NCBI GenBank assembly: GCA_947626025.1
Contig: CANQQQ010000003.1
Span: 1 to 63,584, forward strand
Length of the DNA: 63,584 nt
Direction of reading: 5' to 3'
DNA from: an uncultured Clostridia bacterium
GTDB lineage: Bacteria > Bacillota > Clostridia > TANB77 > CAG-508
Under the pieces are notes generated by a model. The model worked only from the letters and a program-made list of their open reading frames with translations. It had not been told where the DNA came from and did no database searches. This document shows, piece after piece, positions 1 to 63,584 of this stretch; the stretch's first letter is position 1; each line of letters opens with the position of its first letter. The translations under genes and the position numbers were made by a program.

Positions 1-10
1 AAAATCAAAA

Positions 11-32
11 AACGGGAAATAATTTTCCCGTT
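11..32. terminator. Inverted repeat, probable intrinsic terminator of an upstream gene
   Basis: aacgggaaa-taat-tttcccgtt with an A-run on the left. Confidence 0.55.
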
Positions 33-233
33 AATGTTTAAAAATTTTTGCGACATTTTCAAAAACTATTGACATATTTTTTTGAAATTTTTTTCATTTT
101 GTACATTTTTTGTTTGTATATTTATTTTTTTTCTTCTAACAATATTAATAAGTTTTTTTATATTGCAGAAGTTTTATTTCAATATAATAATTCTATAATT
201 AAACTTAATCTGAAAATTGGAGGTATACATTAA

Positions 234-680
234 ATGTTAAAGAAGATTTTAGCAATATTATTAATAATAACAGTTTCATTTTTTATTTGTACTTCTGTTT
301 TTGCTGAAGAAAAAAATATGATGAATGATGCCAAAAATGCAGTTAATGATGTTATGGGTAATGCTCAAAACGCAGTAACTGATGCTGCTGATGGTATAAA
401 AAATGTTACAGGAAATATGGAAAACTCAATGAATCAATCTACAGACAATGCAGACACAAATCAAAATGCTGATACTGAAAACAATACAATGAATAATGGA
501 GCTATGGATAATGAAGCAATGACTGGAGATGCAGATGGATCATATTCAGCTGCTAGAACTACAGCTACAGACACTACTACAACAAACTCTTATTTATGGA
601 TAATCTTAGCAATAGCTGCAGTAGTAGTAATAGGTGCAATATGGTACTATTCTGTAAAAACAACAGACGATGAAAACTAA
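234..680 (+). CDS. Exported low-complexity (N/D/M/T-rich) protein with C-terminal membrane anchor
   Basis: GGAGG RBS; N-terminal signal peptide ending VFA-E; low-complexity middle; C-terminal hydrophobic helix WIILAIAAVVVIGAIWYY. Confidence 0.8.
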   Translation: MLKKILAILLIITVSFFICTSVFAEEKNMMNDAKNAVNDVMGNAQNAVTDAADGIKNVTGNMENSMNQSTDNADTNQNADTENNTMNNGAMDNEAMTGDADGSYSAARTTATDTTTTNSYLWIILAIAAVVVIGAIWYYSVKTTDDEN

Positions 681-703
681 TATTATAAAATTTTTATCGT
701 AAA

Positions 704-751
704 ATTAGCAAAATAATAAAAAGATAATTGTCTTTTTATTATTTTGCTAAT
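704..751. terminator. 21-bp perfect inverted repeat, probable terminator
   Basis: attagcaaaataataaaaaga-taattg-tctttttattattttgctaat just after the 234..680 stop. Confidence 0.6.
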
Positions 752-842
752 ATAACATAATTTTTGTGTAATTTGCTGATTGCTCCTTTTACATATTTAT
801 GATATAATTTGTAATCATTATCCTAAAAAGGAGAAATTAATT

Positions 843-1301
843 ATGTCAGAAACAAAAGTAATTGCAAAGAACCCAATAGCACATCATAATTATATAATAA
901 CAGATACCATAGAGGCTGGAATTGTTCTAACTGGAACAGAAATAAAATCAATTCGAAATGGTAAAGTTAATCTAAAAGAAAGTTATGCAAATATAAAAGA
1001 TGGCGAAGTCTTTATTTATGGAATGCATATTAGTCCATATGAACAAGGCAATATATATAACAAAGATCCTTTACGTGATAGGAAATTATTACTTACAAAA
1101 CATGAAATCTTCCATTTGCTTGGTCTTATTAAACAGCAAAGTTGTTCTTTAATTCCAATAAGTTTATATTTTAAAAACAATATTGTAAAAGTGGAACTTG
1201 GAATTGGAAAAGGTAAAAAATTATATGATAAAAGACAAGATATTGCAAAAAAAGATGCTGAACGAAAAATAAATCAGGCACTAAAACAAAAAATGAGATG
1301 A
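843..1301 (+). CDS. smpB: SsrA-binding protein SmpB
   Basis: EAGIVLTGTEIKSIR, KLLL, GKGKKLYDKR motifs; start moved to ATG 843 after an AGGAG RBS. Confidence 0.97.
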   Translation: MSETKVIAKNPIAHHNYIITDTIEAGIVLTGTEIKSIRNGKVNLKESYANIKDGEVFIYGMHISPYEQGNIYNKDPLRDRKLLLTKHEIFHLLGLIKQQSCSLIPISLYFKNNIVKVELGIGKGKKLYDKRQDIAKKDAERKINQALKQKMR

Positions 1302-1318
1302 CTTAGTCATCCCATTTT
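1290..1318. terminator. Bidirectional terminator between convergent smpB and fba
   Basis: aaaatgagatgac-tta-gtcatcccatttt. Confidence 0.6.
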
Positions 1319-1325
1319 TATTATA

Positions 1326-2255
1326 TTATGCTTTATTAGCTGAACCAAATACATCCTTGATTTTATGTGCAACTGTTTTCTTTATTTCTTCTCTTGCAGG
1401 TTTTAAATATTTTCTTGGATCAAAAGCAGATGGATCTTCTGCAAATGTTTTTCTAATTTGAGCTGTCATTGCAAGTCTTAAATCAGTATCAACATTTATC
1501 TTTGATACTCCTCTTAATCCTGCCTCGTGTAGCATTTCATCAGGGACTCCTTTTGCTCCAGGAATATCTGCTCCATATTTGTTACACATATCTACTAACT
1601 CTGGAATTACTGTTGAAGCTCCATGTAAAACTATCGGTGTATTTGGTAATTTTTCTTTTACTTTTTCTAGTATATCAAATCTTAATTTTGCTTCTCCTTT
1701 AAATTTATATGCCCCATGGCTTGTACCAATTGCTATTGCTAATGAATCGCAACCTGTTCTTTCTACGAACTCTTTAGCTTGATCTGGGTCTGTAAACATT
1801 GCATCACTTGAAGAAACATTAACTTCATCTTCAATTCCTGCTAATTTTCCAAGTTCAGCTTCTACAACAACTCCATGAGCATGTGCATAATCTACAACTT
1901 CTTTAGTTAGTCTAACATTTTCTTCAAAATCATATTTTGAACCATCAAACATTACAGATGTAAAGCCAGCGTCAATACACATTTTACATGTTTCAAAATC
2001 TGGTCCGTGATCTAGGTGAATTGCTATTGGAATATTTGTTGACTCTACTGCTGCTTCTACCATCTTCATCAAATAATTTATTCCTGCATATTTTATTGCA
2101 CTTGAAGAAGCTTGCAAAATAACTGGTGAATTTTGTTCACTAGCAGCTTCTACTATTGCTTGTATAAATTCCATATTATTTACATTAAAAGCACCTATTG
2201 CAAAATGCTCTTTCATTGACTTTTCAAACATTTCCTTCGTTGTAACTAAAGCCAT
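1326..2255 (-). CDS. fba: Class II fructose-1,6-bisphosphate aldolase
   Basis: AIGAFN, HLDHG, VEAELG, IGTSHG, VLHGAS, KINVDTDLR motifs. Confidence 0.95.
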   Translation of the reverse strand: MALVTTKEMFEKSMKEHFAIGAFNVNNMEFIQAIVEAASEQNSPVILQASSSAIKYAGINYLMKMVEAAVESTNIPIAIHLDHGPDFETCKMCIDAGFTSVMFDGSKYDFEENVRLTKEVVDYAHAHGVVVEAELGKLAGIEDEVNVSSSDAMFTDPDQAKEFVERTGCDSLAIAIGTSHGAYKFKGEAKLRFDILEKVKEKLPNTPIVLHGASTVIPELVDMCNKYGADIPGAKGVPDEMLHEAGLRGVSKINVDTDLRLAMTAQIRKTFAEDPSAFDPRKYLKPAREEIKKTVAHKIKDVFGSANKA

Positions 2256-2291
2256 ATATCATCATTCCTTTCTGGCACATTTTTCTTTCTT

Positions 2292-2319
2292 ATTATATCA
2301 TTATCTTTTATTTTGTCAA
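2292..2319 (-). promoter_or_regulatory. Sigma-A-type promoter for fba
   Basis: TTGACA-16 nt-TATAAT with TG extension on the minus strand. Confidence 0.6.
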
Positions 2320-2334
2320 TGTTAAAATTATATA

Positions 2335-3450
2335 TTATTTAATGCATTCATCTAATTTTTCTATGATTGCTTTCTTATCCATATTTTGTCCTATAAAAAC
2401 TAATTTTACCATTCTATCACCAATCTTTTCATCCCAATCTCTTTCTAAATCAGCATGTTCTTTTCTTAGTAAATCTATTTCTTCTTTAGGAAATGTAGCA
2501 ATCCATTCTCCGCCTTCATAAACACCTTTTTGCTTTCCTGCTTGTTCGAATACATATGACATCTCGTTATCACTGCTAAACCAAACAATACCTTTGCATC
2601 TTATTATACTTTTAGGGAAGTTGTCCATAAATTTCTCAAATTTTGCTTCATCAAAAGGTTGTCTACGGCAATATACAAATGTTCCAATTCCATATTCCTC
2701 TGTTTCTCCTTCTTCCTCTTCTTCAGGTTTATCTAATTCTTGTGCCCATCCTGCAGACATAGCAGCCTCTTCAAAATTAAATGCATTTGTATCCATAACT
2801 TCTTTGATATCCACTTTAGAATAATTTGTTTCTATTATTTTTGCACTAGGTTGTAATTTTCTAATAACTGCTTTGACTTTTTCAAGTTCTTCTTTAGATA
2901 GTTCATCTACTTTGTTTAAAATTAATGTATTGCAGAATTCAATTTGTTGGATTAAAAGATTTTCGATATCTTCATCGTCTATTTCTTCCTTTTCTAATTC
3001 TTCTCCACAATTAAATTCATCTCTTAATCTTAAAGCATCAACAACTGATACAACATTATCAAGTCTACAAATCTTAGGTAATCCGTATTGTTCTGTTGAA
3101 TCTTGTAAAACTGTAATAGTTTGAGCTATTGGAATAGGTTCACAAATTCCACTTGCTTCAATTAGTATGTAATCAAAATTTCCTGTTTTTATTAAATCAA
3201 CTATCTGTTGCATTAAATCTACTTTTAAAGTACAACATATACAACCATTTTGAAGTGGAACCAAGCTGTCATTAGTTTCAGTAACTACTCCTCCTTTTCC
3301 AATTAGAGATGCATCTATATTAACTTCTCCTATATCATTAACTATAACAGCAACTTTATAACCCTGTTGATTATTTAAAATGTGATTTATAAGAGTAGTT
3401 TTTCCTGCTCCTAAATATCCTGTTAACAAAGTTATTGGTACAATTTTCAT
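2335..3450 (-). CDS. COG0523 (CobW/P47K family) G3E GTPase, probable metallochaperone
   Basis: GYLGAGKTT P-loop, GCICC motif, IEASG, NKVD; CobW C-terminal domain (IRCKG..W). Confidence 0.92.
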   Translation of the reverse strand: MKIVPITLLTGYLGAGKTTLINHILNNQQGYKVAVIVNDIGEVNIDASLIGKGGVVTETNDSLVPLQNGCICCTLKVDLMQQIVDLIKTGNFDYILIEASGICEPIPIAQTITVLQDSTEQYGLPKICRLDNVVSVVDALRLRDEFNCGEELEKEEIDDEDIENLLIQQIEFCNTLILNKVDELSKEELEKVKAVIRKLQPSAKIIETNYSKVDIKEVMDTNAFNFEEAAMSAGWAQELDKPEEEEEGETEEYGIGTFVYCRRQPFDEAKFEKFMDNFPKSIIRCKGIVWFSSDNEMSYVFEQAGKQKGVYEGGEWIATFPKEEIDLLRKEHADLERDWDEKIGDRMVKLVFIGQNMDKKAIIEKLDECIK

Positions 3451-3517
3451 TATTTATCATTCCTTTCTTATTTATTACAATTAATAATTATATCATATAC
3501 TGTCAAGACTTTATAAT

Positions 3518-4267
3518 TTACCCTTTTGTTTTTCTCTTTTGCATATGATATGCGAATTTAGATAAAATTACAGTGGGAGTTATCTTCGAAAAAGCTTTTG
3601 CAAGTTTTATCATATTGCCTGGTACTATATAAAATTTATTTTTTAACATCTTATTTACTGCATATTTTGCTACGTATTCACTTGTTAAAGAATTTATTTC
3701 AAATTTTACATTTGCTACATTATTAAAATTAGTTTTTACTGGTCCAGGACAAAGTAAGCTTATTTTTACTTTTGATTTTTGCTTATTTAATTCTTCTCTT
3801 ATTGCTTCTGATAGCCTCACTACATAAGCTTTTGAAGCATAGTATGTTGCCATTAATGGTCCTGGCATAAATCCTGCTATTGATGCTACATTTAAAATTC
3901 TTCCACTATTTTTTTCTGTCATATCTTTTAAATATAATTTTGTTAATATATGAAGAGCTGTTATGTTAGTTTTAATCATAGCCAACTCTTTTTCCATATC
4001 TGTTTCTATGAATTTACCAAATTCTCCAAATCCTGCATTATTCACTAATATGTCTATATCGTTTGCTCTCTCATGTAACTTTTTACAATTCTCCTCACTT
4101 GCTAAGTCCATTCCTATTATTTCTACATTTCCTTGTAAAGTAGACTTTAATTCATCTAGTTTCTCTGTGCTTCTCGCTACAATTACTAAGTCATATCCTC
4201 TTTTAGATAATTCTCTTGCAATATCTCTCCCTATTCCGGAAGAAGCGCCTGTTACTAGTGCTCTCAC
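3518..4267 (-). CDS. Short-chain dehydrogenase/reductase
   Basis: TGASSGIG, NNAG, YYASK catalytic motif; GTG start. Confidence 0.93.
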   Translation of the reverse strand: MRALVTGASSGIGRDIARELSKRGYDLVIVARSTEKLDELKSTLQGNVEIIGMDLASEENCKKLHERANDIDILVNNAGFGEFGKFIETDMEKELAMIKTNITALHILTKLYLKDMTEKNSGRILNVASIAGFMPGPLMATYYASKAYVVRLSEAIREELNKQKSKVKISLLCPGPVKTNFNNVANVKFEINSLTSEYVAKYAVNKMLKNKFYIVPGNMIKLAKAFSKITPTVILSKFAYHMQKRKTKG

Positions 4268-4289
4268 CTGTTACCCTCCTTGTTAAAAT

Positions 4290-4341
4290 GATAAGGCAGA
4301 CATATTTGTAGATATTATTTACTACCTTTTGTCTGCCTTAT
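4290..4341. terminator. Stem-loop between ileS and the SDR gene
   Basis: 12-bp arms ataaggcagaca / tgtctgccttat. Confidence 0.5.
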
Positions 4342-4351
4342 ATTAATAGAA

Positions 4352-7300
4352 TTATTTTACTACTTCAACATCTATATTGATTTTCTCTCCATTTATATTA
4401 CATTCTATATACTCTTTTCTTTCTGCATTTAATACAATCTCTATTGTTAGAGTTTCTTTTTTGATTATCTCTTTATTCTTTTCTATAATCTCTTGTAAAT
4501 TTTTATTTCCATTTACATATAGCGTAATTCTATCTAATACTTCAAAACCTTTATCTTTTCTCATATTTTGAACTTTAGATATTATTTCTCTTACATAACC
4601 TTCTTCTTTCAAGTCTTCTGTTATTGTTGTATCTAATACTACTCCTAATGTTCCTGTTCCTGCAAATGCGAACCCATCTATTCCTTGCATTGTTACAATT
4701 AAGTTATCTGCATTTAGCTCTATTTCTGTATCTCCTATATTTGCTACCACTGATTCTCCATTTTTTATTTTCGTAGCAAGTTGCATTTGATTTTGAGAAT
4801 TAATAAACTTTTTGATTTCAGGAATTAATTTTCCATAAGTCTTTCCTAAAACTGGTAAATTAGGCATTATACTGAAATTTACATATTGTGATAAATCTGC
4901 TCCAAGAACTACCTTTTTAATATTTAACTCATCTTTTATAATGTCTCCATAATAATCAGGAATTGCTTTTTCTGATATCAACATTTCTGAAAGCGGTTGT
5001 CTATTCTTGATATTAGCAGAATTTCTTGCGCTTCTTCCTAATTTTACTAGATTATATGCTAATTCCATCTCTTCTTCTAGTTTTGTATCAACTTCTTCTT
5101 TATGATATTCTGGCCACATATTTAAGTGAATACTTTCTTTTGCATTTGCATCAAGTGATACTACTAAATTTTGATATATATTTTCTGTTATGAAAGGTAC
5201 AAATGGTGCTGCTACTTGGCATAATGTTACTAATACTCTATATAAAGTAACAAATGCTCCTAGCTTATCATCTGTTAAAGCATTAGCCCAAAATCTACTT
5301 CTATTTCTTCTTACATACCAATTTGAAAGTTCATCTGTAAAGTTCTCAATCTCTAAAGCAGCTCCTGTTATGTCATAGGCTTCTAGTTTTTCATCTACTG
5401 TCTTTATTAAAGTATTTAATTTTGAAATTATCCATTTATCCATTACATTTTTTGATATAAATCCCTTATAATCTAATGGATTAATTTTGTCTATCTCTGC
5501 ATATAATACATAAAATGAGTATACATTCCATAATGTTCCTAAAAATCTCCTTGATGTTTCTCCAACGTCTTCCTTAGAAAATCTTGTTGGTAACCATGGA
5601 GCACTTGAAGTATAGAAATGCCATCTTGTAGCATCTGCACCTTCCCCATCCATAACTTCAAAAGGATCTACTACATTTCCTTTTGACTTAGACATTTTTA
5701 ATCCTTTTTTATCTAGGACATGTCCTAATACTATACAATTTTCAAATGGTGATTTTCCAAATACTGCTGTTGATACAGCAAGTAATGTATAAAACCATCC
5801 TCTTGTTTGATCTACTGCTTCTGATATAAATTGTGCAGGAAAGTTCTTTTCAAATAATTCTTTATTTTCAAATGGATAATGAAGTTGTGCAAAAGGCATT
5901 GAACCTGAATCAAACCAGCAATCCATAACTTCTTTTACTCTTGTCATTTCTTTTCCACACTTTGGACATTTTAAATGTACATCATCTATATATGGTTTAT
6001 GTAGTTCGATATCATCTGGTACATTTATTCCTTTTTCTCTTAATTCTGCTATACTTCCTATACATTCTTCATGTCCGCATTCGCATTGCCATATTGGAAG
6101 TGGAGTTCCCCAATATCTATCTCTTGAAATACACCAGTCTATAACATTTTCTACGAATTTTCCAAATCTTCCAGTTCTTATTGTATCTGGATACCAATGA
6201 ATCTTATTATTATTCTCAATAAGTTCATTTTTTAATTTGGTCATTGCTACAAACCAACTCTCTTTTGGATAATATAATAATGGGGTATCACATCTCCAAC
6301 AATGTGGATATGAATGCATATGTCTTTCTGCTTTAAATAATTGATTCATATTTTTTAAATATTCTACTATGCTTTCATTGCATTTTCTAACATTTTTTCC
6401 AGCCCATGGAGTAACTTCATCTACGAAATTTCCTTCTTTATCTACAAGATTAATAAATGTAATTCCATTTTGTTTTGCAACAAAGCTATCATCCTCTCCA
6501 TAAGCAGGTGCTATATGAACTATTCCAGTACCTTCTGATAGACTTACGTAATCTCCATGTATTACTTCAAAAGCTTTTCCTTCTACTTTTGCAAATGGTA
6601 ATAGTTGTTCATATTTTGTTCCTAGTAATTCTTCTCCTTTAAACTCTTTTATAATGTCATATTTTCCTTCACCTAATATTGTATCACATAAATCTTTCGC
6701 CAATATGTATACTTCTTGTGGTTTCATATTGCATTTTTCATCTACTTCGATATTATCTTTTAGTTTAGCTTCTACATATTCAAAGTTTTTATTTACACAT
6801 AATGCTAAGTTAGAAGGTAATGTCCATGGAGTCGTTGTCCATGCTAATATATATTTATTCTTATCTACTTTAAACTTTGCAATACAAGTCAAATCATTTA
6901 CATCTTTATATCCTTGGGCAACTTCATGTGAAGATAATGCTGTACCACATCTTGGGCAATATGGCATAACTTTATGACCTTGATATATTAAATTTTTATC
7001 CCACATTTGTTTTACTGCCCACCAAATAGATTCTATGTATTCATTATGATATGTTATATAAGGATTTTCCATATCAACCCAATACCCTATTTGGTCTGTC
7101 ATTTTCTCCCAAAGTGAGACATAATTGAAAACACTAGATTTACAATCTTTAATAAATTTTTCTACACCATATTCTTCGATTTGAGCTTTTCCAGAAATAC
7201 CAAGTTTTTTTTCTATTTCTAGTTCTACTGGCAATCCCTGTGTGTCCCATCCTGCTTTACGAATTACTTGATATCCTTTCATTACTTTATATCTTGGAAT

Positions 7301-7501
7301 AATATCCTTCATAACCCTTGTTAAGATATGCCCAACATGTGGTTTACCATTTGCTGTTGGAGGACCATCATAAAAAGTAAAATATTGTCCATCTCCATTT
7401 AGTTTAAAATTTTTATTAATTATGTCTTTTTCTTTCCACATATTTAGAACTTCTTTTTCCATTCCAGGAAATCCATTTTGTAATTCAACTTTTTTATACA
7501 T
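4352..7501 (-). CDS. ileS: Isoleucyl-tRNA synthetase, type 2 (long C-terminal form)
   Basis: [44 protein letters not shown]; 1049 aa. Confidence 0.96.
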
Positions 7502-7526
7502 TTATATTGCCCCCTTTACTAAACTT

Positions 7527-8843
7527 TTAAGCGCTTTGTTTTTTATCTTTTTCTACCAAATTTTTCTTTTTATTTTTGCTTTTATTTTTCTTCTCTTTAT
7601 TTTCATTTATAACTAATTTAGGCTGTTCATTATTTAAAACAGTTTCCTTAGTTATAATGCATTTTTCAATTTTCTTATTTGAAGGAACATCAAACATAAT
7701 ATCTCTCATTATCTCTTCTATAATTGAGCGAAGTCCTCTTGCTCCTGTGTTTCTTTCTATTGCTTTTGTTACAATAGCTTGCAATGCTTCTTCTTCAAAT
7801 TCTAGTTCTACACCATCTAATTCTAATAGTTTCTTATATTGTTTTACTAAAGCATTTTTTGGTTCTGTTACTATCTTAATAAGCGCTTCTTTATCTAACT
7901 CTCTTAATGTAGTTACAATAGGTAACCTTCCAACAAATTCAGGAATTAATCCAAATTTTAATAAATCTTGAGGTAAAAGTTCCTCATATACTTTATATTT
8001 ATCTACTTCTTGTTTACTGTCTTTTTCTTGACCAAAGCCTATTAATTTTTTACCAATTCTTTCATTAATAATTTTGTCTAGTCCCTCAAAAGCCCCTCCA
8101 CAGATAAATAAAATATTCTCTGTATTTATTTGAATTAATTCTTGGTGAGGATGTTTTCTACCTCCTTGTGGTGGAACTGATGCAACCGTTCCTTCAATAA
8201 TTTTTAATAGTGATTGTTGAACACCTTCTCCACTTACATCTCTTGTAATTGAAGGATTTTCTGATTTTCTAGTTATTTTATCTATTTCATCAATATAAAC
8301 GATTCCTTGCTCTGCCTTTTCTACGTCATAATCTGCTGACTGAATTAATTTTAATAAAATGTTTTCGACATCTTCTCCTACATAACCAGCTTCTGTCAAA
8401 GTTGTTGCATCTGCTATTGCAAATGGAACATTTAAAATTTTAGCTAAAGTTTGTGCTAATAATGTTTTTCCACATCCTGTAGGTCCTAGCAATAATACAT
8501 TACTCTTTTGAATTTCTACGTCATCAATATCTTCTTGATTTTTTATTCTTTTATAATGATTATAAACTGCTACTGCTAAAGTCTTCTTTGCATCCTCTTG
8601 ACCAATAACATAATCATCCAAAATATTTTTTATTTCTTGAGGACTTGGTAGTTCTTTTTCATCTTCCTCAATTTTGTATTGCATATCGTCAAATTCTAAA
8701 TCATCTTCGTCTAATATATTTCTACATACACCTATGCACTCATCACATATATATACTCCTGGTCCTGCTATAATTCTCTTTACTCCTGTTTGTGGTTTTC
8801 CACAAAACGAACATTTTATATTTTTCTCTTTACTCTTTGGCAT
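7527..8843 (-). CDS. clpX: ATP-dependent Clp protease ATPase ClpX
   Basis: N-terminal C4 zinc domain, [30 protein letters not shown] loop. Confidence 0.98.
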
Positions 8844-8997
8844 TAACGTGCCTCCTATTTATTATATTTTATTATTGTTTCTTTTGGTTTCATTTTTATA
8901 CTCTATTCTTTTGTTTTTCTTCTTTTACTTTGTAAATTGCATCACAAGGTCGGATGTCTAATAATTTTGACTCCCGACCTTTTAAAAAAATTTGTTA

Positions 8998-9606
8998 CTA
9001 TTGTTGTCTTTCCATTATTCCATCTATTAGTCCATATTTTAAAGCTTCCTCTGCTGTCATATAATTATCTCTTTCCGTATCTCTGTTAATTACATCTAAT
9101 GGTTGACCTGTTCTTTCACTTAATATTTTATTTAATTTTTCTCTAGTCTTTACCATATGATCTGCATGTATTTTTATTTCTGTTGTTTGACCTTGTATTC
9201 CTCCACCCATTATTAATGGTTGATGTATCAAAATTTCTGAATTTGGTGTAGCATAACGTTTTCCCTTTGTTCCTGAAGCTAATAATACTGCTCCCATACT
9301 CGCTGCCATTCCAATACATATTGTTGATACAGGACATTTTATATAATTGATTGTATCATATATAGCCATACCTGCTGTTATTGAACCTCCAGGGCTATTT
9401 ATGTATAAGTAAATTTCCTTATCTGGATCTTCTGCCTCTAAAAATAATAGTTCTGCAACTATAACATTTGCACTTGATTGGTCAACTTCCTCTCCTAGAA
9501 ATATTATCCTATCTTTTAATAATCTTGAATATATATCATATGATCTTTCACCTTTATTTGTTTGCTCAATTACATATGGTATTAATGTATTTTTTTCATC
9601 TAACAT
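8998..9606 (-). CDS. clpP: Clp protease proteolytic subunit
   Basis: [26 protein letters not shown]. Confidence 0.98.
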
Positions 9607-9628
9607 TAGTTTTCCTCCTTATATTTAG

Positions 9629-10912
9629 TTATTTTACTTTTGCATTATCAATAATGAATTTAACAACTTTTTCATTAACTATAAAACTTTTAACATAATT
9701 CATAAATTGTTCATTTTTCTTTAATTCATCTGGTGTCTTTCCATAAGTTCCTGCCATTTCTGTAACTTTTGTATTAACAGCATCATCATCTGCTTCAATT
9801 TTTTCTTCTTTTACTATTGCTTCTAAGACTAATCTATTTTTTACTGACATTTTAGCCTGTTCTTCATTGTCTTTTCTAAATTCTTCCATTGTTTTTCCTA
9901 CCATTTTTAAGTAGTTATCTAAAGTCATCCCTTGATATTGTAATCTTGTTTTTACATCGTTTACCATGTTGTCTATCTCTGTTTCAATCATTCCTGATGG
10001 GATATCAACTTCTGAAGCATCACATACTGTTTTTATTGCTTCGTCTTCTGTCTCATATTTTGCTCTATTAGAGTTTTCATTTTCTAGTTTTTCCTTAATA
10101 CTTGCCTTTAATTCTTTTAACGTGTCAAATTCACTTGTATCTTTTGCAAATTCATCATTTATTTCTGGCATTTCCTTCTTTTTTATTTCATGCACTTTAA
10201 CCTTAAATGTTGCATCTTTTCCTTTTAATTCTTCTGAAAAATATTCTTCTGGGAATTTAACATTTACGTCTTTTTCTTCATTTACATTCATTCCAACCAT
10301 TTGATCTTCAAATCCTGGAATAAAAGTATTGCTTCCTATTTCTAGTTCATATCCCTCAGCTTTTCCACCTTCGAAAGGTTTACCATCAACAAATCCCTCA
10401 AAATCCATAACAACTGTGTCTTTGTTTTCAACTGGTCTATCTTCTACAGCAACTAGTCTTGAATTTCTTTCTGCCATTGCATTTAATTCTTTGTTAATAT
10501 CTTCATCAGATACATTGTACTCTATTTTCTTTAATTCTATTCCTTTATACTTTCCTAGTTTTACTTCAGGTTTTGTTTGAATAATTGCTGTAAAAATCAA
10601 ATCTTTTCCCTTTTCCATTTGCTTAACTTCGATTTCTGGCTTACTAACAGCTTCAATTTTGTTATTTTCTAATTCCTCCTCAAATATTGGTGGAACTACT
10701 TCATTAAAAGCATCTTCATAGAATATTTCTGTCCCATATATTTTTTCAGCCATTTCAAATGGAGCTTTTCCCTTTCTAAATCCTGGTATATTAAAATATT
10801 TCGCACTCTTTGCATATACTGTTTTTATTGCTTTATCAAATTTTTCTGCTTCTATTGTAAATTCTAATTTTAATTCATTTGCATTTTCTGTTTTTTCAAA
10901 TTTCATGCTCAT
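9629..10912 (-). CDS. tig: Trigger factor
   Basis: GFRKGKAP ribosome-binding motif, FKBP domain (FIPGFEDQ). Confidence 0.97.
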   Translation of the reverse strand: MSMKFEKTENANELKLEFTIEAEKFDKAIKTVYAKSAKYFNIPGFRKGKAPFEMAEKIYGTEIFYEDAFNEVVPPIFEEELENNKIEAVSKPEIEVKQMEKGKDLIFTAIIQTKPEVKLGKYKGIELKKIEYNVSDEDINKELNAMAERNSRLVAVEDRPVENKDTVVMDFEGFVDGKPFEGGKAEGYELEIGSNTFIPGFEDQMVGMNVNEEKDVNVKFPEEYFSEELKGKDATFKVKVHEIKKKEMPEINDEFAKDTSEFDTLKELKASIKEKLENENSNRAKYETEDEAIKTVCDASEVDIPSGMIETEIDNMVNDVKTRLQYQGMTLDNYLKMVGKTMEEFRKDNEEQAKMSVKNRLVLEAIVKEEKIEADDDAVNTKVTEMAGTYGKTPDELKKNEQFMNYVKSFIVNEKVVKFIIDNAKVK

Positions 10913-10956
10913 TTTTTTTGATCTTCCTCTCTACTTAATATAATTTCAATGCTAAT

Positions 10957-10985
10957 ATTATACCTAGTTTTTTAAGCTGTGTCAA
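10957..10985 (-). promoter_or_regulatory. Consensus sigma-A promoter for tig(-clpP-clpX-ileS)
   Basis: TTGACA-17 nt-TATAAT on the minus strand. Confidence 0.8.
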
Positions 10986-11001
10986 TATATATAATGCAAA
11001 A

Positions 11002-12618
11002 TTAATATTGTCTTACCCAATCTTCTATATTGTAAAATATATTATAAAAATTTGGTGATACTTTACCTTGTAAATCTTGTGTATATATTACTGTGCATCT
11101 ATTAAAATATAAACTAATATATGGTCTTTCCTCTTCAACTAATCTAATTAATTGTTTGTATTTATTTTGTAATTCATCAGGACTATCTGATGTATCTGCA
11201 ATCTCTCTTAATAATTCCTTAGCTTCTGGATCATCAAAATTAGATAAATTATCTTCACCTATATAGCTTGTTAAATCCGGACTAATTCCTATTAGCTTAC
11301 CTGTTAAGATCATATCATAGTTTTTATCTGCTAAATATCTATTATATTGTGAATCACTTGCCTTTATGATATTTACTATTATTCCAACTTCTTCTAGCTG
11401 TTTTTCAATTTCTTCTGCTACAGATACCCTGCTTGAGTTACTTGCATTTACTACTAAATTAACTTTTGCCCTTATAGTTGTATAATTTTCGTATTTTTGC
11501 CAATTTCCATTCTTAAGTTCCCATCCTGCATCTTCTAATAGTTCTTTTGACTTATTTGTATTATATGTAGAACTTACTTTTTCTACATTGTATAAATAGT
11601 TCTCATTACTTATTGGAAAATCTGCAGTATAATATTTATTTTCATATACTGTAGTGATTATATTAGATTTATCTATCGCATAATTTATTGCACTTCTCAA
11701 TTCCTCATTTTCTAATATTCTACTTGAACAATTTAATGCTAAAAAATCATATTCTCTTCCTACATATTCTGCAGTATTATATCCCATTGTTCCTATATAA
11801 TCTTCATAGTTTAAGCTTTGTGTAGTTATTAAATCAACGTTTCCTAGTTTAAAGGCATTATATGCCTCACCTGCTGAAGTATATAGTTTTACTAAAACAG
11901 TATCCAAAGATAATTTTTTGCCTTCTAATAATCCCCACCATGTATTATTTTTTTTAAGTTCTATTTCTGTGCTTGTTATATTTCCAATCATATATTTTCC
12001 TGTTCCTGGTGCATTATTATTTTTTGCACTTGTTGCAATTGTATCTTCTTCATAGTATTTAGATGACATTATTGGAAATGTAAGATTATATTCAAAAAAC
12101 GGTATTTTATCATCTATTGTTATTTTTACGGTATAAGTACTTAGTATTTCTACATTCGTTATATGTTCTACATTCGAATAATAAATTGAAGTTGATCCAA
12201 TTTGTTGTATCTGTTCTATTGTAAACTTTACATCAGTAGCTGTAAGTTGTCCACCACCTTGCCAGCTAACTCCTTCCTTAAGAACTACTACATAAGCGGT
12301 ATCATTTAAACTTATCCATTCTTTTGCAAGACAATTTTCTATCTTATAATCTTCTGTTACTGAAAGCATTGGTTCATATATTAACTTTGATATATCCTGA
12401 ACATTTTGATTATTACTTATTATCGGGTTTATCGTATCTAAGTTAACAGCTGAAACCCTTAGAGTAGTTATAGTAGTTAAATTATTTTCTTCATCTGTCT
12501 GAGATATATTTTCATCAATATTCTCTTCATTTCCTTTTTTATTTAAATATATAGCATATATAATTAGTGCTATTACGAATATTACAAATATATATTTCAA
12601 AATGTTATGCTTTTTCAT
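11002..12618 (-). CDS. Family 5 (OppA/DppA-like) ABC substrate-binding protein, orphan
   Basis: LIYEPML..LA, TATDVKFT, PGTGKY, LRSAINYAID motifs; N-terminal TM helix with no lipobox Cys. Confidence 0.85.
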   Translation of the reverse strand: MKKHNILKYIFVIFVIALIIYAIYLNKKGNEENIDENISQTDEENNLTTITTLRVSAVNLDTINPIISNNQNVQDISKLIYEPMLSVTEDYKIENCLAKEWISLNDTAYVVVLKEGVSWQGGGQLTATDVKFTIEQIQQIGSTSIYYSNVEHITNVEILSTYTVKITIDDKIPFFEYNLTFPIMSSKYYEEDTIATSAKNNNAPGTGKYMIGNITSTEIELKKNNTWWGLLEGKKLSLDTVLVKLYTSAGEAYNAFKLGNVDLITTQSLNYEDYIGTMGYNTAEYVGREYDFLALNCSSRILENEELRSAINYAIDKSNIITTVYENKYYTADFPISNENYLYNVEKVSSTYNTNKSKELLEDAGWELKNGNWQKYENYTTIRAKVNLVVNASNSSRVSVAEEIEKQLEEVGIIVNIIKASDSQYNRYLADKNYDMILTGKLIGISPDLTSYIGEDNLSNFDDPEAKELLREIADTSDSPDELQNKYKQLIRLVEEERPYISLYFNRCTVIYTQDLQGKVSPNFYNIFYNIEDWVRQY

Positions 12619-12800
12619 AGTTAATTCCTTTCCAAAGAATTTTTATAGAACATATTTTATATTATTTTCCATTTTTATGCAATATATAATTCTTTATAAA
12701 GTTAGTTGTTTTTATTTTTTTGTTATAACTCTTATACAGAATTAATCTAAAAATTATATAACAGAAAAGGATAAACTTTATGTTTATCCCTTTACTATTA

Positions 12801-13529
12801 TTAATTTTCTTCCCAATTATGGAATACTTCTGAAACGTCATCTAAGTCATCTAATCTTTCTAGTAATCTTTCCATAACTTCTGCACCATGCTCATCTAAT
12901 TTAATATAAGAAGTTGGCACCATTTGGATATCTGCTTCAACAAATTCTAAACCATTTTGTTCTAACTTTTCTCTAACTCCTGAAAAGCTTTCTGGAGAAG
13001 TTGTTACCTCATAATAATCTTCCCCTACTTCAAAGTCATCTGCTCCACATTCTAATGCAAGCATCATTAACTCATCTTCACTCATATTAGTACTTGCCTG
13101 CTCTATAACAATTATTCCTTTTCTATTAAACATATATGATACACAACCACTAGTTCCTAAAGATCCTCCAGATTTGTCAAAAGCATGTCTTACATCTGCA
13201 GCTGTTCTGTTTCTATTATCAGTTGTTGCATTTACAATAATAGCAACCCCATTTGGTCCATATCCTTCATATGTTACTTCTTCATAATTCTCATTATTTC
13301 CAGCACCTGATGCTCTTTTTATTGCATTATTTATAGTATCATTTGGCATATTTGCTGCTTTACATTTTGCTATAACGTCTTTTAATTTTGAATTTCCTGC
13401 TGGATCTGGTCCTCCTTGTTTGACAGCTATTAGTAACTCTCTTCCTAATTTAGTAAATATCTTTCCTCTTGCAGCATCTGCCTTTCCCTTTTTTGCTTGA
13501 ATATTATGCCATTTGCTATGACCTGACAT
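12801..13529 (-). CDS. YebC/PmpR family protein
   Basis: [25 protein letters not shown] motifs. Confidence 0.96.
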
Positions 13530-13649
13530 TGTAATCTCCTCCTTTTATTATCACTCTAATACATTATTAACTGATATTATTTCTCAAATATTGTAACATA
13601 TTTTTTCTATTTTGTGTAGTGTTCTTATAAATTTTACCCATGTTATAAT

Positions 13650-14609
13650 TTATATATTAAATAATAATGTCATATAAATAGCATAAAGAACTAAATATAC
13701 TACTCCATTAGGTCTATTCATTCTATTTTTAGGCGGTATTAGTGGAAATAACGATAATAGTACTATTCCCACTATTAGCATTCCCATGTCTAAATTATAT
13801 GACATGTTATATGCAATTGGATTTATAATTGAAACTATTCCTATTATTAGTAACATATTAAATATATTTGAGCCAATAATATTTCCTATTGCTATGTCAC
13901 TATTTCCTTTAATGGCTGCCACAACACTTGTTACTAATTCTGGTAGACTTGTCCCTATTGCTAGAATTGTTAAGCTAATAATCTTCTCACTTATTCCAAA
14001 TCTTTCCGCTATAATTACTGCATTATCTACTGTTAAATCTCCACCTATTTTTAGACCAATTATTCCTACTATAATGAATAAAATACTTTTAAAAGTAGAT
14101 ACTTGTTTGGTATCAGCTTGTATTTCTACAATAGTATCTTCCTTATCAAATTGTTCACCTTTTTTTGACATAAATACCGTATATGATATAAATATAATAA
14201 ATAACGCTATTAATATAAATCCTTCAATCTTTGATATTTCGGCTCCTGTATTGCAAAATATCATGAAAATTATAGTAAAGAATAAACACATAGGTATTTC
14301 TATTAATCTAGTTTCTCTTTGAAACTTTATTGGTCTAATCACTGTAGATAAACCTAAAATTAATAATAAATTACATATATTACTTCCTATTACATTGCCC
14401 ATTGACATATCAGGACGTCCATCTAAAGATGATGCTATACTTACAACTAGCTCAGGCATTGAAGTTCCTATTGAAACAATTGTTAACCCTATTATTATCT
14501 CTGGAATATGAAATTTTTTGGCTATGTCACTTGCACCATCTACTAGAAGATCTGCTCCTTTTATAAGTAATATAAATCCTAATATAATTAAAATCACTGA
14601 TAATATCAC
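13650..14609 (-). CDS. Ca2+/Na+ antiporter (YrbG-like, CaCA family)
   Basis: Duplicated GTSMPEL/GTSLPEL and GSNI alpha repeats; GTG start. Confidence 0.92.
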   Translation of the reverse strand: MILSVILIILGFILLIKGADLLVDGASDIAKKFHIPEIIIGLTIVSIGTSMPELVVSIASSLDGRPDMSMGNVIGSNICNLLLILGLSTVIRPIKFQRETRLIEIPMCLFFTIIFMIFCNTGAEISKIEGFILIALFIIFISYTVFMSKKGEQFDKEDTIVEIQADTKQVSTFKSILFIIVGIIGLKIGGDLTVDNAVIIAERFGISEKIISLTILAIGTSLPELVTSVVAAIKGNSDIAIGNIIGSNIFNMLLIIGIVSIINPIAYNMSYNLDMGMLIVGIVLLSLFPLIPPKNRMNRPNGVVYLVLYAIYMTLLFNI

Positions 14610-14624
14610 TTTTTATCCCCCTTC

Positions 14625-15144
14625 CTAAACCTTATATTCTTTTAAAAGTCCTCGATATACTTCTTGTAATCCATATATTTTTAAAATTTTCTGGTCTTAC
14701 CGTCTCTGGCAGTCCAGTACTTATTTCCGCTTTCTCCATTAAATACTTTACAAATTCAGCACAATAAAATGATTGTTTCTGTATTATTTTTTTATGAACT
14801 CCTACAGCAAATAGTCCTATTATATTAAATTTATAATTTTTTCTATCTTTTTTTATTTGTTTTATCGTGTTTTTTATAATCTCATATTGCTCTTCTGTGA
14901 TCTCTAAAGAATATATGATAGCTATAGTCTTGTCAAATTTTTTAAATGTGCCCTTATCTATATATTCATGTACAAAACCTCCCCAAAAAGGATTATTAGG
15001 GTTTAACCTACCAAAGCTATACATTTTCTTTAACGCTATATCCAATGAAATTGAAGCATGAGAAACTTCATCTTTTGTGTAAGCTTTAATAATATGAGAT
15101 AACATCGTTCCTGTATGAGTTAATACTATATATATTTTTTTCAT
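14625..15144 (-). CDS. Permuted papain-like (YiiX/YaeF-type NlpC/P60) protein, possibly frameshifted near the C-terminus
   Basis: His (VSHASI) before Cys (FYCAEFV); start at ATG 15144 after GGAGA; reading-frame stop at 14632, alternative-frame tail GLQEVYRGLLKEYKV ends at 14625. Confidence 0.6.
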
Positions 15145-15248
15145 GCTTAAATAATCCATCTCCATTTTATACAAAATCTAAAATTCATTAGGTATTTATA
15201 TTATCATAAAAAGAAGTAATTATCAAGTTAATTACTTCTTTTTATAAA

Positions 15249-15488
15249 CTATTTATTATTTTTTATATATTTTACTACATCTCCTACAGTAACAATCTTT
15301 TCAGCATCTGCATCTGGGATTTCCATATCAAACTCTTCTTCTATATTCATTATTAACTCTACAATATCTAATGAATCTGCTTCTAAATCATCTACAAAAG
15401 TCGCTTCCTCTGTTACAATTTTCTCATCAATATCCAATTGATTTACTATAATATCTCTCAATTTTCCTAATATTTCGTTCTCGCTCAT
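15249..15488 (-). CDS. acpP: Acyl carrier protein
   Basis: [12 protein letters not shown] phosphopantetheine site; start set to the second ATG by RBS spacing. Confidence 0.96.
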
Positions 15489-15564
15489 CTTTACTATCAT
15501 TCCTTTCTTTATTTTTAGTGAAAAAAGTATGTAGTCTAATACAACACTTATTTTGCATCAAATA

Positions 15565-16338
15565 TTAAACTCCCATAATGTTATATCCACTGTCTGCATA
15601 TATAACTTGACCAGTTATAGCATCTGACATATCACTTAGTAAGAATGTTGCAACATTCCCTACTTGAGTTGTTGTTACATTTCTATGTAATGGTGATTTT
15701 TCTTCTACAACAGTTAAAATTGTTGAGAAGTCCTTTATTCCTTTTGCAGATAATGTTTTTATAGGACCCGCTGAAATTGCATTTACTCTTATACTTTCCT
15801 TACCTAAATTTTCTGCTAAATATCTAACACTTGCCTCTAATGCTGCTTTAGCAATTCCCATAACATTATAACCCTCTAATACTTTTGTTGAACCATGATA
15901 TGTTAAAGTTACTAAATTAGCATTATCATTTAGCATATCTAGTTCCTTTGCCATTCTTGTGCAAAGTACAAATGAGTAAGCACTTACATCTATAGCATGC
16001 GCATATCCTTCTTTACTTGTATATATAAAATCATTATGCAAGTCTTCTGTATTGGCATGTGCAATAGCATGAACTATACCATCTACTTTTCCATTTTCTT
16101 CTTTAATCTGTGAAAAAACTTTTCTAACTAAATCATCTTCTGAGGCACCATCTAATACGTAAGCCTTGCTCCCTTCAAATTCACTTATAAGTTCTTCTAT
16201 TTTATCCTTATTTTCTTCTCCCATATATGTAAAAATTAACTTTGCTCCATTATCATAAGCAGATTTTGCAATTCCATATGCAATACTCCACTTATTTCTT
16301 ATTCCCATAATTAATATTTTTTTATCCTTTAATAACAT
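15565..16338 (-). CDS. fabI: Enoyl-ACP reductase FabI
   Basis: SIAYGIA, YNVMGIAKAALE (Y-x6-K), RVNAISAGPIKTL. Confidence 0.93.
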   Translation of the reverse strand: MLLKDKKILIMGIRNKWSIAYGIAKSAYDNGAKLIFTYMGEENKDKIEELISEFEGSKAYVLDGASEDDLVRKVFSQIKEENGKVDGIVHAIAHANTEDLHNDFIYTSKEGYAHAIDVSAYSFVLCTRMAKELDMLNDNANLVTLTYHGSTKVLEGYNVMGIAKAALEASVRYLAENLGKESIRVNAISAGPIKTLSAKGIKDFSTILTVVEEKSPLHRNVTTTQVGNVATFLLSDMSDAITGQVIYADSGYNIMGV

Positions 16339-16348
16339 CTTATTCCTC

Positions 16349-17161
16349 CTATAACTTTATAAATTCTCCCATATTTCTAAATCGCTCATATCTGTTTTGT
16401 ACGATATATTCTACAGTATGTTTATTCAATTCTTCTATTGAAATCTTTATTTCTTTTTTTAAGTTGTTAACTATCTTTTTAAAACCTTCTTCATCATTTT
16501 CAATAGGTTCTTTTATTATTTTATCTATTACTTTTAGATTATATAAATCCTTTGCGGTTAATTTCATTTTCTCTGCCGCCTCTTTATACCTACTTGAATC
16601 TTTCCATAAAATACTACTATAGCCCTCTGGTGAAAGTATTGAATAAATTGCATTTTCTAGCATAATTACTTTATTTGCTACACCTATTGCTAAAGCACCC
16701 CCACTTGATCCTTCGCCAACTACTATTGAAATTATTGGAACTTTCAATTTAGCCATTTCGAACATTGATTTAGCAATAGCTTCACCTTGACCTCTTTCTT
16801 CTGCCCCAATTCCTGGATATGCTCCCTTTGTATCTATAAAAGTAATTACTGGTCTTTTAAATTTCTCAGCTTGCTTCATAAATCTTATTGCTTTTCTGTA
16901 GCTTTCTGGATTAGGCATTCCAAAGTTTCTCTCAATATTTTCCTTTGTTGTTCTTCCTTTTTGTTCTGCAATTATTGTAAAATTTTGTTCTCCAATCCTT
17001 GCTAAACCACATACTATTGCTTTATCATCTTTAAAATTTCTATCTCCATGTAATTCCATAAAATCATCAAATATCTTTTCGATATAATCAAGAGAGGTCT
17101 TCCTCTTAGGATTTCTTGCTATCTCAACTCTTTCCCATGCAGTAACTTTTTTATTCATCAC
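16349..17161 (-). CDS. accA: Acetyl-CoA carboxylase carboxyltransferase alpha
   Basis: [35 protein letters not shown]. Confidence 0.96.
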
Positions 17162-18011
17162 TTACCATACCTCCTTTGTTGAATTTTATTAATTTATAAA
17201 TTGTGTCCTTTAAGTCTTTTCTTTCTACTATCTTATCTATAAACCCATGTTCTAATAAAAATTCAGAGGTCTGGAAACCTTCTGGTAAAGATTCACCTAT
17301 AGTTTGTTCTATAACTCTTTGTCCTGCAAAGCCTATCATAGCATTTGGTTCTGCTAATATAATATCTCCTAGGCTTGCAAATGAAGCTGTAACTCCTCCA
17401 TAAGTTGGATCAGTTAGAACTGATATATATAATAGACCTGCTTCATCTAATTTTGTAAGTGCAGCAGTTGTTTTTGCCATTTGCATTAATGATATTATAC
17501 CTTCTTGCATCCTCGCTCCACCTGAAACAGAAAATATAATAAGTGGTAACTTTTTCTCTACTGCTTGCTCTATACTATATGTGATTTTTTCTCCTACTAC
17601 AATTCCCATACTTCCCATTAAAAATGCACTATCCATTATGCAAATCACTACTTTTTCTCCATTAATATTTCCTGTACCACAACTTACTGCTTCTTCAAGT
17701 CCTGTTTTTTCTCTTAATATTTTTAACTTTTTTGGATAATCCTCTAATTCTAGAGGATTAGTTGTTTCAATATTTATATCAAATCTCTCATAAGTTCCAT
17801 CATCTATTATAAGTTCTAATCTTTTTCCAATATGCATTCTAAAATAATGTCCACAATTTGGACAAATGTTTAAATTTTTTCTTACTGCCTCTTTATAAAT
17901 AATTTCCTTACAATTATCACATTTTATCCATTTGCCTATTGGTATATCTACATTGGTCTTTCTTTTTTTTATATTCTTTGTTTCTTGTTTTTTTATTTTA
18001 TCAACAATCAT
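17151..18011 (-). CDS. accD: Acetyl-CoA carboxylase carboxyltransferase beta
   Basis: C4 zinc ribbon, [24 protein letters not shown]. Confidence 0.96.
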
Positions 18012-18014
18012 TTT

Positions 18015-19379
18015 CTATTCCTCTTTCTTTATAGCTGGACTTTTTAGTATTTCACTTTCTATAAATGATGTATCAAAGTTTCCTCTAATAAAATTTGGAT
18101 TTCTTATTATATTAAATATAAAATCTATATTAGTATCAACACCATCGATAACTAATTCTTGTAGTGCCCTTTTCATTTTTGCTATTGCTTCATTTCGTGT
18201 TGCTCCATGTGTTATAATTTTTGCAATCATAGAATCATAATTAGGTGGTATTGTGTAACCATTGTATATTGCTGTATCTACTCTCACGCCATTGCCTCCT
18301 GGAAGATTTATTTCATTAATTTTTCCTGCACAAGGCATGAAATTTTTTATAGGGTTTTCCGCATTAATTCTACATTCTATAGAATGACCTTTAAACTCTA
18401 TATCTTTTTGCTTAAACTTTAATTCTTCTCCTGCTGCAATTCTTATTTGTTCTTTTACAATGTCTAAGCCCGTTCTCATTTCCGTTATAGGATGTTCAAC
18501 TTGAATTCTTGTATTCATTTCCATAAAATAAAAATTCTTATCATCATCTACTAAAAATTCTACAGTTCCACAACTTGTATATCCTGCAGTTTTTGCTGCC
18601 TTTACTGCTACATTTCCCATTTTATTTCTTAGCTTATCATCTATTATCGTTGATGGTGTTTCTTCTATTATTTTTTGATGTCTTCTTTGAATTGAACAAT
18701 CTCTTTCCCCTAAATGAACTACATTTCCATGCTCATCTGCCAATATTTGAATTTCAACATGTCTTGGATTCTTTATAAATTTTTCTATGTAAATTTCATC
18801 ATCATTAAATGAATTCTTTGCCTCTTGCTTTACTATATTGTAATTTGTTTCTAATTCATTATTATTATTTGCTATTCTAATGCCTTTCCCACCACCACCA
18901 GCTGCTGCTTTTAGCATAACAGGATAACCTATTTTTTCAGCAATTACTATTGCATCTTTTAATCCTTTTACGCTTCCATCTGATCCTGGTATAACTGGAA
19001 TACCTGCTTGTTTCATAATTTCTTTGCTATTTGATTTATTGCCTAATAAATTTATTACTTTTGAAGTAGGACCTATAAATTTTATATTAGATTCCTCACA
19101 TATTTTAGCAAATTCAGCATTTTCAGATAGAAATCCAAAGCCTGGATGAATGCTATCACTTCCTGTTACATATGCTGCTTCAATAATATTCTTTATATTT
19201 AAATAACTCTTTGTAGCTACTGCTGGTCCTATACAAATTGCTTCATCCGCTAAACGAGTATGTAATGCATCTTTATCTATATCAGAATAAACTGCAACAG
19301 TTTTAATATTCATTTCCTTACAAGCTCTAATAATGCGAACAGCAATCTCTCCTCTGTTTGCAATTAATATTTTATTCAT
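18015..19379 (-). CDS. accC: Biotin carboxylase
   Basis: KILIANRGEIA, HPGFGFLSEN, GGGGKG, EMNTRIQVEH; start trimmed to MNKIL. Confidence 0.97.
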   Translation of the reverse strand: MNKILIANRGEIAVRIIRACKEMNIKTVAVYSDIDKDALHTRLADEAICIGPAVATKSYLNIKNIIEAAYVTGSDSIHPGFGFLSENAEFAKICEESNIKFIGPTSKVINLLGNKSNSKEIMKQAGIPVIPGSDGSVKGLKDAIVIAEKIGYPVMLKAAAGGGGKGIRIANNNNELETNYNIVKQEAKNSFNDDEIYIEKFIKNPRHVEIQILADEHGNVVHLGERDCSIQRRHQKIIEETPSTIIDDKLRNKMGNVAVKAAKTAGYTSCGTVEFLVDDDKNFYFMEMNTRIQVEHPITEMRTGLDIVKEQIRIAAGEELKFKQKDIEFKGHSIECRINAENPIKNFMPCAGKINEINLPGGNGVRVDTAIYNGYTIPPNYDSMIAKIITHGATRNEAIAKMKRALQELVIDGVDTNIDFIFNIIRNPNFIRGNFDTSFIESEILKSPAIKKEE

Positions 19380-19416
19380 CTTAATATCACCCCTCTTTAT
19401 GGAAATAAACCTCATT

Positions 19417-19839
19417 TTAAACTAATGCAAATGTTAATTCACCTTTTGCTGCAACGACCCCATCAACTGTTGCTATTGCTTCTCCTACTCCTATTGGTCC
19501 TTTTCTTTTTATAATCTTGACTTCTAATTTTAATCTATCTCCTGGTACTACCACTTTCTTAAACTTCATTTTATCAATTCCACCAAATAAAGCATTTTTT
19601 CCTTTATTCTCTTCCATAGATAAAATTGCTACTGCCCCTGTTTGTGCAAGAGCTTCTGTTATTAGAACTCCTGGCATTATAGGATTTCCTGGAAAATGTC
19701 CTTTAAAGTACCATTCACTTGCATCTACATTTTTATATGCTATTGCACTTTCTCCTGGCTTATATTCTTCTACTTCATCTATCATTAAAAAAGGCTCTCT
19801 TTGTGGAATAATGTCTTTTATTTCATCTTTACCTAACAT
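19417..19839 (-). CDS. fabZ: 3-hydroxyacyl-ACP dehydratase
   Basis: PFLMID, FKGHFPGNPIMPGVLITEALAQ. Confidence 0.97.
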   Translation of the reverse strand: MLGKDEIKDIIPQREPFLMIDEVEEYKPGESAIAYKNVDASEWYFKGHFPGNPIMPGVLITEALAQTGAVAILSMEENKGKNALFGGIDKMKFKKVVVPGDRLKLEVKIIKRKGPIGVGEAIATVDGVVAAKGELTFALV

Positions 19840-19855
19840 TTTGATTTTCCTTTCT

Positions 19856-20281
19856 CTATTTTATTCTAAATAAAGGAGTTCCATATTCTACTATGTCTCC
19901 ATCTTTAACTAAGACTTCAACTACTTCTCCTGAAAATTCTGATTCAATTTCATTCATTAATTTCATTGCCTCTATTATGCAAAGTATTTCTCCTTTTTTT
20001 ACCATTTTTCCTACTTCAACATATGGTTCTGATGCTGGAGAAGGTTTTATATAAAATGTTCCAACCATTGGAGATTTTACTATATTTCCTACATCTTCTT
20101 TTACATCTATAAATTTTTCCTCTTGCTTAGCTTCTTGAATTTCTTTACTTACTACAATAGTATCTTGTTTTGTTTCTTTTCTCATACTAATTTTTGTACC
20201 ATCTGGAAAATCTATATCAATAGCTGTTAATTTAGAATTTCCCATATCATCCATTAATTTTTTTATTTTTTCATATTCCAT
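19856..20281 (-). CDS. accB: Biotin carboxyl carrier protein
   Basis: SPMVGTFY, EAMKLMN biotinylation motif. Confidence 0.97.
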   Translation of the reverse strand: MEYEKIKKLMDDMGNSKLTAIDIDFPDGTKISMRKETKQDTIVVSKEIQEAKQEEKFIDVKEDVGNIVKSPMVGTFYIKPSPASEPYVEVGKMVKKGEILCIIEAMKLMNEIESEFSGEVVEVLVKDGDIVEYGTPLFRIK

Positions 20282-20317
20282 AAATTATCTTCCCTTCTTG
20301 CTTAAAACTCAAAAAAT

Positions 20318-21562
20318 TTATTTTTCACTCATATATTTCTTTATGATTATGCATGCATTGTGTCCTCCAAATCCCAAAGAATTTGACATTACTATATTAA
20401 TATTTGCCTTTCTTAGTTCGTTAGGTACTATATCTAAATCACATTCTTCATCTTTTATTCTATAATTTATCGTTGCAGGTACTAATTGATCTTCGATTGC
20501 TTTAACACTAAGCACTGCTTCTACTCCCCCTGCTGCTCCTAATAAATGTCCAATATTTCCTTTGGTTGAACTTATCATTACTTTTTTGCTTGCATCACCT
20601 AAAGCTTTTTTGATAGCTAATGTTTCTGTAGAATCATTTAGATGTGTAGAAGTTCCGTGTGCATTTATATAATCTATATTTTCCGGTTTAATTTTTGCAT
20701 CTTCTAAAGCTCTAATCATTGCTTTTGCTCCTGCATTGCCTTCTGGATCTGGTGAAGTTATATGATATGCATCCGTAGTAGAGCCAAATCCTATAATCTC
20801 AGCATATATTTTAGCCCCTCTTGCTTTTGCATGTTCTAATTCCTCAAGTATAACCATTCCTGCGCCTTCTCCCATAACAAATCCGCTTCTTTCTTTATCA
20901 AAAGGGATACTTGCTCTTGTTTTGTCCGTTCCTGTATGTAAAGCTTTCATATTTTCAAAGCCTGCAATTCCAATTGGACATATTGAAGCTTCTGTTCCAC
21001 CTGCTATAATTGCATCTTCATATCCCTGTTTTATAGTTTTATATGCCTCTCCTATAGCATGTGTTGAAGAAGCACATGCTGTTACTATTGATACTGATTC
21101 TCCTTTAAATCCAAATTCTATAGCAATATTTCCTGCAGGCATATTGGCTATTGCCATAGGTATAAACATTGGAGAGACTCTATTATTACCTTTTACATAA
21201 TTTATCTCGCATTGTTCTTGGATTGTTGTTAGTCCTCCTATTCCAGAACTTACAAAAATTCCTACTCTATCATAATTTGTATTTTCTTTTGTTATTCCAC
21301 TATCTTTTACTGCTTCTCTTGCAGAAATAATCGCAAATTGAGATGACCTATCAAATCTTTTTACTTGCTTTGGTTCAAAATATTCTAATGGATTATAATT
21401 CTTAACTTCTGCTGCCAATGTTGTTTTAAAGTTTGAAGTATCAAATAAAGAAATCTTATCAATTCCACAAGTTTTATTTTCTATTCCTTCCCATGTTTCT
21501 GCTACATTTTTTCCTATTGGAGTTATTGCTCCTAAACCAGTAATTACAACTCTCTTTTCCAT
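20318..21562 (-). CDS. fabF: Beta-ketoacyl-ACP synthase II
   Basis: VVITGLG, TACASS, NAHGTST, SNSLGFGGHN; start trimmed to MEKR. Confidence 0.96.
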   Translation of the reverse strand: MEKRVVITGLGAITPIGKNVAETWEGIENKTCGIDKISLFDTSNFKTTLAAEVKNYNPLEYFEPKQVKRFDRSSQFAIISAREAVKDSGITKENTNYDRVGIFVSSGIGGLTTIQEQCEINYVKGNNRVSPMFIPMAIANMPAGNIAIEFGFKGESVSIVTACASSTHAIGEAYKTIKQGYEDAIIAGGTEASICPIGIAGFENMKALHTGTDKTRASIPFDKERSGFVMGEGAGMVILEELEHAKARGAKIYAEIIGFGSTTDAYHITSPDPEGNAGAKAMIRALEDAKIKPENIDYINAHGTSTHLNDSTETLAIKKALGDASKKVMISSTKGNIGHLLGAAGGVEAVLSVKAIEDQLVPATINYRIKDEECDLDIVPNELRKANINIVMSNSLGFGGHNACIIIKKYMSEK

Positions 21563-21605
21563 ATCGTTTTCCTTTCTTTTTATCATTTTATGTATAATAT
21601 AAATA

Positions 21606-22340
21606 TTACATTACCATTCCGCCGTCTACATTAATAACTTGACCAGTTATATATGAACTATCTTCTGAAGCTAAAAACTTTACTAAATTTGCAACATCTT
21701 CTACTTTTCCCATTCTTCTTAATGGAATTGCTTTTGCAATTTCTTCTTTAATTTCGTCTTTTAATACTCCTGTCATATCTGTCTCTATAAATCCAGGTGC
21801 TACTGCATTTACCAATATATTTCTTGATGCCAGCTCTTTAGCAAGACTCTTTGTAAAGCCAATTATCCCTGCTTTCGAAGCAGAATAATTTGTTTGACCA
21901 GCATTACCTACAACTCCAACAACAGATGATAAATTTATTATTCTTCCCGAACGTGCTTTCATCATATATTGGATAACATTTTTGGTTACATTAAATGTTC
22001 CAACTAGGTTTATATCAATTACTTCTTGGAAATCTTCTTTTTTCATTCTCATTAATAGCATATCTTTAGTAATTCCTGCATTATTTACTAATACATCAAT
22101 TTTTCCGAATTTATCTATAATTTCTTTTATCATTCTTTCACAATCTTCAAAATTAGAGACATCTCCTTGTACTGTTAAACACCTACCCCCCTCTGTTTCA
22201 ATCTCTTTTTTTGTATTTGTTAAAGCATCATTTTCTGTTCTATAATTAACTGCAATATCATATCCATCTTTTGCAAGTGTAATTGCTATTTGTTTTCCTA
22301 TTCCGCGAGTACCTCCAGTTATAAATGCAATCTTATTCAT
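21606..22340 (-). CDS. fabG: 3-oxoacyl-ACP reductase
   Basis: TGGTRGIG, NNAGITKD, NYSASKAG; position within the fab cluster. Confidence 0.95.
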   Translation of the reverse strand: MNKIAFITGGTRGIGKQIAITLAKDGYDIAVNYRTENDALTNTKKEIETEGGRCLTVQGDVSNFEDCERMIKEIIDKFGKIDVLVNNAGITKDMLLMRMKKEDFQEVIDINLVGTFNVTKNVIQYMMKARSGRIINLSSVVGVVGNAGQTNYSASKAGIIGFTKSLAKELASRNILVNAVAPGFIETDMTGVLKDEIKEEIAKAIPLRRMGKVEDVANLVKFLASEDSSYITGQVINVDGGMVM

Positions 22341-23292
22341 TGTTTTTCCTCCCTCTATATTCATTTACTATATTTATCACGTTTTTCAAGCTTTCTACAT
22401 TATTTATATTTAATATTTCTATTTCATTACTACTTTGCATTCTTTTCACAAAACCTGATAATGTCTTTCCTGGTCCTATTTCTATAAATGTGTCAATCCC
22501 TTCTTTTAACATTAATTCCAATGTTTTTGAAAATCTAACTGGATTAATAATGTGCTTTGCCAAAATATCTCTAATATCGTCATCATCTTTATAAAATTCT
22601 CCATCTAAATTTTTAATTACTTTGGTACTAAATTTATTAATTGTAACTTTTTCAAGTTCTTCTCTTAAAGCTTTTGAACTTTCTTTTAATTTTTCTGTGT
22701 GGAATGGTCCTGCTGTATTTAAAACTAAAACTTTTTTTGCTCCCATCTCTTTCGCGATCTTTTCAGCTTCCATTATCGCTTCTTTCTCTCCAGAAATTGC
22801 AATCTGCCCTTTGCAATTATAATTGGCTGGAACTACAAAACCTGATTTTACTTTGCTACAAACATCTTGGACTTGTTCATCATTCATACCTATAATCGCT
22901 GCCATTTGCCAGTCTCCATTAGGTAAAAGGTTTTGCATATATTCTCCTCTTTTTTGAACAAGCTTAATTCCTTCTTCTAATGAAAATACATTGCTATTAA
23001 TTAATGCGGTATACTCTCCTAAACTTAAACCTGCTGATATATCTGGTTTTATATTAATTTTCTTAAGTATATTCAAAATTGCTAAGCTCATTGTAAGTAT
23101 TGCAATCTGTGTATATTTTGTTTCATTTAATACTTCTTCTGGTCCTTCAAAAGATATTTTTGCTATATCTATACCTGTTATTTCCTTCACTCTATCATAT
23201 ATTTCTTTTGCCTCTTTATATTCTTCATATATGTCCTTTCCCATTCCTACACTCTGTGCTCCCTGTCCAGGAAATAAAAATCCTACTTTCAT
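22333..23292 (-). CDS. fabD: Malonyl-CoA:ACP transacylase
   Basis: FPGQGAQ, GLSLGEY (GxSxG), GPFHT, EIGPG. Confidence 0.96.
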   Translation of the reverse strand: MKVGFLFPGQGAQSVGMGKDIYEEYKEAKEIYDRVKEITGIDIAKISFEGPEEVLNETKYTQIAILTMSLAILNILKKINIKPDISAGLSLGEYTALINSNVFSLEEGIKLVQKRGEYMQNLLPNGDWQMAAIIGMNDEQVQDVCSKVKSGFVVPANYNCKGQIAISGEKEAIMEAEKIAKEMGAKKVLVLNTAGPFHTEKLKESSKALREELEKVTINKFSTKVIKNLDGEFYKDDDDIRDILAKHIINPVRFSKTLELMLKEGIDTFIEIGPGKTLSGFVKRMQSSNEIEILNINNVESLKNVINIVNEYRGRKNNE

Positions 23293-23293
23293 T

Positions 23294-23872
23294 CTAATTA
23301 CCCATCCTTCTTAATAATTCTTCTTCAAACCTATTACAAAATTCTACTATAAACTCTTGTGCATTTATTTCTATGTTAAACTCTTTTTTTATTGATGTTG
23401 CAATGTTTTTTATATCTTTTGTGAAAATTTGTTTATTAGTATTTATGCCAATTCCTACTACTAAATATTTAACAATCTGTCCTTTTAAAACAGTCTCTGT
23501 TAAAATTCCTCCTAATTTTTTTCCTTTAAATACTATATCATTTGGTTCTTTTATTGATAATTTTATTCCATATTTGTCATTAAAAATATCTACTATGATT
23601 TTTGCGATTTCTATAGTTATTCCATTCAAAATATTTATATTACAATTCAATTCTATAAAAAAGGAAAAAGCTACATTTCCGCCATCATCCGTATGCCACA
23701 CTCTTCCATGTGTTCCTTTTCCACTCGTCTGGATATTTGCTATAACTACAGTTCCATTTCTTATAGTTTTATTATGTATTTTTCTCCATATCTCATTTTG
23801 AGTTGAATCTATTTTTTCATAATAAATAATAGTCTTACCTATAAAACTAGTTTTTAATTTTTGTAATTGCAT
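23294..23872 (-). CDS. birA: Biotin-protein ligase, short form with no N-terminal HTH
   Basis: IDSTQ, QTSGKGTHGRVW, KEPND, KLGGILTE, GIGIN. Confidence 0.9.
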   Translation of the reverse strand: MQLQKLKTSFIGKTIIYYEKIDSTQNEIWRKIHNKTIRNGTVVIANIQTSGKGTHGRVWHTDDGGNVAFSFFIELNCNINILNGITIEIAKIIVDIFNDKYGIKLSIKEPNDIVFKGKKLGGILTETVLKGQIVKYLVVGIGINTNKQIFTKDIKNIATSIKKEFNIEINAQEFIVEFCNRFEEELLRRMGN

Positions 23873-25574
23873 CTAAATTTTCCTGCCTTTTTATTTTATT
23901 TGTCGTAGTCTTAATTAATGGTTGTTCTGTCAATATCATTCCCCTAATAGATTTGTAACGTGGCATTGTTTGATTTATTTCTTTAATCTTTTTTGATAAA
24001 GCATTGTAAATTTCTTCATCTGTTTCAACTTTGTAAACTTCTTTAACTGTTTCTTTATCAAATACAATTTTTACATTTATTTTAATGTTATCCTTATCTT
24101 CCGTTTGTTGTTTCCCAAAAATAAATGATTCTGTTACACCTTCTATTTTATTTACTAAATTCTCCATCTCTTCTGGAAAAATGTTTTTTCCATTTTTTAA
24201 AACTATTACACTTTTCTTTCTTCCACAGATAAATATGTATCCTTCTTCATCAATTTTAGCTAAATCACCTGTATGGAACCATCCATTTTCTATTGCTTCT
24301 TTCGTAGCTTCTTTATTACCATAGTATTCAAGCATTACACTTGGTCCTTTGACAAGTAGTTCTCCGATTCCCTCTTTATCTCTATCTGCTAATTTCACTT
24401 TAATACTTGGAACTGCCTTTCCAATAGAACCTATTCTATTGTATTTATTGCTTCCAATTCCTACGACTGGAGATGTTTCTGTTAGTCCATAACCTTGCAC
24501 TAAGTTTAGTCCTAGTAATCTATATTTTTCTTCTATCTTTGCATCTAATGCTGCTGCACCACTTATAAATAATTTAACTTTTCCACCTAGCATGTCATGT
24601 ATTTCCTTAAATATTTCTTTCTTTTTCTCCATAGAAGCATCTCTATATTTTTCTTCTTCTATTAATATTTTCTCTACTTTTCCTTGTTTTTCCAATTTTT
24701 TTCTAATAATTCCAAAAATTCTTTCATATATAGCTGGTACACAAGCCATTACAGAAACTTGATATTCCTTTAAGTTTTCCACTACACGTCTAATGCCATC
24801 ACAAAATACCGTTTGTGCTCCTTTATATAATGAAAATAAGAAACCTACTGTACATTCGAAAACATGATGTATTGGTAATACTGAAAGCAGTGTATCGTTT
24901 GAATTAACATCTAAAACGCTCGCTATATCCATCAGATTTGTGCATATATTTTTATGAGATAATGCAACTACTTTTGACTTTGATGTAGTTCCTGAAGTAA
25001 AAAGCATAATACTCATGTCATTTGGGTTAATCTTAGCATCTATAAATTCTCTATTTCCATCCTCAATTAATTTTTGCCCTCGTTCAATTAATTCTTGTTC
25101 AGAATATACTCCCTCAGTATGAGATACTAAATCCATTGCTATTAAGTGCTTTAATTTATTTTTCTCACTGTATTTAATTCTCTCAATTGCCTCAGCATAT
25201 TTTTTAGAATAAAAAATAGCTTCGATTTCTGATCTTGCTATTAAATCTTCTAATTCATTTTCTGGTAAGGATTTATCTAATGGTACTACTACTCCAGTTC
25301 CACAGACTATTGATAAATATGCTATCTCCCATTCGTACCTATTTTCACCTATAACTGCTATTCTTTTTCCTTTTAATCCTAAATTTATTAATGCAGTTCC
25401 TAACCTATCAACCATATCCCTTACTTCTTTATGTGTAAATATCTTATATTTTCCCTCTGCAACTCTAATTTTATATGCTGGTCTTTCTGCATATAATTCT
25501 TTAGTCTTATTTAACATATCTTTTAAATCTGTTATTTCAATATAATCATATAATCTCTCGCTCACTTTTCTCAT
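23847..25574 (-). CDS. Long-chain acyl-AMP ligase (acyl-CoA or acyl-ACP synthetase), copy 2
   Basis: FTSGTTSKSK, GYGLTE, GWFHTGD, GRKKSVIVLKNGKNIFPEE, TTTNKIKR. Confidence 0.9.
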   Translation of the reverse strand: MRKVSERLYDYIEITDLKDMLNKTKELYAERPAYKIRVAEGKYKIFTHKEVRDMVDRLGTALINLGLKGKRIAVIGENRYEWEIAYLSIVCGTGVVVPLDKSLPENELEDLIARSEIEAIFYSKKYAEAIERIKYSEKNKLKHLIAMDLVSHTEGVYSEQELIERGQKLIEDGNREFIDAKINPNDMSIMLFTSGTTSKSKVVALSHKNICTNLMDIASVLDVNSNDTLLSVLPIHHVFECTVGFLFSLYKGAQTVFCDGIRRVVENLKEYQVSVMACVPAIYERIFGIIRKKLEKQGKVEKILIEEEKYRDASMEKKKEIFKEIHDMLGGKVKLFISGAAALDAKIEEKYRLLGLNLVQGYGLTETSPVVGIGSNKYNRIGSIGKAVPSIKVKLADRDKEGIGELLVKGPSVMLEYYGNKEATKEAIENGWFHTGDLAKIDEEGYIFICGRKKSVIVLKNGKNIFPEEMENLVNKIEGVTESFIFGKQQTEDKDNIKINVKIVFDKETVKEVYKVETDEEIYNALSKKIKEINQTMPRYKSIRGMILTEQPLIKTTTNKIKRQENLDAITKIKN

Positions 25575-25691
25575 CCTTTAACTTTTTATTATAATAATAT
25601 TTATATCATATATTTGGTAAATAAAGATTTAGACTGGGTGGTCAGTTTAAAACATATGAACTTGTTACAGAACTAAAATCAAATTTTAAAT

Positions 25692-25733
25692 AATAGATGT
25701 AGAGCACGGTAAAGACCGAGCTCTACATCTATT
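25692..25733. terminator. Long hairpin at the stop of ligase copy 1
   Basis: 14-bp arms aatagatgtagagc / gctctacatctatt plus inner cggt-aaag-accg. Confidence 0.6.
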
Positions 25734-27453
25734 ATTTATTCAATATCAATTTCATCTCCTCTTGTCTCTTTACTTTTTTAGTTGTAGTTTTTATTAATTC
25801 CTCACTAGTTAAAATCATATGCTGGATATGCTTATATCTTGGAAATGTCTTGTTTATCTCTTTTATTTGATCCCATATAATACTATATAATTCTTGTTCT
25901 GTTTTTCCTTCATATTTTTCTTTTGCCGTTTCTTTATTATATACAATCTTTACTGATAATTTTACATCATTTTTATCCTTTTCATCAGGTAAACCAAATA
26001 CCATAGATTCTTCTACTAATTCTAATCTATTTATCAAAGTCTCGAGTTCTTCTGGGAATACTTTTTTACCATTTTTTAAAACTATCATGTTTTTATTTCT
26101 TCCTGTTATAAATAAGAAACCATCTTTATCAAAATATCCTAAATCACCTGTATAGAACCAACCGTCTTTTAAAACTTCAGATGTTTCTTTTGGCATTTCA
26201 TAATATCCTAACATTACATTAGGACCTTTTACTCTTATTTCTCCTATATCATTTTCATCTTTGTTAACAATTTCAATAGTGTCATTAAGCATTGGAACAC
26301 CTACTGATCCATTTTTTTTGTTCCACTCATTTTCAGCACATATTACTGGTGCAGTTTCCGTTAAACCATATCCTTGAGCTGTCTTTATTCCAAAATCATT
26401 AAATCCTTTTAGGCTTATTGGATCTGCTGGTGCCCCTCCTGTGATAACAAATCTTAATTGTCCGCCTAGTGCATCTATAACTTGTTTAAATAATTTTCTT
26501 CTAATGTCTATATGTAGTTTCATAAGTAAGTTGCTAATTTTTAAAGCAATTCTTATTAACCTTGTTTTACCTTGTTTTTCAATTTCTTTCATTATTGTTT
26601 TATGTATTGCTTCAGTTAAAACAGGCACTCCTACAAATATTGTTACCTTATATTCATTTAAGTTTTGTTTAATGTATCTTAACCCATCTGGGAATACCGT
26701 TTTAACTCCCTGTGCTAGCATTAGTACCATACAAGTTGAACCAAATATATGATGGAAAGGTAAAAATGCAATGTTTGTATCTGTAGCTCTAATATCTTCT
26801 AGACATTGCAATGCGTAAACATTTGAAGCTATATTTCTCTGTGATAACATTACTGCTTTAGATTTTGAAGTTGTTCCTGAAGTAAATAGTAATATATTCA
26901 TTTCGTTTTCTGCTATTTCAACATTTAAATATTCTTTATTTCCTTCTTTTAATAATTTATCCCCTTGGCTTATAAGTTCTTTTACGGATTTGAATTCATC
27001 TATTTCACTCATACAAATATATTCTTTTAATTGTGTCCTGCCATTTTCTTTAATTTCTTGTATTCTCTCTGTTAATTTTTCATCAAAAATGATACACTCC
27101 GCTCCACTTCTAATCAGTGAATTTTCAAGCTCTTCATATTGTAAATCTTTATCTAAAGGTACTGATATAATTCCGCCTAATAGGTTAGACATATGTGATA
27201 AAACCCACTCATACCTGTTTCTTCCAATTATAGCAATTCTTTTTCCTTTAAATCCCATTTTATATAAGCTAGTACCAAGTTTATTAATATCTTCTAATAA
27301 TCTTTTATATGTAATATTTTCATAAGTAATTTTATTTTTTTCTTGATGTTTTATAACAAATGCTATATTGTCACTATACTTATTTGCAGATTCGCGAATT
27401 ATCTCTCTTATATCTTTAAATTCCTTAGCTTCAAATCTTTTTTTACTTTCCAT
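25732..27453 (-). CDS. Long-chain acyl-AMP ligase (acyl-CoA or acyl-ACP synthetase), copy 1
   Basis: Same adenylation motifs (FTSGTTSKSK, GYGLTE, GWFYTGD, GRNKNMIVLKNGK); clear paralog of 23847..25574. Confidence 0.9.
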   Translation of the reverse strand: MESKKRFEAKEFKDIREIIRESANKYSDNIAFVIKHQEKNKITYENITYKRLLEDINKLGTSLYKMGFKGKRIAIIGRNRYEWVLSHMSNLLGGIISVPLDKDLQYEELENSLIRSGAECIIFDEKLTERIQEIKENGRTQLKEYICMSEIDEFKSVKELISQGDKLLKEGNKEYLNVEIAENEMNILLFTSGTTSKSKAVMLSQRNIASNVYALQCLEDIRATDTNIAFLPFHHIFGSTCMVLMLAQGVKTVFPDGLRYIKQNLNEYKVTIFVGVPVLTEAIHKTIMKEIEKQGKTRLIRIALKISNLLMKLHIDIRRKLFKQVIDALGGQLRFVITGGAPADPISLKGFNDFGIKTAQGYGLTETAPVICAENEWNKKNGSVGVPMLNDTIEIVNKDENDIGEIRVKGPNVMLGYYEMPKETSEVLKDGWFYTGDLGYFDKDGFLFITGRNKNMIVLKNGKKVFPEELETLINRLELVEESMVFGLPDEKDKNDVKLSVKIVYNKETAKEKYEGKTEQELYSIIWDQIKEINKTFPRYKHIQHMILTSEELIKTTTKKVKRQEEMKLILNK

Positions 27454-27540
27454 ATTAACCTCAACTTATCAAATTATATATTTCTATTTATATCACATAA
27501 AAGTGAAATAATAATTGAACTGAGTAGTCAGTTTAATTAT

Positions 27541-29550
27541 TTATATAGTAATTTTTTCTAAGTCTTTTTCTTTTACCATCTCGCATATTAAATCTGCTGT
27601 TTTTTCTACTCCTAATGTTGCACTATTAATAGTAATATCATAATTTTCACTGTTACTCCACTCTTGATCTGTATAATGTTTATAGTGGTTTGCTCTTAAT
27701 TTATTAATCTTGTTAATTTCTTTTTTTGCGTTCTCTTTCTTAATTCCATAAATTTCTGTAACTCTTTTAATTTTGTCTTCCATATCACTATATATGAACA
27801 CCTTTATAAGATTTTCTCTATCTTTTAAGATAAAATCTGCACATCTACCTATTATAACGCATGATTCTTTATCAGCTAACTTCTTAATCATCTCTGACTC
27901 TTTAATAAACAATTCGTCTGAATAATTTAATCCAAAATAATATCCATTATTTAAGTTATCTAAAGTTTCTCTTTTCTGCTCATTATTCTCGATATATTCT
28001 TCTGATAAACCTGTATCCTCAGCTACTTTTTCTATAAGTTCTTTATCATATAATTTAATTCCTAACTTATCAGCAATTAATCTTCCTATGTATCTTCCTC
28101 CAGATCCATATTCTCTTGATACTGTAATTATAATATGTTTCTTTAATCTATTATCTAAATTTGTATCATCAACTATCGCATTACTCTTTGTTGTTACATT
28201 ATTTAAATTTTTGACTTCAAATATTAATAACACTACCGCAAGAATAAATGCTGTTCCATCTGCAACAGGACCAGCAGATAAAACTCCGTTAATTCCAAAT
28301 GCTCTACTTAAAACTAGCATTGATGGCACTAAAAATAAAATTTGTCTTGATAATGATAAGATTACACTTTTTATGCTTTTTCCTATTGCTTGGAAGAATA
28401 TTCCTGAAGGTATCTGTATACCATTACAAATGCATAATAGTAAATACGTCCTAAATGCTAAACACGCAAAATCCATATAAAGTTCATCGCCACTACCAAA
28501 TATAGCAATTAACTTATCAGGTATTGTTTGGAATAATATAAATGCGATTGTACTTATTACAGTGCTTAGTCCCAATACTATCTTTAATGCTTGTTTTACT
28601 CTTTCAAATTTTCTAGCTCCATAATTATAACCAAAAATTGGTTGAGAACCTGCTGCAATTCCAAGTATAATGCTATTCAAGATTTGACTAATCTTCATAA
28701 CAATTCCTAGTACTGTTATTGGTATTTCAGAACCATATTTAGACTCAAGTCCATATTTAGCAAGTAAGTTGTTCTCTACAGAAACTACAACCACAAAACT
28801 CATTTGTGTTACAAAACTACTGATTCCTAATGTTGATACTCTTCTCCATACATTAAATTTAATTTTTAGATTTTCTCTATTCAATGTTATTGACTTGAAT
28901 TTTCTTATATATGCTATATTAAGTACAAAAGTAAGAAATTGACTAAGTACAGTTGCAATCGCTGCTCCCTCTACCCCCATCTTACATACAAATATCAAAA
29001 TAGGATCTAATATAGTATTTAAAATAGCACCTAAAACCATAGATATCATTGAATATCTTGGACTTCCATCTGCTCTAATGATAGAATTTAACGTAGTTCC
29101 TATCATCATGAATGGTAACCCTATTGCGATAATTCTTCCATAGCCTATAGCATAATCTCTTAAAGCATCTGTACAACCAAATATATTTAATAATGGTTGC
29201 AAAAATATTAATGTAAAAATGCAAAAAATAATTGCTATTATAGCAGATATTATAATTCCATTTCCTACACCCTTAGCAGCCTCATCTTTTTTCTTTTCTC
29301 CTAACTTTAAGCTTAAATATGCAGATGCACCATCTCCAAACATTAATGAAAATGCTAAACAAATCATAACTAATGGGAATACTACATTAGTAGCTCCATT
29401 TCCTAAATATCCTACTCCCCATCCAATAAATATTTGATCCACAATATTATATAAAGAATTTACTAATAATGATATAATACATGGAATTGAAAATTTTGCA
29501 ATTAATTTTCCTATTTTTTCAGTTCCTAATATATTTTCTTCTTTTTCCAC
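27541..29550 (-). CDS. MATE efflux transporter fused to a cytidylate-kinase-like C-terminal domain
   Basis: YNIVDQIFIG and RADGSP MATE motifs; C-terminal ITVSREYGSGGR P-loop-like motif and VIIGRCAD. Confidence 0.9.
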   Translation of the reverse strand: MEKEENILGTEKIGKLIAKFSIPCIISLLVNSLYNIVDQIFIGWGVGYLGNGATNVVFPLVMICLAFSLMFGDGASAYLSLKLGEKKKDEAAKGVGNGIIISAIIAIIFCIFTLIFLQPLLNIFGCTDALRDYAIGYGRIIAIGLPFMMIGTTLNSIIRADGSPRYSMISMVLGAILNTILDPILIFVCKMGVEGAAIATVLSQFLTFVLNIAYIRKFKSITLNRENLKIKFNVWRRVSTLGISSFVTQMSFVVVVSVENNLLAKYGLESKYGSEIPITVLGIVMKISQILNSIILGIAAGSQPIFGYNYGARKFERVKQALKIVLGLSTVISTIAFILFQTIPDKLIAIFGSGDELYMDFACLAFRTYLLLCICNGIQIPSGIFFQAIGKSIKSVILSLSRQILFLVPSMLVLSRAFGINGVLSAGPVADGTAFILAVVLLIFEVKNLNNVTTKSNAIVDDTNLDNRLKKHIIITVSREYGSGGRYIGRLIADKLGIKLYDKELIEKVAEDTGLSEEYIENNEQKRETLDNLNNGYYFGLNYSDELFIKESEMIKKLADKESCVIIGRCADFILKDRENLIKVFIYSDMEDKIKRVTEIYGIKKENAKKEINKINKLRANHYKHYTDQEWSNSENYDITINSATLGVEKTADLICEMVKEKDLEKITI

Positions 29551-29592
29551 TTTTATTTCCCTCCATCTGTTTGTTTTATAGTATCTATATTT

Positions 29593-30807
29593 TTATTTTT
29601 CCAAATACATTATATCGATATCTACATTTGTATTTATTCCATCTACTCTTCCTGTATCAGACATCTGCCATATAGTATATTCATCCTCATAGTTAGTTTT
29701 ACTCGTATAATGCGCAAGCCAAGTTTCATGACTGGTTGGATACCATATTTTTTCTAAATAGTTTTTACTTCCATATAACATTCCCTTATAACCACTGTCT
29801 ACCAAAGTATCTAAAAACACATCTGCTACCTTGTTTATCGTGTAAAAACTCATTCCTGTCGTATTAAAAGAATTCCAACTTTCCCAGTCAAATGCTATTG
29901 GCAAATCAATTTCATAATTTTTTAAATTTTCTTTTACCCATTCTGCTTGTTCTTTTGCTTGAATAATATTCTTTGCATAAGAATAGAAGTATATTCCAAC
30001 TGGTAAGCCTGCAGCTTTTGCTCCTTCTATGTTTTGAATAAAATATGGATCTATTACATAGTCACCGTCATAATCTGTTTGATATCCCATTCTTATTATC
30101 ACAAATTCTACTCCTGCATTTTTTACTTTTTCCCACTCTATCTCTCCTTGCCACTTAGATACATCTATTCCGATTTTTGTTTTTTCAGTTTTATAGTTTG
30201 CTAAAATATCATCTAAATAGTTAGGTTCTTTTGGAGTTTTTACTGTTGAAGATTTTTGCGGATTTGTAACATTAAGTACAAAGTCTCTTTTTGCTTCATT
30301 TCCACTTGAATCTGTTACAACATATGTCAAATTATAGCTTCCAACAGTATTAAAATCATACTCCCCTATGATTTTTCTTGTAGGATTATCATCAATGTCA
30401 TCTCCACTTAATAGTACATCTGTTAAGTTCTTAGTGTATCCCTTTTGTACTGTATATGAATTTCCACTAAAAATTTTAGGCGCTGTTAAATCTACTGTAT
30501 TTATTTCAAATGTAGCTGTTCTTTTTTTGTTTTTTATGTTTATATAATCAAATGATACTAATATATTACCTAGGACCTCTGTATCTATTTGATAGTCATC
30601 AATTAATGTTCCATTTAAATTTTGGATAAAATCAGATACCTTTGCTTTTTTTCCGAATTCAATTGTTAAATCTTCTTTTAGTGTAACCGCTTCCGCATCT
30701 ATTCTTTTGTTCTCTTGTTCTTCCTTATACGCCCATATAAGTAAGCCCGTTGCAGTAGCCACAATAACTATTATTGATATTCCTATAATAGTTAAAATTT
30801 TCCTCAT
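29593..30807 (-). CDS. Membrane-anchored GH25 lysozyme-like muramidase with an Ig-like domain
   Basis: N-terminal TM helix; Ig-like segment (GDDIDD..GSYNLTYVVTDSSGN); GIDVSKWQG, AFDWE, WLAHY, VDIDI. Confidence 0.88.
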   Translation of the reverse strand: MRKILTIIGISIIVIVATATGLLIWAYKEEQENKRIDAEAVTLKEDLTIEFGKKAKVSDFIQNLNGTLIDDYQIDTEVLGNILVSFDYINIKNKKRTATFEINTVDLTAPKIFSGNSYTVQKGYTKNLTDVLLSGDDIDDNPTRKIIGEYDFNTVGSYNLTYVVTDSSGNEAKRDFVLNVTNPQKSSTVKTPKEPNYLDDILANYKTEKTKIGIDVSKWQGEIEWEKVKNAGVEFVIIRMGYQTDYDGDYVIDPYFIQNIEGAKAAGLPVGIYFYSYAKNIIQAKEQAEWVKENLKNYEIDLPIAFDWESWNSFNTTGMSFYTINKVADVFLDTLVDSGYKGMLYGSKNYLEKIWYPTSHETWLAHYTSKTNYEDEYTIWQMSDTGRVDGINTNVDIDIMYLEK

Positions 30808-30930
30808 CCTTAAACCTCACTTTCTCGCTCATGGTATTATATCATTTATCTATTTTAATTTCTAGTAATTTATGATTTTTTTATATATTGATCAAAAAAA
30901 TTGGGATAGATAAATAATCTATCCCTTTAA

Positions 30931-33012
30931 TTATCTTAATATTCTTAATGTGTTAAATATTGTAATTATTGTTACTCCTACATCTGCAAATACTGCTTGC
31001 CACATATTAGAAATGCCGAGTATTGAAAGTATTAATATTATTATTTTAATTGCTATTGAAAATATTAGGTTTTGCTTTATTATTTTATTTGTTTTCTTGG
31101 ATATTTCTATTCCTTCTAATATTTTATTTATTTCATCTGTCATAAGTACTATATCTGATGCCTCAATTGCAGATGATGAACCAACTCCTCCCATCGATAT
31201 TCCTATATCCGCTCTTGCCAAAACTGGGCTATCATTTATACCATCACCTACAAAAGCAACTTTCTTTCCTTTATCATTTTGATTTATTATTTTTTCTAAT
31301 TCGTCAAATTTATCTTGTGGCAACATTTGTGCTTTTATTTCATCTATTCCTACTTTTTTTGCAATTTGTTCTGCTGAATCTTTTGTATCTCCAGTAAACA
31401 TTAGCGATTTAATTTTAAGTTTTTTTAATTTTTCAATAGCTTCTTTAGTATTTTCCTTTAATTGATCTTCTAATATTATTGCACCTTTTGCGAAATTGTC
31501 TATTGATAAGTAAATAACTGTTCCTGGACTTTTAACTTCTTTAATTTCATTCTTTAAATCTTCCTCAATAAACTTTTTATTACCTACTTTTACTTTTTTA
31601 GAATCTATCTCATATTCAATTCCTTTTCCAGAAATTTCTTTTAAATTCTGCACACTACTTGTATCTATTTTTTCTGAATACTCTTCTATTATTGATTTAG
31701 CTAATGGATGATTTGAAAAATTCTCCCCTATAGCTATATATTTTAGAATATCCTCTTCTGATAATTCACTATCTAATGTATTAATTCCTGAAACTTTAAA
31801 TTTTCCTGTTGTAATTGTTCCTGTTTTATCAAATATTATATTATTTATATCTTTTAAAGCATCTAAGAAATCACTACCTTTTATCAAAATTCCTTTTTTA
31901 GAAGCTTTACCTATCCCAGAGAAATATGATAAAGGTACTGATATTGCAATAGAGCAAGGACATGCAATTACTAAGAATGTTAAAGCTCTATAAATACTTT
32001 CTGAATAGCTAATTTCTGGTAATATCATTGGCATAAATATTGCGACTAATACTGCTAAAACTATTACAATAGGTGTATAAATTTTAGCTAATTTTGAAAC
32101 ATAAGTTTCTGTTCTTGCTTTTTTATCTGTTGCTTGCTCAACTAGTTCTAAAACTCTATTTACTGTCCCATTTGTATAAGTAGATGTTACTTGTACCTCT
32201 ATTAATCCATCTTGATTAATACTACCTGAAAGCACATTGCTCCCTTTTGTTACCTCATATAATTTTGTCTCTCCTGTTAATGCTGATGTATTTATGGAAG
32301 CATTTCCTGAAATAACTATTCCATCTAATGGTATCTCTTCTCCTTCTTTTACAATTATTACATCTTCTACATTTACATCTTCTGGATCAACCTGTTTAGT
32401 TTCTCCACTTTTTTGTTTTAAATTGGCATATCTAGGTTTAATATTCATTAGATCTTTTATAGATCTCCTTGATTTTGAAATTGCCTTTGTTTCTAATATT
32501 TTTCCTATTTCAAATAAAAGGATAACCATTAATCCTTCTAGTTCTTCACCAACTAAATATGCCCCTATGCACGAAATTACCATCAATAGATTTTCATCAA
32601 CGATTTTTCCTTTTAGTTGTTTGATTGCTTTTATAAAAGTTCTATATAATAATATTATATAGGCACCAATTATGAAAATTGTTGATAGTGTCTCATTTTT
32701 TATAATTCCTGTAAATCCCAAAATTGCTAATATAATTCCTATAATAAGCCTTATTACTCCGTAATCTCTGCTTTCCACATTTTTTTCTTCTGGCTCTTTT
32801 ATTGTACAATCTGGCTCAACAGCCTTAGCAACTTTTATAATTTCCTGTAATGTATCTTCTAAATTAGATTCTAATGTAATTTTTCCTGTAACAAAATTTA
32901 CTACGCAATTTTGTATACCATTAATTTTATTTATTGCTTCTTCTACCTCTTTTGCACATTGAGCACAATCCAAATCTATTATATCAAATCTATACCTCTT
33001 CAATATGCTCAC
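30931..33012 (-). CDS. cadA: P1B-type Zn/Cd/Pb-exporting ATPase
   Basis: DCAQC metal-binding domain, TGE, ACPC, DKTGT, GDGINDSP; true start may be TTG 33003. Confidence 0.9.
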   Translation of the reverse strand: MSILKRYRFDIIDLDCAQCAKEVEEAINKINGIQNCVVNFVTGKITLESNLEDTLQEIIKVAKAVEPDCTIKEPEEKNVESRDYGVIRLIIGIILAILGFTGIIKNETLSTIFIIGAYIILLYRTFIKAIKQLKGKIVDENLLMVISCIGAYLVGEELEGLMVILLFEIGKILETKAISKSRRSIKDLMNIKPRYANLKQKSGETKQVDPEDVNVEDVIIVKEGEEIPLDGIVISGNASINTSALTGETKLYEVTKGSNVLSGSINQDGLIEVQVTSTYTNGTVNRVLELVEQATDKKARTETYVSKLAKIYTPIVIVLAVLVAIFMPMILPEISYSESIYRALTFLVIACPCSIAISVPLSYFSGIGKASKKGILIKGSDFLDALKDINNIIFDKTGTITTGKFKVSGINTLDSELSEEDILKYIAIGENFSNHPLAKSIIEEYSEKIDTSSVQNLKEISGKGIEYEIDSKKVKVGNKKFIEEDLKNEIKEVKSPGTVIYLSIDNFAKGAIILEDQLKENTKEAIEKLKKLKIKSLMFTGDTKDSAEQIAKKVGIDEIKAQMLPQDKFDELEKIINQNDKGKKVAFVGDGINDSPVLARADIGISMGGVGSSSAIEASDIVLMTDEINKILEGIEISKKTNKIIKQNLIFSIAIKIIILILSILGISNMWQAVFADVGVTIITIFNTLRILR

Positions 33013-33355
33013 GACCTTTCATTAATATTTCAATAACATGCTCATCATCTAAGCTATAATAAACACTCTTTCCTTCTTTTCGATATTTAACTAGCTTAGA
33101 TTGTTTTAATATCCTTAACTGATGCGATATTGCACTTTGAGTTGTGTTAGTTATAAATGCAATTTCCCCAACGCATAGTTCTTTTTCCTTTAGAGCACAA
33201 ATTATCCTCATCCTTGTAGAATCTGCAAACATTTTAAATAATTCCGCTAAATCAAATATTTCATCATCATCTGGTAATGTATTTTTTACTTGCTCGATAA
33301 TATCAAGTCTAATAATATTTTGATCTTGTAAATCTTCGTTTGTTTCTCTTTCCAT
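32990..33355 (-). CDS. ArsR/SmtB family metalloregulator (CadC-like)
   Basis: FKMFADSTRMRI, ELCVGEI, SAISHQLR, YYSLDDEHV. Confidence 0.92.
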   Translation of the reverse strand: MERETNEDLQDQNIIRLDIIEQVKNTLPDDDEIFDLAELFKMFADSTRMRIICALKEKELCVGEIAFITNTTQSAISHQLRILKQSKLVKYRKEGKSVYYSLDDEHVIEILMKGREHIEEV

Positions 33356-33376
33356 TTTTTTATTCCTTTCATTTTA

Positions 33377-33400
33377 ATATATGAGCATTTGTTCATATAT
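33377..33400. promoter_or_regulatory. ArsR/SmtB operator, 11-2-11 inverted repeat
   Basis: ATATATGAGCA-TT-TGTTCATATAT (one mismatch) directly downstream of the -10 box. Confidence 0.8.
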
Positions 33401-33430
33401 ATTATATAATTTACTATAACTGCATGTCAA
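33401..33430 (-). promoter_or_regulatory. Sigma-A promoter for the ArsR regulator-cadA unit
   Basis: TTGACA-18 nt-TATAAT on the minus strand. Confidence 0.7.
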
Positions 33431-33554
33431 TACATTTATAATAAATTTTTGTTATTTCAATTGATTTTATGGTAAAAAAATACACCTCTGCTTTTAACAC
33501 AATATTTTTTATTGTGTCCATTAAGCGGGGTGCATTATATTATTAATTCAGTTT

Positions 33555-35196
<1,642 letters not shown>

Positions 35197-35211
35197 TAAC
35201 CTCCTATAAAT

Positions 35212-35493
<282 letters not shown>

Positions 35494-35558
35494 TTAAAAC
35501 TCCTCCTTTTTTAGAATTGCTTCTAATATATATGATGCAAATTATTATTTTATAATAA

Positions 35559-35585
35559 TTGGCACTCATCTTGATTGACTGCTAA
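35559..35585. promoter_or_regulatory. CIRCE element (HrcA operator), proximal
   Basis: Minus strand TTAGCAGTC-N9-GAGTGCCAA. Confidence 0.88.
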
Positions 35586-35601
35586 TATATTATAACAAAA
35601 A

Positions 35602-35628
35602 TTAGCACTTGTCAATAGTAAGTGCTAA
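35602..35628. promoter_or_regulatory. CIRCE element, distal, overlapping a TTGACA -35 box
   Basis: TTAGCACTT-N9-AAGTGCTAA; minus-strand TTGACA at 35610-35615. Confidence 0.75.
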
Positions 35629-35711
35629 TTTTTTTATATTGCTTTCAAAAGAATACCAAAGTAATTTGTTCTTCACTATTGATTACCTCTTTCATAGAAT
35701 TTTTTTAGTCA

Positions 35712-36308
35712 TTACGCATTATTATTTTCTCCCTCTTTGCTTTCTTCAATATTTTCTAATATATCATCTATTACGATTTGTTGATTATCATCTAACTTTA
35801 GCTTTGGTAATCTAGGTAATTCATCTAAATTGTTATATCCAAACATTTTTAAGAAATCATCTGTTGTTTTATATGCAATTGGCTTTCCTGGAGCATCAAT
35901 TTTTCCTGCTTCTTCTATTAAGTTATACTCTAATAATTTATATACAGTAGCATCACTAGATACACCCCTTATCGCGTCTATCTCTGCTCTTGTAATTTTA
36001 GGGTTATACGCTATAATGGCTAATGTTTCTAATGCTGCCTGAGAAAGTCTTGGTTTATTTCTTTTATCTATTACTGGATAAATGTATTCATAATATTCCT
36101 TTTTAGTGCACATTTGATATCCATCATCTACTCTAATAATTTCTATTCCTCGTGATATATCTTTGTATTCTCTATTCATATCATTAATTAACTCTACAAT
36201 ATCTCTTTCGTTAATTTCTACTGCAAGTTCTATTTCTTTTATCTTTACAACCCTTCCTGCGCAAAATAAAATAGCTTCAATAATTCCTCTTATTTTGTCT
36301 ATTTCCAT
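35712..36308 (-). CDS. scpB: SMC-Scp complex subunit ScpB
   Basis: IEAILF, GYQMCT, LSQAALETLAIIAYNPKITRAEIDAIRGV, YKTTDDFL. Confidence 0.95.
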   Translation of the reverse strand: MEIDKIRGIIEAILFCAGRVVKIKEIELAVEINERDIVELINDMNREYKDISRGIEIIRVDDGYQMCTKKEYYEYIYPVIDKRNKPRLSQAALETLAIIAYNPKITRAEIDAIRGVSSDATVYKLLEYNLIEEAGKIDAPGKPIAYKTTDDFLKMFGYNNLDELPRLPKLKLDDNQQIVIDDILENIEESKEGENNNA

Positions 36309-36341
36309 AGCAATTACAATTTCCTTTCTGTTGTTATGTAA

Positions 36342-36782
36342 CTATTTAAATATACTTTTTAACTTTTCCCATAAACTTACCTTATTTTTTATATTACCAT
36401 TAGCTATGTCTATATTTCTTTCAATCTCTTTTATTATATAAGCATTCCTATATCCTACTTCATCTTCAGCTTTTAATTCTTCGATAAGTTTATCAATATT
36501 TCCATCTAGTTTATCTAATCGCTCTCTATAATAAAAATCTTTACTATATGGATTATATTTATCTTCTTTCAATATATGTATAGTACGATTTGCTTCTTCT
36601 TCATTGTTAACCTTTGGGATATTAGGGTCATTTTCTGCATTCTCTATCATACTTATTAACTTTTTTATTCTTGTAACATATGTATCAGTTTTAACTTGAT
36701 TTTTAACTGAGATCTCTTTTTCTGTGTATGAATCTATTCTTTGACATAATTCTTCTACTTTTTCTAATAATTCATTTGTCAT
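36342..36782 (-). CDS. Hypothetical helical protein with a C-terminal amphipathic helix
   Basis: GAGGGG RBS; 146 aa; ends LWEKLKSIFK. Confidence 0.7.
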   Translation of the reverse strand: MTNELLEKVEELCQRIDSYTEKEISVKNQVKTDTYVTRIKKLISMIENAENDPNIPKVNNEEEANRTIHILKEDKYNPYSKDFYYRERLDKLDGNIDKLIEELKAEDEVGYRNAYIIKEIERNIDIANGNIKNKVSLWEKLKSIFK

Positions 36783-36863
36783 TATTAATCATTCCCCTCT
36801 CAAACACAAATACATCTTTTGAAAATTAGTTATTACTTCCTATTTTTTCTAACTTTATTAACC

Positions 36864-36995
36864 TTATTTATTAATTAATTTTGATAATGTATCTTGCAAT
36901 CTTTTTTTACATTTTTTTAAAGTATTCTTATCTACATTTTTTAAATCTTGTTCAGTAAATTTAATATTATAATCTTCAAATAAAACTTCTTCCAT
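36864..36995 (-). CDS. Small 43-aa hypothetical protein, not in the ORF track
   Basis: GGAGGGAG RBS 7 nt before ATG; MEEVLFEDYNIKFTEQDLKNVDKNTLKKCKKRLQDTLSKLINK. Confidence 0.6.
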   Translation of the reverse strand: MEEVLFEDYNIKFTEQDLKNVDKNTLKKCKKRLQDTLSKLINK

Positions 36996-37210
36996 ACGCT
37001 ATTCTCCCTCCGTTTTTGCTTTTATTAGATAATACTATAATTTTAAAAATTTTTCAATAGTTTTGTATACAACAAATAAGAAAAATCTTAGATTTTTCAT
37101 TAATTTGTTCTTTTTGATTTTATCTTACAAATGAAAACAATTAAATCTCAAAGACAATAGAGCCTATAATTTTTTATATAATCCAAAATATAACTTTCCC
37201 GAGATATAAA

Positions 37211-37241
37211 ATTAAGGGACACTTTTAACGTGTCCCTTAAT
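37211..37241. terminator. Intrinsic terminator after the LPXTG gene
   Basis: attaagggacac-ttttaac-gtgtcccttaat. Confidence 0.7.
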
Positions 37242-37255
37242 ACATATTTATTATC

Positions 37256-37603
37256 TTAGTTCATATTATAATCTTTTACTTTTTTAAATGCATATACCCC
37301 AACTACTGTACAAACTATCATTAATCCAATAACTATATTTTCATTTGTACCTGTTTTTGGTAATGCTGTATTTGCTTTATTATTTGAATTTGTACCAGTA
37401 GTACTTGTATTTGGAGTATTTGTTGTTGTTGGTGTATTAGTTTCTGTTCCTACTGTACTATTTGGATCTTGAGGTATTGCATTTCCACCATTTAATATTT
37501 CATTTATACTATTTGCTGCTACTCCTACATTAAATACTTTCATTATTATTAAACTAACAATTAATAATAAAATAAAAATTCTTATTACCTTATTCTTCAT
37601 CAT
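37256..37603 (-). CDS. Small Thr/Asn-rich LPXTG surface protein
   Basis: Signal peptide; T/N/P low-complexity body; LPKTG followed by a TM helix and KKVK tail. Confidence 0.82.
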   Translation of the reverse strand: MMKNKVIRIFILLLIVSLIIMKVFNVGVAANSINEILNGGNAIPQDPNSTVGTETNTPTTTNTPNTSTTGTNSNNKANTALPKTGTNENIVIGLMIVCTVVGVYAFKKVKDYNMN

Positions 37604-37702
37604 ATTTTTTCTCCTTTACTAAATATTATATAACACTTACTTTTATTTATACTATATTTTGATTTTATTTTCAATAGTTTTTCAAAAAAAAACTTTATTT
37701 TT

Positions 37703-39013
37703 TTAAAAATGTCGTCCAATCTTGCCAGTTTTTATTGCAATATCTTCAAAAATATCTGTCTCCTCATCTTCATCATTACTTAGCATAAAATTATTGTCTT
37801 TGTCATCTTCTTCTGGTCCTTCAATTTCTTTTCTTAATTTATATGAAATAATCATATAAATTATTGAAATTAAACCTAACAAACAAGTAATTACTATTAG
37901 TATAATTTTCTTTGAATCACGTATTGTGTCTAAAAAGTTTTTATCATTGTCAGTATTTTCTACTGATCCTACTATTTCTTCTTCCACTGTGTTATACACA
38001 TCGATAACATATTCTATTACCTTATCGCCTAATGCTACAGTAATTTTTACTGTATTATTTCCTTCTTGCAAATCTGTTGCTCCCTCTATATTAATTGTAG
38101 CTTCAGAATTAGTTGCTATTGCATCAATTTCAAGTTCTTTCATATTTTGCACATTTGCTGTATATTTATATGTTTCAGGACTAAATTCTGGATCTAATTC
38201 AACATCTTTTATTACCAATTCACTTAATAGCAATTTTTCTTCTTCTGATGTTGGTACTACAGTTTCATCAATTACATTTGGTATTGTTGATTCTTTTGCT
38301 AGTCTTATAATATTTACATTATATGTTTTCTTTGTTCCATTTTCAGCAGTTACAGTAATTGAAAATTTATTTGTTTGTCCTTCTACTAGTGATTTCGTAC
38401 CTGTTCCACTTACAGTCGCTTTGCTATCATTTTTTACTGCTGAAATTTTTATTGAACTAACACTATTTGCTACTGTATGAGTAATCGTATTATTTAATGA
38501 CGAACCTGAAAATTTCTTATCTCCAACAGTTATTGATTTTAATGTAGCATCACTGGATTGTTTTGTGTCTCCTGGTGTTGTTGTATTCGGTGTCTGTGTT
38601 GATGGTGCTCTTACAGTCACTGTGGCCGTTGCGGATGAAGAAGCAACGGCGTTTCCTTCTTCATCCGCCATATCTTGTGAAATAAATACTACTTTATATA
38701 CTTTTGTTTCTGTTACTATTGGTGCTGTAAAAGTGTATGTTGCGATTCCTGAGGTTTTATTGTTAGATGCTGAAAAAGCAACTAATGTACCATTTACTGT
38801 TCCGCCAGATGCACTTTTAAAAGTTAATCCTCCATTAGATGTTATATTAATAGCGCCAGATGCCACAGGTTCTTGACTACTTACAGTTATTGTTACAGTT
38901 GCTCCTGAATCTACTGTAATGTCATTAGTTTTTATTCTTGCGAATGAATGTGTACATATACCTATCGTAAATAATATGCTTAATAAAAAAATGTATTTTA
39001 TTTTCTTAGCCAT
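37703..39013 (-). CDS. Membrane-anchored protein: cohesin-like beta-sandwich, two cadherin-like beta-sandwich domains, C-terminal TM
   Basis: Signal peptide; alternating beta-strand N-domain; SSDATLKSI..TVTAENGTKKTY cadherin-like signature; TM helix IILIVITCLLGLISIIYMII; the cohesin call is inference. Confidence 0.7.
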   Translation of the reverse strand: MAKKIKYIFLLSILFTIGICTHSFARIKTNDITVDSGATVTITVSSQEPVASGAINITSNGGLTFKSASGGTVNGTLVAFSASNNKTSGIATYTFTAPIVTETKVYKVVFISQDMADEEGNAVASSSATATVTVRAPSTQTPNTTTPGDTKQSSDATLKSITVGDKKFSGSSLNNTITHTVANSVSSIKISAVKNDSKATVSGTGTKSLVEGQTNKFSITVTAENGTKKTYNVNIIRLAKESTIPNVIDETVVPTSEEEKLLLSELVIKDVELDPEFSPETYKYTANVQNMKELEIDAIATNSEATINIEGATDLQEGNNTVKITVALGDKVIEYVIDVYNTVEEEIVGSVENTDNDKNFLDTIRDSKKIILIVITCLLGLISIIYMIISYKLRKEIEGPEEDDKDNNFMLSNDEDEETDIFEDIAIKTGKIGRHF

Positions 39014-39023
39014 ACTAGCCTCC

Positions 39024-40685
39024 TTATAATTTTATATTTGTAAGACCAACATATGATCTTAATACAACAGTCGAATCTGATGGTGTTGTTTTCCCATCAA
39101 TATTTACATCAGCAGCCAAATTTTCTATAGTATTCAGCTCTTTTAATCCAACATATGCTCTCAATATAACTGTTGAATCTGCTGGTGTTACTTTTCCATC
39201 TCCATTAGCATCACCTAATACTACTATTGTATATTGTTTATTGTTTGTAATGTCTTTTAAAATATTCCCAGTTGCTAGATTTGACGTGTCTTGTAATTTT
39301 GTTTGTCCAGAATATATTTCATAATTTGTTGTTTTTAATAATTCTCCTATTTTTTTCACTGTTATACCTGGAGTTGCTTTTACATAGTCTCCTTCAATTT
39401 TAGCTTGTGTTTCTGCATTAGTTTCTCCTCTACATGAAACTAAATATTGGCTTGCTACATATCCAACAGTTCCATTTGAAAGTTGTATCTTAGACCATTG
39501 ATATCCATTAGCTGTTGCTGAATTCCATTGTAACAGTGTAACAACTTCATTTTTTGATAAAGTTGCAAGAATACTAGCTGAAGTAGATGGTGTTGCTCTT
39601 AATCTTACTCCTGTTCCATTTATATAATATGATGTTGACAAATCTTCATCAATTGTTGTAGGTAAATTATTCGCATTTGGCATAGCGTCATAAACTGGTA
39701 TTATAAAGTTTAATGGCGTCACTAATAAACTGTTTGATGCATATGTATTAAATAAACTTTTAGCTTGACTAGATGGATCTTGAATATTCGTCATATATTG
39801 ATGACTAAATAATTGTGAAGTTTCATTACCTACAACATCCCATTTATAGAAATATGCTGTATTTTGCCCTGCATTTGTATAATTGTTTGCCATTGTCTTA
39901 GAGCCTTCTATAATTGCAATATATGGGTTTGTCCATCCATGATTTTTTGCATATTCTAATCCATTTGTTATTGGATCTCCTGTATCATTTGCGCCATAAT
40001 TAAAGAAATTATAATATCCATCATAAACAGTACCATTTGGTGACTCATAATGACCTGATACTGAATTACTTCCATTATTTCCTACTTCTTGTCTTATCTT
40101 TATCGCTATACTATATGGACTCATCTTGCTTTCTCTTGCTGCTTCCATGATAATTTTAGAATAATGCATCGTAGTATTAACACCATTTAATGGGAAAGTG
40201 ACTTCCTTGTTCATAAAAGTTGAAGCAATAATACTTTTTACTCCTGCCTCTGTTTGCGAACTAGAATTATACGTCATCTCTAAAAATTGAAATATTCCTG
40301 ATTCATCTAAAAAATTTCTTGGATCTGAATAATATTCTAATATAGATTTTGACGCACATTTATATCCTCCCTTAATTCCAAGATTACAGCTGTCTAGCCA
40401 TAGTGGATTTGAAGATATAACAACATTTCTTGTATGTACTGACATTTCTTGATTAATAAATTCATTCCATGTTATTCCTGTATAATACGCCGTAAATGTC
40501 CAATTAGGATATAGTGATTGTAATTCTTTTAATTTTGCTTGATAGCTTTCTGGGAAATTAGATATTCCAGTTCTTTTTGTTTGCGTATATGTACTTGCTT
40601 CTACATTGTGAGGTATGCATATTAGTTGAAGTATTAATATTATACAAATGAATATTGCTAATACCATTTTTCTGTTTCGTGTCAT
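39024..40685 (-). CDS. Secreted glucosaminidase (GH73-like) with SH3b and C-terminal type I dockerin
   Basis: YYNFFNYGA and HQYMTNI; SH3b VRLRATPS..GYVASQYL; duplicated GDANGDGKVTPADSTVILR / ADVNIDGKTTPSDSTVVLR. Confidence 0.85.
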   Translation of the reverse strand: MTRNRKMVLAIFICIILILQLICIPHNVEASTYTQTKRTGISNFPESYQAKLKELQSLYPNWTFTAYYTGITWNEFINQEMSVHTRNVVISSNPLWLDSCNLGIKGGYKCASKSILEYYSDPRNFLDESGIFQFLEMTYNSSSQTEAGVKSIIASTFMNKEVTFPLNGVNTTMHYSKIIMEAARESKMSPYSIAIKIRQEVGNNGSNSVSGHYESPNGTVYDGYYNFFNYGANDTGDPITNGLEYAKNHGWTNPYIAIIEGSKTMANNYTNAGQNTAYFYKWDVVGNETSQLFSHQYMTNIQDPSSQAKSLFNTYASNSLLVTPLNFIIPVYDAMPNANNLPTTIDEDLSTSYYINGTGVRLRATPSTSASILATLSKNEVVTLLQWNSATANGYQWSKIQLSNGTVGYVASQYLVSCRGETNAETQAKIEGDYVKATPGITVKKIGELLKTTNYEIYSGQTKLQDTSNLATGNILKDITNNKQYTIVVLGDANGDGKVTPADSTVILRAYVGLKELNTIENLAADVNIDGKTTPSDSTVVLRSYVGLTNIKL

Positions 40686-40830
40686 TTTGTAATGTCTACC
40701 TCCTTATCTATTAGAGTTTATCTATAATTCATTTTTACACATAATATATCATTAATTATTACATTCTAACATAGTATAACATTTTTTGACTTTTTAAGTC
40801 AATGGAAATTATTAAATGTCATATAAATGT

Positions 40831-40870
40831 AACATAAAAGACACATTCATATAAATGTGTCCTTTATGTT
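40831..40870. terminator. Terminator after glgP
   Basis: aacataaaagacacatt / aatgtgtcctttatgtt arms. Confidence 0.6.
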
Positions 40871-43499
40871 ATACATTATTTAACTCCTTTACAATATTTT
40901 CAACATTTTGCTTTTCTTTTTCTGATATTTCCTCTTTTTCTTCTTCTTCAAGCCATTTAATTAAATTTAAACTTGCCGGATCTAATAACATTGGATGCTT
41001 TGGCATTACTCTAAATGTGTATCCATAGTCTCCTCCTGTTCTTAGTTCTATCTCTCCAGTATATAAATTATCCTCTTTTATATCTCTTTTCATTGGAGTA
41101 ACATTTATATCTTCAAAGCTTCCATCTGGCATTATTTTTGCTGAATATACTTCTACTGATATAGTATCAGGACTTATATTAGGTAATTGAACTTTACAAC
41201 TAACATCTATCTTATTACCTGCATCTATTGAAATATCTCTTATATTTTTACCTTGTGTTATTTTAATTTTACTCCACTCATTTCTAGCATTCATCTTCCA
41301 CTCGCTATATCCAATTACGTTTTCCAAATCTTTATAATATGTATTATGAAGATTACATAATGGCATATATAGTTTTTCTGTATAATCTGCAACCATCCTT
41401 GCTGTACTATACATTCCTCCAGTAGATATAATCGAATTTTTCATCATTTGTACCCACTGATTAGAAAAATCTTCTTCAGGTGATTTATCATAATACATAG
41501 GTATTATTTTATTTTCTAAAGTATTATAAATACTTTGACAATCTGCATTGTCTTGAATATCATATGAATCATATTCATCATTAGTTCCTATTATCCAGCC
41601 ATTTTTCTTGTTATATCCTTCTACCCACCAACCATCTAATATACTAAAATTTACTACTCCATTAACTGATGCTTTTTGCCCACTTGTTCCTGATGCTTCC
41701 ATTGGTCTTCTTGGGTTATTTAACCAAATATCTACACCACTGACTAAATATCTTGCCATTTCAATATCATAATCCTCTAAAAGGAATATCTTTCCCTTGA
41801 ATTGTGGTTTCATTGATATTTCATGTATTTGTCTTATTAATTCTTGTCCTTCTATATCTCTTGGATGTGCTTTACCAGCAAAAATTAATTGCACAGGTCT
41901 ATCTTGATTATTTAAAATCTCCGTAATTCTTTCTAAATCTCTAAATATTAATGTTGCCCTTTTATATGTAGCAAATCTTCTTGCAAAGCCAATAGTTAAT
42001 GTATTTGGATTAAGTTTTGATACTATCTCCATTATCTGATCATATGGAGTACCATTTCTTCTTAATCTTGCTGTAACATTCTCTTTGACTAGTTTAAATA
42101 ATTTTTCTTTTCTAGCTATATGAGCAGACCATAATTCTGCATTTGGTATATCCTGAATTTTTTTCCATGTATCTTCTTCATGTATTTTATCTTGCCAATA
42201 TGGTATTAGATATTCATTATATAACTCTTTTAATTTTGGAGCTAACCATGAGCATGTATGTATACCATTTGTAACATAAGTTATTGGTGATTCGTTTGAT
42301 GCAATATCTGGCCAACACTCTCCAAATAGTTCTCTTGATACTTCTCCATGAAGTTTACTAACACCATTTCTCTTTCCTGCTATTTTTAGTGCTAAAATCC
42401 CCATATTGAATCCACTTTCAGTAGGTTGATCTGGTGCTACACCTAATCTCATAAATAGTTCTCTATCAATTCCTAATAAGTTCCAATAATTTTTAAAATA
42501 TTTATCCATTAAATCTATAGTAAAGATATCATTTCCCGCTGGAACTGGTGTATGAGTGGTAAATACAGTTTGTGAAGTAACTATATCCCTTGCAATCCTA
42601 AATGCTATTTTTTTATCTTCAACTAATTGTCTCATTAACTCTAATAGTAGAAAAGCTGAATGACCTTCATTCATATGGTAAACAGTTGGCTGTAATCCTA
42701 GTTCCTTTATTAATCTAGTTCCTGCCATTCCTAAAACAATTTCTTGTTTTATTCTCATCTCTTGGTCTCCACCATATAGTCTCTTTGTTACTTCTTTTAA
42801 ATCATCGTCAGCATTTTCTAAAATGTCAGAATCCATTAAATATAATTTAACTCTTCCAACATTTACTTGCCATACTTTTAAATATATTTTTCTTTTTTGT
42901 ATTTTTTCTGAAATAATTAAATCATTACCATTTGCGTCCTTAACTGGCAATATTGGTAAATTTTCTAAATCTATATCTATATAAACAGATTCTTGTCTAC
43001 CTTCAGCGTTTATTACTTGATGAAAATATCCATTTTTATATAATAGTCCTACACCTACTAATGGAAGACCTAAGTCACTTGCCGCTTTTAAGTGATCTCC
43101 TGATAATATCCCAAGTCCGCCAGAATATATAGGTAGAATTTGATCTAATCCATATTCTGCTGAAAAATATGCAATTAAATCATTTTTATTTTCAGGGTAT
43201 TTTTTACTAAACCACGTAGATTTACTATTCATGTAATTATCAAAATCTTCTACTACTTTATCATATTCTTTTAAGAAATCTTCATCTTTTGCATATTGTT
43301 CTATCTTCTCTTGAGATACTTGCTTTAAAAACTTTACTGGATTTTTTCCAATCTGTTCCCATAAATCAATATCCATTTGCTTGAATAGTCTTAAAAAATC
43401 TGTATTCCAAGCCCACCAAAGATTATATGAAATTTCTGTCAATCTATTAATCCTTCTAGGCAGTTGAGGATTAACTGTAATTCTATTAAACATATACAT
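40869..43499 (-). CDS. glgP: Alpha-glucan (glycogen) phosphorylase
   Basis: YFSAEYG, YSGGLGILSGD, HMNEGH, FARRFATYKR, EASGTSGQK. Confidence 0.96.
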   Translation of the reverse strand: MYMFNRITVNPQLPRRINRLTEISYNLWWAWNTDFLRLFKQMDIDLWEQIGKNPVKFLKQVSQEKIEQYAKDEDFLKEYDKVVEDFDNYMNSKSTWFSKKYPENKNDLIAYFSAEYGLDQILPIYSGGLGILSGDHLKAASDLGLPLVGVGLLYKNGYFHQVINAEGRQESVYIDIDLENLPILPVKDANGNDLIISEKIQKRKIYLKVWQVNVGRVKLYLMDSDILENADDDLKEVTKRLYGGDQEMRIKQEIVLGMAGTRLIKELGLQPTVYHMNEGHSAFLLLELMRQLVEDKKIAFRIARDIVTSQTVFTTHTPVPAGNDIFTIDLMDKYFKNYWNLLGIDRELFMRLGVAPDQPTESGFNMGILALKIAGKRNGVSKLHGEVSRELFGECWPDIASNESPITYVTNGIHTCSWLAPKLKELYNEYLIPYWQDKIHEEDTWKKIQDIPNAELWSAHIARKEKLFKLVKENVTARLRRNGTPYDQIMEIVSKLNPNTLTIGFARRFATYKRATLIFRDLERITEILNNQDRPVQLIFAGKAHPRDIEGQELIRQIHEISMKPQFKGKIFLLEDYDIEMARYLVSGVDIWLNNPRRPMEASGTSGQKASVNGVVNFSILDGWWVEGYNKKNGWIIGTNDEYDSYDIQDNADCQSIYNTLENKIIPMYYDKSPEEDFSNQWVQMMKNSIISTGGMYSTARMVADYTEKLYMPLCNLHNTYYKDLENVIGYSEWKMNARNEWSKIKITQGKNIRDISIDAGNKIDVSCKVQLPNISPDTISVEVYSAKIMPDGSFEDINVTPMKRDIKEDNLYTGEIELRTGGDYGYTFRVMPKHPMLLDPASLNLIKWLEEEEKEEISEKEKQNVENIVKELNNV

Positions 43500-43632
43500 A
43501 AGAATATGTACCCCCTTTTGTTCTTTTCAAAATCATTTGTTTTAATATATTTATTATCTATTAAAATAGTGAAAATGTCAATTAGTTTTTTAGAATTATT
43601 TGGACAATTTTAAAAGAGTACATAAATTTATA

Positions 43633-44244
43633 TTACTTAACTGAAATATGTATATTATCTGCATTTGCTCCTAATTCTCGTGATACGATATTTTGGATTT
43701 GAGCAATTTCTTCCTGTGATAAAGTTTCTTTTCCTATTATTACACTAATACTTGTATCATTTACAAATATTATACACTTATTAAATCCTTTAGCTAATAA
43801 TAAATTCTCAGATATCATTATTGCATTTTGTATCTGACTTATCTTAGAAATCTCCTGTGTTGCAACAGCTTTTTGTTCTCCTGATACATTTGGATTTTCT
43901 ATTATCGCTTGATAATTCTCTATTGTTTGTGAATACATATTTGTTCTATCTAATTTTGCTGATACAAAATATTGATCTTCTGTGTTTGTGTTTTCATTAT
44001 TTTCATCACTTTGATTAAAAACCTCTTGAGTTTCTGTTTGATTATCGCTTACTAATTTAGCATCTCCCAGTTTCGCAATTTCATCATTTTCATTTGAAAT
44101 ATTCTGACTATCTATGTCTTGAGTAGCGACTTCTGAGCTTATATCTTGAGTTTTATTTCTACCAATATAATCTAAATATCCTGCTGTTACCAGCATTAAT
44201 GCTATAATCAAAATCGTCAACTCATTTTTTTTAATTATTTTCAT
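43633..44244 (-). CDS. spoIIIAH: Stage III sporulation protein AH
   Basis: N-terminal TM helix, YF..AKLDR, ENLLLAKGF; last gene of the operon. Confidence 0.9.
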   Translation of the reverse strand: MKIIKKNELTILIIALMLVTAGYLDYIGRNKTQDISSEVATQDIDSQNISNENDEIAKLGDAKLVSDNQTETQEVFNQSDENNENTNTEDQYFVSAKLDRTNMYSQTIENYQAIIENPNVSGEQKAVATQEISKISQIQNAIMISENLLLAKGFNKCIIFVNDTSISVIIGKETLSQEEIAQIQNIVSRELGANADNIHISVK

Positions 44245-44316
44245 ATACAATCATTCCTTTCTTTTTTACCCAATATACTCATTAAATTTGAGAAAATCGT
44301 TTCTATTATTTTCAAA

Positions 44317-44919
44317 TTATTGATTCATCTCAAAAACTTGTACCTTATAAGTAGCAAGTCCTGTAATAGCTTCTACTGCTGATACAATATTACTTTTTAC
44401 TGTGGCATTAGAAGCTCCTTCTGCAATTACTATTGCTCCTTTTACTATTGGATTAATAACTGTTTGCGTTTCTATAGTTGTTCCATTTGAGTAAATAATT
44501 TCTGTTGTTTTATCGGTTTCTTCTATTATTCTAGTACCTCCATCAGAATCATTTTCTTGTGTAGATGATGTTTTCGAAGTTTCATTTTGCATAGGCACAA
44601 TTTCACTTCCTTTTGAATATGTGATCATTACACTTACTTTTCCTACTCCTTCCATTTTAGATAATATCCCTTCTAGTTTTGCTTCTAATTCATCTTCTGT
44701 ACTTTCATTGTCATTACTTACATAATCTGCTAATGTTTTATATCCCAAGCTGTCTTCTTTTGTTTCATCTTTATTCTTTGAATCTTCTTTCCAGATTGTA
44801 TTTATTGCAATTAATGTTATTATTAGAACTACTATAAATATAATCAAATTCTCTATTTTTCTCTTATCTGCTTTTCCTTGGTATTTTGATTTTATCATTT
44901 GCATTTTTTCTTTTAGCAT
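44317..44919 (-). CDS. spoIIIAG: Stage III sporulation protein AG
   Basis: LEGILSKMEGVGKVSVMITY, VKGAIVIAEGA, AVEAITG. Confidence 0.92.
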   Translation of the reverse strand: MLKEKMQMIKSKYQGKADKRKIENLIIFIVVLIITLIAINTIWKEDSKNKDETKEDSLGYKTLADYVSNDNESTEDELEAKLEGILSKMEGVGKVSVMITYSKGSEIVPMQNETSKTSSTQENDSDGGTRIIEETDKTTEIIYSNGTTIETQTVINPIVKGAIVIAEGASNATVKSNIVSAVEAITGLATYKVQVFEMNQ

Positions 44920-44932
44920 GCAACTCTCCTCC

Positions 44933-45547
44933 TTATCTAATTAATATATTATTTTTTTCTATGCCATACTCTTGGCTTATAAACTCTTTTATTTCACTTT
45001 TTTCATCTTCTGTTAAACTACTATGTGTTTCATCTACTTTACTGTTGTTTGACATTACAGTTATTTTATTAACTGATATTTCATTTACTCCATCTTGCTT
45101 TTTATTTTTTCCATTCTTAGATAAACTAATTTCTATCTCTTTAATCTCTCCATATTTTTCACTATTTTCTTCTAAATCAACTTCTAAATTTATATTACTT
45201 ACAATAAATTCTTTTTCTCTCAATTTGTTTTCAATATCTTGTCTTAATTTTAATTTATAATTTTCCTCAAAACTATCAGTTTCTATCTTCTCTATATTGC
45301 CTTCTAAATTTTGATATATGTTACTACTTGTAAAGTAATTTTCATAATCAATATTAGAAAAATCTAGTTTATTTCCACCTATTAAATTTAATCCTGGTGC
45401 AATAATTGCATATACAACGTATATTCCTATTACTGTTTTTATATATTTAGTACTTTTACTATCAGGGGACAATATCATTTCTAATATAATTCCAATTACT
45501 ACACTTACTATTACCTGGCGTGCCCATGAGCTAATATATGTAATCAA
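44933..45547 (-). CDS. spoIIIAF: Stage III sporulation protein AF
   Basis: SSWARQV, LEMIL.P, KYIKTVIG; operon position. Confidence 0.85.
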   Translation of the reverse strand: MITYISSWARQVIVSVVIGIILEMILSPDSKSTKYIKTVIGIYVVYAIIAPGLNLIGGNKLDFSNIDYENYFTSSNIYQNLEGNIEKIETDSFEENYKLKLRQDIENKLREKEFIVSNINLEVDLEENSEKYGEIKEIEISLSKNGKNKKQDGVNEISVNKITVMSNNSKVDETHSSLTEDEKSEIKEFISQEYGIEKNNILIR

Positions 45548-45562
45548 TGTCTTTCTCCTTCC

Positions 45563-46708
45563 TTAAATATTTGAAATTTTAATTACTATTGTTACTCCAA
45601 TTATTAGCATAACAGAAATAGAACTTACCATTGCTAGCAATACTTTAAATGTATCTCTCATTTGTTCTATAATATCTATTATCTTTTTGTCCGCTATTGG
45701 TTGACATACAGCTGATAAAACATGGTATAGTACTGTAAGTACAGCTAATCGAATAATTGGCATTGCACATATTCCCACTATTACAATTACTCCAATTATT
45801 CCAACTGCATTTTTTAGTATTACACCACTTCCTAATACAACCTCTGCTGTATCGCTTAAAATCTTTCCAACTACTGGCACTGCACTTGAAACAATAGCTT
45901 TTGTTGTTTTTGTAGTAATTCCATCAACATGTCCTGTTAAACTGCTTTCTAATGATAGTACTCCTGTAAATATTGTTAATGCTATTCCCATTATCCATAC
46001 AACACTCGATTTAAATGTCTTTGCAAGTTTATCTATTTGAACTTTATCAGATATCTTTGATATTATTCCTAAAGAAGTCCCAATAAGCACCATTGGTAAT
46101 AAAAAAGTTGAAATAAAATTTCCTATAAATGTGATCATTATTAGAAGAATAGGTTGTACTGCTCCAGCAGTAACTATATTCCCTGTTATCATTATTAATG
46201 CTAATAATAAAGGTATTAATGAGTATGAAAATCCAACTAAATCTTGAATAGTATCTTTTATGCTAGAGATTATTCCTGAAAAATTCGTCATTATCAACGT
46301 AACAATTAATATATATTGAACGAAATATGTAATTTGGCTTATTCCACCATTATCTAGTCCATCGCTTATGCTTTTCAAAATACTATGTACTACTATGATT
46401 ATAATTATACTTCCAACCATTGTAACTTGACTTCTCATCTCTATTCCTAAGAGATTAAATAATCTTTTAGCAATACTTGTTGCATTAAAATCCCCACTCA
46501 TTGCAGAGCTTAATACTTCCGAAAAGTCCATATCATCAAAAACTTCTTCTGTATATTTTTGTGCTTCAGATATAAAAGATGAAATATCTAGCATTTCTTC
46601 TGTAGATTCTAGTATATCTTCGCTTGCCAATGCTTTGTTTGGTACGGTAAATATTATAATTACCATAATTAATAAAATTCTTATTAGCTTCATTTGTTTC
46701 TCCTTCAT
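45563..46708 (-). CDS. spoIIIAE: Stage III sporulation protein AE
   Basis: Multi-TM protein; SAVPVVGKILSD; operon position. Confidence 0.92.
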   Translation of the reverse strand: MKEKQMKLIRILLIMVIIIFTVPNKALASEDILESTEEMLDISSFISEAQKYTEEVFDDMDFSEVLSSAMSGDFNATSIAKRLFNLLGIEMRSQVTMVGSIIIIIVVHSILKSISDGLDNGGISQITYFVQYILIVTLIMTNFSGIISSIKDTIQDLVGFSYSLIPLLLALIMITGNIVTAGAVQPILLIMITFIGNFISTFLLPMVLIGTSLGIISKISDKVQIDKLAKTFKSSVVWIMGIALTIFTGVLSLESSLTGHVDGITTKTTKAIVSSAVPVVGKILSDTAEVVLGSGVILKNAVGIIGVIVIVGICAMPIIRLAVLTVLYHVLSAVCQPIADKKIIDIIEQMRDTFKVLLAMVSSISVMLIIGVTIVIKISNI

Positions 46709-47091
46709 GGTAAAACATGCACTATAGTTTCAAGTAATGCTGATATTATTGGTATTGACATAGATATTATTATTACTTTTCCACCCAAGTCAACCTTTGA
46801 AGCGATAGCACTTTCGCCTGAATCCTTACATATACTTACTGCAAATTCTGTTAAAAAGGCTATTCCTGTAATTTTAATTAGCACAGTTAAAAAGCCATTT
46901 GTATCACTAACTTTATTTGATAGTTCTGTTAATAACTGTATTATGCCACTTAATCTTGTCATAACAAGTGCAAGAATAATAGCTCCTGCGCAGATTGATA
47001 CATATACAGTAAATTCTGGTTTGTATTGTTTTAAAATAATAACTATTATTACTGCTATTAAGCCAATTCCAATAATTTTAATAATATCCAT
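46705..47091 (-). CDS. spoIIIAD: Stage III sporulation protein AD
   Basis: LKQYKPE, KITGIAFLTEF..ICKDSGE. Confidence 0.93.
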   Translation of the reverse strand: MDIIKIIGIGLIAVIIVIILKQYKPEFTVYVSICAGAIILALVMTRLSGIIQLLTELSNKVSDTNGFLTVLIKITGIAFLTEFAVSICKDSGESAIASKVDLGGKVIIISMSIPIISALLETIVHVLP

Positions 47092-47139
47092 ATTTACTAT
47101 CATTCCTTTACAAGGTACAAATCAAATTAAAAAGAATTG

Positions 47140-47334
47140 TTATAAATTAAATAAAGTTCTAACACTATCAAATAGTGTACTTATTTCTTTAATTACTATA
47201 CTTAATACTATTACTAATCCTGCCAAAGTAGTCATCATAGCTTGGTCTTCTCTACCTGCTCTTACTAATACTTGATGTAATACTGCAACCAAAATTCCTA
47301 TTGCAGCAATCTTAAATAATAAATCAATGCTCAT
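47140..47334 (-). CDS. spoIIIAC: Stage III sporulation protein AC
   Basis: IDLLFKIAAIGILVAVLHQVL.RAGREDQA. Confidence 0.94.
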   Translation of the reverse strand: MSIDLLFKIAAIGILVAVLHQVLVRAGREDQAMMTTLAGLVIVLSIVIKEISTLFDSVRTLFNL

Positions 47335-47351
47335 TTGAATATCCCCCAATT

Positions 47352-47862
47352 TTATATTAGAATTATTACTAATCCTACGCCTGTTAATACTCCTAAAGTC
47401 TTGTATAATTTTTTATTTTTATTTTCCTCTTCTTGTGCTTCTTGTATTTGATTTTCTAAAAAACCTAATGTTAATTTAATTTTACTAAGTTGTCCTTGTA
47501 AGTCAGTTTGTCCCAATATTTTGCCGAAAATCTTTTACTATATATAAATCCTGACTATTTAAACTTGTCTGTGAAATGTCCACAGAATATTCCCACGCCT
47601 CTTGTGCAGAAATATCTTTCATTTTTATCGCTGCTACTTTAAAGATACTACCAATTTCTCTCTTTATATTATTTGATATATCTATAAAAATGTCTGCTAA
47701 TGGTTCATATGTATATTCTATTTTCGCCTCTAAAAAATTCAGTGCTTTTTTCATTTCACGCAATTGTGTGGTTCTATATCTATATTTATTAGATATCATT
47801 ATTCCTATTAATGCTGATCCACCAAATATTGCACATAATATAACACTTTTTATTAATATCAC
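47352..47862 (-). pseudogene. spoIIIAB: Stage III sporulation protein AB interrupted by a +1 frameshift at about 47527
   Basis: Frame 0 gives 119 aa ending KDFRQNIGTN; the +1 frame continues GKILGQTDLQGQL..KLYKTLGVLTGVGLVIILI to a stop at 47352; total 511 nt = 170 codons + 1. Confidence 0.88.
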
Positions 47863-47892
47863 TTAGCTTTCCCCTTTCTAAAATATATATAT

Positions 47893-48822
47893 TCATTGCT
47901 TGTACTTTTTAGAACTATCCTTTTCAGATCTATCTAAACGATATATGGACTTTATCCTGCCCTTATTAACTTTATCTAAGAAAATTATTATCTCAAAAAT
48001 ATTTAAATCAATAATTTTTTTTAAATATAAATTCATATTTATATCTTCTATCCTCTCACCATGTGCTGTAAATATTCCTTTAACTCCACAAGAAGTTGCA
48101 TAATTAATTGCATTAACATCTTCTAAATTACCTATTTCATCAGCTACTATTATTTGTGGAGCCATTGATCTTATTAACATCTCCATACCTATCCATTTTG
48201 GTACATTATCTAGAATATCTGTCCTTATCCCTATATCATTTTGTGGAATTCCTTTATACATTGCTGCAATCTCTCCTCTTTCATCTGCCACTCCTATTGT
48301 TTTACCTTTAAAATTTATATAATCAATTCCTAAACTAAGTTGTCTTACTAAATCCCTTAGTACTGTAGTTTTCCCTGCTCCTGGTGGAGAAACTATTAAA
48401 GTCGTAAATATATTGTCATTTTCTATGTCAATAATATGTTTTATAATTTCGTTTCCTGCCCCGATGATTTGTTTTGCTATTCTAAAATTTAAACTATAAA
48501 TATATGAAATATTTATTACTTTATCATTTTCAATAACACAATTTCCTGTAATTCCAACTCTATGTCCTCCTCTTATTGTAATATATCCATGATTAATTTC
48601 ATTTTGATAGGCATAAATTGAATTTTCGCATACATATTGTAGAATTTCTTTTGTATCCTCATTTGTAATTCTATATGGGATTATTTCTTCTTCCCCATTA
48701 AATATTAAAATTATAGGACAATTTACTCTTATTCTTATTTCTTCTAAATTGTTGTACCTTTGTCCTAATTTATAGTTTATTTTCTCTCTTATTCTCATCG
48801 GAAAATATTCTAAAATTTCCAT
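47893..48822 (-). CDS. spoIIIAA: Stage III sporulation protein AA (ATPase)
   Basis: EEIRIR, GYITIRGGHRVG, PPGAGKTT, DERGEI, DEIG. Confidence 0.96.
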   Translation of the reverse strand: MEILEYFPMRIREKINYKLGQRYNNLEEIRIRVNCPIILIFNGEEEIIPYRITNEDTKEILQYVCENSIYAYQNEINHGYITIRGGHRVGITGNCVIENDKVINISYIYSLNFRIAKQIIGAGNEIIKHIIDIENDNIFTTLIVSPPGAGKTTVLRDLVRQLSLGIDYINFKGKTIGVADERGEIAAMYKGIPQNDIGIRTDILDNVPKWIGMEMLIRSMAPQIIVADEIGNLEDVNAINYATSCGVKGIFTAHGERIEDINMNLYLKKIIDLNIFEIIIFLDKVNKGRIKSIYRLDRSEKDSSKKYKQ

Positions 48823-48950
48823 TTAGTCTCCTTTTTATAATTGACTTTCTTATGGTATAAAGAATAAAACTATCTTTTACAGACCTTGTTTCTTATTAAT
48901 TTGAGTTTGCAAATTAATAATGTAAAATCTGAATGGCAATAAATCAGATA

Positions 48951-48995
48951 AAAACAGCATATACATATTCTCTTATAATATGTATATGCTGTTTT
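48951..48995. terminator. 19-bp perfect inverted repeat after the radical SAM gene
   Basis: aaaacagcatatacatatt-ctcttat-aatatgtatatgctgtttt. Confidence 0.7.
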
Positions 48996-49003
48996 TTCTA
49001 TTT

Positions 49004-49888
49004 TTAGAACTCCCAATTTGGAACATACTCTTCCTCGTGTTCTCCTAAATCCTGAATATATCCATTTTGTAAATTCAACCTATATAAATATTTTTCTATA
49101 TCATCATATTCCTCTTTTGTTAGTTTCCTATTTAAATCACTCTCCATGGCATTATACGTTGGAAAATACTGTGCCATAATACTAATATTAACTTTATTTT
49201 CCAAGTTTGATTTTATCCATTTTAAAACTCTTTTAGAATTCTCTATATGGTTTGGAAGCACTAAATGTCTTATGATAATCCCTTTTTTTATAAGCCCATT
49301 TTCATCAAATTGTGGTCTTCCAACCTGTCTATACATTTCTTTTATAGCTTTTGTGGCTATTTCAAAGTAGTTATTTACCTTAGAATATTTTATTCCTAAT
49401 TCATCATAATAATATTTTAAATCTGGTAAATAGACATCAATATATCCTTCTAGTTTTTTTATTGTTTCTACATTTTCATATCCATTAGAGTTATAAATAA
49501 TTGGAATATTTAATCCTTTGCCTTTTGCAATTTTTATTGCTTCTATTATTTGATAAATATAAATTGTAGGAGATACTAGATTTATATTATTTGCATGATT
49601 ATCCTGTTGTTTTATAAATATATCTGCTAATTCGTTAATGGTTATCTCTTTACCTCTACCTTTTTGACTTATCTCATAATTTTGGCAAAATATACAATTT
49701 AAATTACAATTAGAAAAAAATATAGTTCCTGATCCATCCATTCCACTAATACAAGGCTCTTCAAATTTATGTAATGAATATAAAGCAATTTTAACTTTGT
49801 CTGTTGCTTTACATCTGCCTACTTTTTCTTTTCGATTTATACTGCACTTATGTGGACATATATTACAATTTTCTAGTTCTTTTAGCAT
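49004..49888 (-). CDS. Radical SAM protein, PflX-like
   Basis: EEPCISG, CNLNCIFCQN (CxxxCxxC), DVYLPDLKY, IIRHLVLP. Confidence 0.9.
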   Translation of the reverse strand: MLKELENCNICPHKCSINRKEKVGRCKATDKVKIALYSLHKFEEPCISGMDGSGTIFFSNCNLNCIFCQNYEISQKGRGKEITINELADIFIKQQDNHANNINLVSPTIYIYQIIEAIKIAKGKGLNIPIIYNSNGYENVETIKKLEGYIDVYLPDLKYYYDELGIKYSKVNNYFEIATKAIKEMYRQVGRPQFDENGLIKKGIIIRHLVLPNHIENSKRVLKWIKSNLENKVNISIMAQYFPTYNAMESDLNRKLTKEEYDDIEKYLYRLNLQNGYIQDLGEHEEEYVPNWEF

Positions 49889-49989
49889 ATAGTCTTCCTT
49901 TCGATTTTTATATATTAAAAAACGAATTTAAAAATTTCTAAACAATTATACTTTTTATATAATAAGAAATATAAACTCTCTTATTATAC

Positions 49990-50013
49990 AAAAAAGACCT
50001 TTCGGTCTTTTTT
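49990..50013. terminator. Terminator after rpsR
   Basis: aaaaaagacc-tttc-ggtctttttt. Confidence 0.8.
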
Positions 50014-50303
50014 TAATTTTGTGAATAAGGTAATAAAGCAATTTGTCTACATCTCTTAACTGCTAATGTTATATCTCTTTGATGTTTTGCACAAGCACCT
50101 GTAGCTCTTCTTGGTAAAATTTTGCCTTTTTCATTTATGAATTTCTTTAATTGCTCTGGATTTTTGTAATCTAAAACAAAGTTTTTATCACTACAAAGTA
50201 CACATACTTTCTTTCTCATTCTTTTAAATTTAGTGTTAAACTCTTCATCCATGTTGTTGTTATTTCTTTTATTATTTTTTCTGTTATTCTTTTTGTCTGC
50301 CAT
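50013..50303 (-). CDS. rpsR: 30S ribosomal protein S18 (zinc-ligand-retaining form)
   Basis: [25 protein letters not shown]. Confidence 0.97.
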
Positions 50304-50325
50304 TATTCTTCCCCCTATCTAAATA

Positions 50326-50751
50326 TTAAAATGGTAAATCATCACTAGGTGTAACTTCAAAATCGGGATTTGGATTTGATGCAACATTTCCAAAAGTGTT
50401 CTCAAAGTTTGAAGAATTTTCATCATTTTCTCTTTTTCCATCTGCAAAATATGCTTCCTCAGCAATAACTTCAGTAATATAGTGCTTTTGACCTTGATCA
50501 TCATCCCAAGTTCTTGTCTGTATTCTTCCTATAATACCAACTTGTTGACCTTTTTTAAAATATTTACTACAAAATTCTCCAAGTTTACTCCAAGCAACTA
50601 TATTTATAAAATCTGCCTGTCTTTCTTCTCCCTGTCTTACAAATCTTCTATTTACTGCTAAACTAAAACTTGCTACCATTGTGTTGTTAGTTTGTGTATA
50701 TCTAACTTCTGGATCTCTTGTTAATCTTCCCATTAAAATTACTTTGTTCAT
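50326..50751 (-). CDS. ssb: Single-stranded DNA-binding protein
   Basis: MNKVILMGRLTRDPE; acidic tail DDLPF. Confidence 0.98.
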   Translation of the reverse strand: MNKVILMGRLTRDPEVRYTQTNNTMVASFSLAVNRRFVRQGEERQADFINIVAWSKLGEFCSKYFKKGQQVGIIGRIQTRTWDDDQGQKHYITEVIAEEAYFADGKRENDENSSNFENTFGNVASNPNPDFEVTPSDDLPF

Positions 50752-50799
50752 ATTTAATTCCTTCTTTCTATCTCAGATTTTGGCTCCCTAGTTCTTTTT

Positions 50800-51084
50800 T
50801 TAGTCTACTATTTTTACTGTTATAAATTTTATAACTTCATCTGTTATTCTGTAGTTTCTTTCTAACTCTGCAATTAATTCTGGTTTTGCTTCGAAATTAA
50901 ATACTACATAGTAACCTTCTGTGTTCTTTTTAATGTCATATGCTAATTTTTTTCTTCCATATTCTTCAATATTTTCTAATCTTCCATCAGTATTAATCAA
51001 GTCTGTAAATCTAGCTATAAGAGCTTTGATTCCTTCTTCAGTAACATCTTGACCAATAATGATAACACTTTCGTATTTATTCAT
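50800..51084 (-). CDS. rpsF: 30S ribosomal protein S6
   Basis: MNKYES, GRKKLAYDIKK..GYY; AAGGAGGTG RBS. Confidence 0.97.
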   Translation of the reverse strand: MNKYESVIIIGQDVTEEGIKALIARFTDLINTDGRLENIEEYGRKKLAYDIKKNTEGYYVVFNFEAKPELIAELERNYRITDEVIKFITVKIVD

Positions 51085-51090
51085 TATTTT

Positions 51091-51138
51091 CACCTCCTTT
51101 TGGATATATATCCCACAATCTAGTTGCGAGAAAGGATG
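51091..51138 (-). promoter_or_regulatory. S6:S18-binding rpsF leader RNA
   Basis: UCCUUU can pair with the SD AAAGGA; inner hairpin CUCGCAA-CUAGA-UUGUGGG; unpaired CCA next to the SD, matching the known motif. Confidence 0.8.
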
Positions 51139-51227
51139 AAAAAAGTTGGTTCTCTTTTCAAACATTGGTTATTTTACCATATTTTGTATATATTTTCAAG
51201 TACTTTTATGATTTTTTTCAACAAATG

Positions 51228-53843
51228 CTATGATGCTTGCTCCTTTAGTTTAACTAAAATATTTAATGCTTCTATTGGCGTTAATTCATCTACATTTATT
51301 TTATCTATTTCATGTGCTATTTCTGCAATTTTATAATTATACATGTTTAGTTGTCCCGCTACTTCATCTTTCTTTTCTCTTTCCATTTTCTTTTGTCCTA
51401 ACATACTTTTTCTTTCAAGATTCCTCAATATTTCGTTTGCACTTTTTAATACCTCTTTTGGAACTCCTGCAAGTTTCGCAACATGTATTCCATAGCTTTC
51501 ATCTGTTCCCCCTTCAATTATTTTTCTTAGGAATATAATGTCTTCTCCTCTTTCCTTTACAGCTATTGAATAATTTTTAACCCCTTCTTGCTCATTCTCT
51601 AATTCTATTAATTCATGGTAATGTGTTGCAAATAAAGTCTTCGCTCCACATTTGTCTGTATCTGATATATATTTTGCTACTGCCCATGCTATTGAAAGTC
51701 CGTCATATGTTGATGTTCCTCTTCCTATTTCATCTAATATTATTAAACTATTACTTGTAGCATCTTTTAAAATATTGGCAACTTCCATCATTTCTACCAT
51801 AAATGTGCTTTCTCCCATACTTAAATCATCTGATGCTCCAACTCTTGTAAATATTTTATCTACTACGCCAATTTTCGCAGAATCTGCTGGTACAAAGCTG
51901 CCTATTTGAGCCATTAATGTAATAAGGGCTACTTGTCTCATATATGTTGATTTTCCTGCCATATTAGGACCTGTAATTATTGAAAGTCTATCACTTGTTT
52001 TATTTAAATATGTATCATTAGCTATAAAACTTCCCCTTGGCAACATCTTTTCAATTACAGGATGTCTACCATTTTTTATTATTATTTCTGGTCCGTCATC
52101 TACTTCTGGCATTGAATAATTCATGTCTTCTGCAACAGTTGCAAATGAAGTTAATACATCTAATGTAGCAATTATAGTAGCTGATTTTTGTATTCTTTCG
52201 ATTTGTGATGCAATTTTATTTCTTACTTCTACAAATAGATTATATTCTAATTCAACTAATTTTTCTTCAGCACCTAAAATTTCATCCTCTAATTTTTTTA
52301 ATTCTTCTGTAATATACCTTTCTCCAGTTGATAAGGTCTGCTTTCTTATATAGTCTTCAGGCACTAAGTTTAGGTATGATTTTGTAACTTCAATATAATA
52401 TCCAAAAACCTTGTTATAGCTTACTTTTAAATTTTTAATTCCAGTTCTTTCTCTTTCTTTTGCTTCGAGTTCCACTAACCATTTTTTTCCATTAGTAGTT
52501 GCTTCCTTATATCTATCGGCTTCTTCATTGTATCCGTTTTTTATAATGTTGCCTTCTTTAATAACTATTGGAGGATCCTCAACAATAGCATTTTCTATTA
52601 AATCATGAATTTCTTTTACTTCATCCAAATTTTCATATAAATTTTTTAACATTTTAGATTTAGTGTCACTTAATATTTTCTTTATATCAGGTAATTTACT
52701 TAAAGAATTTTTTAATGATACCATATCTCTTGCATTTGCACTTCCATAAGCAATTTTGGCCACAAGTCTTTCAATATCATATACCTTTTTTAAGTTATCT
52801 TGAATATCTGCTTTCAGTATTAAGTTTTCCTTTAATTCTTTAACTGCTCCTAGTCTACTATGTATTTCTTCTATATCTATTAAAGGATCATTAATCCATC
52901 TTCTTAAGTTTCTTCCTCCCATAGATGTAGAAGTTCTATCTAGTACCCAAAGTAACGTTCCTTTTTTACCTTTGTCCTTCATCCTTTCTGTGATTTCTAA
53001 GTTTCTTCTTGCAGTAATATCTAATGACATATATCTTGTAGTATTATATACTTTAATTGCTTGAATATTTTCAATTTCCATTTTTTGCATTTGCGTTATA
53101 TATGAAAGTAATGCATTTACTGTTGATACTACTAATAATTTTTCTTTAAAATCTTTTATCTCATTACCTTTCATGTCTAATACTTGATGTTTAGCTGTAA
53201 TTTTTTCTATATCTATATCAAAATATTTTTCTTCATATTTAGATATATAACAGTTTTCAAATCTTTGAGAAATTTTAGACATCTCCTCAATAGTAGAACT
53301 CATAAGTTCATTAGTTACAATCTCTACTGGTGAAAATCTAGCAATCTCATCTAATAATTTTGCAAAATTATTTGTTTCTTTTATTTGTGTAGCATAAAAG
53401 TCACCAGTTGATACATCACACACTGCAAGTCCAAAAAACAATCCTTGTTTATATATAGACATTATATAATTATTCTTCTTTTCATCTAATACTGTATCAT
53501 CTAATACTGTTCCTGGTGTAACGATTTTCACTACTCCTCTTTTTACTATTCCTTTTGTAGTTTTCGGATCCTCTAATTGTTCACAGATTGCCACCTTATA
53601 TCCTTTTTCTATTAACCTCGCTATATATACATTTGCAGCGTGATAAGGGACTCCACACATTGGAGCTCTTTCTTCCATTCCGCATTCTTTACCTGTTAAT
53701 GTAAGTTCTAATTCTCTTGAAACTTCAATTGCATCATCAAAAAACATTTCATAGAAGTCTCCCAATCTATAAAATAAAATACAATCCTTGTATTCTTCCT
53801 TCATACTTAAATAATGTTGCATCATAGGTGAATATTCTGCCAT
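51228..53843 (-). CDS. mutS: DNA mismatch repair protein MutS
   Basis: FYRLGDFYEMF, GPNMAGKSTYMRQ, DEIGRGTST, FATHYHEL. Confidence 0.98.
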   Translation of the reverse strand: MAEYSPMMQHYLSMKEEYKDCILFYRLGDFYEMFFDDAIEVSRELELTLTGKECGMEERAPMCGVPYHAANVYIARLIEKGYKVAICEQLEDPKTTKGIVKRGVVKIVTPGTVLDDTVLDEKKNNYIMSIYKQGLFFGLAVCDVSTGDFYATQIKETNNFAKLLDEIARFSPVEIVTNELMSSTIEEMSKISQRFENCYISKYEEKYFDIDIEKITAKHQVLDMKGNEIKDFKEKLLVVSTVNALLSYITQMQKMEIENIQAIKVYNTTRYMSLDITARRNLEITERMKDKGKKGTLLWVLDRTSTSMGGRNLRRWINDPLIDIEEIHSRLGAVKELKENLILKADIQDNLKKVYDIERLVAKIAYGSANARDMVSLKNSLSKLPDIKKILSDTKSKMLKNLYENLDEVKEIHDLIENAIVEDPPIVIKEGNIIKNGYNEEADRYKEATTNGKKWLVELEAKERERTGIKNLKVSYNKVFGYYIEVTKSYLNLVPEDYIRKQTLSTGERYITEELKKLEDEILGAEEKLVELEYNLFVEVRNKIASQIERIQKSATIIATLDVLTSFATVAEDMNYSMPEVDDGPEIIIKNGRHPVIEKMLPRGSFIANDTYLNKTSDRLSIITGPNMAGKSTYMRQVALITLMAQIGSFVPADSAKIGVVDKIFTRVGASDDLSMGESTFMVEMMEVANILKDATSNSLIILDEIGRGTSTYDGLSIAWAVAKYISDTDKCGAKTLFATHYHELIELENEQEGVKNYSIAVKERGEDIIFLRKIIEGGTDESYGIHVAKLAGVPKEVLKSANEILRNLERKSMLGQKKMEREKKDEVAGQLNMYNYKIAEIAHEIDKINVDELTPIEALNILVKLKEQAS

Positions 53844-54211
53844 CTTATCCTGCCTCCATTCGATTTTATTCTACATTTTTTGTATTTTATCACAGATATT
53901 TTTTAAGTTCAAGAGATTTGCCTTTCGTTTAACGTAAAATTTAATATCCCAATTAAATTTATAAAAAATAAACTTTTTAATTCATACTAAATTTTATTAT
54001 ATAAATAATTAACTTTGATTACATTAATAATTATTATATCTTATAAATCTTGAAAATTTATAAATATGTATAAGCAATAATTTATCCATTTCTTTGTAAT
54101 ATTTTTCATTATTGTCTAATATACATTTACAAATAAGGTCTATGTACAAACATTTTGTATGGACATTAGTGTGAAAAATAAGATTTGTGCGGGAAAGGAA
54201 TGATAGTTAAT

Positions 54212-55690
54212 ATGGAAAATTCTAATTTATATCAGGATATACAATCTAGAACCGATGGAGATATCTATGTAGGTGTTGTCGGTCCTGTTAGAACTGGTAA
54301 ATCTACATTTATAAAACGTTTTATGGATTTATTAGTTATTCCAAATATCGAAAATGAATATAAAAAAGAAAGAGCAAAAGATGAATTACCACAAAGTGCA
54401 GGTGGTAGAACAATTATGACTACTGAGCCTAAATTTGTTCCTAATGAGGCTGTTCAAATTAATCTTGGTGATAATTTGAAATTTAAGGCTAGACTTGTTG
54501 ACTGCGTAGGATATCTTGTAAATAATGCAATTGGTTATTTGGAAGATGATGTACCTAGAATGGTGAAAACGCCTTGGTCTGACGAAGAAATTCCGTTCGA
54601 AAAAGCTGCTGAAATAGGAACGAAAAAAGTAATAGATGAACATTCAACTATTGGAATCTTAATTACAACTGATGGAAGTTTTTCTGAAATTCCTAGAGAA
54701 GATTATATAAATGCAGAGGAACGTGTCGTAAATGAGTTAAAAGCATTAAATAAACCTTTTGTAATAGTTTTAAACAGTTCAGATCCTAACTCAGAATATA
54801 CTACTCAACTAGCCGAAAGACTTGAAGAAAAGTATGGTGTTTCTGTATTACCACTTAATTGTTCGGAATTAAATATAGAAGATATTAACAACATGTTCGG
54901 AAAAATTCTTTATGAATTCCCTATTGAGCAAATTAATGTTAGTCTACCAAAATGGGTTAATACTCTTGATGATTCGCATTGGTTAAAGCAATCACTTTAC
55001 ACAGACATTAAAAATGCCTTTTCAAATATACGTGTGCTAAAAGAAGTAAAACCATGTGTTGATAATATCAGCTCTACTGACATAATAAATAATAGTGTAT
55101 TACAAGAGATTAACCTTGGTAATGGTAATATTAACGTTTCCATTGAATTAAAAGATGATTTGTTCTATCAAATTCTAAGTGATTTGACAGGAGTAAATAT
55201 AACAGATGAAGGAGATTTATTCTCTGTACTCACTTCTTTTGCTCAGACTAAAAAGGAATATGATAAGATATCCTATGCATTAGAGTCTGCAAAAGCTACA
55301 GGTTATGGTATTGTAACTCCTGGTATGGAAGATTTAATATTAGATGAACCTGAGATGGTAAAGCAAGGTTCTAAATTTGGAGTAAAACTAAAAGCAACTG
55401 CTCCAAGTCTTCATATTATAAGGGCAAATATTGAAACTGAAGTTTCTCCTATTGTAGGCTCAGAAAAACAATCTGAAGAATTAGTTAATTTTCTACTTTC
55501 AGAATTTGAAAGTGACCCTCAAAAGATTTGGGAATCTAATATCTTTGGAAAGAATTTACATGAACTTGTAAATGAAGGTTTGCAAAACAAGCTATCTCGT
55601 ATGCCAGAAGATGCTCAAGGTAAACTACAAGAAACTCTAGAGCGTATTGTAAATGAAGGTAGTGGAGGATTAATTTGCATTATTTTATAA
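54212..55690 (+). CDS. spoIVA: Stage IV sporulation protein A
   Basis: YVGVVGPVRTGKSTFIKRFM, TTEPKFVP, C-terminal GGLICIIL; start at ATG 54212. Confidence 0.98.
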   Translation: MENSNLYQDIQSRTDGDIYVGVVGPVRTGKSTFIKRFMDLLVIPNIENEYKKERAKDELPQSAGGRTIMTTEPKFVPNEAVQINLGDNLKFKARLVDCVGYLVNNAIGYLEDDVPRMVKTPWSDEEIPFEKAAEIGTKKVIDEHSTIGILITTDGSFSEIPREDYINAEERVVNELKALNKPFVIVLNSSDPNSEYTTQLAERLEEKYGVSVLPLNCSELNIEDINNMFGKILYEFPIEQINVSLPKWVNTLDDSHWLKQSLYTDIKNAFSNIRVLKEVKPCVDNISSTDIINNSVLQEINLGNGNINVSIELKDDLFYQILSDLTGVNITDEGDLFSVLTSFAQTKKEYDKISYALESAKATGYGIVTPGMEDLILDEPEMVKQGSKFGVKLKATAPSLHIIRANIETEVSPIVGSEKQSEELVNFLLSEFESDPQKIWESNIFGKNLHELVNEGLQNKLSRMPEDAQGKLQETLERIVNEGSGGLICIIL

Positions 55691-55718
55691 ATTTTTATAT
55701 TCAATAATTTTAATATTT

Positions 55719-55741
55719 GAGACTACTTCAAAAGTAGTCTC
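55719..55741 (+). terminator. Terminator after spoIVA
   Basis: gagactactt-caa-aagtagtctc. Confidence 0.6.
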
Positions 55742-55872
55742 TTGTGCTTATTTTCCTCTTACCTATTTAGGTTTAACTTAAAATAAATAAATCTTAATGC
55801 TGATAGTAATTTTGTAAAAATTCTCTTATAAATACATAGAAATTATAAATTTCATCAACAATACTAATTTCG

Positions 55873-57678
55873 TTACACAAATATTTGATATACTAATGTT
55901 GTAATTCCCCAAGCTAATAATATTTGAAATGCTATTAATCGTAAAGTAAATGCGTTTGATTTAGTTTCATTCTTAATTGTTGCCATTGTTGCAATGCATG
56001 GAACATATAATAAGCAAAATATCATTAGACAAAATGCATTTATTGGTTTAAATCCTACACTACTTAATATTGTGTATAGTTCTGTACCATTTGCTGTAAT
56101 ATCAATACCATATAAAACATTTATACTTGATACGACAACTTCCTTTGCTGCTAATCCAGAAATCAATGCAACCGCTATTTGCCAATATCCTAGTCCAGCA
56201 GGCTTTAATATTGGTACTAATATTTTTCCAAATATTGCTCCAAAACTCTCCTCCGCATTTTCTACAAAACCTGTTGGGCCTATATTTAAAACTCCCCATA
56301 GTAAAATTGAAGCGAGAAAGATAATTGTTCCTGCTTTTTCTAGATAATCCTTAACTTTATCCCATACATATTTTCTAATAGTTTTAAAGTCTGGCATTTT
56401 ATACTCTGGCAATTCTACTATCAACTTTTCTCTCTTAACATCCTTATCTAATTTTTGTGTTATAACTCCTACAATAATTCCAACTAAAATTCCTATTAAA
56501 TACATACTTAATGCTACTAATGTTGCATACTTTTGAAAAAATAATCCTGCAAACAATACATATATTGGTATTTTCGCACTACAAGACATACATGGTATTA
56601 GCATCATCGTTCTTCTTCTATCTTTATCACTTTTTAGAGTTCTTGTTGACATTACTGCGGGAACAGAACATCCAAATCCTAATATCATTGGAATACATGC
56701 TTTCCCAGATAATCCTAATTTCTCCATAATGCCATTCATTAAATAGGCTACTCTTGACATATATCCACTATCTTCTAAAAATGCTAAGCATAAAAATAAT
56801 ATAAAAATATTTGGTAGAAACGTTAATATTCCACCAACTCCTGTTATAATTCCATCAACAATTAGAGAAATTACTGCTGGTCCTAAACCTATGCCTTGTA
56901 ATATGTATAAAACTTTATTAGATACGAATTCTAAAGCTAATTCAAAATATCCTTTTATAAAATCTCCTAATGTAAAAGTCAATAGGAATACTATTGACAT
57001 TATTACTATAAATATTGGTAATCCAAATACATTATGTGTTAACACTTTATCAATTTTATCTGTAAGTTCTTCCCTTTCTTTTTTATTTTCAACACATTCA
57101 CTAACTATTTTTGATATAAAATCATATTTTTTAGTTATCTCTTCTTCATTATCTATTTTTACTTTTACATTATCAGCTTTATTCTTTGAAGAACATTCTA
57201 TGACCGTTTCTATTAGTTCGTCTAATCCGCTTCTATTCTTTGCTGATATTGGTACTACTTTAATTCCAAGCTTGTCCTCTAATTTTTTTATATTTATTTT
57301 CATTCCTCTTTTTTTCACTACATCCATCATATTTAATGCCAATACAACAGCTTGTCCTGTTTCAATTAATTGCAATGCTAAGTATAGATTTCTCTCTAGT
57401 GACGATGCATCTATTATATCTACTATTACATCTATATTTTCTTCTTCTATGTATTTCCTAGATATTTGTTCTTCTATAGAATATGAGTTTAAAGAATAAA
57501 TTCCTGGCAAGTCTGTAATCTTTATACTGAAATTATTATAATTGAATTCTGATTCTTTTTTTTCTATTGTAACTCCTGGCCAGTTTGCAACTTTTAAGTT
57601 TGCACCTGTATATGCATTAAATAATGTGGTTTTTCCGCAGTTAGGATTGCCTATAAATGCAAGGTTCAAGTTTTCCAT
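55873..57678 (-). CDS. feoB: Ferrous iron transporter FeoB (short form)
   Basis: GNPNCGKTT, NWPGVT, DLPG, NMMD; gate motifs GFGCSVPA and LYVPC. Confidence 0.95.
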   Translation of the reverse strand: MENLNLAFIGNPNCGKTTLFNAYTGANLKVANWPGVTIEKKESEFNYNNFSIKITDLPGIYSLNSYSIEEQISRKYIEEENIDVIVDIIDASSLERNLYLALQLIETGQAVVLALNMMDVVKKRGMKINIKKLEDKLGIKVVPISAKNRSGLDELIETVIECSSKNKADNVKVKIDNEEEITKKYDFISKIVSECVENKKEREELTDKIDKVLTHNVFGLPIFIVIMSIVFLLTFTLGDFIKGYFELALEFVSNKVLYILQGIGLGPAVISLIVDGIITGVGGILTFLPNIFILFLCLAFLEDSGYMSRVAYLMNGIMEKLGLSGKACIPMILGFGCSVPAVMSTRTLKSDKDRRRTMMLIPCMSCSAKIPIYVLFAGLFFQKYATLVALSMYLIGILVGIIVGVITQKLDKDVKREKLIVELPEYKMPDFKTIRKYVWDKVKDYLEKAGTIIFLASILLWGVLNIGPTGFVENAEESFGAIFGKILVPILKPAGLGYWQIAVALISGLAAKEVVVSSINVLYGIDITANGTELYTILSSVGFKPINAFCLMIFCLLYVPCIATMATIKNETKSNAFTLRLIAFQILLAWGITTLVYQIFV

Positions 57679-57901
57679 TTTTTTCTTCCCTTCTAATATT
57701 TATTGAATTTGAGATTTTTTTATCTATTCCTATTCTTGTACCTCTTACTTTTATTATCACACCACTTCTTCTTTTATTTAATATTATTATTTTAGTCCCT
57801 TTTAGAATGCCCAATACTTGTAATCTTGTTTTTGTTATGCTATCAGTAGTTATATTATTTATTATATATTGCTCATTTGTTATTCCTTTTGATAAATTCA
57901 T
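57641..57901 (-). CDS. feoA: FeoA-like protein
   Basis: TRLQVLGILKGT..IIKVRGTRIGI; directly upstream of and overlapping feoB. Confidence 0.8.
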   Translation of the reverse strand: MNLSKGITNEQYIINNITTDSITKTRLQVLGILKGTKIIILNKRRSGVIIKVRGTRIGIDKKISNSINIRREEKNGKLEPCIYRQS

Positions 57902-58067
57902 AAATCCCATTATTTATATATATGATATTCATAAATTTTTATGACAAAAGAGTTTATTATAATTGCTAAACTTAACTTCACAAATTTCCAGAAATTTTGC
58001 AAAAAAATAAAAGAAAGTGAATTTTAATTACTTTTACCTTCTTTTATCTTTTATATATTTTTAATTA

Positions 58068-58550
58068 TTATTTCTTTTCAATAGATAGCACCTTGTATCT
58101 TGCGACCTCGTTATCTGGTAATTCTACTTCTACAACTTGGTTTTTCTTTGCTCCTAATAAAGCTTTTCCTATTGGAGATTCATTTGATATTTTATTTTGT
58201 GATAAATCAACTTCTGTTGAACCTACTATTGTATATTCAAATTCATCTTCATAATCCATATCTTTTATTTTTACTCTGTTACCGACTTGAACTGTCTTTG
58301 TATCTATTTCTGATTCATTTATAATTTTAGCATATCTTAATTTATTTTCTAGGTCTGCAATTTTGATTTCATTTTCTGCTTGAGCATTTTTTGCTTCATC
58401 ATATTCAGAATTTTCTGATAAATCTCCAAAACCAAGTGCAACCTTTATTCTTTCTGATATTTCACTTCTTTTTGTTGTTTTTAAATATTCTAATTCTTTT
58501 TCTATATTTTCATATCCTTCTTGTGTTAATAAAACTTCTTTATTATCCAT
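58068..58550 (-). CDS. greA: Transcription elongation factor GreA
   Basis: GDLSENSEYDEAK, ISNESPIGKALLG; GGAGG RBS before MDNK. Confidence 0.97.
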   Translation of the reverse strand: MDNKEVLLTQEGYENIEKELEYLKTTKRSEISERIKVALGFGDLSENSEYDEAKNAQAENEIKIADLENKLRYAKIINESEIDTKTVQVGNRVKIKDMDYEDEFEYTIVGSTEVDLSQNKISNESPIGKALLGAKKNQVVEVELPDNEVARYKVLSIEKK

Positions 58551-58590
58551 AGGTTTTACCTCCATTTAATGTAGTATTGTGACTATAATA

Positions 58591-59406
58591 TTACGACAAA
58601 TAACTTGTTTTGTCAAGTACATTTTTATATTCTTTTCTTGCAATTTCTCCATTGTTTCCAAGCAAGCTTTCAATAATAACTTTATCCTTTAAAATGTCTT
58701 TTGCTATATTTTCTATCTTGTCATTTCTATATATATAACTCTCGTATAATTCTGTCTTTTCAAAGTCATTAGTCCACTCTAACATATCCATTAATCGATT
58801 TTTAAAATTAATTCTATAAGAGCTGATATTTATTCCTGAAAATCTCTTTGCATTTATATTTATTTTTCCTTTTAAATTTACTATAATTGCATTTTCTGGT
58901 ATTCTGTATTTATTTAATCCCTCTTCTGTGAAATCGAAATTAAATATTATATCAGAATCTTGTAATCCTTTTCTTTTATTATTAGAAATTGCTAAAACTA
59001 TTCCATTTTCATAATATAGTGCTTCCTCCATATTATAGAATTTTTCTTTATGTTCAGTTATAATTCTTAATCTATTATTTTTATTCATTAATTCTTTAAC
59101 ATAATAATTTATTAGATCATTATTATCATTCGATACAATAGCTATTCTTTGTTTTTGTATATCAATATTCTGACACTTTGAGATATATTCTATAATTTGT
59201 ATTACCAAAAACTTAAATAACCATCTTCCGTCAGCAATTGGTATTTCCATGTTATTAATGCTTTCTATAAGTTTCAAATCTTCTTTTAACTTTTTCCCTA
59301 CTACAATACATTTATATTTGTTACTCTTTCTTTTTATATATTTTAATAATACTATTTTTCTTATTTTTGAATATCTGCCTTGTCCTGAAACATATAGAGT
59401 CTTCAT
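58591..59406 (-). CDS. Hypothetical protein, possibly a degenerate Rossmann-like fold
   Basis: 271-aa ORF with AGGTG RBS; RIAIVS and DIIFNFD segments; no catalytic motif recognised. Confidence 0.65.
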   Translation of the reverse strand: MKTLYVSGQGRYSKIRKIVLLKYIKRKSNKYKCIVVGKKLKEDLKLIESINNMEIPIADGRWLFKFLVIQIIEYISKCQNIDIQKQRIAIVSNDNNDLINYYVKELMNKNNRLRIITEHKEKFYNMEEALYYENGIVLAISNNKRKGLQDSDIIFNFDFTEEGLNKYRIPENAIIVNLKGKININAKRFSGINISSYRINFKNRLMDMLEWTNDFEKTELYESYIYRNDKIENIAKDILKDKVIIESLLGNNGEIARKEYKNVLDKTSYLS

Positions 59407-59487
59407 TTATATCACCTTTACTATATATGAAACTATTTCATATATTAGAACAAAAGTCATTATAAATACACTCCTATATTGAAAAAG

Positions 59488-59514
59488 CCCTATATTGACA
59501 TAGTCAATATAGGG
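59488..59514. terminator. Terminator after the 132-aa gene
   Basis: ccctatattgac-ata-gtcaatataggg followed by a U-run on the minus strand. Confidence 0.7.
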
Positions 59515-59523
59515 TAAAACATA

Positions 59524-59922
59524 CTAATTTGGATACCTTTTCATATTAATTTGTTGCCTCTTCTCTATGTGTTCCTTCTCTAAATTACATATAAACAGAA
59601 TATCCATATTGCCTTGAATTGTACAATTGTTTTTCTTTGGTGGATCTAGTGAATTCATACCAAGTTCTTTGCATTCTAGGTAATATCCCCAGTCGTCCCC
59701 AACATAACAAAAGTGTATGCCTACAGATAAATCATCAAGCTTAATTAATGTCTCAAAAGAGATAATCCTGCCACTCTTGTATCCTTTTATTTTCTCTTTT
59801 GAAACCTCGACAGTTAAACTTCTATTATTCTCAAAATAGTTCTTAGTGAGAACAAACAGTTTCTCCTGTGTTTGCCGTATCACTCTTTCTGCAGTCAAGT
59901 ACTCGTTAATATCAATTGCCAT
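59524..59922 (-). CDS. Stand-alone 132-aa hypothetical protein
   Basis: AAGGAGG RBS, own promoter and terminator. Confidence 0.7.
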   Translation of the reverse strand: MAIDINEYLTAERVIRQTQEKLFVLTKNYFENNRSLTVEVSKEKIKGYKSGRIISFETLIKLDDLSVGIHFCYVGDDWGYYLECKELGMNSLDPPKKNNCTIQGNMDILFICNLEKEHIEKRQQINMKRYPN

Positions 59923-59966
59923 ATCTTGTCCTCCTTATTGTTTTTTATACTAATTTTTGTTAATGT

Positions 59967-59995
59967 ATTATATCAAATTTTTTTGGTAATTTCAA
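59967..59995 (-). promoter_or_regulatory. Sigma-A promoter for the 132-aa gene
   Basis: TTGAAA-17 nt-TATAAT with TG extension. Confidence 0.7.
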
Positions 59996-60017
59996 TAGTT
60001 TATACTTTTAGTAAATG

Positions 60018-61526
60018 CTATACATTTTTTATATCTTTTCTCACAAAACTTTCAAATGTTGTTACTAATATTGCAATTATTGTAATTGCACAAATTGCTA
60101 TTGAAAATCCTAAAGTCATACCTTGAATTGGAGGTAAACTTCCATAAGCATATTGCGTTAAATCCCAATTTAGTGTAGGAATAAATCTTATCCACTTTGC
60201 TTGGAATAATATGACTAGCTGTTGCACAATACTAGAAACAAAATATAATAAGAAGGATACAACAATTGCTATCGCTGTATTTGCGCTTAAAGTACCTATC
60301 ATAAATGCAACTACTGCTAGAATTATAATTAATGGGCATATTTTTAATAAATTGATAAACATATATGCAAATACATTCATCGTAACTATTGAGTTTGTAC
60401 TATAATTATAAATTATTACTGGAATATTTATTGTATTAAATCCATAGGTAAATCCTGTAAATATTACTTCTATTATAGTAATAACTAATATAGAAATAAT
60501 TAGAGCAATTAAACAAGCAATAAGTTTTGATGCTAGAATTTTTCTTCTGCTATAAGGTCTTGCTAATAGTAGTTTTATTGTTCCTTTATTAAATTCTTCA
60601 CTTATGATTGTACCTGTTAGCATTATTGCTATTATAATGGTAAATAATAATCCATTTCCAGTTGTAAATAAATCCTTTAATGAATCTGAAGCTGTCATAT
60701 TTGAACTTATACCGTTCTCAATTTTGTATTTAGTAATATTAAATGATGACAACATATCTTGATATTGTATCTTTGAATTATAATCAAAATCTTTTGATTC
60801 TTTTTCTTTATAATTGTTTTCATCAATATCATAACTATAGTTAGTATATATTATAGATTCTGCATAGCTTTCATATTGTTGTAATAAGTCATCAAAATTT
60901 TCATCCCCATAGCAAATATCTTTTTCTAATCTCCACTCTAATACTTGAATTTTTATTTTTAATATTTCTATTTCTTGTTTAAGGCTCTTTATGGTATTGA
61001 CATCTGTTACCTTTTCTATTGTATCTCTGTTAATTTCTAGTTGTTCTTTTGTTTGTACTAAAGTTTCTTCTGCAAAAGATTTCCAATCACCAGTGTCTAA
61101 TTTTTTTATAACATCATTATACTCTGCCTGTAGTTCTTCTAATGATAAATCTGGATTACTTGCATACATGCTCAATCCATTTTTATAATAATTTATATCC
61201 GTTATTAGATTACGTAAATCTTCTTCTATTATGGTTGATTGCCATGAATTTTCTCCGTATTTTTTTTGCAGTTCTAGACATTCTATTTCAGATTGTGTTA
61301 TACTATACATTTGTTTTCCCTCTTCTGTTGATTTATCTATTTGATCTAAATATTCTTGTTCCATTTCTAGTTGTAAATCAAAATAAAAAGAATTCATATT
61401 AAGATTATCTATAAATTTAATTAAAGCCATTCCTGCTATTGATAGTATTAGATAAATTATTAATATTACATATATAGCTTTTTTACTAAATATTTTTATC
61501 AATTCATTTTTTACTAAATTAAACAA
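60018..61526 (-). CDS. ABC-2 type exporter permease
   Basis: LVKNELIKIF, large extracellular loop, IISEEFNKGTIKLLLARPYSR. Confidence 0.9.
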   Translation of the reverse strand: MFNLVKNELIKIFSKKAIYVILIIYLILSIAGMALIKFIDNLNMNSFYFDLQLEMEQEYLDQIDKSTEEGKQMYSITQSEIECLELQKKYGENSWQSTIIEEDLRNLITDINYYKNGLSMYASNPDLSLEELQAEYNDVIKKLDTGDWKSFAEETLVQTKEQLEINRDTIEKVTDVNTIKSLKQEIEILKIKIQVLEWRLEKDICYGDENFDDLLQQYESYAESIIYTNYSYDIDENNYKEKESKDFDYNSKIQYQDMLSSFNITKYKIENGISSNMTASDSLKDLFTTGNGLLFTIIIAIMLTGTIISEEFNKGTIKLLLARPYSRRKILASKLIACLIALIISILVITIIEVIFTGFTYGFNTINIPVIIYNYSTNSIVTMNVFAYMFINLLKICPLIIILAVVAFMIGTLSANTAIAIVVSFLLYFVSSIVQQLVILFQAKWIRFIPTLNWDLTQYAYGSLPPIQGMTLGFSIAICAITIIAILVTTFESFVRKDIKNV

Positions 61527-62427
61527 TTTTATTACCTCCTGTCTTTTTTAAAAAAGCTTCTTCTAGTGTTATGATTTCCTCCTTTACACTGTAAATATCT
61601 ATGTTGTTATTAACTAATTTCTTTATTATCTCAGCTGTTTCTTGTTCAGTCGCTGAAATATTGAACTCATTATTGTTTAAAATAGTTACTGCATTTAATA
61701 ATGTTGATATTTTGCTTGTATCATTTACTCTAAATAACACATTATTTTTATTTGTTTCTTCTTTTAATTCATTAATATCTTTAGTGTCAATTACTTCTCC
61801 ATTTTTTATAATACATACCTTTGTGCAGAAATTATCTAATTCAGCTAAATTGTGACTAGAAATCAATACTGCCATTTTTTCTTCTTTAGCTAACTTTTGT
61901 ATAAGTTCTCTTAACTCTTTTATTCCTTCTGGATCTAATCCATTTGTTGGTTCATCTAAAATCAATATATTAGGTCTATGAATAATTGCTTGCGCAATAC
62001 CTAATCTTTGTCTCATTCCTAAGGAATATTTTGAAACTTTATCATTAATTCTTGATTCTAGTCCTACTAGTTTTACAACTTCATCTATTCTAGTTTTTTC
62101 GATATTTTTATATAGATTTGCAATTAATTGTAAGTTTTTATATCCTGATAAATACATGTATAAATCAGGATTTTCAACTATTGCTCCTACTCTTTCTATT
62201 GCTTTTTCAAAATCTTTCTGTATATCATATCCATTAATTTTAACAGTGCCTTTATCAATTCTTTGAAGCCCTAAAATAAGTTTAATTGTTGTAGTTTTTC
62301 CTGCGCCGTTAGGTCCTATAAAGCCCAAAATATCTCCACTTTCTAGTTTTGTTGACACATCTTTTATTATTGTTTTTTTTCCAATCTTTTTAAATAGATT
62401 ATTACACTCTAAAACAACATCTCCCAC
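61519..62427 (-). CDS. ABC exporter ATP-binding protein (BcrA/lantibiotic-immunity type)
   Basis: GPNGAGKTT, YSLGMRQRLGIA, LDEPTNGLD, SSH. Confidence 0.93.
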   Translation of the reverse strand: MGDVVLECNNLFKKIGKKTIIKDVSTKLESGDILGFIGPNGAGKTTTIKLILGLQRIDKGTVKINGYDIQKDFEKAIERVGAIVENPDLYMYLSGYKNLQLIANLYKNIEKTRIDEVVKLVGLESRINDKVSKYSLGMRQRLGIAQAIIHRPNILILDEPTNGLDPEGIKELRELIQKLAKEEKMAVLISSHNLAELDNFCTKVCIIKNGEVIDTKDINELKEETNKNNVLFRVNDTSKISTLLNAVTILNNNEFNISATEQETAEIIKKLVNNNIDIYSVKEEIITLEEAFLKKTGGNKIV

Positions 62428-62794
62428 TTTATTCCCTCCTTTATTTCTGCTTATAATCTTATCACTTATATATTTTTATTTCAATATCACTCTAAAAAAA
62501 GCAAATATGTAAATGTTTTCCTACATGCCTCCACTTGTGGAAACCTTTATTAACAAATATACCACTTCCACCAACACGTATGTTGTTATAATCAGGTAAA
62601 CAGATAACATATTCTTGTTTTATATTTTCATGAAATAATTTTTTAGTCGAAGAATATATATTCAATAAATATAATGCATATAGTTAAATAGTACAGATTA
62701 GGACGTGACGAAGTGATAACAACATCCACGATACACCGTAATGTAATACAGGAGTAATTTTATATTTTTTTGCAAAAAAATGTTTGCTTTTTTA

Positions 62795-62823
62795 TTGTTT
62801 TATTGTAAAACATATGTTATACT
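62795..62823 (+). promoter_or_regulatory. Promoter for the small hydrophobic peptide
   Basis: TTGTTT-17 nt-TATACT with TG extension. Confidence 0.6.
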
Positions 62824-62899
62824 ATCTGACATAGGAAATGATAATAATCAGATGTGGTTTTGCTACCAATTTTTACGAATCTTCGTAGGAGAGGTGGTG

Positions 62900-63019
62900 A
62901 TGTTTATGGTTAAAGTAATACTATTTTTTATTATAGCATTTATATTATCTTTAACATTAAACGTTGCCTTGGCTACAGTTCTTTATAAGAACTGGGTTGA
63001 TAAGCAACTACATAAATAA
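62900..63019 (+). CDS. Small single-TM peptide, candidate type I toxin
   Basis: AGGAGAGGTG RBS; MFMVKVILFFIIAFILSLTLNVALATVLYKNWVDKQLHK; the track ORF start at 62780 is too far upstream. Confidence 0.7.
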   Translation: MFMVKVILFFIIAFILSLTLNVALATVLYKNWVDKQLHK

Positions 63020-63106
63020 TAAAAACTCACATCTGTAACTTTGACGAATAGATGTGAGTTTTCACGTATTTTCGGCAAAACCACGTTTGTGGATTTGTCA
63101 TTTCCT
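63017..63106 (-). ncRNA. Candidate antisense antitoxin RNA, about 90 nt (ends approximate)
   Basis: Perfect promoter at 63113-63141, no downstream ORF, ends in a 13-bp hairpin plus U-run. Confidence 0.65.
63022..63062. terminator. Hairpin shared by the peptide gene and the antisense RNA
   Basis: aaaactcacatct-15 nt-agatgtgagtttt; the U-tract is longer on the minus strand. Confidence 0.75.
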
Positions 63107-63112
63107 ATTTTT

Positions 63113-63141
63113 ATTATATATAGATTATTTAATTTTGTCAA
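63113..63141 (-). promoter_or_regulatory. Perfect consensus sigma-A promoter
   Basis: TTGACA-17 nt-TATAAT on the minus strand. Confidence 0.85.
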
Positions 63142-63233
63142 ATGCTATTTTTTCAATAATTTCAAATAAGCTATAATATTATATAAAGAAAGCTGCCTTT
63201 ATAGAGTACTAAATCCCATAAAAACGCCTAGAC

Positions 63234-63280
63234 TGGTTGGGGTAGTAGGATTCGAACCTACGCATGTCGGAGTCAGAGTC
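63234..63280 (-). tRNA. 3' 47-nt fragment of tRNA-Gln(CTG), probable att-site duplicate and not a functional tRNA
   Basis: GA-CTCTGAC-TCCGA-CATG-CGTAGG-TTCGAAT-CCTAC-TACCCCA-A-CCA; no D-arm or 5' acceptor strand upstream. Confidence 0.9.
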
Positions 63281-63524
63281 TTTTTAATTATTTTATATAT
63301 GTTATCATTTATTGTTATATAACATCTCTTAAAATGGCTCTAAATCAAACAATTTTACCCCAAATTTATCTAAATTTAGTATCTAACACTAATTATAAAA
63401 TAACAGATTTTTATAAACTTTTGTTAGATATTGGTTAGATGTTTTCATTGCATTTATTATAACAGATAATCTACTATTGATAAATAGTTTTTTTAAAATT
63501 TTTAAAATTTATGGAGGTTTAACT

Positions 63525-63584
63525 ATGAAAAATGAAGAATTAGAAAAAGAAATTACAGATAAAAAAACTGGAATAAGTTATACA
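63525..63584 (+). CDS. Partial ORF, resembles the N-terminus of TnpV-family proteins
   Basis: GGAGG RBS; MKNEELEKEITDKKTGISYT, truncated by the window edge; family call from recall only. Confidence 0.45.
   Translation, partial: MKNEELEKEITDKKTGISYT

Follow-up and report, generated by a model that had tools for sequence, protein, structure and literature searches.

In the canonical Firmicute FASII operon, a head of regulator-fabH-acpP-fabK stands before the core fabD-fabG-fabF-accB-fabZ-accC-accD-accA. FASII can also be primed in other ways, i.e. FabF and FabB enzymes can self-prime through decarboxylation of malonyl-ACP (PMC10869286), and MadA primes by malonyl-ACP decarboxylation in Proteobacteria (PMC8666670). 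Moreover, E. faecalis extends short and medium acids that are supplied from outside (PMC11586512), and a ΔfabH mutant of this species is rescued by medium-chain acids, which become elongated (PMC13372179).

Here, we describe a FASII cluster with a core identical to that of the canonical operon; however, lig2-birA replaces the canonical head, fabI and acpP are located at the tail, FabI takes the place of FabK, no gene for a FabT, FapR or MarR regulator was found, and the candidate regulator is encoded elsewhere. The cluster lies in a 63.6-kb stretch of DNA, referred to as the window, which is carried by DNA runs from a rabbit gut metagenome and whose remaining genes, by Pfam annotation, are for housekeeping and sporulation only. 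The host belongs to a low-GC, spore-forming, uncultured lineage of gut Clostridia (TANB77) with Clostridium sp. CAG:793 and Ca. Scatovivens among the relatives; low metabolic independence has been described for TANB77 (bioRxiv 10.1101/2024.12.11.627901). In a literature search, we did not find this gene arrangement described, and in papers on TANB77 we found nothing on lipids. For comparison, we used 160 related loci with flanks of 10 kb, in total about 2.5 Mb.

Gene content and predicted transcription units

NCBIfam and Pfam scans of the cluster proteins bore out the order given in the initial annotation, i.e. lig1, lig2, birA, fabD, fabG, fabF, accB, fabZ, accC, accD, accA, fabI and acpP (Table 1). 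FabI reached none of the FabI cut-offs, its best score being 311.9 bits against 370. BirA passes the catalytic-domain model TIGR00121 alone (profile positions 2-168 of 235) and also matches the short PRK05935 type (profile positions 3-178 of 190); the mean length in its protein cluster, which comprises 14 relatives and the window protein, is 192 aa.

Table 1. Features of the ligase and FASII region in window coordinates
Feature	Positions	Strand	Remarks
Operator 1 (putative), perfect 16-bp palindrome AACTGAGTAGTCAGTT	27518..27533	.	65 nt upstream of lig1 start; ~22 nt upstream of TGATATAAAT -10-like element
lig1, adenylate-forming fatty-acid ligase, long-chain type, 573 aa	25732..27453	-	PF00501 + PF23562
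Intrinsic-terminator-like hairpin and U-rich run	25677..25735	-	Stem 25690-25735, overlaps lig1 stop codon; -28.9 kcal/mol, z = -8.4
Operator 2 (putative) AAACTGACCACCCAGT	25633..25648	-	~58 nt upstream of lig2; ~24 nt upstream of second TGATATAAAT element
lig2, paralogous ligase, 575 aa, first operon gene	23847..25574	-	41% identical to lig1
birA, short biotin-protein ligase, 192 aa, catalytic domain only	23294..23872	-	Overlaps lig2 end by 26 nt; TIGR00121
fabD, malonyl-CoA:ACP transacylase	22333..23292	-	TIGR00128, 307.6 bits vs cut-off 260.9
fabG, 3-oxoacyl-ACP reductase	21606..22364	-	TIGR01830, 358 bits vs cut-off 297.75
fabF, KAS II, sole beta-ketoacyl-ACP synthase of cluster	20318..21586	-	TIGR03150, 605 bits vs cut-off 493.75
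accB, biotin carboxyl carrier protein	19856..20281	-	Curated NCBIfam cut-off reached
fabZ, 3-hydroxyacyl-ACP dehydratase	19417..19839	-	Curated NCBIfam cut-off reached
accC, biotin carboxylase	18015..19415	-	Curated NCBIfam cut-off reached
accD, carboxyltransferase beta subunit	17151..18011	-	Curated NCBIfam cut-off reached
accA, carboxyltransferase alpha subunit	16349..17161	-	Curated NCBIfam cut-off reached
fabI, enoyl-ACP reductase, SDR type, not FabK	15565..16338	-	Best matches are FabI models
acpP, acyl carrier protein, DSL phosphopantetheine site	15249..15500	-	Curated NCBIfam cut-off reached
Terminator-like hairpin closing lig2-acpP operon	15204..15247	-	-18.7 kcal/mol, z = -6.5
hyp180, conserved protein, family unassigned	14632..15174	-	Invariant His28 and Cys127

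Both ligase genes had been proposed to head the cluster. This applies to lig2, which is the first gene of the operon; by contrast, lig1 is predicted to be a separate transcription unit because a strong terminator-like hairpin with a U-run follows it (0 of 200 shuffles were equally stable) and lig2 has its own promoter region. From lig2 to acpP, the genes form a tight predicted 12-gene operon in which neighbouring genes overlap or are separated by no more than 64 nt, leaving no space for a hidden fabH. The true start of lig2 is probably the GTG at 25565, which is preferred because the orthologues begin MS.xLY.

The protein hyp180 is encoded directly after acpP or lig1 in the window and in five related loci (L005, L016, L019, L022 and L033), while homologues in L008 and L055 are encoded near, not adjacent to, a ligase gene. 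Searches of Pfam, NCBIfam and PDB with hyp180 were all without match, its single-sequence structure model (pLDDT 43) was unusable, and its membership of the system is uncertain.

As the initial annotation had stated for the vicinity of the cluster, the 63.6-kb window contains no fabH, fabK, plsX, FabT or FapR gene; tblastn probes with E. coli FabH and PlsX gave no match in it. Similarly, neither the roughly 80 FASII clusters of the lineage nor the 160 loci as a whole yielded a fabH with E. coli FabH in tblastn; PlsX, which is expected to exist, was equally missed in these 2.5 Mb and, therefore, the sampling cannot prove that fabH is absent. Two other initiating enzymes were considered and rejected. 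A FabY-like initiating KAS does not fit, as FabF is a standard 422-aa KAS II. A MadA/MadB-like decarboxylase does not fit either; the hot-dog thioesterase that is linked to lig1 in nine relatives matches YbgC/FadM and not YiiD_C, and it is absent from the window.

Family assignment of the ligases

Both ligases fall in the long-chain fatty-acid ligase branch of the ANL superfamily, scoring above the gathering cut-offs for PF00501 (225 bits for lig1 and 238 bits for lig2; cut-off 29.9) as well as PF23562 (39 and 33 bits; cut-off 20.8). In the lig1/lig2 alignment, the core motifs are intact, i.e. the P-loop TSGTTSKSK, YGLTET, TGD, the GRxK hinge and the C-terminal catalytic Lys, and the core-motif residues are invariant across nine lig2 orthologues. 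Both proteins remained under every curated NCBIfam cut-off, including those of the acyl-CoA synthetase equivalogs FadD, LcfA-type, MenE and MatB. The best match was PRK06187 (263 and 261 bits vs cut-off 476), with 178-186 bits for FadD PRK08974 (cut-off 884) and 182 bits for the MenE model (cut-off 330). The lig2 profile scored 89.6 bits against AasS (8hsy and 8jyl, at about rank 50) and 142-148 bits against its top matches, CoA ligases and luciferases; it is thus no closer to AasS than to these. A fused N-terminal acyltransferase domain was not found by Pfam scan in either ligase, and the match to PRK08633 was limited to profile positions ~899-1088 of 1147 (144-147 bits vs cut-off 1221). A malonyl-CoA synthetase or MenE identity was rejected on the basis of domain architecture, length and the sub-threshold scores.

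Linkage to FASII in relatives

In 61 of 72 related loci, lig2 directly heads birA-fabD and the following genes (64-77% identity), and of the 34 loci that extend 9 kb or more downstream, 29 contain the complete set of ten genes from birA to fabI. Orthologues of lig1 (65-88% identity) were detected in 80 species-level genomes, where they are located before lig2, a few genes off, after fabI/acpP (as in L016, with the order fabI-acpP-lig1) or alone; 63 of these 80 loci have no FASII genes nearby, and 24 of the 63 have full 10 kb flanks on both sides. Thus, the expected conservation of ligase-FASII linkage was found for lig2 but not for lig1. Moreover, L066 contains a compact lig2-ACP-lig1 cassette with no FASII genes nearby, in which lig2 and the ACP gene are separated by 18 nt and the ACP is 64% identical to AcpP of the window.

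Loss of FASII genes was judged within the 10 kb flanks, and absent genes could lie elsewhere in a genome. Independent assemblies of two strains that are 99.5% identical carry identical frameshifts in birA, accC, accD and accA, while the ligases are intact. Similarly, in the species represented by L120 and L162, only accD-accA-fabI are left within the 10 kb flanks, adjoining hydrogenase genes, and the ligases are intact. As the ligases survive undamaged beside frameshifted or reduced FASII genes and also where FASII does not adjoin them, their role cannot be FASII priming alone. In total, we conclude that the ligases are the conserved core, that the FASII module, for which the cluster provides no KAS III, appears dispensable in the lineage, and that, as judged within 10 kb flanks, some relatives are losing the elongation module.

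A putative operator and a FadR-like TetR regulator

The palindrome ACTGAC-N4-CAGT is conserved at both ligase genes. We counted 121 occurrences of its core, ACTG-N6-CAGT, in 2.55 Mb, of which 94 are at most 260 nt upstream of ligase genes (median distance 87 nt), a region that makes up 1.8% of the sequence; the enrichment upstream of both ligases is roughly 190-fold. The core was found upstream of 34/81 lig1 orthologues and 60/91 lig2 orthologues, and intergenic sites with no or one mismatch lie just upstream of a ligase gene in all cases in the lig1-centred set and in 8 of 10 cases in the lig2-centred set. For the window alone, the statistics are weak (3 matches vs 0.9 expected), i.e. the operator signal comes from conservation across species. 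Thus, while no FabT or FapR regulator gene was found, in agreement with the initial annotation, the cluster is not to be taken as unregulated since both ligase genes carry this conserved putative operator.

In 16 loci, a TetR gene is located immediately upstream of lig1 or lig2; it is not present in the window. The TetR protein scores above the cut-off of the HTH model PF00440, its best NCBIfam match is Bacillus-type FadR NF053878 (69-73 bits vs cut-off 200), and its best characterised relatives in the PDB are the Bacillus FadR structures 5gp9, 3whb and 1vi0 (E about 3e-15). The operator of B. halodurans FadR is GATGAATGAATACTCATTCAT (PMC5397183). The window site AACTGA-CTAC-TCAGTT and the B. 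halodurans site AATGA-ATAC-TCATT have the core TGA-nTAC-TCA in common, and the palindrome upstream of the ligase genes therefore qualifies as a putative operator of the FadR-box type. The palindrome precedes the ligase genes and the FASII/ACC operon as putative targets rather than beta-oxidation genes, none of which were seen in the related loci among recurrent neighbour clusters or in sampled Pfam scans. Based on its gene adjacency and the motif resemblance, the TetR protein is predicted to bind this operator.

Function of the ligases

Altogether, these observations suggest, with a probability of roughly 0.55, that the region is a lipid-acquisition regulon whose ligases activate fatty acids obtained by scavenging and load them, probably on ACP, so that they can be built into phospholipids and, optionally, elongated by FabF. 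The substrates of the two paralogous long-chain-type ligases would be free fatty acids of gut origin, whose acyl group would be transferred to the phosphopantetheine of AcpP; for this acceptor we see about an even chance, the alternative being CoA. Long acyl-ACPs would enter phospholipid synthesis directly, while shorter acyl-ACPs would be elongated by FabF, FabG, FabZ and FabI using malonyl-ACP supplied by AccABCD, BirA and FabD. Finally, a FadR-like TetR repressor encoded elsewhere in the genome would bind the palindrome at lig1 and at the lig2-acpP operon and respond to a long-chain acyl thioester, making the two units one regulon.

A less probable reading takes lig1 and lig2 for ordinary long-chain acyl-CoA synthetases, analogous to LcfA and FadD, in a Bacillus-like FadR regulon; acyl-CoA would then be the TetR ligand and would feed acyltransferases or a KAS III encoded elsewhere without direct loading of ACP. 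Models of long-chain-fatty-acid-CoA ligases gave the best family matches, and among solved structures CoA ligases come closest; however, the family matches are all far under the curated cut-offs (e.g. 263 bits vs 476). The linked regulator is most similar to the acyl-CoA sensor FadR and the putative operator resembles the FadR box, and this predicted kinship favours CoA ligase activity; moreover, lcfA and fadR are neighbours in B. subtilis, as are the TetR gene and lig1 in some of the loci. By contrast, the lack of beta-oxidation genes among the recurrent neighbour clusters and in the sampled Pfam scans argues against such a regulon, and phospholipid synthesis in Firmicutes normally proceeds via acyl-ACP or acyl-phosphate and not via acyl-CoA. 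Also, ACP genes repeatedly adjoin the ligase genes, including in the lig2-ACP-lig1 cassette, and lig2 itself is inside the operon of an ACP-dependent pathway.

We consider it unlikely that the ligases serve strict priming, i.e. that the genome is without FabH, that lig1 and lig2 are short- and medium-chain acyl-ACP synthetases whose products are obligatory primers for FabF, and that the paralogues split the chain lengths between them. The failure to find fabH in the window, in the FASII clusters of the lineage or in the sampled loci is consistent with this idea, as are the location of lig2 where Firmicute clusters have regulator-fabH-acpP-fabK, the predicted placement of a ligase and the entire elongation set in one transcription unit behind the putative operator, and the laboratory precedent in E. 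faecalis (PMC13372179, PMC11586512). However, fabH may lie elsewhere in the genome, most species have lig1 apart from FASII, and both ligases are of the long-chain type with the PF23562 C-terminal domain. Moreover, self-priming FabF/FabB (PMC10869286) and MadA (PMC8666670) are known and, therefore, a FabH-less FASII needs no ligase. The suggestion in the initial annotation that the ligases replace FabH as primers is thus supported insofar as they are tied to ACP and FASII by the conserved lig2-birA-fabD order, the common operator and the L066 cassette; as a sole role, it does not agree with intact ligases next to decayed FASII genes. Within a lipid-acquisition regulon, FASII priming by ligase-made acyl-ACP is one possible consequence and not the defining function.

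A fortuitous adjacency, in which the ligases act outside lipid synthesis in the activation of aromatic or dicarboxylic acids or as malonyl-CoA synthetase, is very improbable because the weak, unspecific resemblance of the ligases to models of malonyl-CoA synthetase, MenE and feruloyl-CoA synthetase and the highly variable context of lig1 are outweighed by the conservation of lig2-birA-fabD, the operator shared by both ligases, the ACP gene between both ligases in L066, the linked FadR-like regulator, and the presence of PF23562 and a length of ~575 aa, which are unlike MatB and MenE-type enzymes.

The loss of FASII by degrees while the ligases remain intact suggests that members of the clade depend on external fatty acids. 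For a prevalent uncultured clade, such a dependence offers practical guidance for the design of cultivation media, and it bears on the predicted resistance to FASII-targeted antibiotics. A much wider proposal, which we regard as doubtful, is that the whole order of uncultured gut Clostridia gave up FabH, and possibly Fak as well, and makes its membranes out of fatty acids from the gut, loaded directly onto ACP by LACS-type ligases, with FASII merely an elongation module that is primed by acyl-ACPs and is being lost in several species. If this were true, the dependence would be one reason why the clade has never been cultured.

Comparison with known systems

The long-chain-type acyl-ACP synthetases Aas of cyanobacteria (slr1609) and AAE15/16 of plants serve in the recycling of free fatty acids. 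Like lig1 and lig2, with which they presumably share the broad domain type, they are stand-alone ligases of ~570-700 aa and belong to the long-chain acyl-CoA synthetase branch among adenylate-forming enzymes. In both cases, ACP-dependent lipid synthesis would take in free fatty acids, with elongation possible (reviewed in PMC10114076); however, the cyanobacterial aas gene is not within a FASII operon and cyanobacteria retain FabH, whereas the system described here has at least two paralogues with a common operator. V. harveyi AasS, as well as Neisseria AasN and Chlamydia AasC, resembles the proposed system in the loading of scavenged fatty acids on ACP, rendering FASII partly or wholly dispensable (PMC12086093, PMC11271967), but AasS has no specific sequence relationship to lig2 (90 bits vs 148 for luciferases and CoA ligases). 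E. coli Aas and chlamydial AasC differ in their fused acyltransferase, which is absent from lig1 and lig2.

The Bacillus FadR (YsiA)/lcfA regulon also has a TetR regulator beside a long-chain ligase gene and a palindrome with the TGA-nTAC-TCA core, and B. subtilis and B. halodurans FadR are the closest characterised relatives of the regulator. By contrast, the regulator scores 69-73 against a cut-off of 200, and the predicted targets are ligases and biosynthetic FASII/ACC genes rather than beta-oxidation genes. The operator together with the FadR-like TetR protein represents a testable regulon that would couple fatty acid scavenging to FASII expression.

MadA/YiiD, self-priming FabB and P. aeruginosa FabY likewise allow FASII to start without a canonical KAS III (PMC8666670, PMC10869286), but the cluster has no MadA-like or FabY-like gene and FabF is its sole KAS. 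Finally, in the FakAB-PlsX route of Lactobacillales, exogenous acids are converted to acyl-ACP and elongated by FabF, bypassing FabH (PMC11586512, PMC13372179); this route uses a fatty acid kinase and PlsX and no adenylating ligase, and the native fabH is bypassed only in mutants. If the ligases described here load ACP, they would represent uptake in a Firmicute via adenylating acyl-ACP synthetases instead of FakAB-PlsX, which is regarded as the Gram-positive norm, and a natural FASII running without a linked starter synthase.

lig2 is the FASII-linked ligase

NCBIfam and Pfam scans confirmed every gene and coordinate that the initial annotation had listed for the fatty-acid synthesis (FASII) cluster. 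The window has a GC content of 28%, carries nearly every gene on the minus strand and is present in rabbit gut metagenome runs; outside the cluster, it contains housekeeping and sporulation genes (ileS, clpXP, tig, groEL, mutS, ssb, greA, the spoIIIA operon, spoIVA). Its relatives are uncultured Clostridia MAGs, including Clostridium sp. CAG:793 and Ca. Scatovivens, which probably belong to the GTDB order TANB77.

Features of the window and how they were identified
Feature	Position	Strand	Basis or remark
lig1	25732-27453	minus	NCBIfam and Pfam scans
lig2	23847-25574	minus	NCBIfam and Pfam scans
BirA, 192 aa	23294-23872	minus	NCBIfam and Pfam scans
fabD, fabG, fabF, accB, fabZ, accC, accD, accA, fabI	between BirA and acpP	minus	NCBIfam and Pfam scans
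acpP	15249-15500	minus	NCBIfam and Pfam scans
Palindrome AACTGAGTAGTCAGTT	65 nt upstream of lig1		candidate operator
Palindrome AAACTGACCACCCAGT	~58 nt upstream of lig2		candidate operator
hyp180	14632-15174	minus	conserved protein
MATE/cytidylate-kinase-like fusion	27541-29550	minus	669 aa
Two adjacent surface-type proteins	37703-40685	minus	
spoIIIA operon	43633-48822		AA, AE, AF, AH detected
spoIVA	54185-55690		

The FASII, ACC (AccABCD) and ACP proteins reached curated NCBIfam cut-offs with two exceptions: BirA passed only a catalytic-domain model, and FabI scored below every FabI cut-off. BirA has the catalytic domain and is missing the usual C-terminal cap, and its gene overlaps the 3' end of lig2 by 26 nt. 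Because the mean length in a 15-member birA cluster (14 relatives and the window) is also 192 aa, artefactual truncation does not explain the short BirA.

Scanning genomes with lig1 yielded 80 species-level loci (65-88% identity), and scanning metagenomes with an alignment of lig2 yielded 80 further loci (64-77% identity). FASII genes lay inside the fetched flanks of only 17 of the 80 lig1 loci: lig1 is immediately 5' of lig2 in 10 of these, a few genes away in three (L005, L041, L046), 3' of fabI/acpP in three (L016, L022, L033), and several genes downstream of fabI-acpP in the last (L019). No FASII genes were found near lig1 in the other 63, among them 24 loci for which the full 10 kb on either side was available. 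By contrast, birA-fabD lies directly 3' of lig2 in 61 of the 72 loci having downstream DNA, and where 9 kb or more of downstream DNA is available (34 loci), all ten genes from birA to fabI follow lig2 in 29. Thus, lig2 is the FASII-linked ligase; the two-ligase head seen in the window is a minority arrangement. In relatives, linkage to FASII is conserved for lig2 and not for lig1. Ligase paralogues beyond these two occur in L063, L074, L080, L108, L123 and L127, and L082 (~19940-20660), L084 and L089 have a further SDR gene, with 37% identity to FabG, between fabI and acpP.

Other genes near the cluster

Immediately upstream of lig1 is a gene whose product joins a MATE efflux transporter (residues 1-450) to a cytidylate-kinase-like domain (PF13189, residues 474-644); a GH25-Ddl-Alr-MATE-lig1 block is found in nine related loci, with L008 limited to Alr-MATE-lig1. 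hyp180 (~170-200 aa) lies directly after acpP or lig1 in the window and in L005, L016, L019, L022 and L033; its homologues in L008 and L055 are near, not adjacent. The family has no match in Pfam, NCBIfam or PDB, contains invariant His28 and Cys127 (FYCAEF motif), and possibly represents a permuted papain-like hydrolase or acyltransferase. A YbgC/FadM-like hot-dog thioesterase of ~140 aa is encoded a few genes from lig1 in L014, L016, L022, L033, L041, L050, L055, L063 and L070, and none is encoded in the window. Of the two surface-type proteins, one has a cadherin-like domain and the other SH3_3 and a type I dockerin, a hint that this small-genome lineage attaches by way of a cellulosome-like system. 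The spoIIIA operon and spoIVA suggest that this uncultured lineage forms spores.

Two probable transcription units are preceded by the same candidate operator

The lig1 stop codon is directly followed by a 46-nt hairpin (-28.9 kcal/mol, z = -8.4) and then a U-rich run, and a second hairpin (-18.7 kcal/mol, z = -6.5) lies 3' of acpP. Therefore, lig1 looks monocistronic while lig2 to acpP looks like a single 12-gene operon; of the two ligases initially thought to head the cluster, lig2 is the first gene of the FASII operon while lig1 is apparently a separate unit.

The same palindrome, ACTGAC-N4-CAGT, precedes both units, and a TGATATAAAT element lies 22-24 nt downstream of each copy. Counted inside the window alone, operator matches are statistically unremarkable. 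A count over 2.55 Mb of DNA from relatives gave 121 copies of the core ACTG-N6-CAGT, 94 of them in the 260-nt zones that precede ligase genes and make up 1.8% of the sequence. Of the 91 lig2 genes, 60 have the core upstream, as do 34 of the 81 lig1 genes; the median distance is 87 nt.

In 16 loci, the gene directly 5' of lig1 or lig2 encodes a TetR-family protein (~190 aa), and the candidate operator lies in the space between the two genes; the window has no TetR gene. Among NCBIfam models, the protein matches the Bacillus-type fatty-acid regulator FadR best (69-73 bits against a cut-off of 200, which it does not reach); the characterised PDB entries closest to it are FadR of B. halodurans and of B. 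subtilis (E ~3e-15). The B. halodurans FadR operator, GATGAATGAATACTCATTCAT (PMC5397183), and the palindrome described here have a common TGA-nTAC-TCA core. We infer that the TetR protein binds the ACTGAC-N4-CAGT operator.

FASII appears dispensable, unlike the ligases

In this lineage, FASII appears to be dispensable and the ligases do not. In the Ca. Scatovivens locus L066, lig2 is followed after an 18-nt gap by an ACP gene (64% identity to the window AcpP) and then lig1, with unrelated genes on the flanks. This order would correspond to lig2-...-fabI-acpP-lig1 minus birA-fabI, the full order being implied by L016 (birA...fabI-acpP-lig1) and L022/L033 (lig2...fabI-lig1).

Independent assemblies of one human-gut species (L127, L129, L131) have a birA frameshift in common. 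L127 and L131, which are 99.5% identical across 9.4 kb (48 differences), also have common frameshifts in accC, accD and accA with lig2 intact. In this species, lig2, fabD, fabG, fabF, accB and fabZ still read through; its ACC and BirA genes appear to be pseudogenes. In another species (L120, L162, L163; contig up to 1.22 Mb), accD-accA-fabI (58-59% identical to the window) are the only FASII genes left, with toxin-antitoxin and [FeFe]-hydrogenase genes as well as a phage-integrase island on their flanks, and a lone lig2 lies beside yebC 8 kb away; the remaining FASII genes could be elsewhere in the genome.

A proposed fatty-acid scavenging regulon

Both ligases contain PF00501 followed by a C-terminal PF23562, with all adenylation and thioester-forming motifs intact in alignments, and score below every curated NCBIfam cut-off. 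Among solved structures, they match luciferases as well as malonyl-, oxalyl- and fatty-acyl-CoA ligases best (up to 148 bits); the match to V. harveyi AasS reaches 90 bits. Together, domains, motifs and structure matches place lig1 and lig2 in the long-chain fatty-acid ligase branch, and their sequences fit ACP or CoA as acceptor.

The most economical reading of the region is a fatty-acid scavenging regulon consisting of the ligases, ACP, the operator and the FadR-like TetR, to which a FASII elongation module without starter synthase would be an optional attachment. The main rival, that lig1 and lig2 are CoA ligases, is judged unlikely. The FadR-like regulator favours acyl-CoA as product; ACP genes repeatedly adjoin the ligases and lig2 lies inside an ACP-dependent operon, both of which favour ACP as acceptor.

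The initial annotation also proposed that the ligases replace FabH in priming FASII. That the cluster has no fabH was borne out: E. coli FabH and PlsX probes had no match in the window, and from lig2 to acpP neighbouring genes overlap or leave gaps that never exceed 64 nt, too little room for an additional gene. Moreover, fabH is found in none of ~80 FASII clusters of the lineage, and searches of the window, the clusters and 2.5 Mb of lineage DNA turned up no KAS III (FabH-type starter synthase); this sampling is not exhaustive, as the expected PlsX was likewise missed. Priming by the ligases is a plausible special case of scavenging, albeit an improbable one; even without fabH, FabF self-priming by malonyl-ACP decarboxylation (PMC10869286) and MadA (PMC8666670) are known alternatives for starting FASII. 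In E. faecalis, a delta-fabH mutant shows residual de novo synthesis and can be rescued with medium-chain acids (PMC13372179).

We found no comparable arrangement in the searchable literature. The proposed scavenging regulon would combine known themes: scavenging by acyl-ACP synthetases, a FadR-type regulon and FabH-independent FASII.

Follow-up and report, generated by a model that had tools for sequence, protein, structure and literature searches.

Type I toxin–antitoxin pairs are hard to find by homology. In the TxpA/RatA-type pairs of Bacillus subtilis, the antitoxin promotes RNase III-dependent decay. The par system (Fst, RNA I–RNA II) of Enterococcus faecalis pAD1 has convergent promoters, a shared terminator, and a 5′ structure that hides the Shine–Dalgarno (SD) sequence (PMC7472228, PMC8594479). 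[quoted passage not shown] In Staphylococcus aureus, the pairs SprA1/SprA1AS and SprA2/SprA2AS possess a conserved antisense 5′ domain outside the overlap (PMC8594479, PMC6393315). In the case of AapA1 of Helicobacter pylori, the antisense RNA enters by loop–loop kissing and RNase III then cleaves (PMC5416894, PMC8594479). Among Clostridia, type I pairs are experimentally known from Clostridioides difficile only, where they stayed unannotated until transcriptomics; the toxins are 34–53 aa long with lysine-rich tails and are encoded in prophages, beside CRISPR arrays or beside riboswitches (PMC6563280).

We analyzed a locus at positions 62795–63141 of a 63,584-nucleotide stretch of DNA from an uncultured Clostridia bacterium (the whole stretch is hereafter the window). 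A preliminary description had read it as a type I pair of the Fst/par, TxpA/RatA, and BsrG/SR4 kind. All the elements that it named were found where it had placed them or adjoining (table 1), in the layout of the Gram-positive type I families, where the two genes are transcribed toward each other and the antisense RNA comes from the 3′ side (PMC8594479). Comparative evidence supports the type I reading; membership of the three named groups failed every sequence and RNA-family test. We consider it likely that the locus is a chromosomal type I toxin–antitoxin-like module, belonging to an unnamed family that is multi-copy and widespread in uncultured gut Clostridia.

Organization of the Locus

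Table 1. Coordinates of the Features of the Candidate Module and Its Context in the Window
Feature	Position	Strand	Remarks
Putative toxin promoter	62795..62823	+	−35 TTGTTT 62795-62800, 17-nt spacer, −10 TATACT 62818-62823; read directly
TG extension of the toxin −10 (TGtTATACT)	TG 62815-62816, whole 62815-62823	+	Extended −10
Predicted toxin mRNA leader	62831..62867	+	Nearly invariant across 72 modules
Leader block 1	62831-62841	+	AUAGGAAAUGA
Leader element M	62849-62863	+	CAGAUGUGGUUUUGC
Leader anti-SD	62862-62867	+	GCUACC
Leader hairpin	62874..62887	+	UACGA-AUCU-UCGUA, directly upstream of the SD; RNAalifold helix 3
SD	62888-62899	+	GGAGAGGTGGTG; read from the sequence
Shine–Dalgarno region	62888..62899	+	GGAGAGGUGGUG; sequestered by the leader in single-sequence and consensus folds
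Putative toxin ORF	62900-63019	+	39 aa from ATG 62900: MFMVKVILFFIIAFILSLTLNVALATVLYKNWVDKQLHK
Shared hairpin	63022..63062	both	13-bp stem 63022-63034 / 63050-63062, 15-nt loop
Candidate antitoxin RNA	63012..63108, ~97 nt	−	5′ single-stranded block 1 AUAGGAAAUGA, SL1, linker, terminator and U-run
SL1 hairpin	63097-63076	−	Core CCAC-AAAC-GUGG
Putative antitoxin promoter TTGACA-17-TATAAT	63113..63141	−	TTGACA 63141-63136, TATAAT 63118-63113; perfect consensus
tRNA-Gln(CUG) 3′ 48 nt, att-site remnant	63235..63282	−	Context, outside the module

The plus-strand promoter and its SD were both read at the place first proposed. The opposite promoter, described as perfect, is present with a score of 12/12; two sites of this score occur in the 63.6-kb window against 0.10 expected. 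The shared 13-bp hairpin was located as a perfect inverted repeat. A 21-base pattern built from the 5′ ends of both RNAs occurs twice in the window (0.00 expected). Other genomes contribute more than 118 loci with this pattern, most of them forming convergent pairs spaced 275–284 bp.

The two promoters differ in strength across copies. The toxin promoter is found at the same place, with a 17-nt spacing, in 72 homologous modules and is weak: it scores 7–10 of 12 in 71 of the 72, one copy reaching 11, and its −10 box is TG-extended in 25/72 copies. Lack of the antisense promoter in homologs had been named as an observation that would overturn the type I reading, and the promoter is kept: the main-family modules (n = 72) carry TTGAC[AT]-16/17/18-TATAAT, with TATAAT in 72/72, TTGAC[AT] in 71–72/72, and 11–12 of 12 matches in 71/72. 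The spacer is free to vary while the boxes stay consensus-grade. In the divergent set, 70 of 71 modules passed the antisense promoter filter, the exception (locus L125) combining TTGACA with TAAAAT.

A Widespread Family with Asymmetric Decay

The same architecture was found in about 200 loci of genome bins of uncultured gut Clostridia, often with several loci per genome. The main-family alignment comprises 72 distinct complete modules, and divergent peptide subfamilies account for 80 further loci; the hosts are without exception uncultured genome bins. Breaks between contigs are frequent at the module. At one locus (L046), a second, unrelated hydrophobic ORF occupies the same RNA chassis.

Sixty-seven modules are complete, and more than 20 have a toxin that is truncated, frameshifted, or without promoter next to an intact antisense gene. 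Six or seven antisense genes are orphans, and such units keep promoter and terminator where the toxin is deleted. Overall, the toxin is broken and the antisense gene intact in ~25–30 copies, against one or two cases of the reverse: L022 has an intact toxin without antisense gene, and in L007 the pair is split by an IS. This asymmetry is the one expected for a toxin and its antidote, and by this pattern of decay the peptide looks toxic.

The module was not found in phage, plasmid, and viral collections by blastn, tblastn, or pattern scan, which indicates that it is not carried by known mobile elements. The tRNA att site reported beside the locus is real and consists of the 3′ part of a tRNA-Gln(CUG) (table 1). 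ARAGORN identified no whole tRNA in the window, and the remnant gives a weak Rfam tRNA match of 16.2 bits. Remnant and antitoxin gene point in the same direction, with 127 nt between the end of the remnant and the 5′ end of the antitoxin RNA. The orthologous locus L091 has an intact tRNA-Gln 115 nt from the module, and its homology to the window ends in the tRNA anticodon loop. Among 125 modules, 14 have a tRNA within 600 nt; the antisense side points toward the tRNA in 13 of these and the tRNA 3′ end toward the module in 12. The orientation would let tRNA read-through feed the antisense gene in 12/14.

The Encoded Peptide

The claim of a small single-helix peptide is borne out by a 39-codon ORF that is intact in 66/72 copies and varies as coding sequences do: entropy per codon position is 0.335 at third, 0.225 at first, and 0.084 at second positions. 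We favor a start at the second ATG, at 62906, giving 37 aa, because of the comparison with divergent relatives. The predicted peptide has one transmembrane helix followed by the tail YKNWVDKQLHK; the AlphaFold2 model is a single helix (residues 2–37, pLDDT 94.9). W32 is present in 66/66 main-family ORFs, and the divergent subfamilies have W or Y there, then [ND]K. Proline is missing from the main-family consensus and occurs in only 1 of 78 divergent-subfamily ORFs. Codons 17–23 (62948-62968) show few synonymous changes, with one to three variant copies of 66 at four codons, and in the predicted fold they pair with the start-codon region.

Pfam gave no match to a toxin family at E ≤ 10, and Pfam, NCBIfam, PADLOC, and PHROGs returned weak matches only, to unrelated families. 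An exact look-up found the peptide not on record, and our literature search found no description of the peptide string or of same-sense homology between a toxin and an antitoxin RNA.

A Toxin mRNA Predicted to Fold Silent

The toxin mRNA fold has z = −7.1. Of the cells in the module alignment, 99.2% are paired, and compensatory changes occur in three places: the anti-SD helix, the leader hairpin, and the terminator. The anti-SD/SD pairing taken alone reaches 99.5% and shows wobble changes beside a single compensatory change, CCGCC/GGCGG; for the leader hairpin the value is 99%, with a CG to UA compensatory change in two sequences. Covariation inside the main family is thin because this family is so conserved. 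In the helix between the 5′UTR and the 3′ end of the ORF and in the panhandle described below, positions are almost all invariant or changed on one side. In the minimum-energy folds of 32/32 subfamily representatives, 7–11 of 11 bases of the SD region are paired, mostly with the leader. Cognate leader and SD pair at −15.5 kcal/mol against −13.0 ± 0.43 when re-paired between modules (0/5000).

A further complementarity, which we regard as new, links the predicted toxin leader to the 5′ half of its own terminator. Element M and this half pair at −17.5 kcal/mol in cognate combinations and at −14.5 ± 0.46 when re-paired (0/5000), and two compensatory sets link them, GCAGA/UCUGC with GUAGA/UCUAC and GAUGUG/CACAUU with GGUGUG/CACACUU. 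In minimum-energy folds, the leader element has different partners in different subfamilies. We compared the toxin mRNA with the feature list of T1TAdb (PMC8594479) and found both an anti-SD hiding the SD and a 5′–3′ long-distance interaction.

The Predicted Antisense RNA and the Shared Hairpin

The minus-strand RNA probably is a non-coding antitoxin that silences the peptide gene. It overlaps the 3′ end of the toxin mRNA by ~50 nt, and its single-sequence fold reaches −28.4 kcal/mol (z = −5.3). SL1 was predicted in per-sequence folds of 30 out of 31 subfamily representatives, with the stem variants CCAC/GUGG, CCGC/GCGG, UUAC/GUAG, UCAC/GUGA, AUAC/GUAU, and CCAU/AUGG. RNAalifold on a MAFFT alignment gave no antisense consensus structure across subfamilies because the hairpin is misaligned. 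Rfam yielded nothing at gathering score in the whole window, antitoxin RNA families included, and only noise in 62400–63584 (n00280, MIR4208, RAGATH-19, and IS102, E 3.7–9.8).

This RNA had been described as having no ORF. Strictly, it contains one of 24 codons (63101-63027, minus strand); the statement is nevertheless essentially right because relatives differ in sequence past the conserved 5′ domain, a stretch in which several subfamilies lack AUG. We also rejected an upstream ORF or a coding antisense: the common GTGGTTTTGC lies in different frames on the two sides since the spacers measure 12 and 13 nt, indels shift the frame, and AUG is missing in several subfamilies.

The shared hairpin is, from its position and sequence, the predicted terminator of the antisense RNA and the site where the two RNAs are complementary. 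Its stem shows compensatory change in 6/8 pairs. In the 9 nt past the stem, the mean number of T is 6.2 on the antisense strand against 3.2 on the toxin strand, where the U-tract is weak or absent; by this measure, the hairpin should terminate the antisense RNA more efficiently than the toxin mRNA. Hairpins of two unrelated types, A and B, are found at this site. Three pairs of neighboring copies, each within one genome, are ~100% identical save for a type A versus a type B hairpin. Neighboring copies of this kind, not described before, differ only by what appears to be a swapped terminator cassette, and we infer that the hairpin cassette is the specificity determinant.

Same-Sense Homology of the Two RNA 5′ Ends

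Over their first ~35 nt, the two predicted RNAs show co-varying homology in the same sense, which is also new. The sense is the same because the repeats are inverted in the DNA. Over the first 14 nt, the RNAs of one module share 87% identity against 72% when re-paired (0/5000). Each of the inverted ATAGGAAATGA...GTGGTTTTGC blocks contains a conserved spacer specific to its side, 12 nt in one and 13 nt in the other, and a GUGGUUUUGC element is found in the toxin leader and in the antitoxin gene.

As an anti-SD acting in trans, the antisense 5′ domain is not favored overall: it pairs with the SD no better than re-paired controls do (−11.0 vs. −10.7 ± 0.39 kcal/mol, 966/5000). In the window's own family, it pairs with the toxin start region at −8.5 to −12.5 kcal/mol. 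Stronger duplexes over SD or AUG were found at L142 (−17.1) and L160 (−18.1), with 12–13 bp, and L173 has 12 contiguous bp. For the common first 11–14 nt, no partner was found inside the terminated RNAs: duplexes of −4 to −8 kcal/mol fall at inconsistent places. A toxin RNA reading through the hairpin folds as a 31-bp panhandle of −103.7 kcal/mol (z = −11.6). In this toxin-sense panhandle, transitions between the leader and the antisense 5′ domain are wobble-compatible in 229 cases and incompatible in 20, these counts being non-independent events.

A Model for Silencing

These features suggest the following model. A weak promoter would give a toxin mRNA of ~240 nt folded in a silent form, in which the leader anti-SD GCYACC pairs with the SD, codons 17–23 pair with the start-codon region, and the leader element CAGAUGUGGUUUU has its complement in the terminator of the same mRNA, along the 5′ arm and into the beginning of the loop. 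From the near-consensus opposite promoter would come the ~97-nt non-coding RNA with its 5′ tail, conserved hairpin, and strong terminator, its 3′ half and the 3′ end of the toxin mRNA being perfect complements. When made, the single-helix peptide of 37 or 39 aa would damage the membrane. The small RNA, in excess, would pair with the toxin mRNA, presumably first at the two large complementary terminator loops, and toxin synthesis would be blocked either through duplex-dependent decay or because the mRNA is kept closed, or in both ways.

That the antitoxin acts by mimicking the toxin leader, beyond being antisense to the toxin, is a further and rather doubtful proposal. More speculatively, the primary toxin transcript might continue through the shared hairpin into the antitoxin gene, where the 5′ leader could pair with the 3′ extension, and the resulting panhandle might loosen the anti-SD clamp. 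The antitoxin RNA, as an ORF-less inverted paralog of the toxin leader, might compete for the same 3′ site, with perfect complementarity, and so reset the clamp and create an RNase III substrate. The ~45-nt hairpin cassette could then serve as an exchangeable address label by which co-resident copies stay orthogonal.

Alternative Interpretations

The plus-strand product might instead be a small membrane protein with a benign role, as a transporter subunit or in signaling or stress response, whose level is tuned by the small RNA without any toxin–antitoxin function. We judge this improbable. It would agree with a peptide matching no toxin family, with the intact ORF left without antisense gene at L022, and with the chromosomal location of the modules and their absence from collections of phages and plasmids. 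However, it hardly accounts for the strongly asymmetric loss, for an ORF silenced in several layers (anti-SD pairing, pairing of the start codon, and a weak promoter opposed to an antisense promoter of consensus sequence), for several diverged copies per genome, for an orientation beside tRNA genes that avoids read-through into the ORF, or for the unrelated hydrophobic ORF in the RNA chassis of L046.

The minus strand bears on a different idea, a hok-like self-contained toxin in which the inverted repeat pairs the ends of one long transcript and the minus-strand site makes no functional RNA. A consensus-grade minus-strand promoter in 72/72 copies with a freely varying spacer, the strong U-run past the hairpin on that strand, an SL1 that exists in the minus-strand sense only and carries many compensatory changes, and the persistence of antisense units with promoter and terminator after toxin deletion make it very unlikely, despite the stability of the read-through panhandle, the transition bias that fits toxin-sense pairing, and the weak toxin-strand U-tract. 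We give almost no credence to a miniature transposable element with the ATAGGAAATGA...GTGGTTTTGC blocks as terminal inverted repeats and the ORF and promoters as incidental features: the repeats do co-vary within the element at their 275–284 bp distance, there are many copies per genome, and assemblies often break there, but both promoters, which lie beyond the repeats, belong to the conserved unit, unrelated genomes lose their similarity gradually at the two −35 boxes, where neither a sharp boundary nor a target-site duplication is seen, the ORF shows conservation of coding type, and side-specific conserved spacers break the repeats. A recombinase-flipped switch between the weak and the strong promoter was rejected as well, the strong promoter lying on the antisense side in 72/72. 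A peptide toxin under the control of an antisense RNA is the reading that we retain.

Significance and Comparison with Known Type I Systems

The module adds to the type I pairs a large unnamed family from uncultured Clostridia that are abundant in the gut of humans, rabbits, ruminants, and chickens; the family has several peptide subfamilies and, in the same RNA chassis, a second type of ORF. It provides a sequence and structure signature for annotating such loci and explains contig breaks in these genome bins. Same-sense homology, leader/terminator complementarity, and cassette swapping together point to a testable regulatory logic. The modules might find use as compact orthogonal RNA switches or as counter-selection markers for anaerobes.

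Like TxpA/RatA, BsrG/SR4, BsrE/SR5, and YonT/SR6 of B. subtilis, the module is a Gram-positive convergent pair with a 3′ overlap (PMC8594479). There, the overlap includes part of the ORF, whereas here it would cover at most the last two or three codons unless the toxin mRNA reads through. In addition, there is no sequence or RNA-family match to these pairs, and the module is absent from phage and prophage collections. With hok/sok of plasmid R1 and aapA1/IsoA1 of H. pylori it shares a predicted mRNA made inert by folding, with a 5′–3′ long-distance interaction (PMC5416894, PMC8594479). In those systems, however, the antisense lies inside the mRNA, over the ORF or on its 5′ side, and the mRNA is activated when its 3′ end is trimmed, whereas here it lies at the 3′ end with a shared terminator; the mok-like leader ORF of hok/sok also has no counterpart. 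The C. difficile pairs, CD2517.1/RCd8, CD0956.2/RCd10, and CD0977.1/RCd11 among others, come from the same bacterial class and are likewise multi-copy, with a small hydrophobic ORF convergent to an antisense RNA (PMC6563280). The peptide differs from their toxins by its YxxW-[DN]K tail, and tblastn finds nothing in phage and plasmid collections, where homologs of the C. difficile toxins are widespread (PMC6563280).

As in SprA1 and SprA2, a cis-encoded antisense on the 3′ side has a conserved 5′ domain beyond the overlap. In the S. aureus pairs, this domain is complementary to the toxin start and acts in trans, whereas here it is a same-sense copy of the leader. A start-region complementarity of 12–13 bp exists only in some subfamilies (L142, L173, and L160); of the anti-SD, only GCC is present in the antisense RNA of the window's own family.

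The par system resembles the module in its convergent promoters and common terminator with complementary stem–loops able to start RNA contact, in an SD hidden by the 5′ structure of the toxin mRNA, in a one-helix toxin with a conserved tryptophan at the helix end followed by a charged tail, and in an ORF almost entirely outside the RNA overlap. Nevertheless, as judged from sequence and RNA-family comparisons, the pair is not a par/Fst member: the peptide lacks the PXXXG motif and matches neither Fst in Pfam nor any Rfam family. Unlike in par, the repeats are inverted and the two 5′ regions have the same sense, so that the co-varying leader/antitoxin homology is the opposite of the par direct-repeat design.

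Structure and Context of the Module

All the elements named in the preliminary description (promoters, Shine-Dalgarno [SD] sequence, ORF, hairpin, and opposite-strand consensus promoter) are present in the window (table). The toxin −10 box is of the extended type, owing to a TG at 62815–62816, and the toxin transcript is predicted to start on the plus strand at about 62829–62831. Promoter sites with 12/12 consensus matches number two in 63.6 kb for 0.10 expected. The second TTGACA-17-TATAAT lies at 10957–10985 on the minus strand, ~45 nt upstream of the minus-strand ORF 9629–10912. The window makes up nearly all of a 63,653-bp metagenome contig (ENA ERZ27249252 NODE_151). The contig encodes SpoIVA, MutS, GreA, and FeoB, which places it in the chromosome of a spore-forming, Clostridium-like organism.

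Features of the module and of its tRNA-side flank
Feature	Position	Strand	Basis
Toxin promoter	TTGTTT 62795-62800, 17-nt spacer, TATACT 62818-62823	+	read from sequence
Toxin RNA start, ATAGGAAATGA-N12-GTGGTTTTGC	62831-62863	+	sequence
SD, GGAGAGGTGGTG	62888-62899	+	read from sequence
Toxin ORF, peptide MFMVKVILFFIIAFILSLTLNVALATVLYKNWVDKQLHK	62900-63019	+	translation
Perfect 13-bp inverted repeat, 15-nt loop	63022-63034 / 63050-63062	both	sequence
Predicted antisense RNA	~63108, via hairpin, to U-run ending near 63012	-	promoter and terminator positions
Antisense RNA start, ATAGGAAATGA-N13-GTGGTTTTGC	63108-63075	-	sequence
Antisense promoter, TTGACA-17-TATAAT	63141-63113	-	12/12 consensus matches
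tRNA-Gln(CUG), 3' 48 nt, beginning in anticodon loop	63235-63282	-	alignment to L091

ARAGORN found no whole tRNA in the window. In the orthologous locus L091, the tRNA-Gln is intact and the similarity to the window ends within the anticodon loop. The partial tRNA and this homology break bear out the proposed position of the module just outside an att site, here an integration scar. Comparison of window positions 63235–63282 (minus strand) and 63283–63584 with L091 5887–6200 suggests that an integrative element probably starts at ~63283 and continues past the contig end. A new ORF (MKNEELEKEITDKK...) begins at 63526, beyond the tRNA remnant.

A Family of Modules in Gut Clostridia

A 21-base pattern derived from both RNA 5' ends and scanned over one genome per species identified at least 118 loci, nearly all in bins of uncultured gut Clostridia (rabbit, goat, deer, chicken, and human). 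The matches are convergent pairs 275–284 bp apart, with N12 on the ORF side and N13 on the other, with few exceptions. The alignment comprises 72 distinct complete modules. When 1.84 billion representative proteins were searched exhaustively with a profile, only 26 matched, and in this first search none of them bore a name or a Pfam domain; the toxin ORF is mostly overlooked by gene callers. Weaker profile matches exposed diverged subfamilies, and a back-translated scan with them yielded 80 further loci, including Clostridium sp. CAG:245, CAG:567, and one closed 1.7-Mb chromosome. The first set, chosen by pattern, is biased to conserved motifs, which this peptide-chosen second set partly offsets. 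All subfamilies share the peptide core S-x-T-[IL]-N-[VL]-A-L-(x3)-[IL]-Y-x-x-[WY]-x-[ND]-K. The module has no match in Rfam, Pfam, NCBIfam, PADLOC, PHROGs, or IMG/VR, nor, by DNA and tblastn, in GenBank phages and PLSDB plasmids, and the peptide string was not found in the literature searched.

Two or more modules, often of different subfamilies, occur together in at least a dozen bins. Contig ends are frequent inside or at the edge of modules, as expected of a repeated element. Position 1 of Logan contig ERR10663701_23373 (L120), an independent assembly of the same region, corresponds to window ~62828, exactly the 5' edge of the toxin transcript, which fits a repeat that breaks assemblies.

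Conservation of the Toxin ORF and the Antisense Gene

Exactly 39 codons are kept in 66 of the 72 ORF copies. Column entropy is highest at codon position 3 (0.335), followed by positions 1 (0.225) and 2 (0.084), and most amino acid replacements are hydrophobic for hydrophobic. AlphaFold2 predicts a single helix over residues 2–37 (pLDDT 94.9). In the divergent subfamilies, the start codon corresponds to the ATG at 62906, the second one of the window ORF, so the toxin peptide may be 37 aa long.

The antisense promoter is kept in the homologs (TATAAT in 72/72, TTGAC[AT] in 71/72, the spacer being free to vary), and no conserved reading frame exists on that side across relatives, as anticipated for a transcript described as lacking an ORF. 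In the peptide-selected set, the promoter accompanies all 71 ORFs with sufficient flank, the −10 box of one (L125) being TAAAAT. The toxin promoter has just 7–10 of 12 consensus matches in 71/72 copies. Type I pairs usually have an antitoxin promoter stronger than that of the toxin. The antisense RNA is predicted to fold into a 5' tail, a hairpin (SL1), a linker, and the terminator. Folding of 31 subfamily representatives predicts SL1 in 30 of them; the loop is often GAAA and the stem varies (CCAC/GUGG, CCGC/GCGG, UUAC/GUAG, UCAC/GUGA, AUAC/GUAU, and CCAU/AUGG).

The Two Predicted RNAs Open with the Same Sequence

The preliminary description overlooked that the two predicted RNAs share their opening sequence, in the same sense, which makes it an inverted repeat at the DNA level. 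Two elements are common to the toxin leader and the antisense 5' domain in all subfamilies: the first 11–14 nt (block 1) and a second block, which in the antisense RNA comprises the SL1 3' arm and the bases after it. Both blocks vary between subfamilies; in L129, for example, the leader reads AUAGAGAGUAAGUAUAAAGCAGGUGUGUGUGUUACCUCU and the antisense 5' domain AUAGAGAGUAAGUAACCACAGACAAUGUGUGUUACCUC. Within modules, the first 14 nt are 87% identical, versus 72 ± 1.9% when antisense units are re-paired between modules (0/5000). A single ancient duplication followed by independent drift would not yield this difference, so the two sides coevolve. As the two sides are in different reading frames, the constraint does not act on a peptide.

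We found no partner for block 1 inside the terminated RNAs, and complementarity between the antisense 5' domain and the SD is not significant. The one pairing that needs same-sense identity is that of the toxin leader with the complement of the antisense 5' domain, which requires the toxin transcript to read through the hairpin. The leading but unproven explanation is a panhandle, in which the leader would pair with this complement in the 3' extension of a read-through transcript. The predicted read-through RNA (62831–63112) folds as a panhandle (−103.7 kcal/mol, z = −11.6), 98.8% paired over the 72 sequences, with weak covariation. The mean number of Ts in the 9 nt past the hairpin is 6.2 on the antisense strand versus 3.2 on the toxin strand, and the toxin-strand U-run is wholly absent in most diverged subfamilies, a point in favor of read-through. 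Transitions giving leader G/antisense A or leader U/antisense C outnumber the opposite ones by 229 to 20 over 42 nt (116 to 17 in the first 14 nt; 20 to 9 at positions 1–11 alone), although these counts are not independent events. A toxin-sense helix accommodates the more frequent changes as G-U pairs.

Predicted Folding of the Toxin mRNA

The toxin mRNA fold appears built for silence. Its single-sequence fold has z = −7.1, and the consensus structure of the 72-sequence alignment, a main family too conserved for strong covariation statistics, is 99.2% paired versus 32–45% with partners slid by one to three columns. The SD GGUGG pairs with leader GCYACC (double change CCGCC/GGCGG in one sequence, wobble change in one), a leader hairpin UACGA/UCGUA shows two CG-to-UA double changes, and the terminator shows double changes at 6/8 pairs. 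Codons 17–23 pair with the start-codon region and are near-invariant, synonymous sites included (1–3 variant copies of 66 at four codons). In each minimum-energy fold of the 32 subfamily representatives, pairing involves 7–11 of the 11 SD-region bases.

Leader nt 11–40 are also complementary to the last codons, the terminator 5' arm, and the start of the loop (CAGAUGUG with CACAUCUG in the window). With duplex energies that take no account of competing structure, cognate partners pair more stably than re-paired ones both for leader and SD (−15.5 vs. −13.0 ± 0.43 kcal/mol; 0/5000) and for leader and terminator (−17.5 vs. −14.5 ± 0.46 kcal/mol; 0/5000; −8.1 for shuffled leaders). Matched leader/terminator substitutions separate subfamilies (AGCAGA/UCUGCU and AGUAGA/UCUACU; GAUGUG/CACAUU and GGUGUG/CACACUU). 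The two hairpins of the main family, type A (CUCACAUCUG) and type B (AAACCAUUCUGCU), both retain complementarity to one and the same leader, but the register differs. According to T1TAdb (PMC8594479), the key determinants of type I toxin mRNAs are SD/anti-SD pairs, terminator stem-loops, and long-distance interactions between the 5' and 3' ends.

Hairpin Cassettes as Putative Specificity Labels

Three loci carry two neighboring modules: L075 (420–697 and 2192–2468), L002 (943–1220 and 6485–6766), and L005 (4197–4478 and 4708–4985). The copies are ~100% identical in leader, ORF, antisense 5' domain, and 50–125 nt of flank, and differ in the ~45-nt hairpin cassette, one being type A and the other type B in 3/3 loci. 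Type B accounts for ~19% of modules (14/72), giving a chance probability of ~0.03 for three mixed pairs. Only at the hairpin are the two terminated RNAs perfectly complementary, and its loops are large, measuring 10–21 nt in most representatives. These data fit a loop-loop recognition site under selection for non-cross-reacting copies; such recognition is known in par (PMC7472228) and AapA1/IsoA1 (PMC5416894).

Asymmetric Decay and Orientation Relative to tRNA Genes

Among the pattern loci listed as matches, 67 modules are complete and 15 are cut by contig ends. More than 20 have a broken toxin (5' truncations, frameshifts, premature stops, or promoter deletions) and an intact antisense unit, including promoter and hairpin, and six to seven are orphan antisense units. 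Only one, L022 (2400–2720), has an intact toxin with a plausible promoter whose type B hairpin is not followed by an antisense gene. This asymmetry of loss supports the predicted toxicity of the peptide and an antidote role of the antisense unit. Among the broken toxins, L085 (~1690–1946) and L088 (~290–543) share a deletion between two ATAAGCA microhomologies, in the leader and the last codons; the entire toxin ORF is lost, and the two promoters and the hairpin remain. A complete type A module is present in L069, a different contig from the L022 bin.

One further pair is split by an insertion sequence within the hairpin loop (L007, 1440–3185). The same insertion sequence end (GTGTACTGAACCCAAAAAGTTGGAC...) occurs in the loop of a different module (L045, ~1–287); one hairpin is type B and the other type A, and this element may target module hairpin loops. 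In L046 (2245–2525), the same leader and antisense RNA flank an unrelated hydrophobic 36-aa ORF (MIEASLLTIIYFLLFGLIAETIIVFALIILVIILSK), of which a 5'-truncated copy lies in L069 (~780–1118); the RNA chassis seems portable between predicted toxins.

Among the matches listed, 14/125 modules have a tRNA gene no more than 600 nt away, versus 5.6% expected if placement within these loci were random. In 13 of the 14, the module turns its antisense side toward the tRNA, and in 12 the tRNA 3' end faces the module; the window module has the same arrangement. Read-through from these strong tRNA genes would thus add antitoxin, never toxin, and this bias is a second signature of a toxin/antidote relation. 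Modules are enriched directly downstream (73–171 nt) of tRNA genes, as in L023, L029, L034, L039, L089, L091, L092, L108, and others; the tRNAs are Gly, Thr, Leu, Tyr, Gln, Arg, Cys, and Glu, and the antisense gene is nearly always codirectional.

Comparison with Known Type I Systems

In its predicted layout and logic, the module matches Gram-positive type I pairs, with par/Fst the closest in design: in both, the promoters converge on a common terminator, a structure at the 5' end conceals the SD, the peptide has a tryptophan ahead of its charged tail, and the ORF lies clear of the overlap. However, in par, convergently transcribed direct repeats make the two RNAs complementary (PMC7472228), whereas the module has an inverted repeat in DNA and same-sense RNA starts, the opposite arrangement. 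Direct-repeat 5' complementarity, the PXXXG motif, and Pfam and Rfam matches, which define par, all fail in the module. A long-distance 5'-3' interaction is also a feature of hok and aapA1, and SprA1AS likewise has a conserved non-overlapping antisense 5' domain, but of opposite sense. The toxins of Clostridioides difficile carry lysine-rich tails and occur in prophage or CRISPR contexts (PMC6563280); neither applies to the present family. From sequence comparison in uncultured organisms, we file the module as a putative new family and regulatory variant of type I toxin-antitoxin, since it combines a type I layout with the failure of the defining par features and with differences from the other known systems.

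Follow-up and report, generated by a model that had tools for sequence, protein, structure and literature searches.

[quoted passage not shown] We consider it probable (roughly 0.6) that this is a chromosomal type I toxin–antitoxin module that represents a new, unannotated family of a known architecture. The names toxin and antitoxin are used here on the strength of the anatomy, from which both the toxicity of the peptide and the function of the antisense RNA are deduced.

Anatomy of the locus

Two convergent transcription units can be read from the sequence of this region, with the following parts.

62795–62823, + strand: toxin promoter, with −35 TTGTTT at 62795–62800, a 17-nt spacer and the extended −10 TGtTATACT at 62815–62823
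62831–62844, + strand: box 1, the 5′ strand of helix H1 (AUAGGAAAUGAUAA), predicted to be the first bases of the toxin mRNA
62849–62864, + strand: box 2, the 5′ strand of helix H2 (CAGAUGUGGUUUUGCU), whose alternative partner is the hairpin left arm, 63022–63035
62865–62895, + strand: short helix between ACC (62865–62867) and GGU (62893–62895, Shine-Dalgarno region) in minimum-energy folds
62896–62968, + strand: predicted translation-start lock, 62896–62915 pairing with 62949–62968 (codons 17–23)
62900–63019, + strand: peptide gene, 39 aa plus stop (MFMVKVILFFIIAFILSLTLNVALATVLYKNWVDKQLHK), an ORF conserved in hundreds of loci
63022–63062, both strands: shared hairpin, a perfect 13-bp stem (63022–63034 with 63050–63062) and a 15-nt loop
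63074–63089, + strand: 3′ strand of H2 (GGCAAAACCACGUUUG), conservation 0.955
63095–63108, + strand: 3′ strand of H1 (UUGUCAUUUCCUAU), conservation 0.972 over 63098–63108
63012–63106, − strand: predicted antitoxin RNA of ~95 nt, with an unpaired 5′ tail, a small stem-loop and a terminator hairpin
63113–63141, − strand: antitoxin promoter, with TTGACA at 63141–63136, a 17-nt spacer and TATAAT at 63118–63113

A preliminary description of this DNA had proposed a type I anatomy, and we found its elements in place: a peptide ORF and an overlapping antisense gene with the stronger predicted promoter. The toxin mRNA is predicted, from the position of its promoter, to start at ~62830/62831, with a 5′ UTR of 70 nt. 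An equivalent −35/−10 pair lies 7 nt before box 1 in 114 of the 116 unique modules that match the promoter pattern (124 unique modules in total), and 67 of them carry the extended TG in the −10. Across the unique modules, this promoter is weaker and more variable than that of the antitoxin, which matches the sigma-70 consensus at 12/12 positions and recurs as TTGAC[AT]-17/18-TATAAT in 117/124 unique modules, at a constant distance of 4 nt from the box that follows it.

The peptide combines a hydrophobic helix (a hydrophobic stretch of ~26 residues) with a basic tail, and its gene is preceded by the Shine-Dalgarno sequence GGAGAGG at 62888–62894. The second ATG (62906), which encodes M3, is invariant in the family, and the first is GTG in two loci (L079 and L151). 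The peptide falls into 26 protein clusters at 77–95% identity, none of them named. It matched no curated toxin family, Fst included, in Pfam or NCBIfam at E ≤ 10 and no family in PHROGs, and a full-text literature search with peptide strings found no paper.

The antitoxin RNA is predicted to start at ~63106, inside the right-hand arm of the repeat, and to end at ~63012, where the shared hairpin is followed by UUUUUAUUAUUU, a U-rich tail on the − strand. It folds at −28.4 kcal/mol (z = −5.3), and a local palindrome inside the 3′ strand of H2, CCACGUUUGUGG, forms its stem-loop 1. The shared hairpin begins just after the peptide stop codon. The antisense RNA had been said to cover precisely the 3′ strand of the toxin mRNA, and this agrees with the predicted span of 63106–63012: throughout its length, the antitoxin is complementary to the final ~95 nt of the long toxin mRNA, a stretch comprising the hairpin and both 3′ arms. 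When the two RNAs were folded together, the energy was −211.9 kcal/mol, compared with −132.6 kcal/mol apart, so that the duplex is favored by ~79 kcal/mol.

Pairing between the ends of the toxin mRNA

Could the two ends of the toxin mRNA close on each other? The predicted starts of both RNAs fall at one identical box, AUAGGAAAUGA, and the repeat therefore has two possible readings: the 3′ tail may fold back onto the 5′ UTR, or the two RNAs may have a 5′ sequence in common. We resolved this ambiguity using homologs. The sequences examined were the best 160 of ~700 loci, and 118 distinct modules were aligned with MAFFT by sequence only.

Three complementarities had been claimed for this mRNA, and an inverted-repeat search found their exact cores to be correct. 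The first joins 62831–62844 with 63095–63108 (14 nt, 93%); the second, nested inside it, joins 62849–62863 with 63075–63089 (15 nt, 87%); the third joins 62849–62861 with 63023–63035 (13 nt, 85%) and overlaps the left arm of the shared hairpin. The first two contain three mismatches, all of them G·U on the + strand. Short motifs of this kind are singly not rare in the AT-rich window, whereas the nested arrangement is rare.

Folding gave the same picture. The transcript 62830–63112 folds to −104.2 kcal/mol (z = −13) and the transcript 62830–63066 to −71.4 kcal/mol (z = −7). The 46-nt extension (63067–63112) thus gains −32.8 kcal/mol, compared with −8.7 ± 2.3 kcal/mol for shuffled extensions, none of which was as good (0/300), and the base-pair probabilities of the fold-back are 0.97–0.98. 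In the comparison of full-length with truncated mRNA that had been suggested, made here by folding, boxes 1 and 2 are predicted to close with the 3′ end in the long form.

The two helices, 30 bp in total, are preserved across the 118 copies as follows.

H1, 62831–62844 with 63095–63108: 95.2% of cells paired, 4 pairs changed on both sides
H2, 62849–62864 with 63074–63089: 97.6% of cells paired, 2 pairs changed on both sides

When the partner strand was slid by 1–3 columns, only 44–51% of the cells were paired, and the observed covariation score was reached by 0/500 shuffles. Furthermore, RNAalifold recovered H1 and H2 unprompted in the consensus structure. The changes on both sides can be followed individually. 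In one clade (L036/L038/L049), GGA has become GAG in both arms, giving AUAGAGAAUGA in each, and wobble (G·U) intermediates of this change are present in L004, L018 and L138. In a seven-member clade (L079/L081), GUGG has become ACGG in both arms, and in a third variant, 5′ GAGAA pairs with 3′ UUCUCC with one base bulged. Behind the compensatory changes stand about three or four clades in the alignment, and the number of independent events is small. One-sided variants that keep the pairing reach a higher frequency than those that disrupt it.

The arms are as conserved (0.955–0.972) as codon positions 1 and 2, with a column conservation of 0.967 for box 1; lower values, 0.63–0.72, apply to the hairpin loop and the spacer (0.71–0.72 for these two) and to the segment that separates the −10 box from the start. 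Loss of the complementarity in homologs had been named in advance as the result that would speak against the fold-back. What we observed was conservation together with covariation, at 95.2% and 97.6% pairing with six double-changed pairs, and this comparative analysis shows that the 5′–3′ pairing exists.

Strand specificity and the 3′ end of the toxin mRNA

Pairing within RNA of the + strand tolerates G·U but not A·C, and pairing within RNA of the − strand tolerates the reverse. In H1 and H2 together, we counted 392 G·U cells versus 45 A·C cells across the 118 copies; ~35 of the 45 are an alignment artefact of the bulged variant, which was aligned without a gap, and ~10 are genuine. Read on the + strand, H1 and H2 are 95–98% paired, compared with 86–88% on the − strand. 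Furthermore, the constant differences between the boxes (62842·63097, 62851·63087 and 62853·63085) are all G·U on the + strand, and at these positions some members have Watson–Crick pairs instead (GC:7, UA:15, CG:10). The excess of G·U and the scarcity of A·C indicate that the helix forms within the + strand RNA and, consequently, that at least a fraction of the toxin transcripts passes the hairpin and reaches 63108.

Judged from this evolutionary record, the 3′ end of the toxin mRNA must lie, at least in part, at or beyond 63108, and passage of the mRNA beyond the hairpin that ends at 63062, which had been raised as a point to be checked, must occur for at least part of the transcripts. No conserved terminator was found after 63108, where only the antitoxin −10 and −35 boxes and then unrelated flanks follow. 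RNA polymerase sitting on the strong antitoxin promoter could block the read-through. A large share of the transcripts may stop at ~63066 without a panhandle, because most copies have 4–5 U after the hairpin on the + strand.

The shared hairpin and the competing pairing of box 2

The hairpin is 96.4% paired across the copies, and 7 of its 13 pairs have changed on both sides between two alleles (CUCACAUCU/AGAUGUGAG and UAAACCAUU/AAUGGUUUA). After the stem, the − strand has a mean of 7.4 U in 9 positions with a minimum of 6, whereas the + strand has a mean of 5.2 in 9 with a minimum of 3, and only UU in three loci (L002, L071 and L072). The constant U tail on the − strand and the variable one on the + strand indicate that the hairpin is primarily the terminator of the antitoxin. 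For the toxin mRNA it is, to judge from the same tails, an internal hairpin or a leaky, weak terminator. The loop of 15 nt lies outside the 3–8 nt accepted by a promoter/terminator scanner, which for this reason reported no terminator on the + or the − strand.

We then followed box 2 through transcripts of increasing length. In those ending at 63036–63049, box 2 pairs with the left arm of the hairpin (63022–63035) in the minimum-energy structure. In the transcript to 63066, the hairpin forms and box 2 is displaced; in the transcript to 63090, box 2 pairs with 63074–63089; and in the transcript to 63112, box 1 closes as well. When the copies were truncated before the right arm, the pairing of box 2 with the left arm was present in 118/118, for both hairpin alleles, the mean length being 14 bp in allele A and 10 bp in allele B, compared with 4.1 bp when the arms were shuffled. 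The competing pairing with the left arm that was first described from the sequence, extended here to 62849–62861, therefore holds as the minimum-energy structure before the right arm has been made, and in these models it is a conserved property of the family. A pairing of box 2 with the end of the coding sequence in the short mRNA (62852–62858 with 63006–63012) was rejected; as we read the L079-clade sequences, it is lost in them, and we therefore leave it out of the conserved pairings.

Could the 5′ UTR then act as a co-transcriptional switch? Box 2 would block termination, and the polymerase would run into the start and −10 box of the antitoxin, where the 3′ end would be set either by the end-to-end helix followed by UAUUUAUUAUA or by a polymerase sitting on the promoter. 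The conserved competition is consistent with this proposal, and antitermination by box 2 is a thermodynamic prediction; we regard the switch as a whole as unlikely. In such a switch, box 2 mimics the right arm of the hairpin and pairs with the left arm while the polymerase is on the loop. If the switch operated, the 3′ lock would depend on the activity of the antitoxin promoter, and transcriptional interference would be coupled to RNA locking. We know of no type I system in which this link has been described.

Alternatively, the toxin mRNA may end at the shared hairpin (~63066), as at the par/Fst locus. The right arm would then serve only as the 5′ domain of the antitoxin, the common 5′ sequence would stem from an inverted duplication or a shared factor, and there would be no fold-back. 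The 4–5 U that follow the hairpin on the + strand in 75/118 copies fit this explanation, as do the predicted starts of both RNAs at the same AUAGGAAAUGA box. Furthermore, the right arm has stayed intact in two loci that lost the 5′ arm (L064 and L068) and in two copies that lost half of the toxin gene (L037 copy 2 and L067 copy 1). However, identity alone gives no reason for wobble-compatible differences between the arms, and all of the conserved ones are G·U on the + strand. The higher frequency of one-sided variants that keep the pairing also argues against it, and box 1 would have no other partner in the short mRNA. We see termination at the hairpin without a fold-back as quite unlikely.

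The translation start region

The segment 62896–62915 contains the end of the Shine-Dalgarno sequence, both ATGs and the next codons, and it is paired with 62949–62968 in every minimum-energy fold. This lock is unchanged whether the mRNA is short or long, and also when the antitoxin target of the long form is masked. RNAalifold gives it 19 pairs, which are nearly invariant, and the one-sided changes almost always keep the pairing. Upstream of it, the ACC/GGU helix (99.4% paired) encloses a small 5′ UTR hairpin (62870–62878 with 62883–62891) that is 92.8% paired, with 2 compensated pairs, across the 118 distinct copies.

Because the start region is paired in the same way in all forms, translation appears to be locked by a separate element, and it is predicted from these folds to be held off by pairing with codons 17–23. 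Control of translation by the fold-back, in the manner of hok and AapA1, had been suggested from the outset and was not borne out by folding, which gives the start region the same partner with or without the fold-back. A translational switch of the bsrG type, in which antitoxin binding tightens an anti-Shine-Dalgarno helix, was likewise rejected, as the antitoxin-masked fold showed no change there. Since no change at the ribosome site is predicted when the panhandle opens, its benefit may lie in stability of the mRNA or in access for the antitoxin.

In another explanation, the antitoxin acts in trans on the 5′ region of the toxin mRNA, in the style of RNAII/fst or SprA1AS/sprA1, where either its stem-loop arm CAAAUCCACA would pair with box 2 or CCACAAAC would reach the start region at GUUUAUGG. 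The conservation of the boxes would then reflect this contact. Such contacts can be drawn: the antitoxin sequence GACAAAUCCACA can pair at 10/12 positions with UGUGGUUUUGCC, CCACAAAC at 7/8 with GUUUAUGG, and the L079-clade variant CCGUAAG also pairs with UUUAUGG. According to T1TAdb, moreover, when a family has an antisense RNA that leaves the ORF uncovered, toxin mRNA and antitoxin make contact outside their region of overlap (PMC8594479). However, the best duplex between the antitoxin 5′ domain and the first 96 nt of the toxin mRNA had an energy of −15.3 kcal/mol, compared with a mean of −17.9 kcal/mol for shuffled sequences, of which 394/500 were at least as good. The start region and box 2, each taken alone, were also not significant, and pairing in trans leaves box 1 and its covariation unexplained. 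Pairing of the par or SprA1 type was rejected as no better than that of shuffled sequence, and we think it very unlikely that the antitoxin works in this way.

Distribution and neighborhood of the family

There are 322 confirmed loci in species-representative genomes; those listed all come from metagenome-assembled genomes (MAGs) of uncultured gut Bacillota, most of which carry the label Clostridia; the hosts are rabbit, human, goat, deer and chicken. A further 365 loci lie in metagenome contigs and one in IMG/VR. Several MAGs contain 2–4 copies, and some contigs have two copies 1–2 kb apart. The conserved block runs from the toxin −35 box to the antitoxin −35 box, and the flanks differ between loci and are unrelated. 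Judged by its peptides, which are at least 77% identical, the family is young and shallow.

Paralogs within one genome have coding sequences that are 89–100% identical, compared with just 18–75% for the loop and spacer. In one tandem pair (L012), the coding regions and arms are identical and the hairpin alleles differ. Both observations fit an overlap region that carries the partner specificity.

The neighbors of this module are housekeeping and tRNA genes, and the upstream neighbors include genes for seryl-tRNA synthetase, RNase J, an MFS transporter and a GGDEF/EAL protein. A role in stabilizing genomic islands was rejected, as the upstream neighbors are housekeeping genes and none is an integrase or phage gene. 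A blastn comparison of the module with phage and plasmid records gave nothing relevant. In Rfam at E ≤ 10, no antitoxin RNA family was matched; n00280, RAGATH-19 and a tRNA fragment scored far below their gathering thresholds, and the tRNA fragment had no second occurrence within the window.

The slimmest chance of all belongs to repeats that act at the DNA level, either as paired operators for a regulator immediately downstream of both starts or as terminal inverted repeats of a small mobile element. In favor of this, the module is ~380 bp long and multi-copy, it occurs between genes at numerous unrelated places, often at the end of a contig, and its repeats are placed symmetrically at +1 to +35 of both transcription units. 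However, conservation does not stop at the repeats but includes both promoters, and the module is accompanied by neither a regulator gene nor a transposase gene. A symmetry of the DNA would, moreover, favor neither G·T nor A·C, whereas the observed bias is ~390 to 10.

Discussion

How might an mRNA closed end to end be regulated by an antisense RNA that starts within the closing helix? We propose that the toxin mRNA would start at ~62830, encode the 39-aa membrane-type peptide and read through the hairpin to at least 63108. Its last ~35 nt (63074–63108) would pair with its first ~35 nt (62831–62864) in a panhandle of ~280 nt, which would bury both ends and probably stabilize the mRNA. The antitoxin, made from a consensus promoter and starting inside the right arm, would have perfect antisense complementarity to the hairpin as well as to the 3′ strand of the panhandle. 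If it behaves as SR4 does with bsrG, the two RNAs would first meet through their complementary hairpin loops, and no other part varies as much among paralogs. The duplex would then spread and strip the 3′ strand off the 5′ UTR; the resulting ~95-bp duplex would be a substrate for RNase III, the 5′ end would be exposed and the toxin mRNA would decay. More tentatively, the pairing of nascent box 2 with the left arm may favor read-through, so that the mRNA gains its 3′ lock.

The layout had not been recognized as that of any described clostridial system. It does have a counterpart, as bsrG/SR4 of B. subtilis has the same 5′–3′ helix and a 3′-overlapping antitoxin (PMC3834814). In bsrG, nt 1–35 pair with nt 232–262 in helix P1; the terminator loop of SR4 contacts loop 3 of bsrG, its binding leaves nt 1–33 single-stranded, and bsrG decay depends on RNase III (PMC3834814). 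The likeness extends to most parts of the present locus. Both have a hydrophobic peptide, toxic in bsrG (38 aa) and presumed toxic here from the anatomy (39 aa), and a convergent antitoxin that has the stronger promoter and complements the 3′ portion of the toxin mRNA. In both, ~35 nt at the start of the mRNA find their partner in ~30 nt close to the 3′ end; the 3′ strand of this long helix, here the covarying H1 and H2, is the antitoxin target; an internal toxin hairpin mirrors the antitoxin terminator, with a loop–loop first contact (presumed here); antitoxin binding frees the 5′ strand of P1 or would free its equivalent; and the Shine-Dalgarno sequence is sequestered. On the other hand, there is no detectable similarity of peptide or RNA (Pfam, NCBIfam and Rfam), and the overlap here barely touches the ORF. 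Furthermore, in bsrG a dedicated terminator follows P1 and the SR4 start lies farther out, whereas the helix here ends at the antitoxin start and −10 box. When SR4 binds, the Shine-Dalgarno helix grows from 4 to 8 bp, and no such change is predicted here.

Like par, the present locus has convergent promoters, a single hairpin shared by both RNAs (a bidirectional terminator in par) and repeats at the 5′ ends of both RNAs. The repeats of par are direct, which makes the 5′ ends of its RNAs complementary and lets them pair in trans across the start codon. Those of the present locus are inverted, and both 5′ ends therefore have the same sense, while trans pairing is no better than chance; the peptide also has no match to the Fst family (Pfam at E ≤ 10). 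As in par, the hairpin is common to both RNAs, but its U tract on the + strand is weak and variable, and the covariation indicates read-through. A further likeness is the position of the antisense RNA, which in par of pAD1 from Enterococcus faecalis (fst, RNAI/RNAII) does not overlap the ORF (PMC8594479).

Two further systems close their full-length mRNA over a long distance. The hok mRNA of plasmid R1 (hok/Sok) is closed by a 5′–3′ interaction, the fold-back inhibition element (PMC3834814). In aapA1/IsoA1 of Helicobacter pylori, the full-length mRNA likewise has a 5′–3′ closure and a start region locked internally (see PMC6733600, PMC9841398). The present locus shares with both the closure of the full-length mRNA and a start that is locked by internal structure. 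It differs in that their antitoxins bind the 5′ or start region of the 3′-processed mRNA, whereas the antitoxin here targets the fold-back through its 3′ strand, and in that their fold-back hides the ribosome site, which here has a separate predicted partner (62949–62968). In systems of that kind, trimming at the 3′ end activates translation and lets the antitoxin bind the 5′ region.

Among clostridia, the C. difficile modules CD2517.1-RCd8, CD2907.1-RCd9 and CD0956.2-RCd10 have toxins of 50–53 aa and long 5′ UTRs and are located in prophages or next to CRISPR arrays; 5′–3′ closure is not described for them in the review PMC6563280. Compared by description only, they resemble the present locus in the clostridial host and in convergent genes that overlap at their 3′ ends, but the peptide here is 39 aa long and its gene lies between housekeeping and tRNA genes. 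Overall, the architecture matches bsrG/SR4 most closely, with a single shared hairpin as in par and an end-to-end closure as in hok and AapA1. If anything is new, it may be the way in which the 3′ end arises and a possible role of box 2 in driving read-through. If antitermination holds, then termination, transcriptional interference and mRNA locking would be joined in one 280-nt unit.

The strand-specific wobble test provides evidence of read-through without a cultured organism or a transcriptome, and the RNA architecture of this family can be deduced from natural variation. With this locus, the type I systems would gain an unannotated family that is widespread in rabbits, humans and ruminants among uncultured gut Clostridia, whose genomes often carry several copies. 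A closed toxin mRNA that is attacked from its 3′ strand is known experimentally from one Bacillus prophage system, and it appears to recur here in an unrelated family. This recurrence suggests that it may be a general design for 3′-overlapping systems of Gram-positive bacteria.

Neighborhood of the Module

In the survey of neighboring genes, which covered the 41 loci with 3-kb flanks among the related loci L001–L081, 24 loci had a tRNA gene just past the antitoxin promoter, on the other strand from the toxin. The distance from the module to this gene ranges from 40 to 1900 bp (L001–L081) and is about 400 bp or less in 15 of the 41. The tRNAs are diverse (Gly, Thr, four Leu, Arg, Gln, and Met), and the upstream side is occupied by housekeeping genes. 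Transcription reading through from the downstream tRNA would proceed in the same direction as the antitoxin. Furthermore, many of the contigs carrying the module, from species-representative and metagenome loci, end a few hundred bases 3′ of it, and the window itself stops 476 bp past 63108. If a multi-copy module beside tRNA genes breaks assemblies, contig ends near the module are to be expected.

The module in the window is flanked by the following features:

60018–62427, minus strand: two overlapping ORFs, directly upstream of the module
63234–63279, minus strand: partial tRNA gene, 3′ portion, read from the sequence

One of the ORFs encodes a 302-aa ABC-type ATPase with the motif GPNGAGKTT; the product of the other is 502 aa long, contains several hydrophobic segments, and is likely the permease partner of the ATPase. 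The downstream tRNA remnant retains the T arm, acceptor stem, and CCA, but its 5′ half is absent, with unrelated AT-rich DNA in its place. ARAGORN called no tRNA at this position, and the Rfam search returned a weak tRNA match. At the equivalent position, the syntenic locus L013 carries an intact but different tRNA, Leu-CAA. The remnant resembles a scar left at an attachment site, or else the product of rearrangement at a tRNA hot spot.

Could the module family be carried by phages? The C. difficile systems lie in prophages or beside CRISPR arrays; the present family, by contrast, is not obviously phage-borne. Of the 2.9 million viral contigs in IMG/VR, a single one contained the module (L081, 63 kb), and blastn of the module against phage records gave no match.

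Paralogous and Variant Copies

Three sets of same-genome paralogs were compared: L004/L038/L057, L041/L047/L049, and a tandem pair:

L012:2923–3225 and L012:4694–4996: tandem module copies

Within a genome, the coding regions and arms are near-identical, whereas the hairpin allele, loop, and spacer are strongly divergent; in the L012 pair, the CDSs are 100% identical and the hairpin stems 33% identical. This pattern suggests that cassettes have been exchanged, or that selection has favored antitoxins without cross-reactivity.

At the start of the peptide gene (equivalent to window 62900–62908), the first ATG is replaced by GTG in L079:2920–3222 and L151:1420–1722, and the second (window 62906) is invariant across the family. 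The second ATG may be the true start, giving a 37-aa peptide.

Other copies are decayed or variant:

L037:1941–2243 and L067:412–714: antitoxin region intact, toxin ORF truncated at the N-terminus
L064:2923–3225 and L068:2923–3225: ORF intact, 5′ arms replaced by unrelated sequence

These copies are natural mutants, and they could reveal which functions require the 5′ arm.
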